DNA of 64,000 nucleotides from Kudoa neothunni. Lineage: Eukaryota; Animalia; Cnidaria. Position 1 is the stretch's first letter. Every line of letters starts with the position of its first letter. A program made the translations under genes and the position numbers. Below the pieces are notes generated by a model. That model made no database searches. It was not told the DNA's origin and saw nothing but the letters and a program-made list of their open reading frames with translations. The stretch is taken from the NCBI GenBank assembly GCA_964304625.1, contig OZ199839.1:11002647-11066646 (forward strand). The letters run 5' to 3'. Positions 1 to 64,000 of this stretch are shown here, in pieces.

Positions 1-14
1 TTTTATATAGACTA

Positions 15-912
15 CAGTATCGTAGGGTTATTACGTAGCATGGTTATTGCGCACCTGAAATCTGTTGTTTGATTACATTGGCATGGTTAGTACGCAGTAG
101 GAAAAAGGGAAAAATTATCGCTTACTTGAAGAAAACATGTAGATTATTAAATAATTGGAAAAATTAAGAACTAAGAGTGACTCTAAAGCGAACATCGTTA
201 GGCGCTCCTGCCTCAAATCAGTCACCACATTGAATAGAATATAATTGTATCAATTGAATCAAAAATATTTTCAGACTTTATTTCAAGGGATTAAAGATTT
301 TATCGCGAAACTCTTATAAAATAAATTGAAACTACTCGATATAAGAACGAAAGAATTGATAGAACTTTCGATAATGAGAAATATAAAAGCAAAATAAATT
401 AGCCATTGGCGTAAAGGACGACACGAAGGACAACACTCCTATAACTGTCGGTTGAGGACAGTTCCATGGGTTTGCTTCGAGAGTTAGTCTAAAAATGAAC
501 AAATTAAATAGAAGATATAAAAGAAATTATTCAAGTTCCATCATTACAAATCGCTGGAATACATTACAAAATTAAATTTTTCCTTTTGCAAAATAAAATA
601 AACTTTTTTTAAAACATGATAAATAACAAATTTCTCGTTGAAAAAATAATTCTGTCTTAAACTATCTTATTTATTTTCGAAATACTCGGCAAACAATACA
701 AAAATTATGACGAAAATTTTTCACATCCCTCTATTAACTTTATTAGTTGTGCAACGAGAGAATGAATAAAAAAAGTAGAAAAAATGGTCGCACACCCACC
801 AAATTTTCCCCGATATGCTCAGGCGCTAAAACATGGATATTAAGTAGTGCAGTGTTATTACGCACTCGTGTCTACGTCCCAAAAAGGTGCGTAGTATTCC
901 TGCACAATTGTA
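15..912 (+). mobile_element. Degenerate pogo/Tigger-like DNA transposon derivative
   Basis: Imperfect inverted ends (tacagtatcgtagggttattacg ... tgcgtagtattcctgcacaattgta). It shares sequence blocks (ttattgcgcacc, tggttagtacgcagt, ttaggcgc) with the pogo-like element at about 23.9-25.8 kb. Confidence 0.45.
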
Positions 913-1499
913 TATAGATATAATGCAAGTTTTTGAAATTTTCTGAATATTACTCGATCAACGTCTGAGAGGCAAAAATAAATGGTTGACTATGTTGCGG
1001 TTTTAAAAGCAACATAAACAATCCTCTCAAAATCGGTGACCACATATTTTGGAAAGAGATAATCACGTTTTTCCCAAACAATATTTATTGTCTTGATGTA
1101 ATTATTCGCTGTTTTTAAAATTAAATAAATACAAATGGATAAACATTTGCATTAATTTTACCACTAAACACGTATAATTATAATAATTCTTCATGACAAA
1201 TGTTGAAAGTTTTGTCTGAAATAAGAATCCAGGAGTTTTGAATATGTTTAAAATTCAATGAAATAATCATAGTAACAATTCTGATTTCAATCTCTGTGTC
1301 GTAATAAAAAAATGAAATTTTCATCCGAAACACTTCTACCATCCAATTCTAACGAATTTTTTGTTACATCGACAACGATAGAATTTCGAATATTTTTGTA
1401 AAAATCCTTTTATTCGTATCTGATAAATCATGTAATTTAGTAATAGCAGTAACAGTGACAGTAATTCCGGAAAATATTTTGTGTATAAAGCAAGGCGAA

Positions 1500-1830
1500 T
1501 TTACTGATAAACTTTTAATTGTTTTATTTAAAAATATTTTATAAATATAATTCTCAGGTAGCATGTTATCATGAGAATCGAACAGTTTAATATTCTCCAT
1601 TTAAGTCAGCGGAGATGTAGATGCGGTTAACTTTGCATCGCGTTTTCGGTTCTGACAGCTATAACAATAACAATTCTTCGCATAATAATATTTCATATAA
1701 AAATAATTTTTATTGAAAATCTTTTCAATTCCTTGAAATATTAACAAGTTTCTGGTGGGCTTTTCGTTGTGTCGTCTACCTGGTGTGCGCACGCACCCCC
1801 GAAAAATCTTTATTTCTTTGCCAGTAAACA
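1500..1830 (-). mobile_element. Possible LTR/Ginger-type integrase zinc-binding remnant
   Basis: The minus-strand translation ...RTPGRR...IFQGIEK...AKNCYCYSCQNRK loosely resembles an H2C2 integrase domain. It is heavily degraded. Confidence 0.25.
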
Positions 1831-2790
1831 AACTCTTAAAACATAGTTTTGTGCTTAATAAATTAATCATGTATTATATCACGTCCCAATAAACTTAGCT
1901 ACAATAGGCATAATAATAAAAATAAATCGAACTTTTATGTATAATAACACCGAGAAAAAAACCCCCCAAATTACATTAATGAAATAGTGAATGTCCTTTC
2001 TACAATAAAATTTCATCATAATTGCATAACGTGGATATTGCATCGAGATAATAAAGGCAATAGTATTTTTATAATTCTCTCATATATTTCAAATTCTTAT
2101 AATTAGAATTAAACTCGTGGTTCCAGAATCTGTACGTGACCTTTTTATATTCATCTAAAAAGGAATTGGTTATCGACACTATAAATAATATAATATTCAG
2201 GTTTATTATTTTGATTGTATGTATTTTGAGGGGGTCAAAAAACGAATGGATAGGTCATAAATAATTAAATATAACAGATTCAAAAAAATGAAATCTGTAT
2301 ACAGCTTGTGAGTAAGAGTTGCAAGAATTAAAATTTTCATTGCTTAAGCGTACATATTGTACATGATTAATATTTAGCGTGCCAATAATATTTTCCTTAA
2401 AAAAATAATAATATACGTTTAATATTGCGAGTCTACTTGTTCCTACTAGATGCGCATGTGCATTCTTCAAGTTTTTTCGAGTTATCCCTCATTCTTGCCT
2501 CATATCGTTTTCAATAAACTCTAAAATTATTGTTTTATAATTAAAATATTAACCCAGTTATATATTTCATCTCGATAAAACGAACTACTATCACTTCAGA
2601 ATGTTCCGTAATTAAACTATTTTCTATAATTACACCACTGAAAGTATTAGGTATGGATTATAAATTAAAATAAATATTTTGAACAAGTTAATGCGATTAT
2701 TATTGGCAAAATAATACGGATGACTAAATAAAGATTAACCTTCATAATTTCTGATCATAAATTTACGCAAGCGTGGCTTTATGGGACGAG

Positions 2791-4779
2791 ATGAATGAAC
2801 AAATTCCTTTCACTAAAGTAGAAAGATTGTATAAATAAAAATTAATGAAAATTAATCTGCAAAACAAATAGATATTATTGATGGGAAAATCGGGATCAGG
2901 AAAAACGAGCGTTCGTTCGATGATATTTTCCAATTACATTGCTCATGAAACTCGTGGTCTATCGGCTACAAGTTAATTCATTATTTTTATATTTATAACA
3001 TGAGGTTTTGGATTTAGTAAATGTTGAATATTGTCACATTCGTTTTCTTGGGAATTTAGTGCTTAGTTTGTGGGATTGTGGAGGGTAAATTGCATGTTGT
3101 TGTGGGTGTGTTACACCTGCACACACCAACATCACTCTGTTTTAGACAGGACATTTTTTTGAGTGAGTATTTTTCTACACAAAGAGAGAAAATTTTTCGT
3201 GAAGTTGAGGCGTTAGTTTATTTGTTTGATGTGAAATCCTCAGAAGTTGAAAATGATATGTCGTTGTTCAAATTGTGTTTGCATCATTTGAACGAATTTT
3301 CTAATGAAGCTCAAATATTTGTACTATTGCATAAAATGGATTTGTTGGGAGAGGACTCACGAGACGATGTATTATACATTGGAGAGTTTGCTCTTTTATT
3401 TGGTGTTATTAATTCAGATTTTTAACGAAAAAGTTAAACTTTTTGCCGCCGCCGCTCCCGACAATAATATCAAATGTTTCCAATCCAGCATCTACAACGA
3501 AAGTATATATTATGTAAGTGATTGGAGTTTCTATTACATCGCCTAGCTATCATTTAATTCGTTTGTTGTTTAGACATGGTCTCACATAATGCGCGACCTT
3601 ATACCAAACTCTAGAGTGTTCGAGGAGAAATTAACTCAACTATCAATTGCTATAAAAGCTCGTGAAGCTATAATTTTTGAAAAAGAAACTCTTGTGGTAA
3701 AACACCCTCATTCAAATTAATCAAGGAAGGGGGAGTATTGGCCTTAACAAATTTAATTTCCCCTGTAGTTATGGCAATTTAAACTACTTTTGATACATCG
3801 CTAAGCACTTATAATTCAAATTAACTTAAGTATTGCAGATTCTATTATGTAAATTGTACCACATAACGATAATTAAGTGTTATGTGGACTAAATATGGTA
3901 TCCATCGTGCATAAAATTAAATTTATATAAGGGTCGTGATATCAGCAACCATCATTTTTACTCATTAACCTAAAAAATAATATTACGTAACAATTTAACT
4001 CCTTATGCAGTCTAAAAAAGTAGTCATCATAATTGAAGATGGCATCTATATACATACGTATATATATATGTATGTATGTATATATGTATGTATATATATA
4101 TGTATGTATATATATATGTATGTAATGTATATATGTATGTATATATATATGTATGTAATGTATATATATATGTATGTATATATACAGGGATAAATTTCGT
4201 TTGGATCAATGATCGCTATCTGAAGCTGAATGTGAGTTATTGTAACTGTATTTTTGTGTTAGATAGTTGCGCATTACTCTGAAGATAAAAACTTTGATAA
4301 ATCACTTTTCGAAAGGTTAAGCTACATTGTGAAACAATTCCAAATGTGTTGTAGGTGAGTTTCATCCTTATATTTCTGCGTTATGCGGTGTTATTAATTA
4401 TTTGTAAAATAAGTAAAACCAAAACCGAATTTAAACACATATCTCTCGACGTGGATGACAAAAATATCTTTTTTTGCCATTTCACCACCTTTTCCCATGT
4501 GATGTTTTTGCTGGATCGTGAATCCAATAAAAGAGGTATTCGTTTACATCTATTTCTTGTAGGTTTGACTATAACAGTGATAATAATAGCATTAGTCGTA
4601 GTTTAGCAATGTTTTCTTTCAGTTGCTTAGCATCATTATTAATCTCCGTCAATCTAGGTTATTACGCTAGAATGAAGGCTATACGAGCAACATCGGAAGA
4701 ATTCCAACAGCTCGAACGGAGTAACGGGCTCACGTGTACGTTTGATCAGGATGACAGTTTGTATGGCGACAACAGTTGA
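2791..4779 (+). CDS. RRAGA: Rag GTPase A/B (Gtr1/RagA), multi-exon
   Basis: Spliced translation MNEQIPFTK|[50 protein letters not shown]|[21 protein letters not shown]1, G3 and G4 motifs of RagA are present. Intron 1 is 2818-2871 (54 nt). A larger intron at about 3696-4263 holds a microsatellite. The 3' exon structure is uncertain. Confidence 0.93.
4047..4185. repeat. Compound (TA)n/(TATG)n microsatellite in RagA intron
   Basis: Directly visible; it explains the spurious YI/YM ORFs. Confidence 0.95.
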
Positions 4780-6395
4780 CGTTTATAAAATTTGTTTTGT
4801 TGCGCAAGTTTTTTTGCTTTATGAAGATAATATATTAAGTGAAAATGGTTATTTATTAGGATTTAAATAGTTATAATGTTCGAAATAAGTTTTATCGACT
4901 ATTAGCTTAAAATTAGAGAAAAAAAGAAAATTTAATAAAAATCGTATTCATACGTGTCATAATCACCTAAAAATTTCGTCTTGTCTTTAAAATGCAGTGA
5001 AAAATTATTATTAATCTATAAACTATAAAAAAATAAAGTCAACTTAAGATGTGTCAGAAATAAAAATATTAATTTGTATTCCTTTTTTGCTAATTTATAA
5101 AGGATGTTTTAAAAAGCTGTGAGTGGTAACTTACGTATTCACTATTTTAACCCAATTCCTAGATTATTAAATGAATGAAACCTTTCTTCTTAACAAAAAT
5201 AATTATTGGGTCAAAAATCTACTAATTTAATTAACAAAATACGATTAAACCTAAAATTAAAATGTGCTTTTGTTTTGAAAAATTACAGTAATGCTAAACT
5301 ATTTAAATATCAACTGGTTTTCTCGAAGGAGTGCACCCTTTTAAAAATAAACGTAGTGTTTGATTGTCCTAAAAAAATTCCCATGTATTGAATTATTCTT
5401 AGGTTAACGAAAACTTTGGAAAATATCGGTTAGATTTAATAGATAAATAATTTCTTATTAACATACATGGTACGTATTGAGAAGGGACTATATTTTGTGC
5501 AAAAGTAATCGTGAATATAAATTCTTAAACTACGTATAAAATACGGTGGCATATATTTTAGTACTACTTTTATATCATGATGAATTATTTATAGCGAAAA
5601 GAAAATTATATATTGATTTGAATATTAACCTTAAGGTAGGTCTGGGGTAAAGAATAATTAGGTTACTAAGAATTTAAACATTATTTAAAAATTTATCTCA
5701 TCAATTATAGGAACTCATCGAATTAGTTATGCCAGCTGTTTTGAAAGAAAGTTTAGGAAAACCAAAAAATGAATTAATTCAATATTGAAAAGACGAATAT
5801 AGTTTCAATCTCAATTGATATATTTGAGAAAAAGACATTTTCACAAAAATTTAATTATACGAAAATTCTACACACATCCCACATCGTTTTTAGAATGCGT
5901 ATAGAAACCCAAATAATTCCAACATGTCAACAATTTTAATCTCGAATTATGTGTTTTATTTAAAACGATAAAAATCTTTTTCGCAAAATTATATCCATAA
6001 CGCTTGAAAAGTGAAAACGCATCCTAAATAATTTGGTTATGTTTCAGATTTTAAGGGAAATGCAACAACTCTTGTTGTAAATGTGACGTCAATAGTTTTA
6101 TTTGTCTTAAAATTACTCTAAACGGGCATACATAATATTTTTAACGCATTCTATATCATAATTAAAAGATTTTCTTTGTGTGTATTGAATAAAAGTTCAT
6201 TCTAATAGAGTAAAACTTTGAAGTGAAAAAACATCAATATTATTCAGGTACTTTTTAATCGGTTAATTGAGTAAATAAACGATTTTTCTTAATGTTATCA
6301 TCTATTCAAATGCAAATTAAAAGCTATATTTAAAGAAAGTTTCTCCTTGGCACATGCATGTTGCTGAAAACACACGCGCACTGACATACCTAAGA

Positions 6396-6399
<4 letters not shown>

Positions 6400-6428
<29 letters not shown>
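6400..6428. repeat. (TA)n microsatellite
   Basis: Directly visible. Confidence 0.95.
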
Positions 6429-6432
<4 letters not shown>

Positions 6433-6778
6433 GATTATTTGAACCAAAATTACCGTTAAGTTGAATATATTTGTCTATATAAACACTGCAAACATGTAGA
6501 GTTAGAATTAAATAAATACTCAAAAAGAGTCCACAATGTGTTGTGTCCAAAATCGATTATCGACTGTATATGAAATCAGAAATTTTTTTACGATTGTTTA
6601 ATTTTATACAAGGTATAATATAGTTGTGAAAAGAAGAAAAATGGATGTCTTAGTTATCGCTTAATTTAAATTGTTTTTTCAATCCTTTTAATCTTCAAAA
6701 TGCTTTGCAATAAATATCGAAAATGGCTCGCTCTCAGAGAAATGTTGACGATAAATAAAAATTATAATGTGATGAATA

Positions 6779-6842
6779 GTCGCGGGAAGGGATCGAACCC
6801 CCGAGCCATAATTTAAAGGCGGTGATGCCATACTGCTCTGCT
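6779..6842 (-). repeat. tRNA-derived repeat (SINE head or tRNA pseudogene), copy 1
   Basis: The reverse complement cagagcagtatggcatcaccgcctttaaattatggctcgggggttcgatcccttcccgcgac has a Pol III B-box (GGTTCGATCCC). It shares gtatggcaNcaccgcctttaa with 26326-26400. Confidence 0.6.
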
Positions 6843-7259
6843 GCTGATTACGCATTTGTTAACTTTGGTTACGATTCTTACAATCAGACATTAAACTGAA
6901 TAGTCAGAGAAACGAAAAACCCCCAAAAAATCAATGACCATTTATAAAAGTTAATTATGTAGCTTACGCACGTGTGTGCCTCGGTATTACGTAATTATTT
7001 CTTGGCCCTAATAAGTTGTGTAATATCTAGAGCTCACTATATCTCAAATATTAAATAAATATTCTAATGTCATAATTCACTAAAATTATTGTTAGTTTCT
7101 TTTGAGTAGATAAAAATGCTATAACATTTTAAAATTATTTGGATAAAATATTCATAACAGAGCACCATAGAGATGAACATTGGACACGAAAGAGTTATGG
7201 AACAAAAACAGAAAAACAAAACGTTTGTTTCTAAAAATAAGGTAGAACTAAAATATTCG

Positions 7260-9034
7260 CTAGGTAGGCTTTGTAGAGAATGAGCAACATTGTCTAAGGT
7301 CACAATCTTTGCCAGGCGGGCATGCCAATAGACAGGTGGCGTCGGTCTGCTCTGAATTGGTCTCCTAGGAAAAATAAGTCAATTAAAATGTAAAAAAAAT
7401 CTAACTTGATAAAATTCTGGCTGAATCGTCAACGAGTGGATGCCAATAGAGTGGAAATAATTTTTGATTTTCTCACTGTTGTTTATGTAGCTGTTGAAGT
7501 TGGTGAACTTCACATGCAAGGTTGCAATATGTTTGGATCCAACCAACTGCCAAAGATGGAAATCATGAATGTCCAATATGTCTTTAAACTAAAATGAGAA
7601 TGTGAAAATAGATATGAATTGTTGTTTGTTTGTTTATTTATTTATTTGTGAGTGAGTGAGTGAGTTATGATTAGTTGTTAGAAGCGCTCACTTTTTGTTG
7701 TAATTCATTCTGAATGGTTACGATGTCGAAACCTTTAGGGACAGTTTGAATAAGAATTTTAACGGCATCTTTTGCTATATAGAAGTTTTTTATAAATGGG
7801 ATTATGTGCGCGATTATACCTAAGGGGATAGAGGAGTACAACAATATTATCACAGATATTATGCTGCATACAACGAGAATTAATCATCCACAATACAAAA
7901 CAACTAACAACCTCAGAGAGGGATCAAGGTAGTCGACCCATTTTTGTTTTATGAATTTAATAAACAAACAATTGATTATCACAATAATCGATCCCAAAAA
8001 ATCCCCAACAATATGCAAATAAACACCCCTGATATTCATTTGGGACGACTGCAAAGGCACTACTCAAACAGAAATAATCTCTCCTGTCAATAGTGTATTA
8101 CCATCTAACCTATCTTCCACAGCAACTTTGATGTCTGGTTGTTCGACTAGGGACTGTGTTGGTGTGAAGTTAGAACAGCCTACGTTGTATGAGTCATTCG
8201 GGATGGAAAAATTGAGTTGTTCTATGTGCGTAAACATCAGTTTTGATTCAAACGAATAGAAAAATTCGATGCAGTTTTTAGTAATAGATACCCTGACCTC
8301 TTGTTTCTTGTGAACCACGAGTGGCATTGTGGGGCTATTCAATTTGTTTATTAGAGAATATGTGCAATTGGTTGTGTTACTGATTTTTGTTTCGAATTAC
8401 GATGACTGTGGCCATGTGCATGATCTAACAATAATTTTATTATCACTACTATCGTGAAAATAACGGCAACAACCACTTATTTCAACATATGTTGATGTGG
8501 AAATGTAGTCTAATGCTGCACCTACCGTGAAACAGTAACAAACCAACTGCGTTCAATGCGAGACCGCCAATAGCTACACCCATTACAATCAATGGTCGGG
8601 TGGTAGTTTGTGGGTCGGAATATCGCATAAGGGCTTCGATCAAAATAGTAAAGCATAATGCAACCAGAAAAATCGAGTTAACCAATGCTCCGACCACTTC
8701 AGATCTCACCCATCCAAAAGTGTTTTTTACTTCCCCTTTTTCGTTCACTGCTGCACGATTTGAAATCTACATAATAGTTTACATCAATCCAGCTGAAATC
8801 ATTATTTATTTGATAGGTAATTCTCCTCAAATAAATGAATGAATAAATAAAACCTACCCTACTGGCCACATATCCTATCACCAACGATACTACATCGGAC
8901 AGCATATGGTAGGCATCTGCCTGCAGCACCAACGAACGGTACACATATCCAACGGCTAGCTCAACCAAAAAATATCCTCCTGTTAGCACAAACATTATTC
9001 CAAACGAAGTTTTGGCAGAAATTTGACATCGCAT
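7260..9034 (-). CDS. Cation diffusion facilitator zinc exporter, ZnT1/ZnT10-like (SLC30), multi-exon
   Basis: SLVLQADAYHMLSD (TM2), NTFGWVRSEVVGALVN, His loop DHAHGHSH, MNIRGVYLHIVGDFLGS (TM5), IHDFHLWQL, HSLTIQPEF and a Cys-rich tail CLLACPPGKDCDLRQCC. Stop at 7260-7262. Confidence 0.93.
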
Positions 9035-9449
9035 CTCTTACATTAAACCTGCCCAACCAGCTGCAATGCAAATACAAAGAATAACTACAATGGATTATTC
9101 GGATAGAGAGTTTATTGTTAGGATTAGTGCAGATTTTTCTAAGGATGAGTCTAATTTGAGACAATTAGGTTTTAATCAGTTACTAATGTAGCAAGATTTC
9201 GTTCTCTGATACTGTACCAGACAATAAACCTGTGATCGAAAACCCCGCATCATTGCCTCGCGCATTATCTGCCCAAATATCTAACAATAGGTCTGCCAAC
9301 TTTCCAGCCACATCCCTCCATGATATAGTCATGCACATCCGATTAGCTGCATGAAAATTTATTCTAATTATGCATGACTTAAGCTAAGATAACTGCACAA
9401 TATCAAACGACAAAATTATGAAATCGGAACAGAATTATTGATAAAACAA

Positions 9450-9870
9450 AAATTATTTATTTAATTTTTCAAATGTTGTTTGTGTGCACTAAAATCGTTA
9501 TCCTACTCTGAACGATTTCGTCCACTCAATTTTCCGATGCTATCCGTTGTTCGTAATCATAGTTCGGATAATACAGAAAATTCTATTTTTATTGTTGAGT
9601 TAACATCAATTCAATAGCTCCTTATAATTTTAATGTTAAAGTCGTGCTTATTCGGATCATTTAGTGTCAATTTGATAAAAGTTTTGGATCCATTTTTTCG
9701 ATTCTATACTCGAATATCAACCGAATCAATCACAAGGAAATATATTAACCTCTGAATTTTCTGTTGCAATGCAATCAGGGAAATTTTTCTCAGATTGTTA
9801 TTATAATGTCAATCCATAATCAAATGATGCATAAGTGATATTTATCAAATATAAGATGTAAAATTAAAAT
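9450..9870 (-). mobile_element. Degraded MULE transposase fragment
   Basis: Remnant motifs SFDYGL..KNFPDCI (DFE..FP-like) and RT..NN.*HRKL (RTNN..EGxH-like), with stops. Confidence 0.35.
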
Positions 9871-9988
9871 TGTTTATGGTATTTAAAAAATGCTATAATA
9901 TTAATATTTACATAAATAATCGATATTCAAAATTTTCGGTAGCTTTTCTATATATTTGTGACCACAAGAAAACTCAATCTTAACTTAA

Positions 9989-12380
9989 CCCATAAACACT
10001 ACCCCTGAGCTCTACGAGCCCACTTCCGAATAAAACTCGCTTTTAACTCGCCAATTTTACTCATTTTTACCCCGGATTTCACGTAAATTCATAAAAAATT
10101 ATTTTCCATAATTTTGTAAAATATCTGAAAATTTTTTTCCCCGCATATTAAGCTGTTTGAGATACAGGTGAACTTATTATTAAGTAAAAAATAACAAATC
10201 TGTCCATTTTTAATCCCAAATATTAACAGGATTTCCCCAGCACATTGTGTTGTCCAGCAATAATAGCTTCTTCCGATGCAGAAAGTATATCTTCAGGTGA
10301 AATTTAAAAGTTATTGCAGATAGAAAAAGAACCTACATTTTGTAATTTTAAATTATTGAGTAATTTCAATTTTGAAGGATTTTGCATTGTATTTCTATAT
10401 ATAGATGATACTGACACTACAAACGAATGCACCCTAATGGATGAAAATAGTAAAGTTCCACTTCTTATATTTCAAAATACAAATCTTTAATCTAGTCTCC
10501 AAAACCCATACCTGGACGAACTGCCAATCAAAATATTATCAGTAATGACCTAGAGGAAGGAAAACCTATTGAAACATTTTACACAACAAACATATTGAAC
10601 TCATTTTCGCATTTTATAAGAGAAGAGATGCTCGAAGAATTTTTATCGTTCACAAACCGTAAGGGTCATGAAAAATATAATGATTCGTGGAAACGCCTAG
10701 ATTGCATCGAAATAAAAGCTTTCTTAGGATTGCTGTTATTGGCTGGTTCCAATAAATCCAACCTAGGGTGTACCAGGATTCTGTGGCATGAAATTTATGG
10801 AAGACCATTATTTCGCGCCACTATAAATAAAACGAGATTTCAACAAATCTTAAATTGATTGCGCTTTGATTAATATTGGAAGAGTAGAAAGTTCCCAAAT
10901 TCAGCTGATAAGTTTCCCCCGTCAGTAAACTGTTTTGAAATTTTTCTGAAATCTGTAGGAATAGTTGTATTCCTGGACCTAATTTGACCGTAGTTAAACA
11001 ACTGTATTCGTTCCGAGGACGTGTATCATTTCTTGTTTAATTGTCAAAAAAACCATCCAAATATGGGCTAAAATTTTGGATCTTATGTGATAGTCAAACA
11101 CGTTACGTATCCAACGTTTTGCCTTACTTGGGTAAAATTGATGAGTGCCGTGAAACAAATCTATGTTTTAAAGTTGTCATTGATTTGACTCAACATTTAT
11201 TGGACTCCGGAAAAACTATTACATACAATAATTATTTCATTTCCTGGAAGCTAGCTATATATCTACGATAAAGAAAAACGTCCATTCTTGCTACGGTATG
11301 CCTATGTCGAACATTTATTCCAACTGAATTTCGACCAAATAACTTTTGGAAGATATTTTCATCCTTATTTGGTCTCTAAAAGTCATTTACCCTAATTTCT
11401 TATGTACTGAGGAAAAACAAGGCTGTAATAATTCTTTCTTCAGAGCGTCGTACTCCAAGCGTTAGTTCATAGTACCATCGTAAACCAAAAGCAATTTTGG
11501 ATTATAATGTACAGAAATGTGATGTTGACACTTTGGATCAATGTGTTTCCACGTATACATGTAAAAGAAAATGTTGACGGTGGCCGTTTGCTGTATTTTG
11601 TCAAATATTTGATATAGCTGCGTTCAATGCATTTGTTGTCTTTATGCATGGCAATCCCCATTATTGTGACACAAACAAGTCAAATCGTCACCGACAATTT
11701 CTCATGGATTTGTCCATGTCATTAATTAAGCCCGAGCAGGAATGGAGATATAAAATTGCACTTTTTTCTAACCAGCTTGTTGTTAAAAGAACAATGAAAA
11801 TAGTTGGTTTCGAATTTAACAAAGAAAGTGATCCTCCAGTGGAAAACCACAAAAATAATCAAAGAAAGCGATGCCGTTTATGTCCTCCTATCAGTATCGT
11901 ACGTAGAAGCAAGCAAATCCGTTACATATGTGATCGAAATGTTTGTAATGAACATTCAAAGAAAAACATTATTTGTTTAAACTGTGACTCACAACAAAAA
12001 TAATTTAAACATATTTCTTGTCTATGATTTTTTATTGAATGCTCCGTGAATATTTATAACGGTTGGAACATATGGTAGAAGTGAATTTAAAATAAATAAT
12101 TATTAATTTTTCTAACTAAATTAATAGGAACGTTGATTAACATACAAATAAATTAAAGCTGACAACGAATAAATACATTTTAATAATAGGAAACAATATA
12201 ATAATTTTTTGTTATGCGTAATAATATAGATTATCTTATTACCTTGAACTGTTCTATTTGTGTTTATATATCGTACATAATGTGACCTGCCGATAGTAGA
12301 AGAGTTAATTTAAAAGTAAAATATAATACTGCATTCGACGTAAATTAATCCCTGGGCTCCAGGAGGTTAGTATTTAAGGG
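9989..12380 (+). mobile_element. piggyBac transposon (PGBD4-like), full length but pseudogenised
   Basis: TTAA at 9985-9988 and 12381-12384, with CCC..GGG TIRs (cccataaacacta / tagtatttaaggg). Transposase pieces EIKAFLGLLLLAG and KPSKYGLKFW, and a C-terminal Cys-rich domain RKRCRLC..CDRNVCNEH. Many stops. Confidence 0.93.
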
Positions 12381-13949
12381 TTAAAGCCTGATACTAGAGA
12401 TAATAACGATTATGCTCCAATTATAATGTGCTCATTCGTGACTTTAACATCAACTAAATTCGGGTTCGTGAGTATATGTATACCTCGGTAATATCACAGA
12501 CCGTGGCATGGTAGCGTAAAAGTATATGGATCTTAAAAACTCTCTTGCATGTGATACTCTGATAATTTTTCCTTAAACATTTATTTTCAAAAGAAAAAAT
12601 ATATAGAAAGTGGTTTTTCAACCGAAAATAATACAAAAGTTAATTTATTTTTAGCAATCCCCTTGGGAACGAGAAAAAGTGCGAACAAATAGTTTATCTT
12701 CTTTCCCCCCAAATGATAAGAATACAAATGCATTATTTTATTATATTTCAAAAATATTATGATAAATAAGAGTTCTAATTATTCCTTGAAAATAATAAAC
12801 GATTATAAAATGTTTATCGTAAGAGTTGTCAATGCATAATGCATAAAAAATCGGCTACCAACCAAATGTATCAACAGTAGTTGAATTTGCACTAATTCCC
12901 ATCCGAGTATACTCGGGATATAACGCGCAATTCTCATCATTTAACGTCATTCCTAGATAACCCGAATATTCTTTAAAAAATATATAGCACGCATAATCTG
13001 GTTTCCTATAATTTTATATTACCATACAATTACAACCAATGAATTTACCAAGATTTGTCCATAACGATATCGATACGAATTTGCGCGAACGCTGTAACTG
13101 GATGTTTTAGTTAAATACAGATTTGTCGGTAATGGGAGAGTATCCAGCTCCAAAAATTTGGCATCTTCCCGTGCTCGTGCATTCCCGATTTTGTAATAAT
13201 TGAATTTAGTACATTCTTAGAATATTGATTGCTTACAAATTAGACCAAAATTTTTATTCTAAAGAGTTGCAAAAATCACAGTTCGGTAACAATCGGGAAT
13301 TGCGCGGCGTAACGCGCATACCTGTTCTTAACCTTTTTTCAGCCTAATTTGCCGTAAATAATTAATGCAATTTATATTTTTAAGATATATAATATTAGAA
13401 AATATTTTCTTATTAATTATTAATTAAATTGAACCGCCGGAATACATGCCAATTGTTTAATGTGCATTTTAACCGTTATCATCAGCCATAGGATGATGTG
13501 AACATGCCACAGATCCTAATTTACAATCGGAACACACCGAGGTATAATAACTATCCCTCTTATAGGGTGGAAACAATATCCACTCAATACATTAAATACA
13601 GCAGTAGTTACTTTAATCTATTCTATAATTTGTATAGTCACGAAATTAAATTTTCAGGCAATACGAATAAATCACGGAAAAAATCATTTAAATATTTTAA
13701 ATTATTAAAATGGCGAACACTAAATAGAGAGTCGGACAAAATATTCATGATATAACTGACTTTAATCAATCGTATCATAGCTACTCCATGTATAAAGCAG
13801 AAGTGTTCGAGTGTCAGCAACTAAGCATACTAAGCATGTGCGTCAAAAAATTTTTCCATATAGAGAGATATTTATGAGGTTTTTTAAAAATCACAATGTT
13901 TCAAAATATCTTTAAATCATTTTCACATTACCAAATGTTCCCAGAAGTG

Positions 13950-14350
13950 TTTAGAAAATGAGGATTTTGTCGATTCAAAGTTAGTTAAACAGATTACTTG
14001 AGTTCAGGAATACAATTATCACCTGCTTGTGACCTGCTGATGGTTGGTTGTAGTTAATTTTCCCCTTTATATGCTCTGTCAAATGTTGATTAACTGCTGC
14101 TATCTATCTTTATGTAGAAGGTTGGCGTTTGTGCAAATACACTCCTTATTTGTGGAGTTTAATGTATTTGACTTGATAAACATATTTTCAAGGTTCTATT
14201 AATGGTTTTAGATATGATGGAAAATCTATGTGATTCATGAACAACGAATTGGTGGAGAACTTTAAAATTACATTGATTGAAGCATTATAATGGAAATACT
14301 GCGTCCGTAGATTTCATTGAAATCGTCCGTTAAGTTTATCTTTCCGTGAT
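13950..14350 (-). mobile_element. Possible Gypsy integrase C-terminal remnant
   Basis: DAVF/HYNASIN..FS.NSLF resembles the AVFAYNTS..SP..L motif; frameshifted. Confidence 0.3.
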
Positions 14351-14556
14351 TAAGTTCAATGAGGATGGTTGGACTTTTATTTCACCCAATTATTTAAATT
14401 TTTTATATTGAATTTGACGCGATTTATGGCTGTTTATGGGAAAAAGTGCGTTAAGCTTTTTCTGGGCCAAGAGATAATAATTTGAGTAATACAAATCAAT
14501 TTTCGTATATTTTCTTCTATCTCTATATCGTTTTCTATTCATTTGTCTCCCGTAAA

Positions 14557-15755
14557 CAGTGGTACACAAACTTTTTGAACCGGGCCAAAAATAACGTTCA
14601 GGGTAACATTTTAACGGGATTTAAATAATTCGGGAACGCAACAAAATACGACACTGACAAAAAATTATTTGGCGTTGGTGCCTGACCACGAAATTTTTAA
14701 ATGAACGCCGGGATTGATACTTTCCTTCACAGAAATGGTCATAATTTAAATTCCGCTAATCCAAATCGTTGAAAGTATGTCACTTACAAAATTTTAGTGA
14801 TTTTGTATCTATTGGTTAATTGGAAACTTCAATATATTATTTGAATATTATTATGAAACGAATCTATGCGAAATCTCCCCAAACAACACTGGGCAGTTCG
14901 CGCAAGTTAATGATACGTTTTGAGATCTGATGTATTTGACCTTTAAATTTGCTCTCGTCCCAGAAAGGGATCTACCTTGGGAGTAACGGGTTGATAGGGG
15001 AAATCCTGACTCATCGATATACAACATTTCCGGATACCTAGGCTCAAATCTTATGAATTCGTTTACATAACTAAAAAATATTAGATAAAATATATAGGTC
15101 GCTCGGATCGTAATGATATTTTCCTAGCAGAATTCCTATTGTAATGTGCGCCAAGAAAACCACAGTTCCGTAAATATACACAAAATATACGTAGGCGTAA
15201 AAACATAGGCGCTCCTTAATTAATTGTCTTAAACCTATCTATAGGCATCAACAATATTTTTTAAGGTATAATGAAACTCTTTCAGAACTCTATTAACAGT
15301 TTGACGAGAAGCGCAAAAAGAAAATTTTAGAAAATGCTTCTTTGATAACTGATTGAATGTCAGCGTACAGTTATCATCTACCTCTGCAAGTAAAAACTGT
15401 TGATACACTTCACTCAACAATGAACGACGATCTCCTACAGTTGCTAACCTTTGAAACGAGCCGGTGTCATTGAATCTCCTCACTTTTCTACTTATCGTAA
15501 ATTCGGGAATGTTTAATGACTCGGAAAGTTGATAATTCGTCTCTTCAATCTTAATTATTTTAGTAGTCATTTAAAATTTGTGCTCATTTCGACGTGGTGA
15601 GCAATGTTAGCCCTATCTTTGGCACTAACAACCTCGTATTTTCTCTTATTAGAATTACTATTTTCAATATGATCAGGCTTGCTGTTATGTGCTAACTGGA
15701 GAAAACGTGAAAATGCGCCTGCGATTTGCATCTTGATTGAACATGTTTGCATCAT
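14557..15755 (-). mobile_element. Degenerate Tc1/IS630-like transposon
   Basis: HTH-like ORFs (15567-15755 and 15235-15570: TISRKVRRF..GDRRSLL..SRQTVNRVLK). First catalytic motif MLYIDESGF at about 15003-15030. A Tc1-like end cagtggtacacaaactttttgaac lies at 14557 and may belong to a separate element. Confidence 0.7.
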
Positions 15756-15779
15756 GATCGTGAAATACTGTATACTGTA

Positions 15780-16441
15780 GTCGTCTCCAGTGTGACTTGA
15801 TTTCTAGCATCAATAAAGACTTGAAATATGTTTCCATCTTCATCGATTCCTCCAACTACCAACACATTTTGATTCACAAGCACTCTATCGCAATGGTATT
15901 TGCGCTTGCATGGAGGGATTCATCAATTTGCACGATATTACCTGAACCATCAATTTAAGGATTTTCGATATTAAGATATTCCATGTAGATTTCACATATA
16001 TAATTCTTGCAGTTGCAAACTGTTTCTCTTGAGTAGTAGATCTTCAATTGCCGCATAATTTATCGTAATCCATATATATCGTTAACGTCTGCAAAAATTA
16101 GATCAAAAATTTTCCTTAACGTAAGGTTTGCCCTTTCAAAGGACGTCCCTCTTCTGAGTAATGTTTTTTATTACATTTATAACAGCAGAGTGTAAATGAG
16201 TCAATATTGCTTTCTGGTCTGAGTAGCATATCTGAATGGCAAGATTCATACGAACGAATTTTTGGCAATAAACCAAATCTCTGCAATAAGAATACTAATT
16301 TGGATTGATCCTATTTTAGAATGAAGACGCCTTCTATAAGGATATTATCAGTTGCGACCGTAGAATAATTCATTTTTTGGGAGGGGTGAAGGGATACGAT
16401 CATCCCCAACTTTCGTCCCTATACCGTACCGTACTTTGGCC
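15780..16441 (-). mobile_element. Truncated Merlin (IS1595/ISXO2-like) element
   Basis: Motifs GSGNIVQIDES and VLVVGGIDE. The terminal ggccaaagtacggta is nearly identical to the TIR of the 19232-20235 Merlin. Confidence 0.75.
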
Positions 16442-16557
16442 CATTTATTAAACCTGACAATAGATAACTTTATTAGTTACGGAGATATTATTTGCCGTGG
16501 AATAGCCAGTCTCTTGATGGAATTAAAAGGATCCATGAGAAAAACCACTGCCATTTT

Positions 16558-18200
16558 TTAAATCCCTTGGACTTTCGATTTAGTTTCGATGGGTTTAGAA
16601 CACATCGACCTAAGGTGGAAACTAAATTCATATCTGTGTTCTTTTTTAAGTTTATTACAACTGGGGCGTAATATTTCTTCGCTGTAAAATTTCATTAAAT
16701 CCGCAAAAACGATGGATTCATTCATGTTTCCATCGAGAGTGTCATGGTCATGCGAAAATTTGGAAGATGTGTCCTCAATGCTTTGTAATTCGGTGGGGTT
16801 GTAGTAACATGGATTCTCATATTTTTGATTCCACGAGTCTATTTCATTTTCTTTATTTATCATGTCACATAATTCCGACTTGCAGACATCTGTAGTTAGT
16901 TCCTTGAGTAACTCTTCCATATCGCACTCAATGTCGTCTTTAAATTGATGTGAAAAATTGGTCATCCGAATTCCTCTTATTGTAGTTTTGTCCATTGTTG
17001 AGAATGAAGGAAAACCGTTGGTTGAAATGATAATCTTTGCTTTATTAACAAATGATACAATTTCATTGGAGCAAAACATTCTGAAAGAAACCACAGCTCC
17101 ATTTAAATATAAATTTAGTAACATTAACAAATATTAATATCTGATGATGTTTGTATTATTCCGGAATTGAGCTAGTCTCCCTTTTTTTTATCTACTGTCG
17201 CAATTTTTTTGTTGAGAAATGATGCAATTCTCGGATCCATATCATGCATAGTATTTTCAATGTTTTTGTTGAACATGAGCACTCCTGATAAGGTTGAATA
17301 GTTAAAATTTCCGAAGAATCTTTCTATTATTTTTATTAGCGTTGTTTTACCATTTCTTCCAGTGGGACCACACAGAAAGGGAATGGTTTGTAATATGGGC
17401 GTAAATAGAGCCTATCTCAAAGACGCCAATAATATTTTTGTCAGTCATCTCCAAGCAATTTATTTAGAAATTCTTTTATTTTGTTCGTGATAGAATTGGG
17501 ATAATTGTTGAAAGGAAACGCATAAAGAGATAGGTCCTGTTTGATTTTGATGCGAAAGATGTTGGTGGAAACTTCGTAGATTAAATTTTTGAAATGTATA
17601 TTAATTTGTAATGTTTCGATATTTTTGAATGATTTGAGATACAGATGCTTAATAATTAAGGAGTCTTGTACATTGTCTGAATGAGTAGTTTCCTTACACT
17701 TTTTTGAAAAATTAAGGATTAGATTGAGTGAGGGATTACGATTCATAGAATTTTTAGTTTCTTTTAACATGATGAGAAATAAATTTCCTTATTTGTTTAC
17801 GTATGTACATATACATATAATGAATCATTGATATTTTTATTGGGGATTTTGTTCCAATTATTCTCTATTATTATAACCATATCACTCATTGGATTTCTCA
17901 ATGAGAATATAATCACGCAAGGGAGTGAACTCCATGATGATTTCCAACCATGTGGCAAATATTGGAATGTTTATAAATTCTTTGATATTTTGTCTAATTA
18001 AATGAGTTATTTTGTTGGTCATTTCAGGAATAAATCTTTCTAAAGGTTCGTTTAATGGAATTTCTTTATTTGTTCCAGTATTTAAAGTTGGTATGTCTAT
18101 TATAAAATAAATTAGGGTGTTTGTAAAGAATAATTTGAATCGTGAGTATTGAGCTCAAACAATTCAATGAGGTTGGGATAGAATATTGTTTTTATTTTTG
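16558..18200 (-). pseudogene. Degraded D5-like primase-helicase (D5_N + SF3 helicase), putative endogenous viral element
   Basis: In order: *YGYNN..NWNKI, then INIHFKNLIYEVSTNIFR (D5_N FxNGxYD-like), then LLASLR*ALF..IPFLCGPTGRNGKTTLIKII (Walker A, about 17340-17385), then KAKIIISTNGFPSFSTMDKTTIRGIR (motif C / Arg-finger region). No introns are evident; stops and frameshifts are present. Confidence 0.8.
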
Positions 18201-18959
18201 GTTTTAACAAATTACATGATTTGTCGCCGATTTCTTCTAGATTGGGTTTATTATGGGCGAACTTTTATTGTCTATGTCAAAGAAAGGTATTACTGGTTTA
18301 TCACCATGGATATATTCCATAACAATAAATTTTTTTCAATTTTTAAGTAATGCATCACACAGTAAGGTCTCGATATTGTGTATTGAATCCGGGACCTGAG
18401 CTTTCACCAGACAATGTCGAGTTTTTGCGAACGCGCAATATGAATAAATTTTTTGTTTTTTTAAACAGAAATGATTTCATGTGGATGTATTATTTAATTA
18501 AGAATGTGAAAGAATTCGATCCAGCAGTACGCGAACTTATTGATCAAGAGTTTAAAATATCAAAAAGATAGTTGAAGATGTTCAATCATTTTTTGATCGT
18601 AATATTTAATAGGAAAATCATTGCTTCTTTCAAAACAGTTTGTCTCGTTGAATTTACCAATGACAAGATGTAAAAAATTTCCCCAAATAAATTAAGCAGT
18701 CTATAATATATAATGCGATAATATTTTTTTGATGATTTCATTTTTGTTTTATTTTGTTCTTTATTTCATCTGTTCGTTGATTTTATTCTTCATAAGAAAG
18801 GGCGATTCGTCAAGATTTAATGTGTTTTCCTTTTCACATCTACTTGTTACCTCATAAAATTTATTTATCTAATCAGAAACAATATTCACGTCAACACTCG
18901 ATTCTTCTCCATAGAGAGTGTAATTTTTCAAATTAAAAACCTATCTTAAAATTTCAACG

Positions 18960-19030
18960 CAATCTTTGTCTCGACTGAAACCAGTGATTTTAAGGTCATC
19001 AGCAAAAAGTTTTGTCTTTCGGTGATCAAA
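18960..19030 (-). mobile_element. Non-LTR retrotransposon RT fragment
   Basis: KLFADDLKI catalytic motif (CR1/L2-like) on the minus strand. Confidence 0.45.
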
Positions 19031-19231
19031 AACTCTAAAATATTTTTTTTTATTTTCTTACATTATCCGGTCATATGACTCAATTTAAAGTTGGACACAT
19101 TTTGCATTTTAAATCCTATTATTGGGTAGAAGCAACATTGGTATTCATTATATCAGATTTGTTAAACGAAATTCTATTTAGAGAAGAATAACCTATTCTA
19201 ATTTGAATTAAACTCATAATAACAGAATGCA

Positions 19232-20235
19232 GGCTAAAGTACGGTATAGTGGGTCGGATTCAGGCATTTTTGTCGTCCGTAGGATGAAAAATATTAATTT
19301 TGTAAATAACGACAATAATAACAAATTCTAGTGTAAATATATTTCGTTAATTGTTTTTATATACATAGAAAATCGATCATCTTAAAAAAAATTTTTAAGA
19401 TGATAAGGAGATAAATACGATATCATCAAGTCTGACACCTTATTGGTTATGTGGCGGAACTTTCTTTTGATTGCTCCCCAAATAGTCTCGATCTTATTTG
19501 TGTGCATCCCATCAACGGTTTTGAATTCAATAATGTGGTTTACAGACTCGTGCACGTAGCCCAAAGACTCAAGGGAGTTATAGTCACCCCATTTGTCGGT
19601 TCATATTGAGTCATTATTAAGTCTAATGTAGACCGATTTCTTATTTCGGCCAATACTGGAAAAATGTTGTTGTTTTCATCAACACATTCTGATTCACTAG
19701 CACTCATCATCGGTGATATTTTCTCTTGCATATGTTCGATTCGTCAATCTGAACAATAACATTTTCACCTCCACAATCACGCGATTTAAATTGAAATATT
19801 CTATGTAGATCTCTCTCACATAGATTTTCAACTAACTATTGTTTCATGAGCATGTTATATAACATTTGAATGTCAAAAACATCAAAATATATTAGCATAA
19901 ATATTTTACATAACGATAACTTGGAACCTTCAAAAAAAGTTAACTTTGCGAAGGCTTAATCTTCTTCGACATCTATTACATCTTAAGTCATATCCATCAA
20001 TTACTTGATCGTTTTGTGGGCTCATCTGTAAATTATATTTTTCACAAATCCGCTCCTTTGGGAGCAGTCCTAAATTTTGTAAAAAACATGAATTTTTCGT
20101 GATCTCTCCTCAATAAATATATATCTTCCAGAACCATTGAATCAACGTTGGGGAGGGAAAAATTCATGACTGTTGATGTAATCGCGAAGATTGCGCTAAC
20201 AGTCCGAAGCCGACCCACAATACCGTACTTTAGCC
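19232..20235 (-). mobile_element. Merlin DNA transposon, complete ends, degenerate transposase
   Basis: TIRs of about 30 bp (ggctaaagtacggtat.gtgggtcgg). 9-bp TSD cagaatgca (19223-19231) / cggaatgca (20236-20244). Motifs VIVQIDES and HESVNH..FKTVDGMHTNKIETIWG. Confidence 0.92.
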
Positions 20236-21169
20236 CGGAATGCATAATATTCTATGGCGCTTTAGAGTTATTTACGGAGATTTCAGATTTATTTAATTGA
20301 ATAATTTCGATTTTTATCAAAATTTTGTCAAATCTTATTTCATATTTTTTTAATAACGTTAAAATAATAGATTATATACATCGAAAACTGTACGATATTG
20401 AGAACAGAGGTTTTAAAAAATGCTTACTAGCCTAATATCGAACCTCATATTATCGAGACCTTACTGTACGTTGTAAATGCTTCATACCCACCATAATGAT
20501 TTATTGCGGAATTAATTTTCCCTGTAGAAAGAGCTTTTGATTTTTACACTAAAATATAGATATCATATTGTATATTTCATATATAACTAAAATATTAATC
20601 ATCATAATACGATTATGTTACGAGGCAGCATTAAATTGTTTTACTTTACCAATAGCGCTTAAAATATTGTTATATGTGTTACTTAAAATATAACCAATTA
20701 CATTTAATCGCAATCTTAAATTCGAAGACAAAAAATTTATAAATATAAAAAAAATACATACTTTAAAAAATTTTATAAAACGTAAAAAAACGAGAATAAA
20801 TAAATAAACTAAATAATCGGCATCCCTAAACGCAATAATTAAAATAAATTACAACCATAAGTGTAATTAATTGAGATAATATAACTCAATATTTGGAATT
20901 ATTAACATTAATTTCTAAACAATAATTGTATACATTATTTTTCAAATAAACAGTTAAAAAATTGAAACGAATAAGTTTGAGGTTAGCACACCATGAATAG
21001 GTAAGAAAGCGACTAGTCTTTTAATTAGAAACAGTTTAGTTTATCCGACACAAAAATAAAACATAGTGATTCAGATAATGTTGTAAATAGTGTTAATTAA
21101 ATTGGGGGAATCACAATGTTAGTGATACTGACAGATGCATAAGAGCAAAACCAGCATGAACAACTACAA

Positions 21170-22734
<1,565 letters not shown>

Positions 22735-23934
22735 CAAAAAATCAATAATAATAATAATAATAACTCTGCTCTTGATTCAAACTTTAGGTATTGATATAAA
22801 AATCAATGCACCGAAACGTGTAATAATAGCAATAGCAATATCTTTGTATCAGTTGAAGGTGAACTCTAGAATTTACCTTCAGCCGAAATCACAGGATTTA
22901 AGAATTAGGATAAGGGTTTTTGGATGATAATAATATCAAAGGTTGTTTGCGCATGGAATACATTGTTCAACACTATAAATCTTTATTTTATGTATATTAA
23001 ACGTGTTTATCATACTGTAAACTCTTTCGTTAATTATGTATTGATAATAAAATATCGACTATATTCTATTAATACTTTAACCAAATAAAAATAAATTAAA
23101 TGAAATTAATTGTTAATACCTCCAAAGAATATTTTTGTAATAATCCTTATCTGATTCAAAGTTTTACAAACTATTTAATATTTACCCACTTTACGAATCA
23201 GTATAATTAGAAACTATAAGCTAACCACCCTAGAGAAATTCCAATACCAAACAACAATCTATTTATATTCTAAGGTGGATGCAAACAAAATATACACTTT
23301 CCGCAATTAATTATATTGAAAAAATAATTAAGCGTAATTTTATTTGATACCTCATCACATTAAAGGGTTGGAGTGGTTCAGCCAAACTAAAACAAATACA
23401 CTTTCCATGCGCATGATTATTTATCATCAAATGACGTCACGAAGTGTGAATTCATGTAATGAACCCGTTCAGTTAATTCTCCAGCGTATTAAGTTTTTTT
23501 CTTTTTAATTATTGGAAGATTCAATGGACGTTTTAATTGAGAATATCTGCATGAAATTCTTCTATCGACAATTAAAATTTCGAATAATCTATAGCAGTCA
23601 TCACTCGGATATAATAATTCAATTTAAAATAATAACAGATTAAACCAAACAAATTATTTTATATTCATTGGATGATAATTAAAAGACAAAAATGTTTTTT
23701 TTCGCGAGATCATCCCCTCTAGGTTTAGCTAATACAGTGACTTTTGTATTTAGCCTAATCACTCGGGAAACTAAAGTTTTACAACAAACTCTTTATTTAC
23801 ACAATACACTAGGTCAGTCCAATTGCGTTTGAATAAAAAAAATTATTTTTTATAATTATTTCAATATATGAATTGTCGCTTCAGAAATGAATCTACATCT
23901 TGAAATACTGAGACGGTAAGTACACTAGTGCTGG

Positions 23935-25770
23935 GATATTGTGTAGCAGGGATACCTACGCACTTATGATATTATGGTAATATTTCCTAATAAAAATAAC
24001 CAATTTTGTTATTTATTATAATTAGAACTTAAAAATGTTTAATCAAGCAAAATTATTATTAAAAAATATTGTTTAGTGTAAGAGGAAATTTGGTTGCATG
24101 CTTATTGCGCACCAAAAATCCCCCAATTAAATCCAACGACGTGGTTAGTACGCAGTTAAGAAATCTTAGAAAATATCGATATTTAGATGATTAAGTTAAA
24201 ATAATAAAATATTATGAATGGAATTAAAAAATTCAATGATTCCATGGCCAAACTGTTGAGAAATTTGAATTAAAATCAATATTTTCCTTAACTGCATACT
24301 GTTAAAAAAACAGTATTCTGAAAGATTGTAACATTAGGCGCCTAGAACACAGCAGGGAACCTTCAGAAAAGTAATTTCAACATTTTAGATTCTTAGGTCA
24401 ATGAGTGGATTGAGCTAATAAGATTACGTAATATCGAACTCTCTCAGGACGATATAATTAAAAAAACCTTCGATTATTCATATGAAATTAAAAATAGAAT
24501 TTCTTTGGTTGATAGAGGTTGGTTTCAAAGATTTTCTTCAAGAGTTGGATCGAAAATAATAAATTCTTAGATGAATCCAAGAGTGTTGTTCTTGAAATAG
24601 TTTCCTCTTGGAGTGTTTAACTTTAACAGTTGATCGAAAACTATGATCAAAAAGATATTTTTGATTAGGCTGAAACTGGACTATTTTACTAGAAAAGAAA
24701 AGGTAAAATATAATTTAAATTTACATCTCTATCTGAAATTTAATGTATGGTCAAGCATTTAAAATGGAGGAAAACTTGAACGGTTCTAAAAAATCCAAAG
24801 AGAGAATAACAATTGCTGCTATCTATTCAATGCCAGAAAAAGACTCTTATTAATAATTCGCAATCATGAAAGACCTATGCTTCCCTATTAGGCTAAAATT
24901 AAGACTTTATTTTTTGAAAATATCTGAAGCAATAAAAGCACGAACTTTATCAATGGAAGAGAAAATTCAACCAACCTACTGCAACTATTAAATTATTAAA
25001 TCAAACAACCATTAACAATTTTAATTGCATTTAAAAAAATCTCCCGACGAATTATTATATAAATAGATTTTCTGTCAATTCCATTAATATTGTTGATGAT
25101 AATTTAATTAACGATCCTTCAGATTTACTTGAAGATATGTACATGATGAAAGAAATGTGGGAACTAATGAGTGAAAGAACAATCAAAAACATTTATAACA
25201 AAATTATTCTTGTTAATAACTGTGAATCAGAGGGTACTATCCTTTCAACTGGAAGTAATTTCCCAGAAAATCAATCTGATGATTGTGTTATTGAAGAAGA
25301 AATTATTTGAGTTAGAGGTCCGGAAGAAAGATGTGTTAACTCAATAAATAATGAAGTCGATGCAATGAATGAATTGTTTACGGATGCAAATTATGAAAAA
25401 ACGGACATTATCTGTTCCATCAATTAAGTCAGTGAGCGTTTAAATACGTTAAGAACAAATATTTTTTCTCATTACCTATCTATGTTAGAAAATTCAACAA
25501 AATTGAACTCATTCATCCGTAGAATAAGACATGGTTCGAAAAGAATGATAAAATAATTGATTATTTAAAAAATTTGTATATTTTCGATTATAGTTTATTT
25601 ATTTTATATTCGCTGACTTGTGCGCTTAACATTAAACTTTTCTAAATATTTACAGGTTATCATTAATATTGGAAGGCAAATGTAATTGTTAAATACAAAA
25701 TACGACAGCGCGCCAATACCAAATATCTGGTAAATGTGCGCGCAGACATGGATACTTCGTCTATGCACCT
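23935..25770 (+). mobile_element. Degenerate pogo/Tigger (DDE_1) transposon
   Basis: AETGLFY (NxDETGLFY) at about 24669 and GSKKSKERITIA at about 24782. Upstream HTH-CENPB-like remnants (RGWFQRFSSR). Many stops. Confidence 0.7.
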
Positions 25771-26325
25771 AAAAGTTTTACACAGTTTTCTAAAAATCCC
25801 ATCCACTTTATAAGTGTTAATTGAGTTATATTAGTGTTATTAATTATTATTTCAATTTTGAAATATTCTGTGATAGAAGACGGCCAGAAATAAAATAGGA
25901 AATAAACAACATGTGTATCACGTGATTCAAGTATTTAGGCGATTTCCTGAGTGAGCGTTGTTATTAGTTTGGGTTTTTATTCTCCATAGTGCAATATTCT
26001 AAGCCACACTTAAAGAGACACTTTTGATAATGTGTTTGTAGGGTATCATGCCCTAAAATACCCTTCATAACACTAAAAAGTTTATTACTCTTTATATTAT
26101 AATTGATACATACAACAAATAGCAATCCAACTTTAGATGAAAAACGAATATTATTGCTAAATATAAAATTATAACGTAATACAATAGCCTTTCTTTGTCA
26201 GGGGAGAAAACTAAAACTACACTGCAACTTAGCATATAAATCAATATGCGAAATTTATTTTTCAAAAATAATGGGGAATTATGTAATATGTGGATTAGAA
26301 GGGTTGTAATCCACCAATCACACTC

Positions 26326-26400
26326 GTCATCGAGAGTATAACGGTATGGCACCACCGCCTTTAATGCTAATAACGCAGGTTCGAATTGGGATTCGAACCT
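26326..26400 (+). repeat. tRNA-derived repeat, copy 2 (tRNA-Gly-like)
   Basis: gagagtataacggtatggcaccaccgcctttaatgctaataacgcaggttcgaat has A-box-like and B-box motifs and shares the core of 6779-6842. Confidence 0.55.
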
Positions 26401-26536
26401 TCTGTTACATCATATATTTCATCTATATTATTATATTTAATATTTATTTGTTATATTTTATAAACGCAAGGCATGTTTGTTTTTTAATGAATAAGAATAA
26501 AAATAATCATTTATTTGATGAATGGTAACGGATTAA

Positions 26537-27300
26537 CCCTCTAAGGTACACAAAAACGATTACACTCCAACTGACTTGGGTCTCTTGGATCCTAGATTTT
26601 TATTTTACGATAGTTAATAAAAAATATTTCAAAAGTCCCTACGAACTTTAAGAAATTTCTACGGAAAAAATTTTGAGAAAAATGGGATTCATTGAGCCAG
26701 TTAATCCTACAAAATCCTATTCGGTAGACTTATACAACGTTTAGTAAATTTTCGTTTAAATAAATCAACAATCTTTCATATTATAGAGAAATAAACATAA
26801 AAGAAACAAAAAATTTTTGAATATCGAAGCCAATAGATTTGTATTTTGAACACTGATTATACTTACTCGAATAATGGAATCGAGTGTTTATTATTTACCA
26901 TTTTGGCGAGTGAACATTTTCAGAATACTTTCTAAAAGTTTGATTCCATTATTTCGATTTCTTAGGAATAATATGAACTGGGGTGTTTTAGTTATATTCT
27001 GATCCTTTGATTGTTAACAAGTAATTGTTGGTATAAATATAATAAAAATTATACCGTTTAATTTTAAACATCCAAAATTGATTAAATGCCTAAGAATTTG
27101 CATTCTAATCATGCAACATCTGTGTCGCTTGATTTTATCATTCAACGAGCTTGTACAACGTGATATATTAGCTTGCCCTATGAATCCTCTTTTTCTCAAA
27201 TTTTAGCCGGTAGAAATTTCCTAAAATTTGTGTGGTATTTTGAAATATTTTTTTATCAGCTATCGTAAAATTAAAACCTGGGGTCCAAAAGACCCCAAGT
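26537..27300. mobile_element. Non-autonomous piggyBac-like element
   Basis: Begins TTAA-CCC at 26533. Subterminal inverted repeats at about 26572-26634 and 27238-27300. The right TTAA end was not found. Confidence 0.55.
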
Positions 27301-27644
27301 TTATTATCGGATAAACTAATTTTCATTATTTTATACGGGAAAAATTGATTCGGAGTTCGAACACATTTCTAGAACGGATAATGGTCCATGTCCGAGGTTG
27401 CACTGTACATTAGAAAAAGAACGCGAAAAATTATCTCAAACTAATTATTTCATCAATGTTAATAAAATCAGAGTGATTCAGAATATTTATTTGAGGAATT
27501 TCCGCATTTTTTAGATATATTGGATAATCGCACATAAAGCTTCGAAACTCTGTTACATATAAGACGCGCACGCACACAACAAGAAACATTCACGAAATAA
27601 AACCTTATTATCTAAAAAATATCTCATAATTCAGCAAACATATG

Positions 27645-28629
27645 TTAACTGTCTGTTTCTTTGAATATGCCATATAAGGAGGCGGCCTGTCGTAAAAAAG
27701 CAGCTTTAGTTCGAACCACAAAAGACTCGACGGAATCGAACGCGGGTCTAATATCCATATGAACAAAATCGCCTCTCTTGTAGTCTTCTTCAGATCCAAC
27801 GTCATAATAATCAATAATATAGCGGATCTCCTTGCCGTAGCGATCTATTATCCAGTCATGTCGATCAAAAGGAAGCTCATAACTAAAAATGAATAAAATA
27901 TTTGACGCGGGAAGGAGATTGAGAAAAATTGATCCCATCAATACACATAGAGGGGTGATTACGATTGATGTGTGAAGACAAAGAAAACGTAACTACCCTA
28001 ATAACTGCCTAAATCGAGCTCGTGGGGAATATTTTTTTGCCAGGCCAGAAAACTTTTTCAACTTAATATCCGAGCTATCTCTATATTTATAAAATATATC
28101 ACCAATGTGTTATGCATCAAAATAGATAAATAATATACACGCCAGAAAGCTGTTCCCATTTGCAAATTTCTCTCCACGCCTCTTCATTATTTCGATTGTG
28201 TATACGAATGATGTTGGTCATGTCGTTTGGTGAAATTTGTGAAGTTTCCCATCGCCAACCTTTCTTCAGCATAGCATTCCAAAACATCTGCTCTGATGGA
28301 TAGACCCATTTTTCTTCTTCGCCATTTTCAGTGTATTTCTTTATAGTGGAAACTTGTCTATCTTTATGTAGGGGGAAAGGTTGACCGGGGGACGGTTGTT
28401 GATTTGGTGGTTGCATCTAAAACACAAAGGTGCACTCATTAAAATTATTCAGTAATGATAATAATGTGGACAAAATTCTGAGAATCACATTATTCATTGG
28501 ATTGATTTGTTCTTCCTCATTAATAAACGGACATTTCGAACCATCATTTTTAGGTGTGGTTTCATTATCATTAATGGAGTTAAGTTGAGATGATGCGTCC
28601 TGATCCAGTCGAGATGTATTCTGACCCAT
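27645..28629 (-). CDS. HCCS: Holocytochrome c synthase (cytochrome c heme lyase)
   Basis: MGQNTS start, CPF heme-regulatory motif, [62 protein letters not shown] and [15 protein letters not shown]. Confidence 0.96.
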
Positions 28630-28812
28630 TCTGCAGACTAAAACAACCACTGTAAATTTCTCTTGTTTCCACTCTCACAGCCATACACTGCTTTGAGTTT
28701 AAGAGTTAAATATGAGGGAGGTAAATTCAAGAGTTTGGCGCAGGCTCGACGTTAGTTATCTAAACACACGTGCCTCGTGACCCCAAAATCTACACTCTAT
28801 TTGTCTGTCGCA
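28630..28812. promoter_or_regulatory. Probable bidirectional promoter HCCS/NHP2
   Basis: Only 183 bp separate the divergent ATGs; contains CACGTG and GCGCA. Confidence 0.6.
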
Positions 28813-29439
28813 ATGGCTGAAGAAACTGAGTTGTGTAAACGAGTGGAAGAAGAATTTATTCGAGATCGTGATAATAACCAAGAGCAGCAATATGACGAAT
28901 TACTCAATCATTTGATACCAATAGCAACCCCATTAGCCAATTACAAGCTATGTAAATCGATTTGTCGCCTGATTCGTAAAGGTAGTTGGAATGGTAGTTG
29001 ATTCTGAGTGAATTTTAATTGAACTACATAGCAACGAAAATAAAAAAATGTTCACGTGGAGTCAAAGCTGTCAATAAATCTATTAGAAAAGGCATCAAAG
29101 GGTATTTAATTCTGCCATTATTCGTTCTAAATCAAGTTGTTTATCGATTATCTAACACATGTAGAATCGTAATACTTGCAGGAGATACAAGTCCAATGGA
29201 TAATATTAGTCATTATGCTGTGTGGTGTGAATCACTCCAAAACCTTCCCTCTTCTATAGTATGTATTGAGGATTGTCGCTGTACGATTTTTGCGTTGTTT
29301 GTAGATGATCTCCAATGCTATGCAAGTTGTTGGGCACACTGCTTGTTTAATGATACAGTTTGACGACAGCTACATTGACAAATACGAGAAAATTATTGCC
29401 AAAATTTCTAAAATGCCATTTCCTGTCGCCTTGGAATAA
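28813..29439 (+). CDS. NHP2: H/ACA snoRNP subunit NHP2 (L7Ae family), 4 exons
   Basis: PIATPLA..KLCK, RGVKAVNKSIRKG, IVILAGDTSPMD..H..WCE; short GT-AG introns. Confidence 0.85.
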
Positions 29440-29782
29440 CGAATATAGATCATGTGTATTTACTTATAGTTTGTTATTGTCTGCATTTACATGATGTTTT
29501 TGTGTTATTTTCCATTTTGTAAGAAATGTAGCTATTTATAAATAATGATATATTTATTTTTTGTTTTATATAAAATTAATTATTGGCCATTAATAGATTA
29601 AAATGTCAAAAGATATAGTGTTTTTGATCTAAAATGTGAAATAACCCTCTAGTGGTATATCTTTTTTACACAGTAAATCAATATGTAATAGACTCCAGTT
29701 ATTATTCTAATAAAATTTTGTCTTTGGTTTGACAAACTAATTTTTTTTCGAGAATTATTGTATAAGTTTTTATTTTAGTTTA

Positions 29783-30776
29783 TCCTGTAATGGTCTTTGG
29801 GGTAAAATTTAACCCATTTTTTTGATTAAAAATATTTAAAAAATGTAAACTACTTCGAACTTAAATATAATAAAATTCCTATGAGTAGTTTTTGTAGAAA
29901 GTAAGGAAATGTTAAATAAATTAATTAAAACGCATGCACGAATTATATGGAGATGTGTGATTCTAATGATTTCATTGATGAATTTTGTTTATCAGAGAAT
30001 GAACATTGTGTTGTTGACAAAAATGTCTTCTTATAGATGCTTCTTGCTGAAAAATTTATGGAAAAATTTACCATAGAGATATTACGTTAAAAACTAGATA
30101 CCACCATGCCTCGAATCATCACCGAATAGAACCCCGTTGTGGTAGCATTTTTTGTATTCCGTGAAAAATATCTTTTGGTATCTTATGTTCTCAATAATTC
30201 AAAATCGTGAGTTTCTTAACGATATCGTTGAACAATTAAACAAAACATTGTTGACAACAAATTCCACGAACAAAACAATAAAAAACAGGTCTCGGCATTA
30301 TTTATGCTCCCCAATAGGAACCTCTTCTTAATGTAAAGCGGAGCAACATGTGGATACAACGAGAGGAAAAATGATAAAAAATTGTCTAAATAGTGCGAAA
30401 ATTGTTATAAGTTTTATTGTCCAATTCACCGCATTTAAAACGGTTTTAACTTCGCATAACTGTCAATAATCCTTTTGATGTTTTGTTTTAATATTTCAAC
30501 TGTCACAGCATGTTTAATTCCGCTGAATTAACCCAATTACTTTATAATGAAACATCGATGTGTACCGACATAAGACGGATCGTAAACTAAGCCGATTTTC
30601 GCGGGGATTACGTCAAAATTTAATATGCATTTTCCAGTGTTTCATCCATAGGAGTTAAAAATTATTCTACAATATTGATTATTAGAATTTTAAAATGTTA
30701 TAATTCAAAAAAACGTGGGGTAAAATTTACCCCAAAATCCATTACATGGTCTTTTTTTGGATCATTAGAGAGTTAG
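29783..30776 (+). mobile_element. Internally deleted piggyBac-like element
   Basis: Palindromic subterminal motif ggggtaaaattt(a)accc at both ends. Remnants of the post-DDD and Cys-rich tail region (about 30090-30400). Confidence 0.55.
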
Positions 30777-32091
30777 AATATTATGTATTACAATTATTCA
30801 TAATTTAGGATTGTATAGGATTTTAGAAATACATTAACTAATATATTTTAACCAATATTTCTTAGGCTTTAGAATAAATCAAGATAATCGGGCTGTAGGT
30901 AGAAGCTGTTTGAGTTAACCCTCCCGGGATGAAGGGGGTGCGTTATTCATCCCAATTTGTGTATTTTTAAACGTTAACTATCCACCTTATATTCAGTGAA
31001 ATCTCTCCATATGATTCAATGTTTTATTTAAAAAATTCAAATTATTCAGTTTGAATGAAATTGACTTAACATTACTCTTTTAAAAAGATGTAGACTATCT
31101 TCAGTTTGAAATATCATTAATGACAATATGCAATGATTATTATACGATGTAAAATTAATTTTCACATTAAGAAGATTCAACAAATTAAAAATAAAATTTC
31201 TAAGAACCTTAAGAAATTCTACTTTTAACTTCCGCCGACAGATTCCGTGGACAATGAGATTACTTTGGGGTTAATTTGAGATACACACGGTTGATAATTT
31301 TGTTATTTGGGTTTTGTGGGAAAATTTTTCAGTCTTTAATTTTTGATATTTTTGGACAAAGAAATGAAGTTAAAAATTCAATTCCTCCCGCCATCGGTAA
31401 TAATGGGGTCACGTTACAAAACATATAAACTCAATAAAATCTAGTTTACTTTAATAAGACGTAATTCATACAAAATATATCAATTAAAAAATATAACATT
31501 TTTTATTTTAAATGTTAAAAATTATAAAATAAAGTTCATCTTTAAATTTATAAATTATATATAAACGTGTATTTTTAATGGTAATATAGATATTATTGAT
31601 TAATTATAGATTATATTTATTATTTTTTTAAACCAAATGATAGATATAACGTTATGAAACCTACAATCGATTAAATTTTACAGATAAATAGTAAATATTT
31701 TTAATATTTCACAACATATCCTTTTTAAAGGAATTTATGAACTACAACAATTAGTCGATTCATGATTTTTGTATCTTAATATAACTTTTAATAATTTTTA
31801 GACGGATAAATATCACCTATCGTGCCATTTCTTTTTTAATTATACCCTAATGAGCCTAGTTAATGTAATAATCTGTCTTTAACATAATTTTTGGGAAATT
31901 TTTCTAATTGATACAAAAATATAAATTATTTGATAAATATGTGTATAATCATTCTAAAATTAATAGGTTAACACTTAACACTAATTAAAATAAACTTAAC
32001 AATGCCCTAATTTACTATAGATATTTATTCATTGAGGATTGGAAAAAGATATAATTTATAAATTTTAGCAATAAAACAAAATCTAAAAAAT

Positions 32092-32337
32092 CTAAATATG
32101 TTTAATTGTATCTAAAAGTTTAGAAAGAACACGTTTCCTGTGGGATCTTTTAAATATCCATTCGGTAATTAGGAAGCGATCATTTCCGCTTAAAAGTGCT
32201 CCACAGTCCCTCAATTCGATTGGTGTGGACTCCTGTCGTGTAGACGAGACAAACTCTCTATCATGAATTACTGTCTCATGACCGTATTCATAACCTAGCT
32301 CAGTGAGTGAACTATAGGTAGGCCATCCATCCATCCA

Positions 32338-32375
<38 letters not shown>

Positions 32376-33065
32376 ACAGATTTCCTCTCAACATAAGTGT
32401 TAATAATATTTTCAAGAGTGGGAGTGTCTCTCTTTTCGGTTTCCACCATAAAGACTCCTCCAGCCTCATCCACACCACCAACTATCCATAGACTTTGGTT
32501 TTGTAGGATTCTGCCAACTCCAAACTTCCTCTTGCAGATTTGATTTTCGTCTGTTTGGACTTTCACGCCAGGATCACCAACTTTGTTTGGGTTACGAATG
32601 AAATGACTCAAACAAATTCCACATGTAGAATTTTCCCAATCCGCAATAGTGGTGGAAGAATTAATACGGCATTCTTACATTAAGAAGGATTGTTCCGTCA
32701 CTCCCACGGTCCAAAAGTATAAAATCCTTAAAATTTGATACAGAGAAAGTTGGACTTGGTAGAAAAACGCGATCTTTCGTAAAGAGCATTCCTTCCTGCA
32801 CGACTTGAAACAGCAGCGGAAACTGTAGCCATCAGCAGTATTGTTCCTTGGAGAAAGCTCCATTTGACTTCCACTGGAGCAAACCATTGATGTTGATAGC
32901 AAGTCAAGTTGTTGGAAAAAATAATTAAATCTTTATGATGATCCTTGGAGAAACACGTCTTCAAAATTTAGGTTATCTAACTTTTCGTAAGTGAAAATTG
33001 CAGGACGCAAGCATAATCCGGAAAACGCGAACAACTGGAAACCTGATTATTACCGATGATAGGCA
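32092..33065 (-). mobile_element. Merlin transposase pseudogene
   Basis: Zn-ribbon MVCSSG..C.FKSCRKECSLR, VGDPGVKVQTDE..KRKFGVGR..WIVGGVD, DGW..Y, HETVIH, GVHTNRIEGLW. Interrupted by a microsatellite at about 32325-32375. Confidence 0.9.
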
Positions 33066-33386
33066 ACAGGCGAGCGCCGAAGGGGAGGAACTGAACTTTA
33101 ACCCAAATTACGAATTCTATCAATTAATTAAATTGTCGTGGCAGTTATACGAATGAGGGATTGTGTGCATCTGGAATGTACAAGCAGTGTCGATTTTACA
33201 CCAGTAAAGTTTTCACAAAAACGCAAACTCATATATGCACAGATATTACAAATGAGATTATATTTAAGTGAATTACAAATGTATAATCGCACTGAGCGCT
33301 CAACTCCATCACAAATATTTAATTAAAAGTCAACTTAATAAAATTTGTATGAATAAAGAAACAAAAAATAGGTTTACACATTGGTG

Positions 33387-33452
33387 AAATCAGTTTTGTA
33401 ATATCTTAGTTATTCTAGGAGATATCCTTTACCGTAAGAATAGCCAATACCT
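33387..33452 (+). repeat. Dispersed repeat (Helitron-like family), copy
   Basis: aaatcagttttgtaatatcttag..ttaccgtaagaatagcca.tacc also occurs at 46727-46792 (+) and about 45578-45642 (-). Confidence 0.75.
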
Positions 33453-33884
33453 TTCAGTATAATTGCGTAAATTTGACGGCCGAATTTAATATAAAAATAA
33501 TGTTCATGATGAAACTATTTTTGTCACTGATTATGAAATAAAGTCATTCTTGGAGTTATATCTATAAGTTACGCTTGTAGACACAATATAAATAAATCTC
33601 TTCAACTCAACTCAAAGAAATTCAATTAATTTGTATTATTAATTCTAATAATTGTGGGGCTACCCTAAATTTATCCGACTGGAAGGATTTTTCACGGTCC
33701 AGATGTATTAAAAGCGTCCGTACATTCTATAAAGAGACCAAGGTACCTGAGTTAAAAAAAATTTTGCGATATTTTAAGTTTAATCGTTCTAAATGTTAAT
33801 GATATTTTAAATACACTTGTTACAGATAAGACTGAGAAGCTCAAAAATTAAGAAACATATCTCAGTCTGTAGAAGAAACAATAA

Positions 33885-34431
33885 TCATAATTTTTGTTCA
33901 ATAAAAGGAACAAATTTCTTCCAATTAAGGCGATAATGATAGATATCAATTTCAGGTAGTGTGGGAATGCCCAACTCTTTCAATTTGGGATCAACCGCAT
34001 CCATAAGTTCTACCCAGTAGATGGGATCGAATCTGGAGACAAATTTGCATAGTTCCATAATTCGTATAGCTAGCACCAAATCATCAAACTCTCGGCATCT
34101 GTCCATGAATATATTGAACAGTTCAGCATCTGGAAAGTAGTCCCATTTGAAAAACTCGTGTATATAATGATGCATTTCATTAGCATTGAGATTGGCGTTT
34201 CTAAATTGTGTTAAAACATTATATGAAAACAGCTACCTGAAAAAATCCTTGAATTTTTCATCAGCTTCAGGTATTGTGTAATGTTGCCCGAAATCTATGT
34301 GGCGTGCAGTTGACACTATCATCATTTTAATCGTGTAGAAAACAAAATTAATACAAACTTTTAACTGCATTAACCGCTAACGGATAAAAACTTTTAGAGA
34401 GCCCTAAAACTCTCGCTGATAATGGAAGCAT
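33885..34431 (-). CDS. COX5A: Cytochrome c oxidase subunit 5A, 3 exons
   Basis: Presequence-like MLPLSARVLGLSKS, then DEKFKDFF, then DYFPDAEL..CREFDDL..AIRIME..K..PKLKELGIPTLPE. This matches COX5A DLVPEP..CRRLNDF..VRILE..PTLNELGI.T.EE. A 36-nt intron lies at 34201-34236. Confidence 0.82.
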
Positions 34432-34689
34432 ATTTTGGACGAGCGATAGCGGCTTTAGGCGATATTTAAAATTAGTGCGCGGCCACATTAAAGTTTCCTT
34501 AAAATAACCTAACAACACTCCGAGTTAAGACTAATAAATAAGATTTTGAGTATGTAGATTTTTAGCTGATTGTACAGCCCTTACTACATGGATAGCTTTA
34601 TCTTACGAAAAAAATAAAATGATCAATTAGCAGCTAATTTTGTAATCAATAAAAAACACACAGGCTCATTTTTAAAACAAATTAATTGT

Positions 34690-35000
34690 TATAATATAAA
34701 ATTCCAATAATATTGCGTTTGTATCGTTAGACAAGGTATTTTCCAAGTTCTTTCCACGCCTAAATGCATCCAACAATAATAACAGTCGTCTCCTATCTAG
34801 AACATACGCAATAATCTCTGCAAGTGTAGTACCGAAGAAGCTCTTCAGTGCAATTTTCAGAAAATCTGTTTCCATTTAGAACTCTTCTTTGACACTTTTT
34901 CCAAAGGTCAAACAAGTTAACACATTCCACTTGTTTAGCGCAATCTTCTCTTAGTCTTATGAGTGGGTCAACAATGTCCTCTTCCTAAGTTTATATAGTC
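34690..35000 (-). mobile_element. Degraded MULE transposase fragment
   Basis: agacgactgttattattgttggatgcatttaggcgtggaaagaacttg resembles a frameshifted RLLLCxWH..AWKKNL. Confidence 0.35.
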
Positions 35001-37371
35001 CTTTTGGAGTTTACTTTCGATAAAATACCTCTTCGCATCTTACAGTTGTCCTTGAACTCATGTATATTTTAAAAAACGAGAGCACCATTTTGAATTATAA
35101 TCTCACCCTACGCGCATGCTCATGCAGGAACTTTCTAGGCATGTTGGATGAAGTATTCTTCGTTTTGTAGATTATCTATTACATAATTATATTTGGCTTG
35201 TTATTTTTATGAAAATTTTATATTCATAAAATAAAAATTGGCGATTTTTTTTATATTTTATTATGATAATCGACTTCTTTACCCTAACTATTTGAATTCA
35301 ACCACATTTTAAGATAAGACCTAATTGAGCTATAATTGAGCTTTATTAAAACAGTTATAGAAAATAAAAATATCTCCAATTTACTATAATAATAATAATA
35401 ATTAATAATAATATTGCGGGCGATAAATAATACCAATATGTAATTCATAAAATTTAAAATCAATTTTTCGAGACACTATTTTTTAAACGATTTTCAAGAT
35501 AGAATTTATCCGTCGACAAATATTTTAATTTTATAATAAACATATTACGTTAAGTTCTTAAAAATGTATATACTAAATTTTTGTTTGTTTTTTAGTATTT
35601 ATTAAAATGATTGTGGTTTTCGATTGAAACTTTAAATAGGTTAATTTTTTGGGTATTACAAAACTGACCAAATACAAAAATTTACATTAAAAAAATTGTT
35701 TTTGAATAAAAAAGTCAAAGTTTGTAATTATGGTAGATCTTTCCAGAGTAATATGTTATGTTGATCAGTGTTTACCAACCTTTTTTCTATCGCGCCCACT
35801 TCTCTCCTAAAGAAAAGTTCTGTTCCCAAACTCTTTTAAAAGTATTGGTTTTCTTACATAAACTGTTGATAATTTTTAATAAAACTCCACATCACGTTAA
35901 AACAGAGCTTCCCGATTCATTTTAATTTCCAGACCCCCTACCACTTACGAGGACAACTCCGCACCTCCTCTCAAAAAAGGGATTTAAAATGGAATTATTT
36001 TTTAGGTGGAGAAAATATTTTTATTAAAATAATAGTAAAAATAAAAAACCCCCCTATTTTAACAAGAAAAAAAATGTTGATAAAATAAATCTGTTGAAAT
36101 TTTTTTTGTCTTTTTTGGACAATAATTTGGTCAAAATGGGACTCTTTATCAGATAAAATTATGACTAAATCATAATTTATAAAGGTACAAGATATGTTAA
36201 TGTTTTTGTGCAAAATAACAAATGTGAATAATTGAGCTTACGCGAAATTTTGGATTTTGTAGTTTTGATGTTTAATTATAAATTTAAAAATTGAATGAGG
36301 AAATTAAATATGTGACCCAATCTCGAATGCATAGTTTTAATTTAAAGAATTTTTGGGTGCAAACTGACTTTAATTTAAAGTATGAAAATTTTTAATAATT
36401 TAACAAAAAAATCTAAATCATGTAACCTTGACACTAATTACAATTCAATTTTTACTTGTCATATAGTTTAATAAAAATTATAAATAATACAATTTTTAAT
36501 AATTCATCCATTTTAAAAACTAATATATATCGTTTATCTTTCCCATTAAAAAGTAAATACTTCATAATTTGTAATATCGTTCCATTTAAAATTTAAACTA
36601 AATAATTTATTTACGAATAATAGAGGAATAAGTTATCATTCTTATTTCAAATACTGATAAATAGTAAATAATAGATTGAAAGCATAAATTAATCTTCAGT
36701 CAAATTCATCAGGTGATTATTTATTTAACAGGCTTATCCACAAGGCGCGAAAGTGCTCATTTAAACAAGTTATGCTTTATATTAAAATACTACAAATAAA
36801 AGCACGTTTGAACCAGTAAAGTGCGATAGTAAACAAATTTAAAGGGTAAATAAAGCACTAATTTAAATAATCAACAGGATAACCTCATTTATTTTCCACT
36901 TATTAAACAATACTATACATAATAAATAATTTTATCATAAATATAGCAAAAACATTTTATTTTTAATTTTCTAAGTGAGTATAGTGGTGTCCATTGGGAC
37001 CCTCTTACATTTGGATGAAGTCTGAATTAGTGTTATTTAGAAGAATAGAGAAAAATATCTAATTATCAAAGATTATTACTATTACTACTTATTAAAACAT
37101 AATTGACAACAGTTCACAGATACCCGATTTTGAATGGTGGGCTGGTTCACATTTTCGATTCATATTATAATCAGGGAAAACGCAATAAGCACAATAATAC
37201 AGGTAGATAACGCAGGAAGATGAGATTACTCAAAACCCCCAATTTCTATCTTAACCTTAACAAATCAACTTTCAAATATTTATTAGCTATCATGAAATAA
37301 CCTTTAGACAAGCTCAATAAATGTACAAAAAACTCAAGAACATCAAAATTAAGACGGTATAAAATAAATAG

Positions 37372-37409
37372 TTGATAGATAGATGGATGGATGGATGGAT
37401 GGATGGATA
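37372..37409. repeat. (GATA)n(GATG)n microsatellite
   Basis: Directly visible, just downstream of the ATP6AP2 stop. Confidence 0.9.
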
Positions 37410-37461
37410 TTTAAGAGATGACTAAAAACTTTTGCAATGAGTACGATGAGGGTGATAAGAA

Positions 37462-38984
37462 TTAGTCAATTTTTGGCCTCTCCTTGACCAGAGGTCGATA
37501 AAGAAGTGGATCTCTGGTTGATCCCATGTTTACAAGGGCAAAAACCGTGAACAACACAATAATAAGTATCACCAACAGTGAACCACCCATCATCAATGTT
37601 CTAGAAGCATAGTTGGAGTTGTATGCCAAGTAGGTTTTTAGGTTGACATTTTGGGCCTAAATTCATCAGAAAAGGTGTCAATTGGAAACGAATATAAACA
37701 TAGATACATCAATTTTGATTAATGGGCTGAATTTTTCCACACCCTCAACCATACTTCGAGCAACATTGCTAGATGTTCCATCGTTACAAAAAAGCTTTGT
37801 CTAATGGAGGCAATCAAACAGAGTTTAAATAAATAATCAACTTGTAGCGAATTCGTGTTGACCAAGTCGGAACACTTGGTGGAAAAATCTCTATCATTGT
37901 CCTACATAATTTAGATATTAAGAATTAACAACCAATTAATTACTGGTGTCTCCTTAGTTGTGTAAATACAGGGATAACAAAACACAGTGCTTTGATCAAA
38001 GTTTGAACTGTAAATCTGTTTCAAATAGTCCATATTTTGTCTGTAAGTAAAATTTCACTCATATTAAATAGAAATAACAAAATTGATGACGTACGGTGGA
38101 GTATAAATATTAACTAACAACAGATATCGATCTCCAAATTTGGTTTGAAGTAAATCGCTGATTTCATTCATATCAACGTCATCTGTACATATCACCGGTA
38201 TCTCATGAACCCGAAGTACAGAAGGATCCTACAGCAGGAGACAATATTAAATGAATAACAGTTGAAATAATTACTTTAATTTCAACATCTTGTAAGTTCT
38301 TTTTGAAATCCTACCCAAAAGAAAATAATATATTTTTAAACAATTATATTATCCACCAATAATATATACATTATAGTGGAAAAAGGAGTATTTCAAGATG
38401 TTGGCCACATCATGGTAGTTGTCATCTTCAAGAATGAATTGTGTATTCTTCACTAGATCTAAATTGGAATTAAACTAACTATTCTATTCACAGTCACAAT
38501 GATCTCATGAGTTATCATCTTTACGTTTAGGTTCTTTCATAATGTGAATAACAACAATAGAGTTGATTTGGTCGAAAATCGAATTAGTAATAAGTGATGG
38601 TGGATTGTGCCTCTATGCACAAATTTAGATTTAACAACAACAACAACAACGAGAAACTCAATCACATCTATGTCAACATTGAGAATTGGCAAAATCAAAC
38701 GATTTAAAGAGGCCAGCGTGTTTTCTTTGAATGAAGGATTTTTTTGTAGAACTGGTGGTAAGTAATGAACGTAGAGTTGATTTGGCTGACGATTCTAGTA
38801 CAAAATTATTAAGTTACCCCACCCCAAATGTTCTAATACGTCTTCTGGCTGAAATTTTGCGTAGTGCACCACACAAAGAGAGGGAGGAAAAATCTGAAAA
38901 ACTATAACAAGAAGAAAATATTTTAATGTATCTGTCGTCATTGTTTATCTCACCACACAGTAGAACAATCAAATATAGTCTCAT
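37462..38984 (-). CDS. ATP6AP2: V-ATPase accessory protein 2 / (pro)renin receptor-like, about 12 small exons
   Basis: Signal peptide MRLYLIVLLC. The last exon NLKTYLAYNSNYASRTLMMGGSLLVILIIVLFTVFALVNMGSTRDPLLYRPLVKERPKID* matches the Renin_r C-terminus (NLAYxYN..TM..NMDPGxDSIIYR..K.D). Regular GT-AG introns of about 40-70 nt. Confidence 0.75.
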
Positions 38985-39284
38985 TTTATCCTAGCGTTTT
39001 TTCACTGCGTGCGCATTATTATTTTAATAATAATGTGTGTTAACAGATTCGATGTATATTTAAAAAAATTATTTACAGACCAAACCATTTTTTATTTAAC
39101 CTAAACGTATCCCGAAACCATTTCATTACGGCGAAACCTTGTTATGTTGAACTTGCGCTTGCGCACCAAAAATGATATTATTTATTTTTTACATTGTGTT
39201 TGTGTTTTCGTGAATTATTTGATATTATTTTATAAATTTTATTTAATGCGTGAATGAGAATAAAATTAATGGGGAAGAATTTTA

Positions 39285-41862
39285 GGTAATGGTAAAGAAG
39301 ACCGCTACAAAATTTTAACCGCACAATTTTATTTATTTTCGCCGAGTCTTTCACAATAATTATTTTTACAATTTAAATGTTGGGCAAAGTCGTTCAACTC
39401 TCAAAAAATTTAATTATAAATATTAAGGGATCTTCGGATTAATCCTCCAGTTGTGTTATTTAAGTCTGTATTTCATTAAGATTTAAATTGTTACTTCCTA
39501 GTTGCACATTTTTCGTTGTCCATAATGAATCAGATATTCTTCCTCGTGATCAGGTGGAGTAATTCGCATAAATAGTATAAAATATGAGAGGTAATAAGGT
39601 AGGATGTGGGACCTCAAAAACACCCTTCTGCGCATAGTTTTTTTCGCCGATTCTTTCACGATTGTTTATAATAAAATAAATGAATATCGAGTGGGAGAAT
39701 TCAGATAATTATGATAACGTCCAATTTTGTTACAAAATTCTGAATACAACATCGGTCATCAGTGGGTGCACTGAAATTTTCGTTAAATTTCCAATAACCA
39801 ATGAAAATACACTTTATTTTGTATAGACTAACTTCTAAATTTATTATGCATCTTAGTAATATTTTTAGTAATTCTTCATTACATTTAAATAACAATGTAT
39901 AAAATATTTAAGCTAGTAGTTTATTAAATTTCCGGCGCGTTAGAGAATATGAGTTCTTCGAGGTTCTTTGTAAATGAGGATTTTTATTGATTTATAAACC
40001 TCCTCAATTTTTGAATATCTGTTTCCTTTTTCGTTTAGATGTAACAATTGCTACAATTTCAATTGTTTTCCCTCACCAATATGAATCTAAACCTTCAATG
40101 GTCAATGCGTAAAATAAAATCATATGAAAGGAATGCTGCAGATTATTCATTATGTTATTTTTGTCAAAATCAACTATTATATGTCTAAATACTAGTTTCA
40201 CAATTCGAAGCTGTAAAACTAGGGTGTCTCCTCGAAGTGGAACTTTTTTTGGGTTTGAATTTATTTCATCATATCCCAAACATAACAGCGGAGAAAATAT
40301 ATAAGATTATTTACAGCTGGAGCATGGATGAAACAATTTGATCCGTCTCCGAAAATACTGGTGTAGCCACAAAAACAGCAGGCTATGGTTTAAAAAATTA
40401 GGAATATTCGTGCCTCTAATTTTCATATATGTAAACCATTTGATGATAAAGAGAATTTCATTGAAATCGACAAAATAATCTTTCATGGAAAGCAGAAAAA
40501 TGATCGGGTCAGTGGCCGGTACATTAAATGAAATTTTTTGAAAACTATAATGTGCTAATTATTTATCATTTTAACAAATAAAATGTCGTAGTAACTGCTT
40601 TGTTTAAATAATTGTTATAACAATTTATTCTGAATAATGAATTAATATTAAGTTATAATATAATGTGTAACAAACTGGTAAATAGTACAATATTACAAAA
40701 ATTGTTAGTGCCAGCATAAACACTCATTTTGTGAACTACCAAAAGCACGTGACTATAAAAATGGATTAAGTGTATCTAGAACATATAAATTTTAACCTAA
40801 GATTACAAAAAAATAATTATATTTTAAAATAAAAGAAAATATCGGAAATAAAATTTAAAGACCATATGTATCCAATAGAATAAGTAACATATATAGTATA
40901 TGTTTGACAATATATTATTAAATTACAATTCATATTGCTCATTTATTTTGTATAAATACCTTTTATAAAAAATGATTCTTCAAAAATTAATTGTTACAAC
41001 ATTTTTTTTAGAATTATTAATTGTAATGAGGTTAGATGATTGCTTATATTGTCACTATAAAAATTACATGATAAAATTTGGATATAATGATTATAACTTT
41101 TATTGACTCAGATAAATTAACTCAAAAATTTCAAAAATTAAATTAAGTAATAATTGATCGTACTGTTATTTTGAAAAGTTCAAAGTCGATGTACAAAAAA
41201 ATAGAGATGATAGTTTAAAGTAAGGCATGTAAGGCTTAATTAAACGGCTGAGTCGTATAATTTTGAAATGATCCATTAATAAAAACATTACTAAGATGCA
41301 TAATAAATTTAGAAGTTAGTCTATACAAAATAAAGTGTATTTTCATTGGTTATTGGAAATTTAACGAAAATCTCAGTGCACCCACTGATGACCGATGTTG
41401 TATTCAGAATTTTGTAACAAAATTAGACGTTATCATAATTATCTGAATTCTCCCACTCGATATTCATTTATTTTATTATAAACAATCGTGAAAGAATCGG
41501 TGAAAAAAACTATGCGCAGAAGGGTGTTTTTGAGGTCCCACATCCTACCTTATTACCTCTCATATTTTCTACTATTTATGCGAATTACTCCACCTGATCA
41601 CGAGGAAGAATATCTGATTCATTATGGACAACGAAAAATGTGCAACTAGGAAGTAACAATTTAAATCTTAATGAAATACAGACTTAAATAACACAACTGG
41701 AGGATTAATCCGAAGATCCCTTAATATTTATAATTAAATTTTTTGAGAGTTGAACGACTTTGCCCAACATTTAAATTGTAAAAATAATTATTGTGAAAGA
41801 CTCGGCGAAAATAAATAAAATTGTGCGGTTAAAATTTTGTAGCGGTCTTCTTTAACATTACC
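39285..41862 (+). mobile_element. Merlin-derived element with about 580-bp terminal inverted repeats
   Basis: 39285-~39866 is the near-perfect reverse complement of ~41281-41862, with GGTAA termini. The internal remnant ENFIEIDKIIFHGKQKNDR (about 40450-40510) corresponds to Merlin VEIDE..GKRKYNRG. Confidence 0.85.
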
Positions 41863-42724
41863 TTGATTTTATATAAAGGTATTATAAAAATTTGTATGTT
41901 TTATATAAAGAGCAATACAGATGATTATCTAACTCTACGGCAAGTACAAAAAAGGTTAAACGTATCCTGAAATTGAACCTGGAATTTTGAGGTTTCAGTA
42001 AAATTAAAAAATATACACATAAAGTATTAAGTAAGTTTATTCTAAAAATGAATTTAAGAAGAAAATATGTTTTGATATGTATACTATAAGGACAGATTAA
42101 ACCATGTTGCCATTTGGCAACGTTCGGCCTTCGATTTAAGTGTGTTTATATATCTTTGGAATGAATTCTGATTAGACCGGGGATGAGGAATAAACAGATC
42201 ATATTTTTTAAAAAATCATATTATTATCAGGTAAACACAGATCAGACGTTGGACTGGAATCGGATTCCATTTTGTATAGTCAATATGATGATATTTTATC
42301 CGAATACAGTTCCAGTGATGGGGAGTAAGATGACTACCGTTTAAATTAGACAATGAACGCAAAAAATTAAATAAACAATGATATTGAAACAACTGTTATT
42401 TTTGAATAAGTTGAAGATATTATAATTGAATGTTTCACTTAGTTCAACCGATTCTTCAAAGATAAATTATTTGAATATAATTTGCATTAAGTTTAATGTC
42501 CATTTGTGTCTCAATAAAAACAGAAACTGCTTTTTGGACTATTCAGATTGTAATCAATAATTTAATATTTCATTTCTGATGATGGTGGTGGTGGAAGAGT
42601 AATTTCTTGTTTAAAAACAGACACATGCCCACTCCCGCATGTTGAAATAACTGCTCCAATTTTTCGATATTTTATGTATAATTATTTAAAATTTTTTTGA
42701 ATGAATTATGTTCAATTTACTATT

Positions 42725-42766
42725 CAGATGGACTCATGGAGCCCAAGGTCACCTATTAAGGGTTAA
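42725..42766 (-). mobile_element. piggyBac-type right end
   Basis: ggactcatggagcccaaggtcacctattaaggg-TTAA resembles the ends of the 9989-12380 element. The left end is unclear. Confidence 0.45.
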
Positions 42767-43507
42767 AAGGATATTTTATGTGCTTTAATATAATTTATTG
42801 GAGCTGGTTAATAACGTGAGGATTTAAGGAGAATCCCCATTTAAAATCAAAGTCTGTTACTTTTATCATTCATAAATCAAATCAAATTATTAAAAATTAA
42901 TATCTAAATAGAAAAATTTTATGTAATAAAGATTCTATGTTCATCCTAAAAAATTATTTCAAAATTGTTTGCTAAGGCTAAAAAATAATCGGGTAGGACT
43001 TTCATATATTTTGTGCCCAAAATATAAATTATGAAAATACTATATTTTAAAATCACTATTATTACTATTATGGACTGTTCTCAATTAAGAAATTCTATAT
43101 TATCCAATGCACACAACACTATAAATATTCACGTAAAACTCATTTAATAGTCATAAGGTAAATATTATTTTGCATTTTCTAAATTTATGATTTTGTTTTT
43201 ATCGGAATCGTTAAATTTTGATAATGGCCAAAATTAGAATTATGTTAATGAATTTATTTTCTTTCCGCATTAATGCTAAAGATTTATGGCTTTTTTGGAT
43301 TATTTGAGTTAGTTCGCAAATCATTTAATTAAATGCATTGAATTAATTATAAACAATTATTTACGAAAAGAATATGGTATGTATGTATATAACGATCATT
43401 GAATTCATTAGCCGATTACACTTATTTAAAGATTCATTCTATAATAGTGTTAAAATTATTTAAAGTTATTTGACAATTGTACGAATCGGAACGATAAAAT
43501 ATTGAAA

Positions 43508-45350
43508 ATGAAACTATTTTGGATTCTACTGATATGTAATTTTTTAATTTGGAGTTATAGTGTTGATTCTTTTAGATTGTTTCAATATTCTCTACTCAAG
43601 TACGGAAATTATTGATAATGATTATAGTAATAGCGAAAACCTTGGATTTGGAAACGGCTCTTCACCTGAAAATAAGCACCGAATTAAATGCATACTAAAT
43701 CAGAATAAGCCATTCGACCGGTATAAAAAAGGAGAGTACGATTATAATAATAAATCCAATCAAATCTGCGATGTAGAAAAGTTTCTAAGTGACTCAAAGA
43801 TAAGTCTTAACGCGCAAGAAAATAATTATGATAAGATTCGCAAAAAATTGTTTGAGGCAATTGAAGTAAGTAAGTTTTTAAAGCAGACGAAGTATATTTC
43901 AAATAATTATGAAAAAATTAAATCAATTATTGAAAAATACATTAACAATATTGATAATATTGTCCAAACCGAAAATACATTGAAAAGTGCTGCCGCGTCA
44001 TTTAAAAATAATAAAAGTGAATTTATTTCTAAATGGGAAGGTTACAAACAAGAATACGACAACTTTTACACATCAAAGAAAGAAATACAAGATATTTTCG
44101 ATTCAATAGACAGATCCATAAAAATTTGTTCTGGAAATGTGCAAAGCGTTCACGATTACAATTACGTAATTAGCAATTATAGTGTAAAAGACCTCTTGGA
44201 TACCAACTGGAATACGATAATCGATAGCGCTGGTAAGCTGAAAACTGCATGCGAAAATGAGAAAACTATTCCAAAAATCGATACAATTATAACCACTGCT
44301 TTTGATAATTATAAACAGATTATCAACGAAATTAAAGGGCAAAAAGACGATTTAACCAGTAAAGTTTCAGGTTTGTCCGATGAAGCTTCCAAATATAGTA
44401 GTCTGATGAATGATATCAACCAAATCACCCAAAATCATTTAACTACTAAACATGAACAGCTAACAGAAGGTTATCTTGATGCTGTTAAAATGATTGAAAC
44501 TAACAAAAGGGAACGGAGTTTCTGGAGCGATTATCTCAGAAGGGTATCTGTTCACGTATTAAAGAAAAGCGAAGCTGAAAAAGATTTATTTGAGAAAGCG
44601 ATTAGAGCTCTGAAGGAATATTTAAATGAGAATATAGACAAAGATGGAAATGAAGAAAAACTTAAAATATTAACACAACGTTTGGAAACAGACATCCGAA
44701 GTTTTAGCCAAAAACGGCAGTCGATATTATCCAAAATTACATTGGATGCTAAAAATGTAGATATCACAATTGAATGGATTAAAGCTATCTCTGATATAAT
44801 AATGTCACAATTTTATCAAAATAAAAACCGATATACGGCGTTATATGTGGGAAGATCAATTCCTAGCAATACCTACGCTTTCAATAGAAGCGCGACATCT
44901 ATTACCAAATATGTAAACGAACTTAAATCAACGGTGGAAAATATAAGAGAAGGATTGAGTAAAAGTACTCATCTTTACAATTCTGCTTCACGCAACAAGG
45001 ATGGAATTGAACATGAAGGAAAAAAACTGGAGGAAATATTTGAATCCCTACACATCAATGTACCGACTGTGCCTAAAAACGACGGAGGTAATTCAAAACT
45101 GAATACTATGAACCAAAAAAATGAGGTAACGACGGACCCAAAAATGAACAATATTACAGCTGAAGGGCAAGATCAATCATCAGAAACGACAACAGCTACA
45201 ATTACCAATAATTCGAAAAGTCAAAGCAAATCTAGTTTGATTGCTATCGTGGCAACTGTGTTAGGGCTTTTGGTGATTATTATTATTGTTGGAGTGGTAA
45301 TATACCGAACCAAATTGGCAACCAATCAAAAGTTCAACGATAAAATTTAG
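43508..45350 (+). CDS. Orphan type-I membrane surface protein (about 605 aa), copy A, intact
   Basis: Exon 1 (43508-43535), a 25-nt intron (43536-43560) and a long exon give signal peptide MKLFWILLILLILLDC. This is followed by a helical/coiled-coil ectodomain with 4 Cys, an S/T/N-rich stalk, TM LIAIVATVLGLLVIIIIVGVVIY and a short basic tail. Confidence 0.9.
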
Positions 45351-45522
45351 TCTTTGTTTGATGCAAAATTCATATTTATTTAATTCATTTTTAGTATTTT
45401 AGATTTATATGGAAAATTATTATTTTTTTATATTCATGTCTGAGTTTTATTTATGAAATTATAGAATTATTTTATTATTATAGTGAATTTATATATAATA
45501 ATATAAATGGTTTATAAAATAA

Positions 45523-45645
45523 CTAGTGCGAAAACCCAAGCGTTGCCGAGGAGTGGGTTAATTTAAAATTAAAAATGGTACTGGCTATTCTTATGGTAAT
45601 AAATATCTTCTATAATAGCTAAGATATTACAAAACTGATTTCATT
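45523..45645 (-). mobile_element. Helitron-like 3' end
   Basis: The minus strand ends cctcggcaacgcttgggttttcgcaCTAG-T (GC hairpin + CTAG). The paralogous locus lacks it, with A|T at 63494/63495. Confidence 0.65.
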
Positions 45646-46726
45646 AATGTGTAAAGCTATTTTTTATTTCCTCAAAAATAAAATTTCATAAAGATATCTT
45701 TTTATTAAAATTCACTGGTGAGTTTGAGCTTTATATCGTAGTTGGTTCTTTAAATTTGCCTACGTATATCCCCGTTTGTCAAAATAATACTTTGTGGAAT
45801 TTTTATTTAGTGGAGTAAATACTTTATTAAATATACAAATAGGCATAATTTCACAATTTCTAATATTTGACACTTGAGAATTCTTTTGACGATGTTGTAT
45901 TTGGGCATTTTAGATATTGAGGTTTATTCAAATTTATATTGCTTACACAATAATATAATTTTAAATCTTATTTTAAAATTTGTTATCTGGATTAAAAGTT
46001 CTTATCAATAATTAATAAATCGTTAAATTTAAAATATTTGAGTAACAATCTTACCTCAAGAGAAACTATACGCAATATTCTCTAAGTGTTATTTTCGTTA
46101 GCCTCACATTTCACAAAAATATTTACTTCTGTTAAAATTTTTGTAGATGAGTGAATGATTATTATTAAATTGAGATTTTATTTCCTTACCATGATTATTT
46201 ATGACAATTTATTGATTTGTGATTTTTCTAGGCGGGGGTCTCATAAATTGCCGCTATACTCTACGGAAAATAACGTTAATATTCAAAACATATGAGAATT
46301 TTTTAGTATCAAATTAAAATTTCAAAATGGATTCCTTTTTTTAATTTCACCACTTCTTTATCAACTGCATACGTTGATTATCAACATATAAATTTTTTTC
46401 ATTGTACATTAATGCGGTTTAAATAATAGCATTATTCAAACTTTATGCATCAAATTTTGACCATAAAATCTCCTAAATTTATTATACATAACCGTTATCA
46501 ATCTTAAATTAAAACCAATAAATATATTTAGAAATTTCTTTAAAAATCAACAGCTTTGCAGCACTACAAAAGAGGTTTCGTGCATATTAGACAAGGTTAC
46601 TTTGGCCGGCTAGATCGCATGGCGCACCTGGTTTATGACTAAAACCCCTGAACTTATTAGTAATATGAAAAACGTCATTATCAATCTTAAAACACGTTTT
46701 ACCGCTAGTGCATTTACGCATTCATA

Positions 46727-46792
46727 AAATCAGTTTTGTAATATCTTAGCCATTCTAGAAGGTATTCCTTACCGTAAGAATAGCCAGTACCA
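46727..46792 (+). repeat. Dispersed repeat (Helitron-like family), copy
   Basis: Matches 33387-33452 and the reverse complement of about 45578-45642. Confidence 0.75.
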
Positions 46793-47511
46793 TTGAAAAT
46801 GCGATTACCGTATCGAGAAGTCTTGATACTCGAAAATATCTAAAATTATTATAAATTTCGATTCGATGATGATCACTTTAATTGTTTAAGAAATAAGCTA
46901 AATCAGTGTATATCGACTTCTACTATCTCTGAAAAGTAACACAAAGTTCCCGGCTTCGTTAGTTATAAGGAATATTCTCCATTGAAAAGTTGGTCAAACC
47001 ATTCAAACAATACATTACTCTCTTCAATTAACCTATAGAAGTGTATATATGGTAATTACACACATTATTGGTTGGAAAAATTAAAATATAATAGTTATAT
47101 TGTAATAAAAATAATAAAAAATGTGCAGAACAAATTTGTAACCGACCCAATGTGGAAAATACAGTACACACTACTCTACGAGCTGAAATATTTTATTGAG
47201 TCCCCATTTTTATTACACATTTTTATTGGGTGAAAGAAATTGTCTCAAAAAAACGTATGAATAAAATAATGCGTATGGAATATTTTTAAAAGATTATAAA
47301 TGTATTGAAGTCCAAAGGTTGATCATATCGTAAATATTACATTTTAATTATAAAATTTTTATCATAAAATGATCGGACTGTCTATTGCAACAGGAGGAAA
47401 TAACCTTTAAAATAACATGTCAATTAAATTTTAAACTTCATTTTTATAATTGGTGACTTTTTTCGAAAAATAATTTAAAAATTTGGGGAAAATATAGTAG
47501 GTAGAATTTTC

Positions 47512-47710
47512 GGTAATGGGGAGTGTATGGCACCTGAAAATCACTATCTTACGAATGTTCTTTCTTTATATTTTTTCACGATTGTTTATAATAAAATAAT
47601 ATCGAGAGCAAAGATTCAGAACAAAATAACAACTTCTAAATTCTAACAATTCTTAAACCGAACATTGTGGGGTGCAGTGCAATCTCCATCATGAGACAAT
47701 GAACATTGAA
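47512..47710 (+). mobile_element. Merlin-family TIR
   Basis: ggtaatggggagtgtatggcacctgaaaatc..tttcacgattgtttataataaaataatatcgagagcaaagattcag is an inverted counterpart of 54870-55065. Confidence 0.7.
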
Positions 47711-48203
47711 TTTTCTCTTTCTCTCTATTCTTAATAACTCGACTGTTACATATTATCAATATTTAAATTTTTGTTTACTTTAATATAACAATTTTAAAAT
47801 GATAAACTTAAAAACAGGCATTTCGCATTTTTCACAAAAAACATCATATTTTCTATTACATAAATACATTGTATTAACTACTAATGTATATAAACAAGTT
47901 TATAATAGGTATTTTTAGTTTATAATTTTTTTGACGATTTTATATTTACTTATAAGATGATTATACTTGCATTTTTATTAACATTTATTAATTGCAAAAA
48001 TTATGCATGTAAATATCAACAATTCTAAATGTTCATTATGTCAAAGGCCTCATCAAAAAAATCTGTGCACAAATATTTTATTGAAAATTATTTATTTAAC
48101 AATTCTTTTGAATAAATAAAAATAGGAGCCAGAATCCATGTAAGATTTTAAAGACGGTGACAATAATTTACAATTTTTTATTGTTATTCTTAATTAATTA
48201 ATT

Positions 48204-48805
48204 CAAGGATTCTCAACCGGAGGGAAATGACGAGGGGTAAATTAAATAACATCCAATTTGGATGTGGAATTTTTTGCTTTATATGCTTGTGATGTATTGC
48301 AGGATTTCTAAGGAATTATATTATGTGGCGATATTAAAATCAATATGAATTAGGGAGAAATTCTTTCAAAATTAGTTAGGAACATGTATTTAACAGTTAT
48401 TTTTAAAACTATTATCAATCTCTATCTTTTATGCCTCTTTTATTTTTTGGTGATGCATCCCCTAATAATTATAATAATACTTAACATGATTATTTTCATG
48501 GTAATTAGTATTAATGGGTAAATAGTTGTGACTAATTTAATTATGTCTAGGACATAAGACCGAAGAAATTGGCAAGAAATAATTTACTTGGGAAAATCTG
48601 AAAAATTAAATCCATATACGGCTTGTAAGAGTTGATGGAATTAAAAATTGTTATTTTGCGAGCGTAAGTGTCTGTTAGGACAAAAATTTACCCCCAAACC
48701 TCAAATAACTCCTGCTATAACTAAACAGTATAAAACCTTACAGTAAACGTGAATTTTTCTTCCAAGTTAAGGGGATAAATATGAAAAAACGGTTGAGAAC
48801 CCCTG
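48204..48805. mobile_element. hAT-type MITE
   Basis: TIRs caaggattctcaaccg / cggttgagaacccctg (CAGGGGTTCTCAACC type). The 8-bp TSD is not conserved. Confidence 0.7.
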
Positions 48806-49121
48806 CATTATACGATTATATTTGATTTGTTTTATTAAGAATAAAACACAATTAATATTTAACTCAGTTTGGATTGTATATATTTTATTATATTATTATT
48901 TTTATAATCGTATTGGGATCGGATTTTAAATCTATACATTTTATAATTAGAGAATGTCGTTCTCGACGTTTATTTTCCAATTTCAGCAGTGCGCATGCTC
49001 ATACAAAACGTTCTGCGAAAAATAGTACAATACGTGGAAAAACAATATGATTTTATAATTTACCGTTATAATATAATATTGAAAGTATTCTAAATCGTTC
49101 ATTTGACAAACGCATCCTATC

Positions 49122-50184
49122 TTGCGTGAATACATGTTTCAGAGCGCGGAAATGTTAAAAATTCCCGCTGAAATTTTTTTTCAGCAATGCTGCAAACGAA
49201 TGGTGAAAAATCAAGATTTCGAAAAAGTGATCGGACGGAAAGCAACCTTCAATTTGTTTACTAATTATTGTAAACATCTCAACAAATTAACAAATTTTGA
49301 CATATTTCCGAAAATCTTTTCTCTTCTGTCTAATGGGAACATTTCCATGGAATTTTTAAAATTATTTAATATATCTGTAGGGGAAATATTGTAATTATAT
49401 TTCATCCAATTATGGAGATGTGAAAACCATATGAACTCTTGGATTCGATCGGCGTGGAAAAATCATACAATGGAGACAAAGATATTTAAATGAATTTAAG
49501 GTAAATATGTAATTCGCTTAATGATTCATTGGATGTCTTAGAAATACTCATAAATGATGAAACAGAATCATGGGTTGAATTCAACAAAAAGTCGGAAATG
49601 GCTGGAAAATATTAAACACAGCGTTGTATACAATTGTATGTACTGTACCATCTTATGTCAAGTACTTGTGGGATCTCTTTTCGAAACACTATTCCATGAT
49701 TCACAAGAATTTGAAGGAATGAATTTTTTGCAGATCTATTTTTATACAAAAGTGCAGAAAATTTCATGCAGAACTTGTTGACTCTATCAAACATAACGTC
49801 AATCGATCTTTTAACTACCAGATGTATCATCGGCAAATACGTATCCACCAAGGAGCGACTGTTTGGGAATGATCTAGAAGGCCAACAATACTTTGACAAA
49901 AATCATCGCAGATAACTTTTCTTATCAATCAGAAACAGCGGAACTCCATCAAAAATTACAATAGACACCTATTCTACATCTAAAAAAAATATTTGGCATA
50001 ACGGACGTCTCTTTAAACGTTTTTTCAATGAAATGTGTTTTTTCGATTTCATATTCTCGTCAACTGTATTTTGTTTTAACGGAAGTTTTACTTTACAATA
50101 TTTGCAAATTAATTCATTTTTAACATTTTCTATGTCCGTCCACTCTTCCAGAAAACTAGAAATTTCTCTCTTATGTCTAGTCAT
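49122..50184. mobile_element. Degraded hAT/CGGBP1-like transposase fragments
   Basis: Minus strand: BED-like ICKYCK..MKSKKH, then GVPLF..LR*FLSKY..FPNSRSL..TYLP. Plus strand: SIGVEKSYN (ERSFS-like) near 49450. Confidence 0.55.
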
Positions 50185-50319
50185 GTCTATGTTAACCCGG
50201 AAAAGATAGCCATCATTTATGCAAAATAAACGTCGAAACTTTAAAAAAATTCGACGGCTAAAATCGATTTTAATCGAAAACGGTATTCCCTACTTATAAT
50301 ATACCATATATATTCTTTA

Positions 50320-53300
50320 GGCTGTGTCTATTTTGTCGGACGCGCTTTTTCTCTTAAAATAATAATTCAATCGCTACAATTTTTTCCCAAAAATATCTTT
50401 TATAAATGCAGAATATAAATTTAGTGTCATTAATTCAGTGACGAATTTTAACATAGCTAATTTGTATCCATAATATCCAAATGAAAATACAGTAAAGTAA
50501 AACTATTTGGCCAATTCGTATTTAAAATTTTTATAATTAGGTAAATGTTTTTATCAGATGATTGATACACCACTAAAATTTAATAAAATGTTGAGTATTC
50601 TACTTTAAATAATAAATGTTTGAAATTATCTTGTATTGCGACGCCAAATAATTGTGACTGTTTAACTTCCACATAAAATTATATTTGAATATAATATATC
50701 GATATTGGTGTTGTTATTATTACTACTATCATCATTACCATAATTATAATTTTCTTTTTTTCTTAAACCAATAACTGTTTGAAATACACCTTTTGGTCTA
50801 CCTCTCAATTTCACTACTGTTGGCAGCTTAATTCCTATAATTTTATGAATTTAGCAAAATGGACAAAAGATACACACCCTTCAAAGATGGATTTTTAGTT
50901 GTGGTATCATCTACAATATTCGGGATCTCCATATCAATTATTGATGATGGAACATTATCATTAACTGCTTCTAGTATATCCTCATTCTCTAATCGTGATT
51001 CCTCAGTAACTAAACACGAAATAAAAATTCTACTAAAGACAATATCATTAATTACATGTTGGGATTGAAATCTCTTGATTGTTTATGATGACAGATTCAG
51101 ACATTAACTTGAACTAAATTAAGTTGATATATGAATAGTGGAAAAAATAGTCACCTTATCCAGAGAATCCCCATTGGAAATAAGAGAGATTAATTCACCT
51201 AAAATCTTTTTTAATGAATCATATTGACTCCCTGTTTTTTCAGACCCTAGCGAAGCTATTTTCTTACAAAGAATTTCTAGCTCCCTGTATCGCTTAAAAG
51301 CAGAATTCGGAACAGGGCACTGACTCGAAATTTCTGTAATACTTGGTTGCACACAACACGAAGGATTTTGAAGATATAAATTTTTGGTCATTTGAATAAA
51401 TGACAGGTAATATTCTTTGTGCCACCTCTTATTACAAATTTTCTCTTCATATAAATTCATGTTCATTATTTTTCTAGCGTAAATAATATGCCTACATGGT
51501 AACTCCATACTTACGTAGAAACAACATGTACAACTATTGGGATCAGGATTGGCATAGGATTCGATATGATTATTTATTTCATCTTGCATAATATTATACG
51601 CATATGAAGTCAACAATGTTTTATATTGTTCGTTAATGTCTGAATTTAATTTCTCAACAGTTTGGGTTGTCCACTCTCTAACTGCTTTATTCTCACGCTC
51701 AGTCCTCATACTTGATAAATAAATAAGCAGATCGCTGAAAAAGACTTCAATTGTTGAGAATTTTTTTATGATTTGTTTAATTTTGGAATTTATGCATTCT
51801 AATCGATTATTTGTTCTATTTAAAAAAGTACCCTTTAGGTTCATGTATGCCGGGCACCATTCATGTTTGATTGGATCCCAAGATTTATTATAATAAGTAA
51901 TGATTTTTTTGTTACATGTATTATTTAACAATTCATGGTAATTTTCATAAATTTTTGGATCATTGGTATAGCAAAGCTTTTGAATCAACTCTAAGGCAGT
52001 TTTTCTTTCGGCTTTGTTTATTCCCATTCTTAATGTAGAGATTTCTCTCCCAAATGTTCTTAAGACATGGTACAGGCATAAGTTTGTACTTACGTTAGGA
52101 AATATAGATCTTATAGAGTTTCTTTCAATCATGTCTTTATCCGTAATGAAACAAACTGTTTTGGTTGACATTTCCTCGTTATGTTTAAGTAGAGATTGAC
52201 ATAACCAGGTAACAGTCACGGTACTCTCCTCAGATAAAAGAGCAATAGCTCCTATTTGACTTTGCCCAAATGAATCGATAAACAGACATATATACAATGG
52301 CATACGATTATTGATTAATTTATAAGTGGCATCCATAAATACTAGTTCGGGAAATTTTTTAATAACGTTTTTCATATAAAGGTCTTGGAAAAATATTCCA
52401 GTCATTTCATTGGAGTTATTGTGCAATATTTCGATAGTTGCATTTGGGTGAGAATTTTTTATTGAATTAAACAATTCCGAAATATCCGACGAAACATTTT
52501 TTTTCAATGTTTGGATATAATTATGGATTTGCTTCAACGAAACCTTTTTTTGTGATTGGTTCATGATTTCTACTTGTACTCTTTTTAAATTTCCATCATA
52601 AAAATGAACATTTTTTATAAGATTCTTGCTTTCTTCATCTAATTTTCTATTCATTGGTAAAAAATCCCTAAAATGCTCATTTCTGTTGCAGCTGTGAGTA
52701 AGATCCAATTTTCTAATAACTAACATATTCATGTTTTTAGGAACTCGCAGTGTAATGAAGAAATTGCAACCACTTTTATGGCTGTTGATTTTTTCTCTTC
52801 CCAGCACTTTTAGGTTGTATCTGAATTCAAATTAATTACATCAACGTTTATATAGATAGTTTACAGTTTTACCACCATGAACACAACAAAAAGTGGCTTC
52901 ATAATAAACAAGATCAGAGTTCATGTCTCTATCAAATTTTTTTAGGGCAGTTGAGATTTTTCTAGAGTCTCGGATCCAGTAACAAAAGTTGTTCCACTTT
53001 GAGTACTTATCCATGAATTCTTTAGCCTTTTCAAAGTTTGTAAATGCATTTCCGACCATAGGTTCAGATGTAATATCCTGAATTAGTAGTGTTTGATCAG
53101 ACTCTCCTTCCATAGTGATTCTACTCGCGACTATCAAAGTTACAACCGCACGCTAGAGGGTATTTTACTCGTTTTATGCTGTTATTAACACATAAAATTA
53201 GATTAATTATATAAATAATACAGATTTATAAAAATTTAATGTCATTTATAATGATACTTATGAATGAGTTTAAAATATCCTCGATGTATTTTGATACCTA

Positions 53301-53431
53301 ATTATTAATTAAAAGATAAATGAAAACTAAATTTATATTCTGCATTTATAAAAGATATTTTTTGGAAAAAATTGTAGCGATTGAATTATTATTTTAAGAG
53401 AAAAAGCGCGTCCGGCAAAATAGACACTGCC
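50320..53431 (-). mobile_element. MULE/MuDR transposon (ZSWIM1/3-like), near-intact autonomous element
   Basis: TIRs of about 105 bp. Perfect 9-bp TSD TATTCTTTA (50311-50319, 53432-53440). Transposase motifs FMDATYK, ITDKD, CLYH and RTNNRLE, SWIM CTC..LPCRH, and a C-terminal RGRPKG. Confidence 0.97.
51119..53112 (-). CDS. MULE transposase (spliced; further 3' exons probably extend to about 50.7 kb)
   Basis: Exon 1 MEGESD..CVHGGKT, intron 52864-52821, then the 562-aa ORF. One extra A in an A6 run near 52790 breaks the frame. Confidence 0.85.
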
Positions 53432-53559
53432 TATTCTTTATGCATTAAAGAAAGCTGATATATCGTTTAATTTTAATCATTTTTGCATATTCATAGATAG
53501 ACATGTATTTATTTATTCAGTAGTATATTTAATCATACTAAAAAACGTTATTTAAAAAG

Positions 53560-55065
53560 TTCAAATTTTTCCCCATAAATTGATCTGAATAATTCCTCAG
53601 ATAAATATGCTTCTAAGTTTTCAAAAGAAACTCCTCTTTTTATTCTTTGGCATTTTGTTTCTTCAGTCTCCCCCATCAGGTCTCCGATTGGTATTCGTGT
53701 GAAACCCATCGCGAACATATTCTATAGAATGATTAATTTTTATATGATTATAACCAAGCGATGATAAACTATTGTAGGCAGACCATAAATCATTAAAAAT
53801 AGTCGACCTAGAAATGACTTCATTCTTGATAGTTTCGGTAAGGTTTCGGAATTTCCTTTTTTGATGTAGGAAAATATCGAACCTCCTTTAGTCATCTTTT
53901 GTTATTGTCGTCGACGTGACAAAGTGTCAAACTAAATATCCACGGCCCGTCAATACGGTTATCGTATCGTTCTCTGATGGCTCATATTGGCTTCAGCTCA
54001 TATCACCGATTGCTATAAGATCAAGAGTATAACAAGCCATAATAAAGAAATGTGATGTATTAAATAATAGAGATAATCACTTAGATCAACAAATTCTTTG
54101 TTTGGAGACGTCTTCCAAACATCTCTTTTTAAATAACGGTCACAATTATTTTTTCGTTTTCCATGGAGAAGGGTTTCATCTATTCCAACTAACGAAATCT
54201 TCTCCACTAAATTTGACTCGTTGATTAAAGTTGAGGGTGCAAATATCTCCAAGCTTTGTAAACCACATAGCTACCGTTTTCTTGTCCGAATTAATCATTT
54301 CGGACGCGGATAAAATAGAATTATCCATAGATCCGTAATAAATAATTTTAAAAATTTTTTTTGACTGTCAGGTTATGAGATGGACCATGACAACTTGAAA
54401 TAGAAAAGAACGTCCCGTTCCTAGGAGATACCTTGGTTTTGCATCTGACTCCCGTTAAGGTGGTTTTTAGAGACAACGTTATTACTTTTTTACAAAAATA
54501 GCAAAACGTATAATCATAATCATTCTGTTAGTATGATGTCATTTTTGGCATAGGTCTTCTGACATTCGATTTTCGTTTTGTTAATGAAAAAACATTTAAA
54601 ATTGTAACATTTAGAGCACCTATGCGGTTGAGAACGAAGATACCCTTTATGTAGCAATGCATTAAATAATTTCATGGGATCATTAATTAATGAAAAAAGG
54701 CGCCATTTTCTTAGAAAACTTAACGAATCCATTTCCTTAACAAATGCTAAGCTAACCCATTATTTTATTTAACAAAGTTTATATGTTGTTCAAATAAAGA
54801 AATTAAAATCATTATGTTCAATAATAAATCATGAAAGTAATGTTGAATTCGTAAATAAGTGAAAATTCAATGTTTGCTGTCACACGGAGGAGATTGTACA
54901 CGCATTCGACAGTGTTCAGGTCAAGAATTGTTAGAATTTAGAATTTGTTATTCTGAGCTGAATCTTTGCTCTCGATATTATTTTATTATAAACAATCGTG
55001 AAAAAATTAGAAAGAAGCAACATGCACAAGATAATGATTTTTAGGTGCCACACTCCCCTATTACC
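53560..55065 (-). mobile_element. Degenerate Merlin element
   Basis: Zn-ribbon HRCSKC, TVAMWFTKLGDICT, VGIDETLLHGKRKNN, GPWIF, GSTIFNDLWSAYN, INHSIEYV.DGFHTNT. TIR ggtaatag.. at 55065. Confidence 0.85.
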
Positions 55066-55477
55066 ATTATTTCTTCTTTCATTCGGTTTGTTATTCTATA
55101 CCTGATTATCGTATTTCGAATTATGCTCGTTGGTATCGTTTTTTTACTTTAAGTTAGTTATATCATTTTAAATGAGTATTTTGTAACAATGTTTAATATT
55201 TTTTCTAGTCTTGAAATATTATTATTTCCAATGTAGCTTTCATTATCTTAATGGTAATCAATGAACTAAAGATAAATTCATTGCAATATTCTGCAGACGT
55301 TGGCATATTTTGGTCTGTAAAAGACTTACGCCATTTTATAAGCGATTTGAACAAAGTTTAAATTTTTCTTTGGAGATTTCTTGTACTTGGGACTTGTGTA
55401 CGGTCATTAGATTTGACATTATAATTAGATGAAAATTTATCCTGTAGATATTGGCTGGCAGGAAATATTTTTATTAA

Positions 55478-57881
55478 CCCTTTCGTTCCCATTGTCCACG
55501 TTTAGTGGACAAAAATTAATTCGTTTATATATTTGTGCACATTAATTATTAAAGATTTATAATTATATATTAAACATAAGTTGTTACTCAATATATTAAA
55601 TGAGATAGCATATAATAAATGCTTTATGGTCATTTTTATTTGTGATACAACCCTCCCTTTTTATAACGCTTAAATAATCTAAAACATTTGGAAAAAATAA
55701 GTATCAATAAAATCATAAAATGTTACTGAAAAAAATTTAATATTGTAAAAAATGAAGCGAATATTTAATAAATAAAATTTAATTAATTTGTGATTTAAAT
55801 ATACCAAAAAAACACACAAATCTCCACGTGGGTATTATAGTGGACATTGGGACTTTGAGGACTTCCGATAGTATATTCCAATGGATCACGATATTGTTTT
55901 TTAGTCAGAAAGAAATTGGAAAAACCATCACAGAAGTAATTGTATTTCCAGATGCGGATAATTCAGAACCAGATGTGATGGTAGATGAGTTGGACTGTCC
56001 TATCATTCAAAACTACGTGGCAGAATTGGGTGATGAAACATATCAAGATTCCAGTGATTCTGATGATGATCAAATTTTAAATTTTAAGTAGGAAAAGAAA
56101 CAGAACGTTCCAAATCCAGCTGAAAATTTAGAAATCAATGAGACAATTTTTAGCGACTTGCAAGACCTCGTATTGCCCATTGAGTATTTCAAATTTTTCT
56201 TTCACGGATGAGTTTATATCGAATATTGCATATGAATCAAATCTGTACGCTACTCAACCAAAATTCCAATTTCAAAACTGATATTAAGGAAATAAAAAAA
56301 TATCTGGGGATTTTGATTATTATGAGGATAATAAGAATGCCGAGGTATCGATGTTATTGGTCGAAACTTGTGAACTATCCTCTCGTTTCCGAGGCTTTCT
56401 CAAGGAAACCGTTTTGAGAAAATATATAAATACTTGCACTTCGTGGATAACTCCTAAAATTATTACGGATCCTAATTCGCCAAAATACGACAAATTTGTT
56501 AAAATTAGACCTTTGTTTGATTTTGTTAGAGCATCGTTTCTAAAGATTGAGCCCGAAAGAAACCATTCAATTGACGAACAGGTTATCCCCGTTTAAAGGT
56601 AAATGTAAGGCCAAGCAATACGTCCCCAATAAACCAACGAAATGGGGGTTTAAAATGTTTGCGAGATGTGGTGTTAGTGGTTTGGTTTACGATTTTCATC
56701 TTTACGATGGACGAAAAACCCGCCGTCACCATAAGCTGTGGTCTTGTATCTGGCGATTTTGTCATAAAGCTGTGCGAAAGTCTACCGCTGAGCAAACCAT
56801 ATTTCACTTATTTCGACAACTGGTTTTACATCTATCCCCGCTCCAAATCTTCTTAAAACGAAGGAAATAATCTATTCTGTTGGTACGATACGTATTAACA
56901 GAGTTAAGGGTTGTCCGTTGAGTAGTGACAAATATTTAAAAAAAGAAGGACGTGGCTAGTATGATTTTGCTCATGACCCTGGTAATGGAATATCGATAAC
57001 AAGATGGTTTGATGGATCAGGTTGTCGCCCTTTCATCTACTCATTCCTCGATTGAGCCAGTCTCAATGTCAAAAAGATTCGATAGGTCTAAGAAAAAAAT
57101 GGTGGAAATTTCTTGTCCAGCTGTGGTTAAGGAATATAACCAAAATATGGGCGGGGTTGACCTATCCGATATGCTCATGTCACTTTATGTTATGAAACAT
57201 AAGTGCAGAAAGTATTATTTTAGAATCTTTTTTTGGGCTCTAAACACATGCATGGTTAACGCTTGGCTACTTTAACAAACGAAATTGTTCCGTGAGACGT
57301 ACCGATAGGAATGAAGTAATGGATTCGTTGGCTTTTTCTTTAGTTAGTGAAAGTCTTATCTACCATCAAGCAATGACTACTCAAACGAAACGTGGTAGAC
57401 CCTCACTTAATCAAACTGATACCGGAAAAAATTACTCCAACGTCGATAAAAAAAGAACGAGGTCTAATCCATTGAGTGATGAAATCTGTCTGGACATGGT
57501 TGGACATGTTCCTGAAATAATGACAACACATTCAAGATGTAGGGTTTGTCAAAAAAAGATCAAATTTAAATGTATGAAATGCCATTCATTTTGTTGTCTT
57601 AAGAAAGAAAGGAATTTTTTCTATAACTTTTATAATATGCTGTAAAAATATTTTAAAATTTTAATTTTCTTATGTTTTCTTTTTTTTTTGCGCGGAACCA
57701 ATGCGCGAATATGTCGAGGCAAATAAATACCCATTGTCCACCTTAGTGGACAGATTAAAAGAGTTTTAAATTGTCGTTAAATAATTTTTGTTTAAAGTAT
57801 AAATTTTAAATTATATCTAATTTTATAATTAATTTTAACACAAAAAAATTTCATGTAAAGAAAAATTCGGCAACGAAAGGG
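55478..57881 (+). mobile_element. piggyBac transposon (PGBD2/3-like), full length, pseudogenised
   Basis: TTAA at 55474-55477 and 57882-57885; TIR ccctttcgtt / aacgaaaggg. Internal palindromes tgtccac..gtggaca near both ends. Motifs SIDEQ, PNKPTKWGFK, YFDNWF and MGGVDLSD, plus a Cys-rich tail. Confidence 0.95.
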
Positions 57882-58349
57882 TTAAAATGAATTAAATAAT
57901 AATGTTTCACATGATTGTCATAAATGCTAAAAGTATAAATGATGCTCTTTATCGATAAAGTCTATTATAAAAATTATAACAACTAAATTAATGTAAAATT
58001 AATCGTTTAAATTGAAATTACATCTTAAAGTAATTTGTTTACAATCATTGATGCGAACAAACCACATTAACACAAGCTCACGTGTTCTTAATTTAAATCT
58101 CGTATATATCGATATTCTTGTTGTGTAAAATCAACGCAACATTTAAAAATCACTTATACAACAACTTAAGTATGGATTTATTGAAGCAAAGTATTAAACG
58201 ATGACGGCATATTTGGCCAATTTAGAGGAAAAAGTCTACTAATTTATTTTCTTTTGAAAATTTATTTAATAATAATTCATTTATTGTTATATGTATTTAT
58301 GAAATTAAAATTTTCATACGTACGTTATTTTGGTAGATATTCCCATCCA

Positions 58350-60599
58350 TTGCAATAGCCACCATCATTTTTTTAAAGTGAGACCCCTATTAGACATCAT
58401 TCGAGAGGCCAGTTTGAAAACTGAATCCGACTATAATCAATGCGTGGATGAGCAGATGATTCCATTTAAAGGTATTTACGAGAAATGAGTCTGGTGGTAT
58501 TGTTCATGACTTTTTTCTGGAGATGGCAATTTTACTTATGATGGCGAAATCTCGGGTTTTCAATACTCCGACATCGTTTTAAAATTGGCCCAGTCTATTG
58601 AAAAGAGGAAACAGACACCACATACATTTTGATAATTATTTTTCAACGCTTCCGCCGCATTCGATTATACTCAAAATGGGTCATCATTCCACGAGTACGA
58701 TGAGAAGAAATCGCCTCCGTAATAGTCCTATCAGTGATGATAAGACCTTTAAAAAAATTGAAGAGGGGCAATTACGAATACGCGCCATATGTAGATAAAG
58801 ATTCAAAAACTAATATTGTGTGTTTGTTAGACAGATCCGCCTTAACTGTGACATCGACAGCTCACTCTATTTCTCCTATGAGCACTATCGACAGATACGA
58901 TCGAAAAGAGAATAAAAGTTGTAAAAATCGATTGGACCATAAATCCAAAAAATGGTATAAGAGGATATTTTCTGTGGGCCATTATGCCAATGTTTTATAA
59001 AGATGTCTTCCAACGTTTACATCATTGTTGACCCCTGTGGCCTCATTATGAAACGTCACTAATTCTTTCTATTAGTATTTAACTCTTCATTATTCTCTCT
59101 ATATCATCACATTTCACCTGTTTTATATTCATGTATGCGTCACGAGAGGTTTTGACAATATCCTTGACAGATAACTTATCTACAAATGCCAATGCTTGTT
59201 AGACGAAATTCCCGCACAACAGTAAGAAAACACAATGAATAATGGCTCAGTATAGATATCATATATAAATCATAGTTATTATAATACATTATTATTTGAG
59301 TTTCCAGTTATAAGTTGTTGCAAACGGCTTTAAAAAAGAATAAATCATATGAGCGTTAATTATGACATGTTTTTCAAGTCATTTTTTTATGTGATACTTT
59401 AATTTCTGGATCATTGGTAGGGTTACACAATTGGAACATTATTTCCAGTCCAGCAGAACTTTGTTGGGTTTTCAAGTTTATAGTAAATGTCATTTATCCC
59501 GAATGAGCCTTTTCGATGGGGAATAGAAACGTCTATTAAAAATTTCGGCATTGTTGGAGGTAAGTTTGTTATTATTGAATATTCGATCATAGGTATTCCA
59601 CGATTCGATGGGGTATTTATTACTTTTAATATAGTTTCTGTTAAAATATTCTAGGAAATTATCTATATTGACATTTTTAAAATATACTTGATTCGTCGTA
59701 CAATTTTTTTAAATTCTTTCTCGACGACATCTCTAGGAGCAAACGCAAGCGAGGAAATCTATTTTATGTAAAAAAAACTCATAATGGTATATCATATCTT
59801 GGGGTTTTTAGTTTATGAATGACAAAATTTACATTCGCGCTATTATCCATTTTGTTTTATTTGTTATTCCACAAAGTTAATTGTTGTAATAAATTATTAT
59901 TTACTCACACGCGTGGGCCGGCAAATGTTTGTCTACGGTAAAAATTTGTCATACCATTCTTTGGGACCATTGATTTGTGTATCCTTAACAGATGACTTTT
60001 CTATAAACGCCAATGCATGTTAAACGAAATTCATTGCGAAAAATATTCGCTGTTTAATGGATTTAGGCGTTTTCGGTGAGCGAGCAATGGATGCATGTGA
60101 ATCAAGTGGTAAATATGATGAGGAAGAGTGGTAAGGGGCCGCCCACATCCGATTTGTTCCTACATCAATTCCAATGACAGCTAGGGTCTATAATCTTTTT
60201 GGTTCAAAGGTAAGTACAAACGTACGATTTGACGAAATATCTCATTTCCCAGAATAAATAGCGGCTAATGTAAGATGTTAATTTTGTGGACTGCATTCCA
60301 GAACAATGAGTCTTAAATGCGATGTCCACTTATGCGTAAATATAAGTATAAACTGCTTTTTAGACTATCATTCGTGTATTTTTTTGGGAACGACAACATC
60401 TTTATAAATTTTAGGACATGTGCATGACCAATTTTTGAGGCCAAGATGTCTCCGAATGATGCCATATGACACCATTAAGTAATAGACTTCCTAATTAAAT
60501 ATTTCTTTAATTTTTGCATATATCATTAATTTTTTAAATATTTTTCACATTTTCAGAAAAAAATATTTTCTCACTCCTTGGTTTTCAGGTCTCGAAGGG
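58350..60599 (+). mobile_element. Fragmented PGBD3-like piggyBac interrupted by a MULE fragment (about 59300-59900, minus)
   Basis: CVDEQMIPFKG and HFDNYF, a Cys-rich tail at about 60270-60370, and right end gaaggg-TTAA at about 60600. The minus strand carries SSLAFAP..FLEYFNRNYI..WN..TSNNAEIFNRR (MULE). Confidence 0.7.
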
Positions 60600-61550
60600 T
60601 TAAGTGGAAATTTAAAAATCCGTGCCCGCAAAAGACATTGTTTACTTGTTTAATAAGAAATTTTTTCATTATTTATTATGTAAAAATATTTTAACTTCGG
60701 CTATTTAAATTAAAAATGTTGACGTATCTATTAACTAAGAATATGGAGACTTAAAGGAAAAAACAGTACACAATAATGGCAATTTTTTACAACGTCTGCA
60801 GAGGAGTAATCTGCTTTTTTAAATAATCGATAATTAATTTTTGCTTAATATACATACAGCCATGTTTCAGATATAGTACAAATTTACATAAGAACCGAAT
60901 GTTTAATCTAAGTTTTTAAAAAGGAACATTTATTATTAAATAATCTAGGAATATTTTTGTTTTAAATATTGCATTGGTATATATGTTACATTGTATATGT
61001 CGTACGGTGATGATTGCTACTTTTATATCCGGAAATATGATTAAATAGTTCTTCCGGTTTCCGGTTATCGAGGTTCGACTGTATTTGAAAATCATTATTT
61101 TTCGCGATTATAAACTTTTCTTGGTCAGGGAGTTCGTTATTTTCAAAAGTAGACAATTATCACTATAAAAAATCCACAAGAAATTTAATTAATAATTATA
61201 AGGTAAATATAATTTGTATTTTCTAAATTTATGATTTTGTTTTTATCGGAATCGTTAAATTTTTGATAATGACCAAAATTAGAATTATGTGAATGAATTT
61301 ATAGTTGTTTCATATTAACGCTAAACATTGAACGATTTTTCGGATTATTTTGAATTGGTTGGCCATTTATTTAATTAAATCGGGTGAATTAATTATAAAC
61401 AATTATTTACGAAAAGAATATGGTATGTATATAAGGATCATTGAATTCATTAGCCGATTATACCTATATAAAGATTCCATCTATAATAGTGTTATAATTA
61501 TTTAAAGTTATTTGACAATTGTACGAATCGGAACCGATAAAATATTGAAA

Positions 61551-63394
61551 ATGAAAACCATCTTTGGATTCTATTGATATGTAATTTTTAAATTTAGAAT
61601 TATAGTTATGATTCTTTTAGATTGTTTCAATATTCTCTATTCAAGTACCGAAATTATCGATAATGATTATAGGAATAGCGCAAACGACACATCACCTGAA
61701 ATGATGTACCGAATTAAATGCATGATAAATCAAAATTTGCCATTCGAACAATATAAAGCAGAAAAATACAATTACACCAATGAGACGAGCCAAGTTTGCG
61801 ATGTGGCAGATTTTGTAAATAACTCAACAAGTACTCTTAACCAAGCAAGAAAATGAATATGGTTTGAAAAGCCAAAGACTGCAGGAAATAATCGAAGTAA
61901 GTAAGTTTATAAATCAGACGACATTTATTTCAAATAACTACATAAATATCAAAACTATTATGGATACTCACATCGGCAAAATTCAAAATATTATCCTGAA
62001 CGAAAGTAAACTAAAAAGTGATGCCAAGTTGTTTAAAGATAAAAAAAGTGAATTTATTTCTAAATGGGAAGGTTACAAAAACAAATACGACCAAATTAAT
62101 GCGGCAAAGGGAAAAATAAAAGATATTTTCGATTCAATAGCCAAATCGATAAAAATTTGTTCTGGAAATGTGAAAAACGTTACCGATTTCAATTATGTAA
62201 TTGGAAAATATAATGTGAGCGACTATTTGGATGAGAATTGGAAAATAATTACTGAAGGTGCTGAAGAGTTGAAAACTGCATGTCAAAACCGATAACGAAA
62301 AGACTATTCCCACCATAGACACATCTATCACCACGGCTTTTGATAATTATAAACAGATTATCAACGAAATTAAAGGGCAAAAAGACGATTTAACCAGTAA
62401 AGTTTCAGGTTTGTCCGATGAAGCTTCCAAATTATAGTAGTCTGATAAATGATATAAATCAAATCACTCATAATAATTTAATTGCTAAATACGATCAACT
62501 AACGGAAGGTTATAATGAAGCCCTCAAAATGATTGAAAATAATAAACGAGAAAGGAGTTTATGGGGCGATTATATCGTTAGAGTGTCTGCTCATTTATCA
62601 AAGGGAAGCGCAGTTGAAATAGATTCATTCGAGAAAGCAATTACCGCTCTAAATGGATATTTGAAAGTGAATATAGACGAAGATGAAAATGAAGGAAAAC
62701 TTAACATATTAACAAAAACGTTTGAGAAACGAAATCGAGAATTTTCGCACCCCAGAGGGATACAATGCTAAACATAGCCAAGTTGAATGCAAAAAACGTA
62801 GAAATCACCGAAAAAATGGATCGAAGCTATCTCTGATGTATTAGAATCACGATTTTATCAAAATAAAGAACGATATCGAGATATATATGTGGAAAATTCG
62901 ACTCCCAGCAATACCTACGCTTTCAATAGAAGCGCGACATCTATTACCGAATATGTAAACGAACTTAAATCAACGGTGGAAAATATAAGTGAAGGGATTG
63001 AGTAAAAGTACTCATCTTTACAATTCTGCTTCACGCAACAAGGATGGAATTGAACATGAAGGAAAAAAACTGGAGGAAATATTTGAATCCCTACACATCA
63101 ATGTACCGACTGTGCCTAAAAACGACGGAGGTAATTCAAAACTGAATACTATGAACCAAACAAAATGAGGTAACGACGGATCCAAAAATGAACAATATTA
63201 CAGCTGAAGAGCAAGATCAATCATCAGAAACGACAACAGCTACAATTACTAATGACTCGAAAAGTCAAAGCAAATCTAGTTTGATTGCTATCGTGGCAAC
63301 TGTGTTAGGGCTTTTGGTGATTATTATTATTGTTGGAGCGGTAATATACCGAACCAAATTGGCAACCAATCAAAAGTTCAACGATAAAATTTAG
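61551..63394 (+). pseudogene. Orphan type-I membrane surface protein, copy B (frameshifted in this sequence; pseudogene or assembly errors)
   Basis: Collinear paralog of 43508-45350 with the same 25-nt intron (61581-61605), the same Cys positions and a near-identical stalk/TM/tail. Multiple 1-bp insertions, mostly extending homopolymers. Confidence 0.85.
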
Positions 63395-63778
63395 TCTTTG
63401 TTTGATGCAAAATTCATATTTATTTAATTCATTTTTAGTATTTTAGATTTATATGGAAAATTTTATTAAATAGTGTAAATGGTTTATAAAATAATATATT
63501 AGCTGATAATAAATTTTAACTTATATGCTGCGTGAAATAGAATGAACATAAGGTGCAGTTCGCGTTTATTTTTTTTTAGTTGATAAAGCCTAAAAATATT
63601 ATAGCTTTGAATTTTTATTAATTATTAAGATCTTGAATTTGAATAAAATAGAGTTTTATTTAATAATTTCATTTAATTAAATATTTTTCATGTATTTACA
63701 TATTTTGGGAAAGCGTTTGTGATTTCCATAAGTTATTAAGATTAACACGAAGAACCACATAAAATCGTCTAGTTTAAT

Positions 63779-64000
63779 TTAACCCTTACGGGACGGACGA
63801 GGTATTTTAGGAGGAATCGCAATTATTTTATTTTTTCGAAATATCTATTTTTTACCTATTTATTTTCCTTTGTAATTTCCCATGCAATCTTTTAATATCA
63901 TATCAACTTTAAAACCAAACTATCAAAAAATTATTTGCTTAAGGATATAAAATATTAGACTACGTTTTCAAAATCGAACTAATAGTATATAATGTTTTTT
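63779..64000 (+). mobile_element. Possible left end of another piggyBac-type element
   Basis: TTAA-CCCTTACGG terminus only. Confidence 0.35.

What the first reader, a model, noticed from the sequence alone, without database searches (positions are those of the whole stretch)
43150..63500. Candidate variant surface antigen family: two orphan membrane proteins with a variable helical head on an invariant stalk
Seen: two same-strand paralogs 18 kb apart. They share about 350 bp of upstream sequence, exon 1 with a 25-nt intron, the four ectodomain cysteines (RIKC, QI/VCD, IKICSGN, LKTAC), and a nearly identical last ~160 codons plus 3' flank. The N-terminal ~240 aa and a second helical segment are strongly diverged. 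Hydrophobic heptad positions tend to be kept while the residues between them change (YEKIKSIIEKYINNIDNIV vs YINIKTIMDTHIGKIQNII). Established: a signal peptide, Cys-pinned helical bundle, spacer and anchor with a variable head and constant base is the architecture of parasite surface families such as trypanosome VSG/ISG. Inference: this is a lineage-specific, host-exposed antigen or adhesin family under diversifying selection. I recognise no homolog.
Basis: partly seen in the sequence, partly recalled or inferred. Interest (0 to 1): 0.85.

Follow-up and report, generated by a model that had tools for sequence, protein, structure and literature searches.

The report
Orphan helical surface-protein family in Kudoa
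The window holds one working gene and one broken copy of a 26-locus family, found only in this fish parasite (almost certainly Kudoa neothunni), that encodes membrane-anchored helical-bundle proteins whose outer parts diverge fast and are shuffled between copies; this makes them candidate host-facing coat proteins, but no expression data exist.

Summary
Copy 1 (43508-45350) is an intact gene with a 28-nt exon 1, a 25-nt intron and a 1.79-kb exon 2. Copy 2 (61551-63394) is a pseudogene, with a stop in exon 1 and about 12 frame-breaking indels.

Genome size, three chromosomes plus a mitochondrial circle, GC content and the (TAAACC)n telomere all match the published Kudoa neothunni assembly.

The family has 26 loci: 15 full-length, 6 variant or partial, and 5 broken. 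22 of them lie within 1.5 Mb of a chromosome end. No homolog appeared in Pfam, PDB, 1.84 billion protein representatives or the word-based searches.

The predicted protein has:
- a signal peptide;
- a four-cysteine three-helix-bundle head;
- a second three-helix bundle;
- an N/T/S-rich stalk;
- a transmembrane helix and a short tail.

Fold matches, including trypanosome receptors and ISG65, sit within helical-bundle noise.

Cluster copies, the pseudogene included, are clear gene-conversion mosaics. Flanks are 95-100% identical where the heads are only 75-80% identical. Omega is 0.5-0.7 in this cluster. It reaches 1.84 (p=0.0065) in the youngest pair elsewhere.

The "invariant stalk" reflects homogenisation, not constraint. 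Family-wide, the head is the most conserved part.

Surface exposure and antigenic switching remain untested. First-stage notes on neighbouring windows had already flagged this same cluster.

The parts
43117..43507 (+). Conserved 5' flank (promoter / 5'UTR region) of copy 1. It is more conserved between cluster copies than the coding head.
   Evidence: g1 versus g5 is 98-100% identical, g1 versus g3 93-98%, and g1 versus the pseudogene 81-92%.
43470..43485 (+). Candidate cis-element (one-mismatch version of TCGA-N6/7-ACGAA), 23-38 nt upstream of the ATG.
   Evidence: Exact or one-mismatch copies sit 8-30 nt upstream of the ATG in most family lineages, although the rest of the upstream sequence is unrelated. 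Genome-wide there are 333 matches against 142 for the reversed control.
43508..43535 (+). Exon 1 of copy 1 (g1): 28 nt, phase 1, encoding the start of the signal peptide.
   Evidence: Read from the sequence. A short phase-1 exon 1 of 28-37 nt is conserved in all 18 genes examined.
43536..43560 (+). Predicted 25-nt intron (GTAATT...TTATAG).
   Evidence: Without splicing, the ATG frame stops after 34 codons. Intron position and phase are conserved family-wide, with lengths of 25-48 nt. There is no RNA evidence.
43561..45350 (+). Exon 2 of copy 1 (g1), including the TAG stop at 45348-45350. It encodes the ectodomain, stalk, transmembrane helix and tail.
   Evidence: Intact 596-codon ORF. AF2 model pLDDT is 78.8, about 90 over the ectodomain.
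43641..44345 (+). Head domain: an elongated three-helix bundle with four invariant Cys and the H-x-IKC..N-x-N-x-PF..Y cap motif.
   Evidence: Alignments A1 and A2. Domain model pLDDT 86.3, pTM 0.74.
44346..45059 (+). Second three-helix bundle (residues 263-500).
   Evidence: AF2 helices 262-333, 338-414 and 446-496. VIA-align matches it to generic three-helix bundles with Z up to 11.3.
45060..45233 (+). Disordered N/T/S-rich stalk. It carries two of the protein's seven N-x-S/T sequons.
   Evidence: pLDDT below 50 for residues 504-560. Composition is N 16%, T 16%, S 11%.
45234..45347 (+). Transmembrane helix (residues 559-581) and a 15-residue basic cytoplasmic tail.
   Evidence: The best 20-residue hydropathy window averages 3.29 on the Kyte-Doolittle scale. 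15 of 17 aligned members have such a helix.
45351..45450 (+). Conserved 3' flank.
   Evidence: 100% identical between g1, g3 and g5. In g1 versus g3 the near-identity (99.9%) continues for another 1 kb.
61161..61550 (+). Conserved 5' flank of the pseudogene copy.
   Evidence: 81-92% identical to g1 and 86-95% to g6.
61551..63394 (+). Pseudogene copy (ps2). It has a stop in exon 1 and about 12 frame-breaking indels. It is a mosaic whose flanks match g6, whose head segment is 100% identical to g5, and whose tail is 100% identical to g1.

Best explanation
The region holds one intact gene (g1) and one pseudogene (ps2) of a family restricted, as far as the databases show, to this parasite. The parasite is almost certainly Kudoa neothunni, a myxozoan that lives in tuna muscle.

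Each intact gene encodes a type I membrane glycoprotein with these parts:
- a signal peptide split by a tiny phase-1 intron;
- a head made of a long three-helix bundle, carrying four invariant cysteines and an invariant N-terminal cap motif;
- a second three-helix bundle;
- a flexible N/T/S-rich stalk, probably glycosylated;
- one transmembrane helix and a short basic tail.

My reading is that these proteins stand on the parasite's plasma membrane as rod-like coat or contact proteins. I cannot tell which life stage.

The family grows by segmental duplication in the distal parts of the chromosomes and decays by pseudogene formation. Within a cluster it is reshuffled by short-tract gene conversion that also involves pseudogenes. 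The 5' and 3' ends and flanks are kept nearly identical, while the ectodomain-coding middle stays different. The head evolves at omega of about 1 or above.

Shown here: gene models apart from RNA proof of the intron, family size and location, lack of homologs, mosaicism, the contrast between flank and body divergence, and the omega values.

Inferred: membrane topology, glycosylation, surface exposure and any role towards the host.
For: Organism:
- The genome has 40,260,978 bases in 4 contigs: 17.15, 12.04 and 11.05 Mb plus an 18.2-kb circle-sized contig. GC is about 30%.
- (TAAACC)n occurs at one chromosome end only.
- All of this matches the K. neothunni assembly in PMC12239612.

Family:
- 26 loci were found with the protein and with the profile.
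- The alignment has 9 invariant residues, including 4 Cys.
- The exon 1 / intron structure is conserved in 18 genes.
- 15 of 17 aligned members have a C-terminal transmembrane helix.

Orphan status:
- Pfam gave nothing above cut-off.
- The PDB sequence search gave only coiled-coil noise.
- The profile search against 1.84 billion representatives gave only 8 weak stalk/TM hits, which are unrelated proteins.
- Two word-based searches were blank, and the Atlas search was blank.

Structure: confident all-helical models.

Evolution:
- Longest-shared-run permutation tests gave p<=0.001 in 9 of 10 pairs. The neighbour-incompatibility (PHI-like) test gave p=0.0005, and the dominant split changes along the gene.
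- ps2 is identical to g5 over 253 bp, while its flanks match g6.
- g1 versus g3: flanks 95-100% identical, head 80%.
- The independent pair C3:1205k / C3:830k has a 98.3-98.9% identical 3' flank but an 88.7% identical ORF.
- Pairwise ML omega for the head is 2.13, 1.34, 0.83 and 1.20. For bundle 2 it is 1.63, 0.85, 0.54 and 0.41. Ectodomain omega is 1.84 (p=0.0065) in the youngest pair.
- 22 of 26 loci, or 11 of 15 clusters, lie within 1.5 Mb of a chromosome end, binomial p=4e-5 with a post hoc threshold.
Against: - There is no expression or localisation evidence. The DNA-like runs cover gene and spacer alike, the one RNA run read had no parasite reads, and the source paper also reports almost no parasite RNA.
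- The 25-nt intron is about half the genome's mean intron length and is unverified.
- Within the window's own cluster omega is below 1 (0.49-0.67).
- The single significant omega > 1 comes from one pair among four tested.
- Kudoa plasmodia grow inside muscle fibres (my own knowledge), where antibody pressure is weak.
- The databases probably hold few or no Kudoa proteins. The window's own protein was not listed. So 'orphan' means absent outside Kudoa, not necessarily species-specific.
- Helical-bundle predictions built from a 17-sequence paralog alignment may overstate confidence.
Confidence: 0.6

Rival explanations
1. This is a true antigenic-variation system. One family member is expressed at a time, and new head variants are assembled by segmental gene conversion from silent copies and pseudogenes. 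The conserved 5' and 3' ends serve as recombination anchors, as in trypanosome VSG cassettes.
For: - The ends and flanks are conserved while the middle varies.
- Mosaic tracts are statistically supported and include a pseudogene partner.
- 5 of the 26 loci are pseudogenes.
- The loci are enriched towards chromosome ends, and subfamilies are shared between different ends.
- Omega exceeds 1 in the youngest pair.
- Antigenic change during development has been reported for other myxozoans (preprint 10.64898/2026.02.11.705288).
Against: - The repertoire is small: about 20 open copies falling into five old subfamilies.
- Most pairs have omega below 1.
- The head carries the family's only invariant motif, which suggests a conserved job.
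- No closer donor for g1's head exists anywhere in the assembly.
- There are no expression data at all.
- The main fish stage is intracellular (my own knowledge).
Confidence: 0.15
2. This is a family of receptors or cell-contact proteins with a conserved binding function. Examples would be nutrient uptake from the host cell, or adhesion between the enclosing and enclosed cells of the myxozoan body plan. On this reading, paralog divergence reflects relaxed constraint and sub-specialisation rather than immune pressure.
For: - The invariant H, K, N, Y and P residues and the four Cys all lie in the head.
- The head is the best-conserved domain at depth: 30% mean identity against 23% for the other parts.
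- Omega is mostly 0.5-0.8.
- The nearest, though weak, fold neighbours include the trypanosome haptoglobin-haemoglobin and transferrin receptors.
Against: - Omega is at or above 1 in the head of three of four pairs and is significant in one.
- Pseudogene content is high, and the flank-versus-body pattern is more typical of contingency families.
- The fold matches are within noise.
Confidence: 0.2
3. These are not functional cellular genes. They would be decaying passengers of transposons or a domesticated or viral envelope-type gene, and the open frames persist by chance or by recent copying.
For: - The cluster is embedded in segmental duplications rich in MULE and piggyBac-like sequences.
- The downstream flanks contain dispersed repeats.
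Against: - 15 full-length ORFs of about 600 codons stay open in a 30% GC genome despite 17-25% identity between subfamilies.
- Invariant residues and gene structure are conserved.
- Overall omega is significantly below 1.
- There is no match to viral proteins (BFVD best E 0.016, TM <= 0.16).
- There is no internal hydrophobic fusion-peptide-like segment, only the signal peptide and the transmembrane helix.
- The flank repeats are 99-100% identical only within a paralog pair and at most 88% identical elsewhere.
Confidence: 0.05

Closest known systems
Trypanosoma brucei three-helix-bundle surface proteins (ISG65/ISG75, haptoglobin-haemoglobin receptor, transferrin receptor, VSG N-terminal domain)
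   Same: - Parasite surface architecture: signal peptide, elongated disulfide-pinned three-helix bundle, spacer and membrane anchor. ISGs are also type I transmembrane proteins.
- Multigene families located near chromosome ends.
- Gene conversion that involves pseudogenes.
- These proteins appear among the top structural neighbours (Z 7.5-8.6).
   Different: - No sequence or HMM similarity.
- The fold scores are no better than those for BAR domains, kinase scaffolds and designed bundles, so homology is not supported.
- There are two bundles in tandem.
- The family has about 26 loci rather than hundreds to thousands.
- Expression switching is unknown.
- The organism is an animal (a cnidarian), not a kinetoplastid.
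Multi-copy membrane protein families reported in the myxozoan Sphaerospora molnari (VSP-like, RIFIN/STEVOR-like, ETRAMP-like; preprint 10.64898/2026.02.11.705288)
   Same: They are lineage-specific, duplicated, single-pass membrane proteins of a myxozoan, proposed as immune-evasion or attachment surface proteins.
   Different: - Those families are Cys-rich (more than 10% Cys, with CXXC motifs) or Plasmodium-like small proteins.
- The Kudoa family has 5 Cys in 596 residues, is all-helical and matches none of those Pfam families.
Borrelia helical outer-surface lipoprotein families (e.g. PFam12 BBH37/BBK01)
   Same: They are paralogous families of elongated helical-bundle surface proteins in a pathogen, and they are weak structural neighbours (Z 7.2-10.0).
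   Different: They are bacterial lipoproteins of about 190 residues with no transmembrane helix and no Cys pattern. There is no sequence similarity.

Membership tests
Trypanosome VSG / ISG superfamily | Sequence or HMM match to the family models (Pfam VSG and ISG domains) | tested here: not met
   The Pfam scan lists 7 families with E <= 1, all below cut-off, and none is a VSG or ISG family. The PDB sequence search shows only coiled-coil noise.
Trypanosome VSG / ISG superfamily | Specific structural similarity of the three-helix-bundle ectodomain | tested here: inconclusive
   HpHbR Z 8.6/8.4, TfR Z 8.0 and ISG65 Z 7.5-8.6, with rmsd 5-7 A. These are interleaved with BAR, TBK1 and designed bundles, and the tool's noise level for helical models is about 13. 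Foldseek best E is 0.09-0.12.
Trypanosome VSG / ISG superfamily | Membrane anchor: GPI for VSG, type I transmembrane helix for ISG | tested here: met
   There is a C-terminal hydrophobic helix followed by a short basic tail, which is the ISG-like type I topology, in 15 of 17 members. This is a prediction from sequence only.
Trypanosome VSG / ISG superfamily | Mutually exclusive expression and switching | not testable with these tools
   No parasite RNA reads were found. The source paper reports the same.
Giardia-type variant-specific surface proteins (VSP), as claimed for S. molnari | More than 10% Cys with repeated CXXC motifs and a conserved C-terminal pentapeptide | tested here: not met
   There are 5-9 Cys per ~600 residues, no CXXC repeats, and the tails differ between subfamilies.
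Plasmodium RIFIN/STEVOR | Pfam family match | tested here: not met
   No match.
Class I viral fusion glycoproteins | Internal fusion peptide plus heptad-repeat hairpin; structural match to viral envelope proteins | tested here: not met
   The only hydrophobic segments seen are the signal peptide and the transmembrane helix. The BFVD search best E is 0.016 with TM <= 0.16, and no envelope proteins appear.

The most novel reading that the evidence does not exclude
An animal parasite (a cnidarian) has evolved, independently of protists, a cassette-type surface-variation system. It would consist of rod-like helical coat proteins, genes in distal chromosome regions, conserved 5' and 3' recombination anchors, and heads rebuilt by segmental gene conversion from silent copies and pseudogenes. 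It may use a shared upstream TCGA-N6-ACGA element for controlled expression.
Probability: 0.15. Interest if true: 0.85.

Novelty: new variant of a known kind. Interest (0 to 1): 0.55.

Why it matters
Myxozoans cause major losses in fisheries and aquaculture, yet almost nothing is known about their surface molecules. Candidate variant families have only just been proposed for one blood-dwelling species.

This family gives Kudoa a concrete, testable set of candidate coat proteins. It could supply diagnostic or vaccine antigens and markers of strain diversity.

It is also a possible case of convergent evolution between an animal and trypanosome-type helical surface proteins, with diversification driven by gene conversion. 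The chromosome-level assembly makes the recombination history readable.

Tried and rejected
1. RNA evidence. The look-up of sequencing runs found four runs from one sample that hold the stretch. When laid, three of them cover gene and spacer alike and never skip the intron, so they behave as DNA. The RNA run with the same species label gave 0 reads. Expression and the intron therefore could not be tested.

2. Homolog searches were all blank or non-specific:
- Pfam;
- PDB sequences;
- phmmer-type word search with the protein and with the head alignment;
- the exhaustive profile search, whose 8 hits are unrelated Ser/Thr-rich stalk plus transmembrane proteins;
- ESM Atlas by features and by shape (TM <= 0.25).

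3. Fold searches of the whole model and of the head alone gave only generic helical bundles. I rejected any claim of homology to trypanosome receptors, BAR domains or viral fusion proteins.

4. I looked for a donor for g1's divergent head elsewhere in the genome. None is closer than 81%.

5. I checked whether independent transposon insertions explain the near-identical flanks. This was rejected: the repeats are 99-100% identical only within a pair and at most 88% identical elsewhere, and the identity starts directly at the stop codon.

6. There are no Rfam families or tRNAs in the window.

7. No site-model dN/dS was run. codeml and HyPhy are not available, and recombination would bias them. 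I used counting and pairwise ML methods instead.

9. The spliced exon 1 + exon 2 model was not sent to any search or fold tool. Exon 2 was used by reference, and exon 1 (9 codons) is too short to search. One script joined exon 1 to the first 120 nt of exon 2, only to read the signal peptide.

10. No positive control was run to show that the protein databases contain Kudoa proteins.

Full report
**What is in the sequence**

The window is about 30% GC. Read in the standard code, it has only two ORFs longer than 200 aa, and one of them is 43560-45350 on the + strand.

An ATG at 43508 opens a 28-nt exon that encodes the start of a hydrophobic leader. A GT..AG interval of 25 nt (43536-43560) joins it in phase 1 to the long ORF. 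Without that splice, the ATG frame stops after 34 codons.

The second copy starts 18,043 bp downstream. It shares about 400 bp of upstream sequence, all four Cys motifs and an almost identical 3' third.

That second copy is broken:
- Two extra bases in exon 1 create a stop after 8 codons.
- About 12 further indels that are not multiples of three disrupt the frame.
- Its longest ORFs are 143 and 117 aa.
- The protein search recovers it only as six or more frame segments with internal stops.

**Whose genome**

The assembly has 40,260,978 bases in four contigs of 17.15, 12.04 and 11.05 Mb plus 18.2 kb. The repeat (TAAACC)n occurs only at the right end of contig 2.

The published Kudoa neothunni assembly was recovered from yellowfin tuna data. 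It is 40.2 Mb with an N50 of 12.0 Mb, three chromosomes plus a circular mitochondrial genome, 30.41% GC, and a (TAAACC)n telomere at one chromosome end (PMC12239612). I take the identification as almost certain. The organism is therefore a myxozoan, a highly reduced parasitic cnidarian of fish muscle.

**The family**

Searching the genome with g1 and then with a 17-member profile finds 26 loci:
- 15 full-length ORFs of 590-668 codons that carry a C-terminal transmembrane helix;
- two whose transmembrane part lies in a separate downstream frame;
- two divergent ORFs;
- one head-less 335-codon variant;
- one partial copy;
- five broken copies.

Subfamilies are only 17-25% identical to g1, yet nine residues are invariant: H40, K43, C44, N49, Y60, C70, C190, C231 and P238. 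All 18 genes examined keep a 28-37-nt phase-1 first exon, a GTAA-type donor and an intron of 25-48 nt. That comparative conservation is the only support for the intron.

The tree has five well-supported subfamilies, and three of them span two different chromosome ends. 22 of the 26 loci, or 11 of 15 clusters, lie within 1.5 Mb of a scaffold end. The binomial p is 4e-5, but the threshold was chosen after seeing the data and only one end has a telomere.

The window's cluster (C2:11.046-11.113 Mb) has seven loci on one strand: four intact genes, the head-less variant and two pseudogenes. They sit inside segmental duplications that also carry a MULE-type transposase and piggyBac-like fragments.

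**No relatives elsewhere**

All of these searches were blank or non-specific:
- Pfam gives nothing above cut-off.
- PDB sequences give only coiled-coil noise.
- The word-based search of 5.8 billion clusters is blank for the protein and for the head alignment.
- The exhaustive profile search of 1.84 billion representatives gives eight hits. All are to the Ser/Thr-rich stalk plus transmembrane segment of plainly unrelated proteins.
- The Atlas searches are blank or weak.

One caveat applies. The window's own protein is not in those collections, so other Kudoa species may simply be missing from them.

**Predicted protein**

AlphaFold2 was run with the paralog alignment. It gives a confident all-helical ectodomain, with pLDDT of about 90 for residues 30-500. 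It also gives a disordered segment at residues 504-560 and a C-terminal helix. The head modelled alone has pLDDT 86 and pTM 0.74.

The head (residues ~28-262) and the second domain (263-500) are each elongated three-helix bundles. The stalk is rich in N, T and S. The protein has seven N-x-S/T sequons, and a 23-residue hydrophobic helix precedes a 15-residue basic tail.

Fold searches return only generic helical bundles:
- Foldseek E is at least 0.09.
- VIA-align Z reaches 11.3 for the second bundle and 9.7 for the head. The tool's own noise level for helical models is about 13.
- Trypanosome HpHbR, TfR, ISG65 and a metacyclic ISP are among the neighbours (Z 7.2-8.9). So are BAR domains, TBK1/IKK scaffolds and designed proteins.
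- Viral proteins do not match.

The likeness to trypanosome surface proteins is therefore one of architecture, not demonstrated ancestry.

**How the copies evolve**

Along the gene, the closest pair keeps changing:
- ps2 equals g5 over 253 bp.
- g1 equals g3 over about 100 bp.
- g1 equals ps2 over about 145 bp.

Longest-shared-run permutation tests give p<=0.001 in nine of ten pairs. A neighbour-incompatibility test gives p=0.0005.

The flanks of ps2 match g6 (95%), so ps2 has exchanged internal segments with g5 and g1.

The flanks are far more alike than the coding middle. For g1 versus g3 the figures are:

| Segment | Identity |
|---|---|
| Upstream | 95-97% |
| Downstream, over 1.1 kb | 99.9-100% |
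| Head | 80% |
| Middle | 85% |

An independent pair 375 kb apart on contig 3 shows the same contrast: the 3' flank is 98.3-98.9% identical and the ORF 88.7%. The flank repeats are pair-specific, which rules out independent transposon insertions.

No closer donor for g1's head exists in the assembly.

Synonymous divergence falls from 0.3-0.7 in the head to 0.03-0.18 in the last 150 codons, while omega there is no lower. The 'invariant stalk' is therefore a product of homogenisation or recent shared copying, not of stronger constraint.

**Selection**

Counting methods give pN/pS of 0.63 for the four intact cluster genes, significantly below 1. Only residues 111-200 of the head are near 1.24, and that is not significant.

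Pairwise codon-model ML (F3x4 codon frequencies) gives these omega values:

| Pair | Head omega | Second bundle omega |
|---|---|---|
| C3:1205k / C3:830k | 2.13 | 1.63 |
| C2:246k / C2:971k | 1.34 | 0.85 |
| g1 / g3 | 0.83 | 0.54 |
| g5 / g6 | 1.20 | 0.41 |

For the youngest pair (C3:1205k / C3:830k), the whole ectodomain has omega 1.84 with LRT p=0.0065. A counting test agrees, with p=0.016 at kappa 1 and p=0.0005 at kappa 2.

So the head evolves near neutrality or faster, and the second bundle is moderately constrained. Positive selection is supported in one pair only. At depth the picture reverses: the head is the best-conserved domain, at 30% mean identity against 23% for the other parts.

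**Reading**

The best-supported explanation is a parasite-specific family of rod-like type I membrane glycoproteins. The family expands, decays and is reshuffled by duplication and gene conversion in distal chromosome regions, and the outer domains are kept different between neighbouring copies.

It fits the general pattern of pathogen contingency families. A true switching system, a conserved-ligand receptor role and a cell-cell contact role all remain open, because nothing is known about expression or localisation.

A short bipartite motif, TCGA-N6-ACGA(A), recurs 8-30 nt upstream of the start codon across subfamilies whose upstream DNA is otherwise unrelated. It may be a shared control element.

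**Limits**

- Only DNA-like contigs were available.
- The joined spliced coding sequence was not submitted to any search or fold tool. Exon 2 was used by reference.
- The disulfide pairing could not be read, because model coordinates are not exposed.

Noticed in passing
window 51119-53137 (-): There is an intact 562-aa ORF with ZSWIM1-3 RNaseH-like, MULE transposase and SWIM domains, plus an adjacent 98-aa ORF with a ZSWIM3 N-terminal domain. A 97.6% identical copy lies about 29 kb downstream in the same segmental duplication, beyond the window's end. It could be an active or domesticated MULE.
   Followed up: partly
window 56547-56870 (+): A 107-aa ORF fragment matches the piggyBac-type DDE_Tnp_1_7 transposase. 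It looks like a decayed element between the two family copies.
   Followed up: no
window 39284-39872 and 41275-41863: A pair of 589-bp inverted repeats, 98.8% identical and about 1.4 kb apart, lies just upstream of the duplicated unit. They may be terminal inverted repeats of a DNA transposon.
   Followed up: no
window 43470-43485; L008, L009, L010, L012, L014, L021 upstream of their ATGs: A bipartite motif, TCGA-N6-ACGA(A), sits 8-30 nt upstream of the start codon in most subfamilies although the surrounding sequence is unrelated. Genome-wide there are 333 matches against 142 for the reversed control. It may be a family or general core-promoter element.
   Followed up: partly
L005:1434-2478 (G000:C2:11089984-11090961): A head-less paralog keeps exon 1, the intron and an open 335-codon frame, but lacks the whole four-Cys head domain. 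The reading frame runs from the signal peptide straight into the second bundle.
   Followed up: partly
G000:C3:10250215-10252186 and C3:10255776-10257679: Two members have 551- and 557-codon ORFs that end before the transmembrane helix. The TM-coding part follows in a separate downstream frame. This could be a second intron, a frameshift or a secreted variant.
   Followed up: no
window 3078-3425 (+) and 8699-9034 (-): Exon-sized ORFs match the RagA/Gtr1 GTPase and a cation-efflux transporter. These are ordinary intron-rich host-keeping genes upstream of the cluster.
   Followed up: no
G000:C2:12039536-12040069: The (TAAACC)n telomere repeat is found at only one of the six scaffold ends, as the source paper reports. 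The other ends may be incomplete, so distances to 'chromosome ends' are lower bounds.
   Followed up: yes
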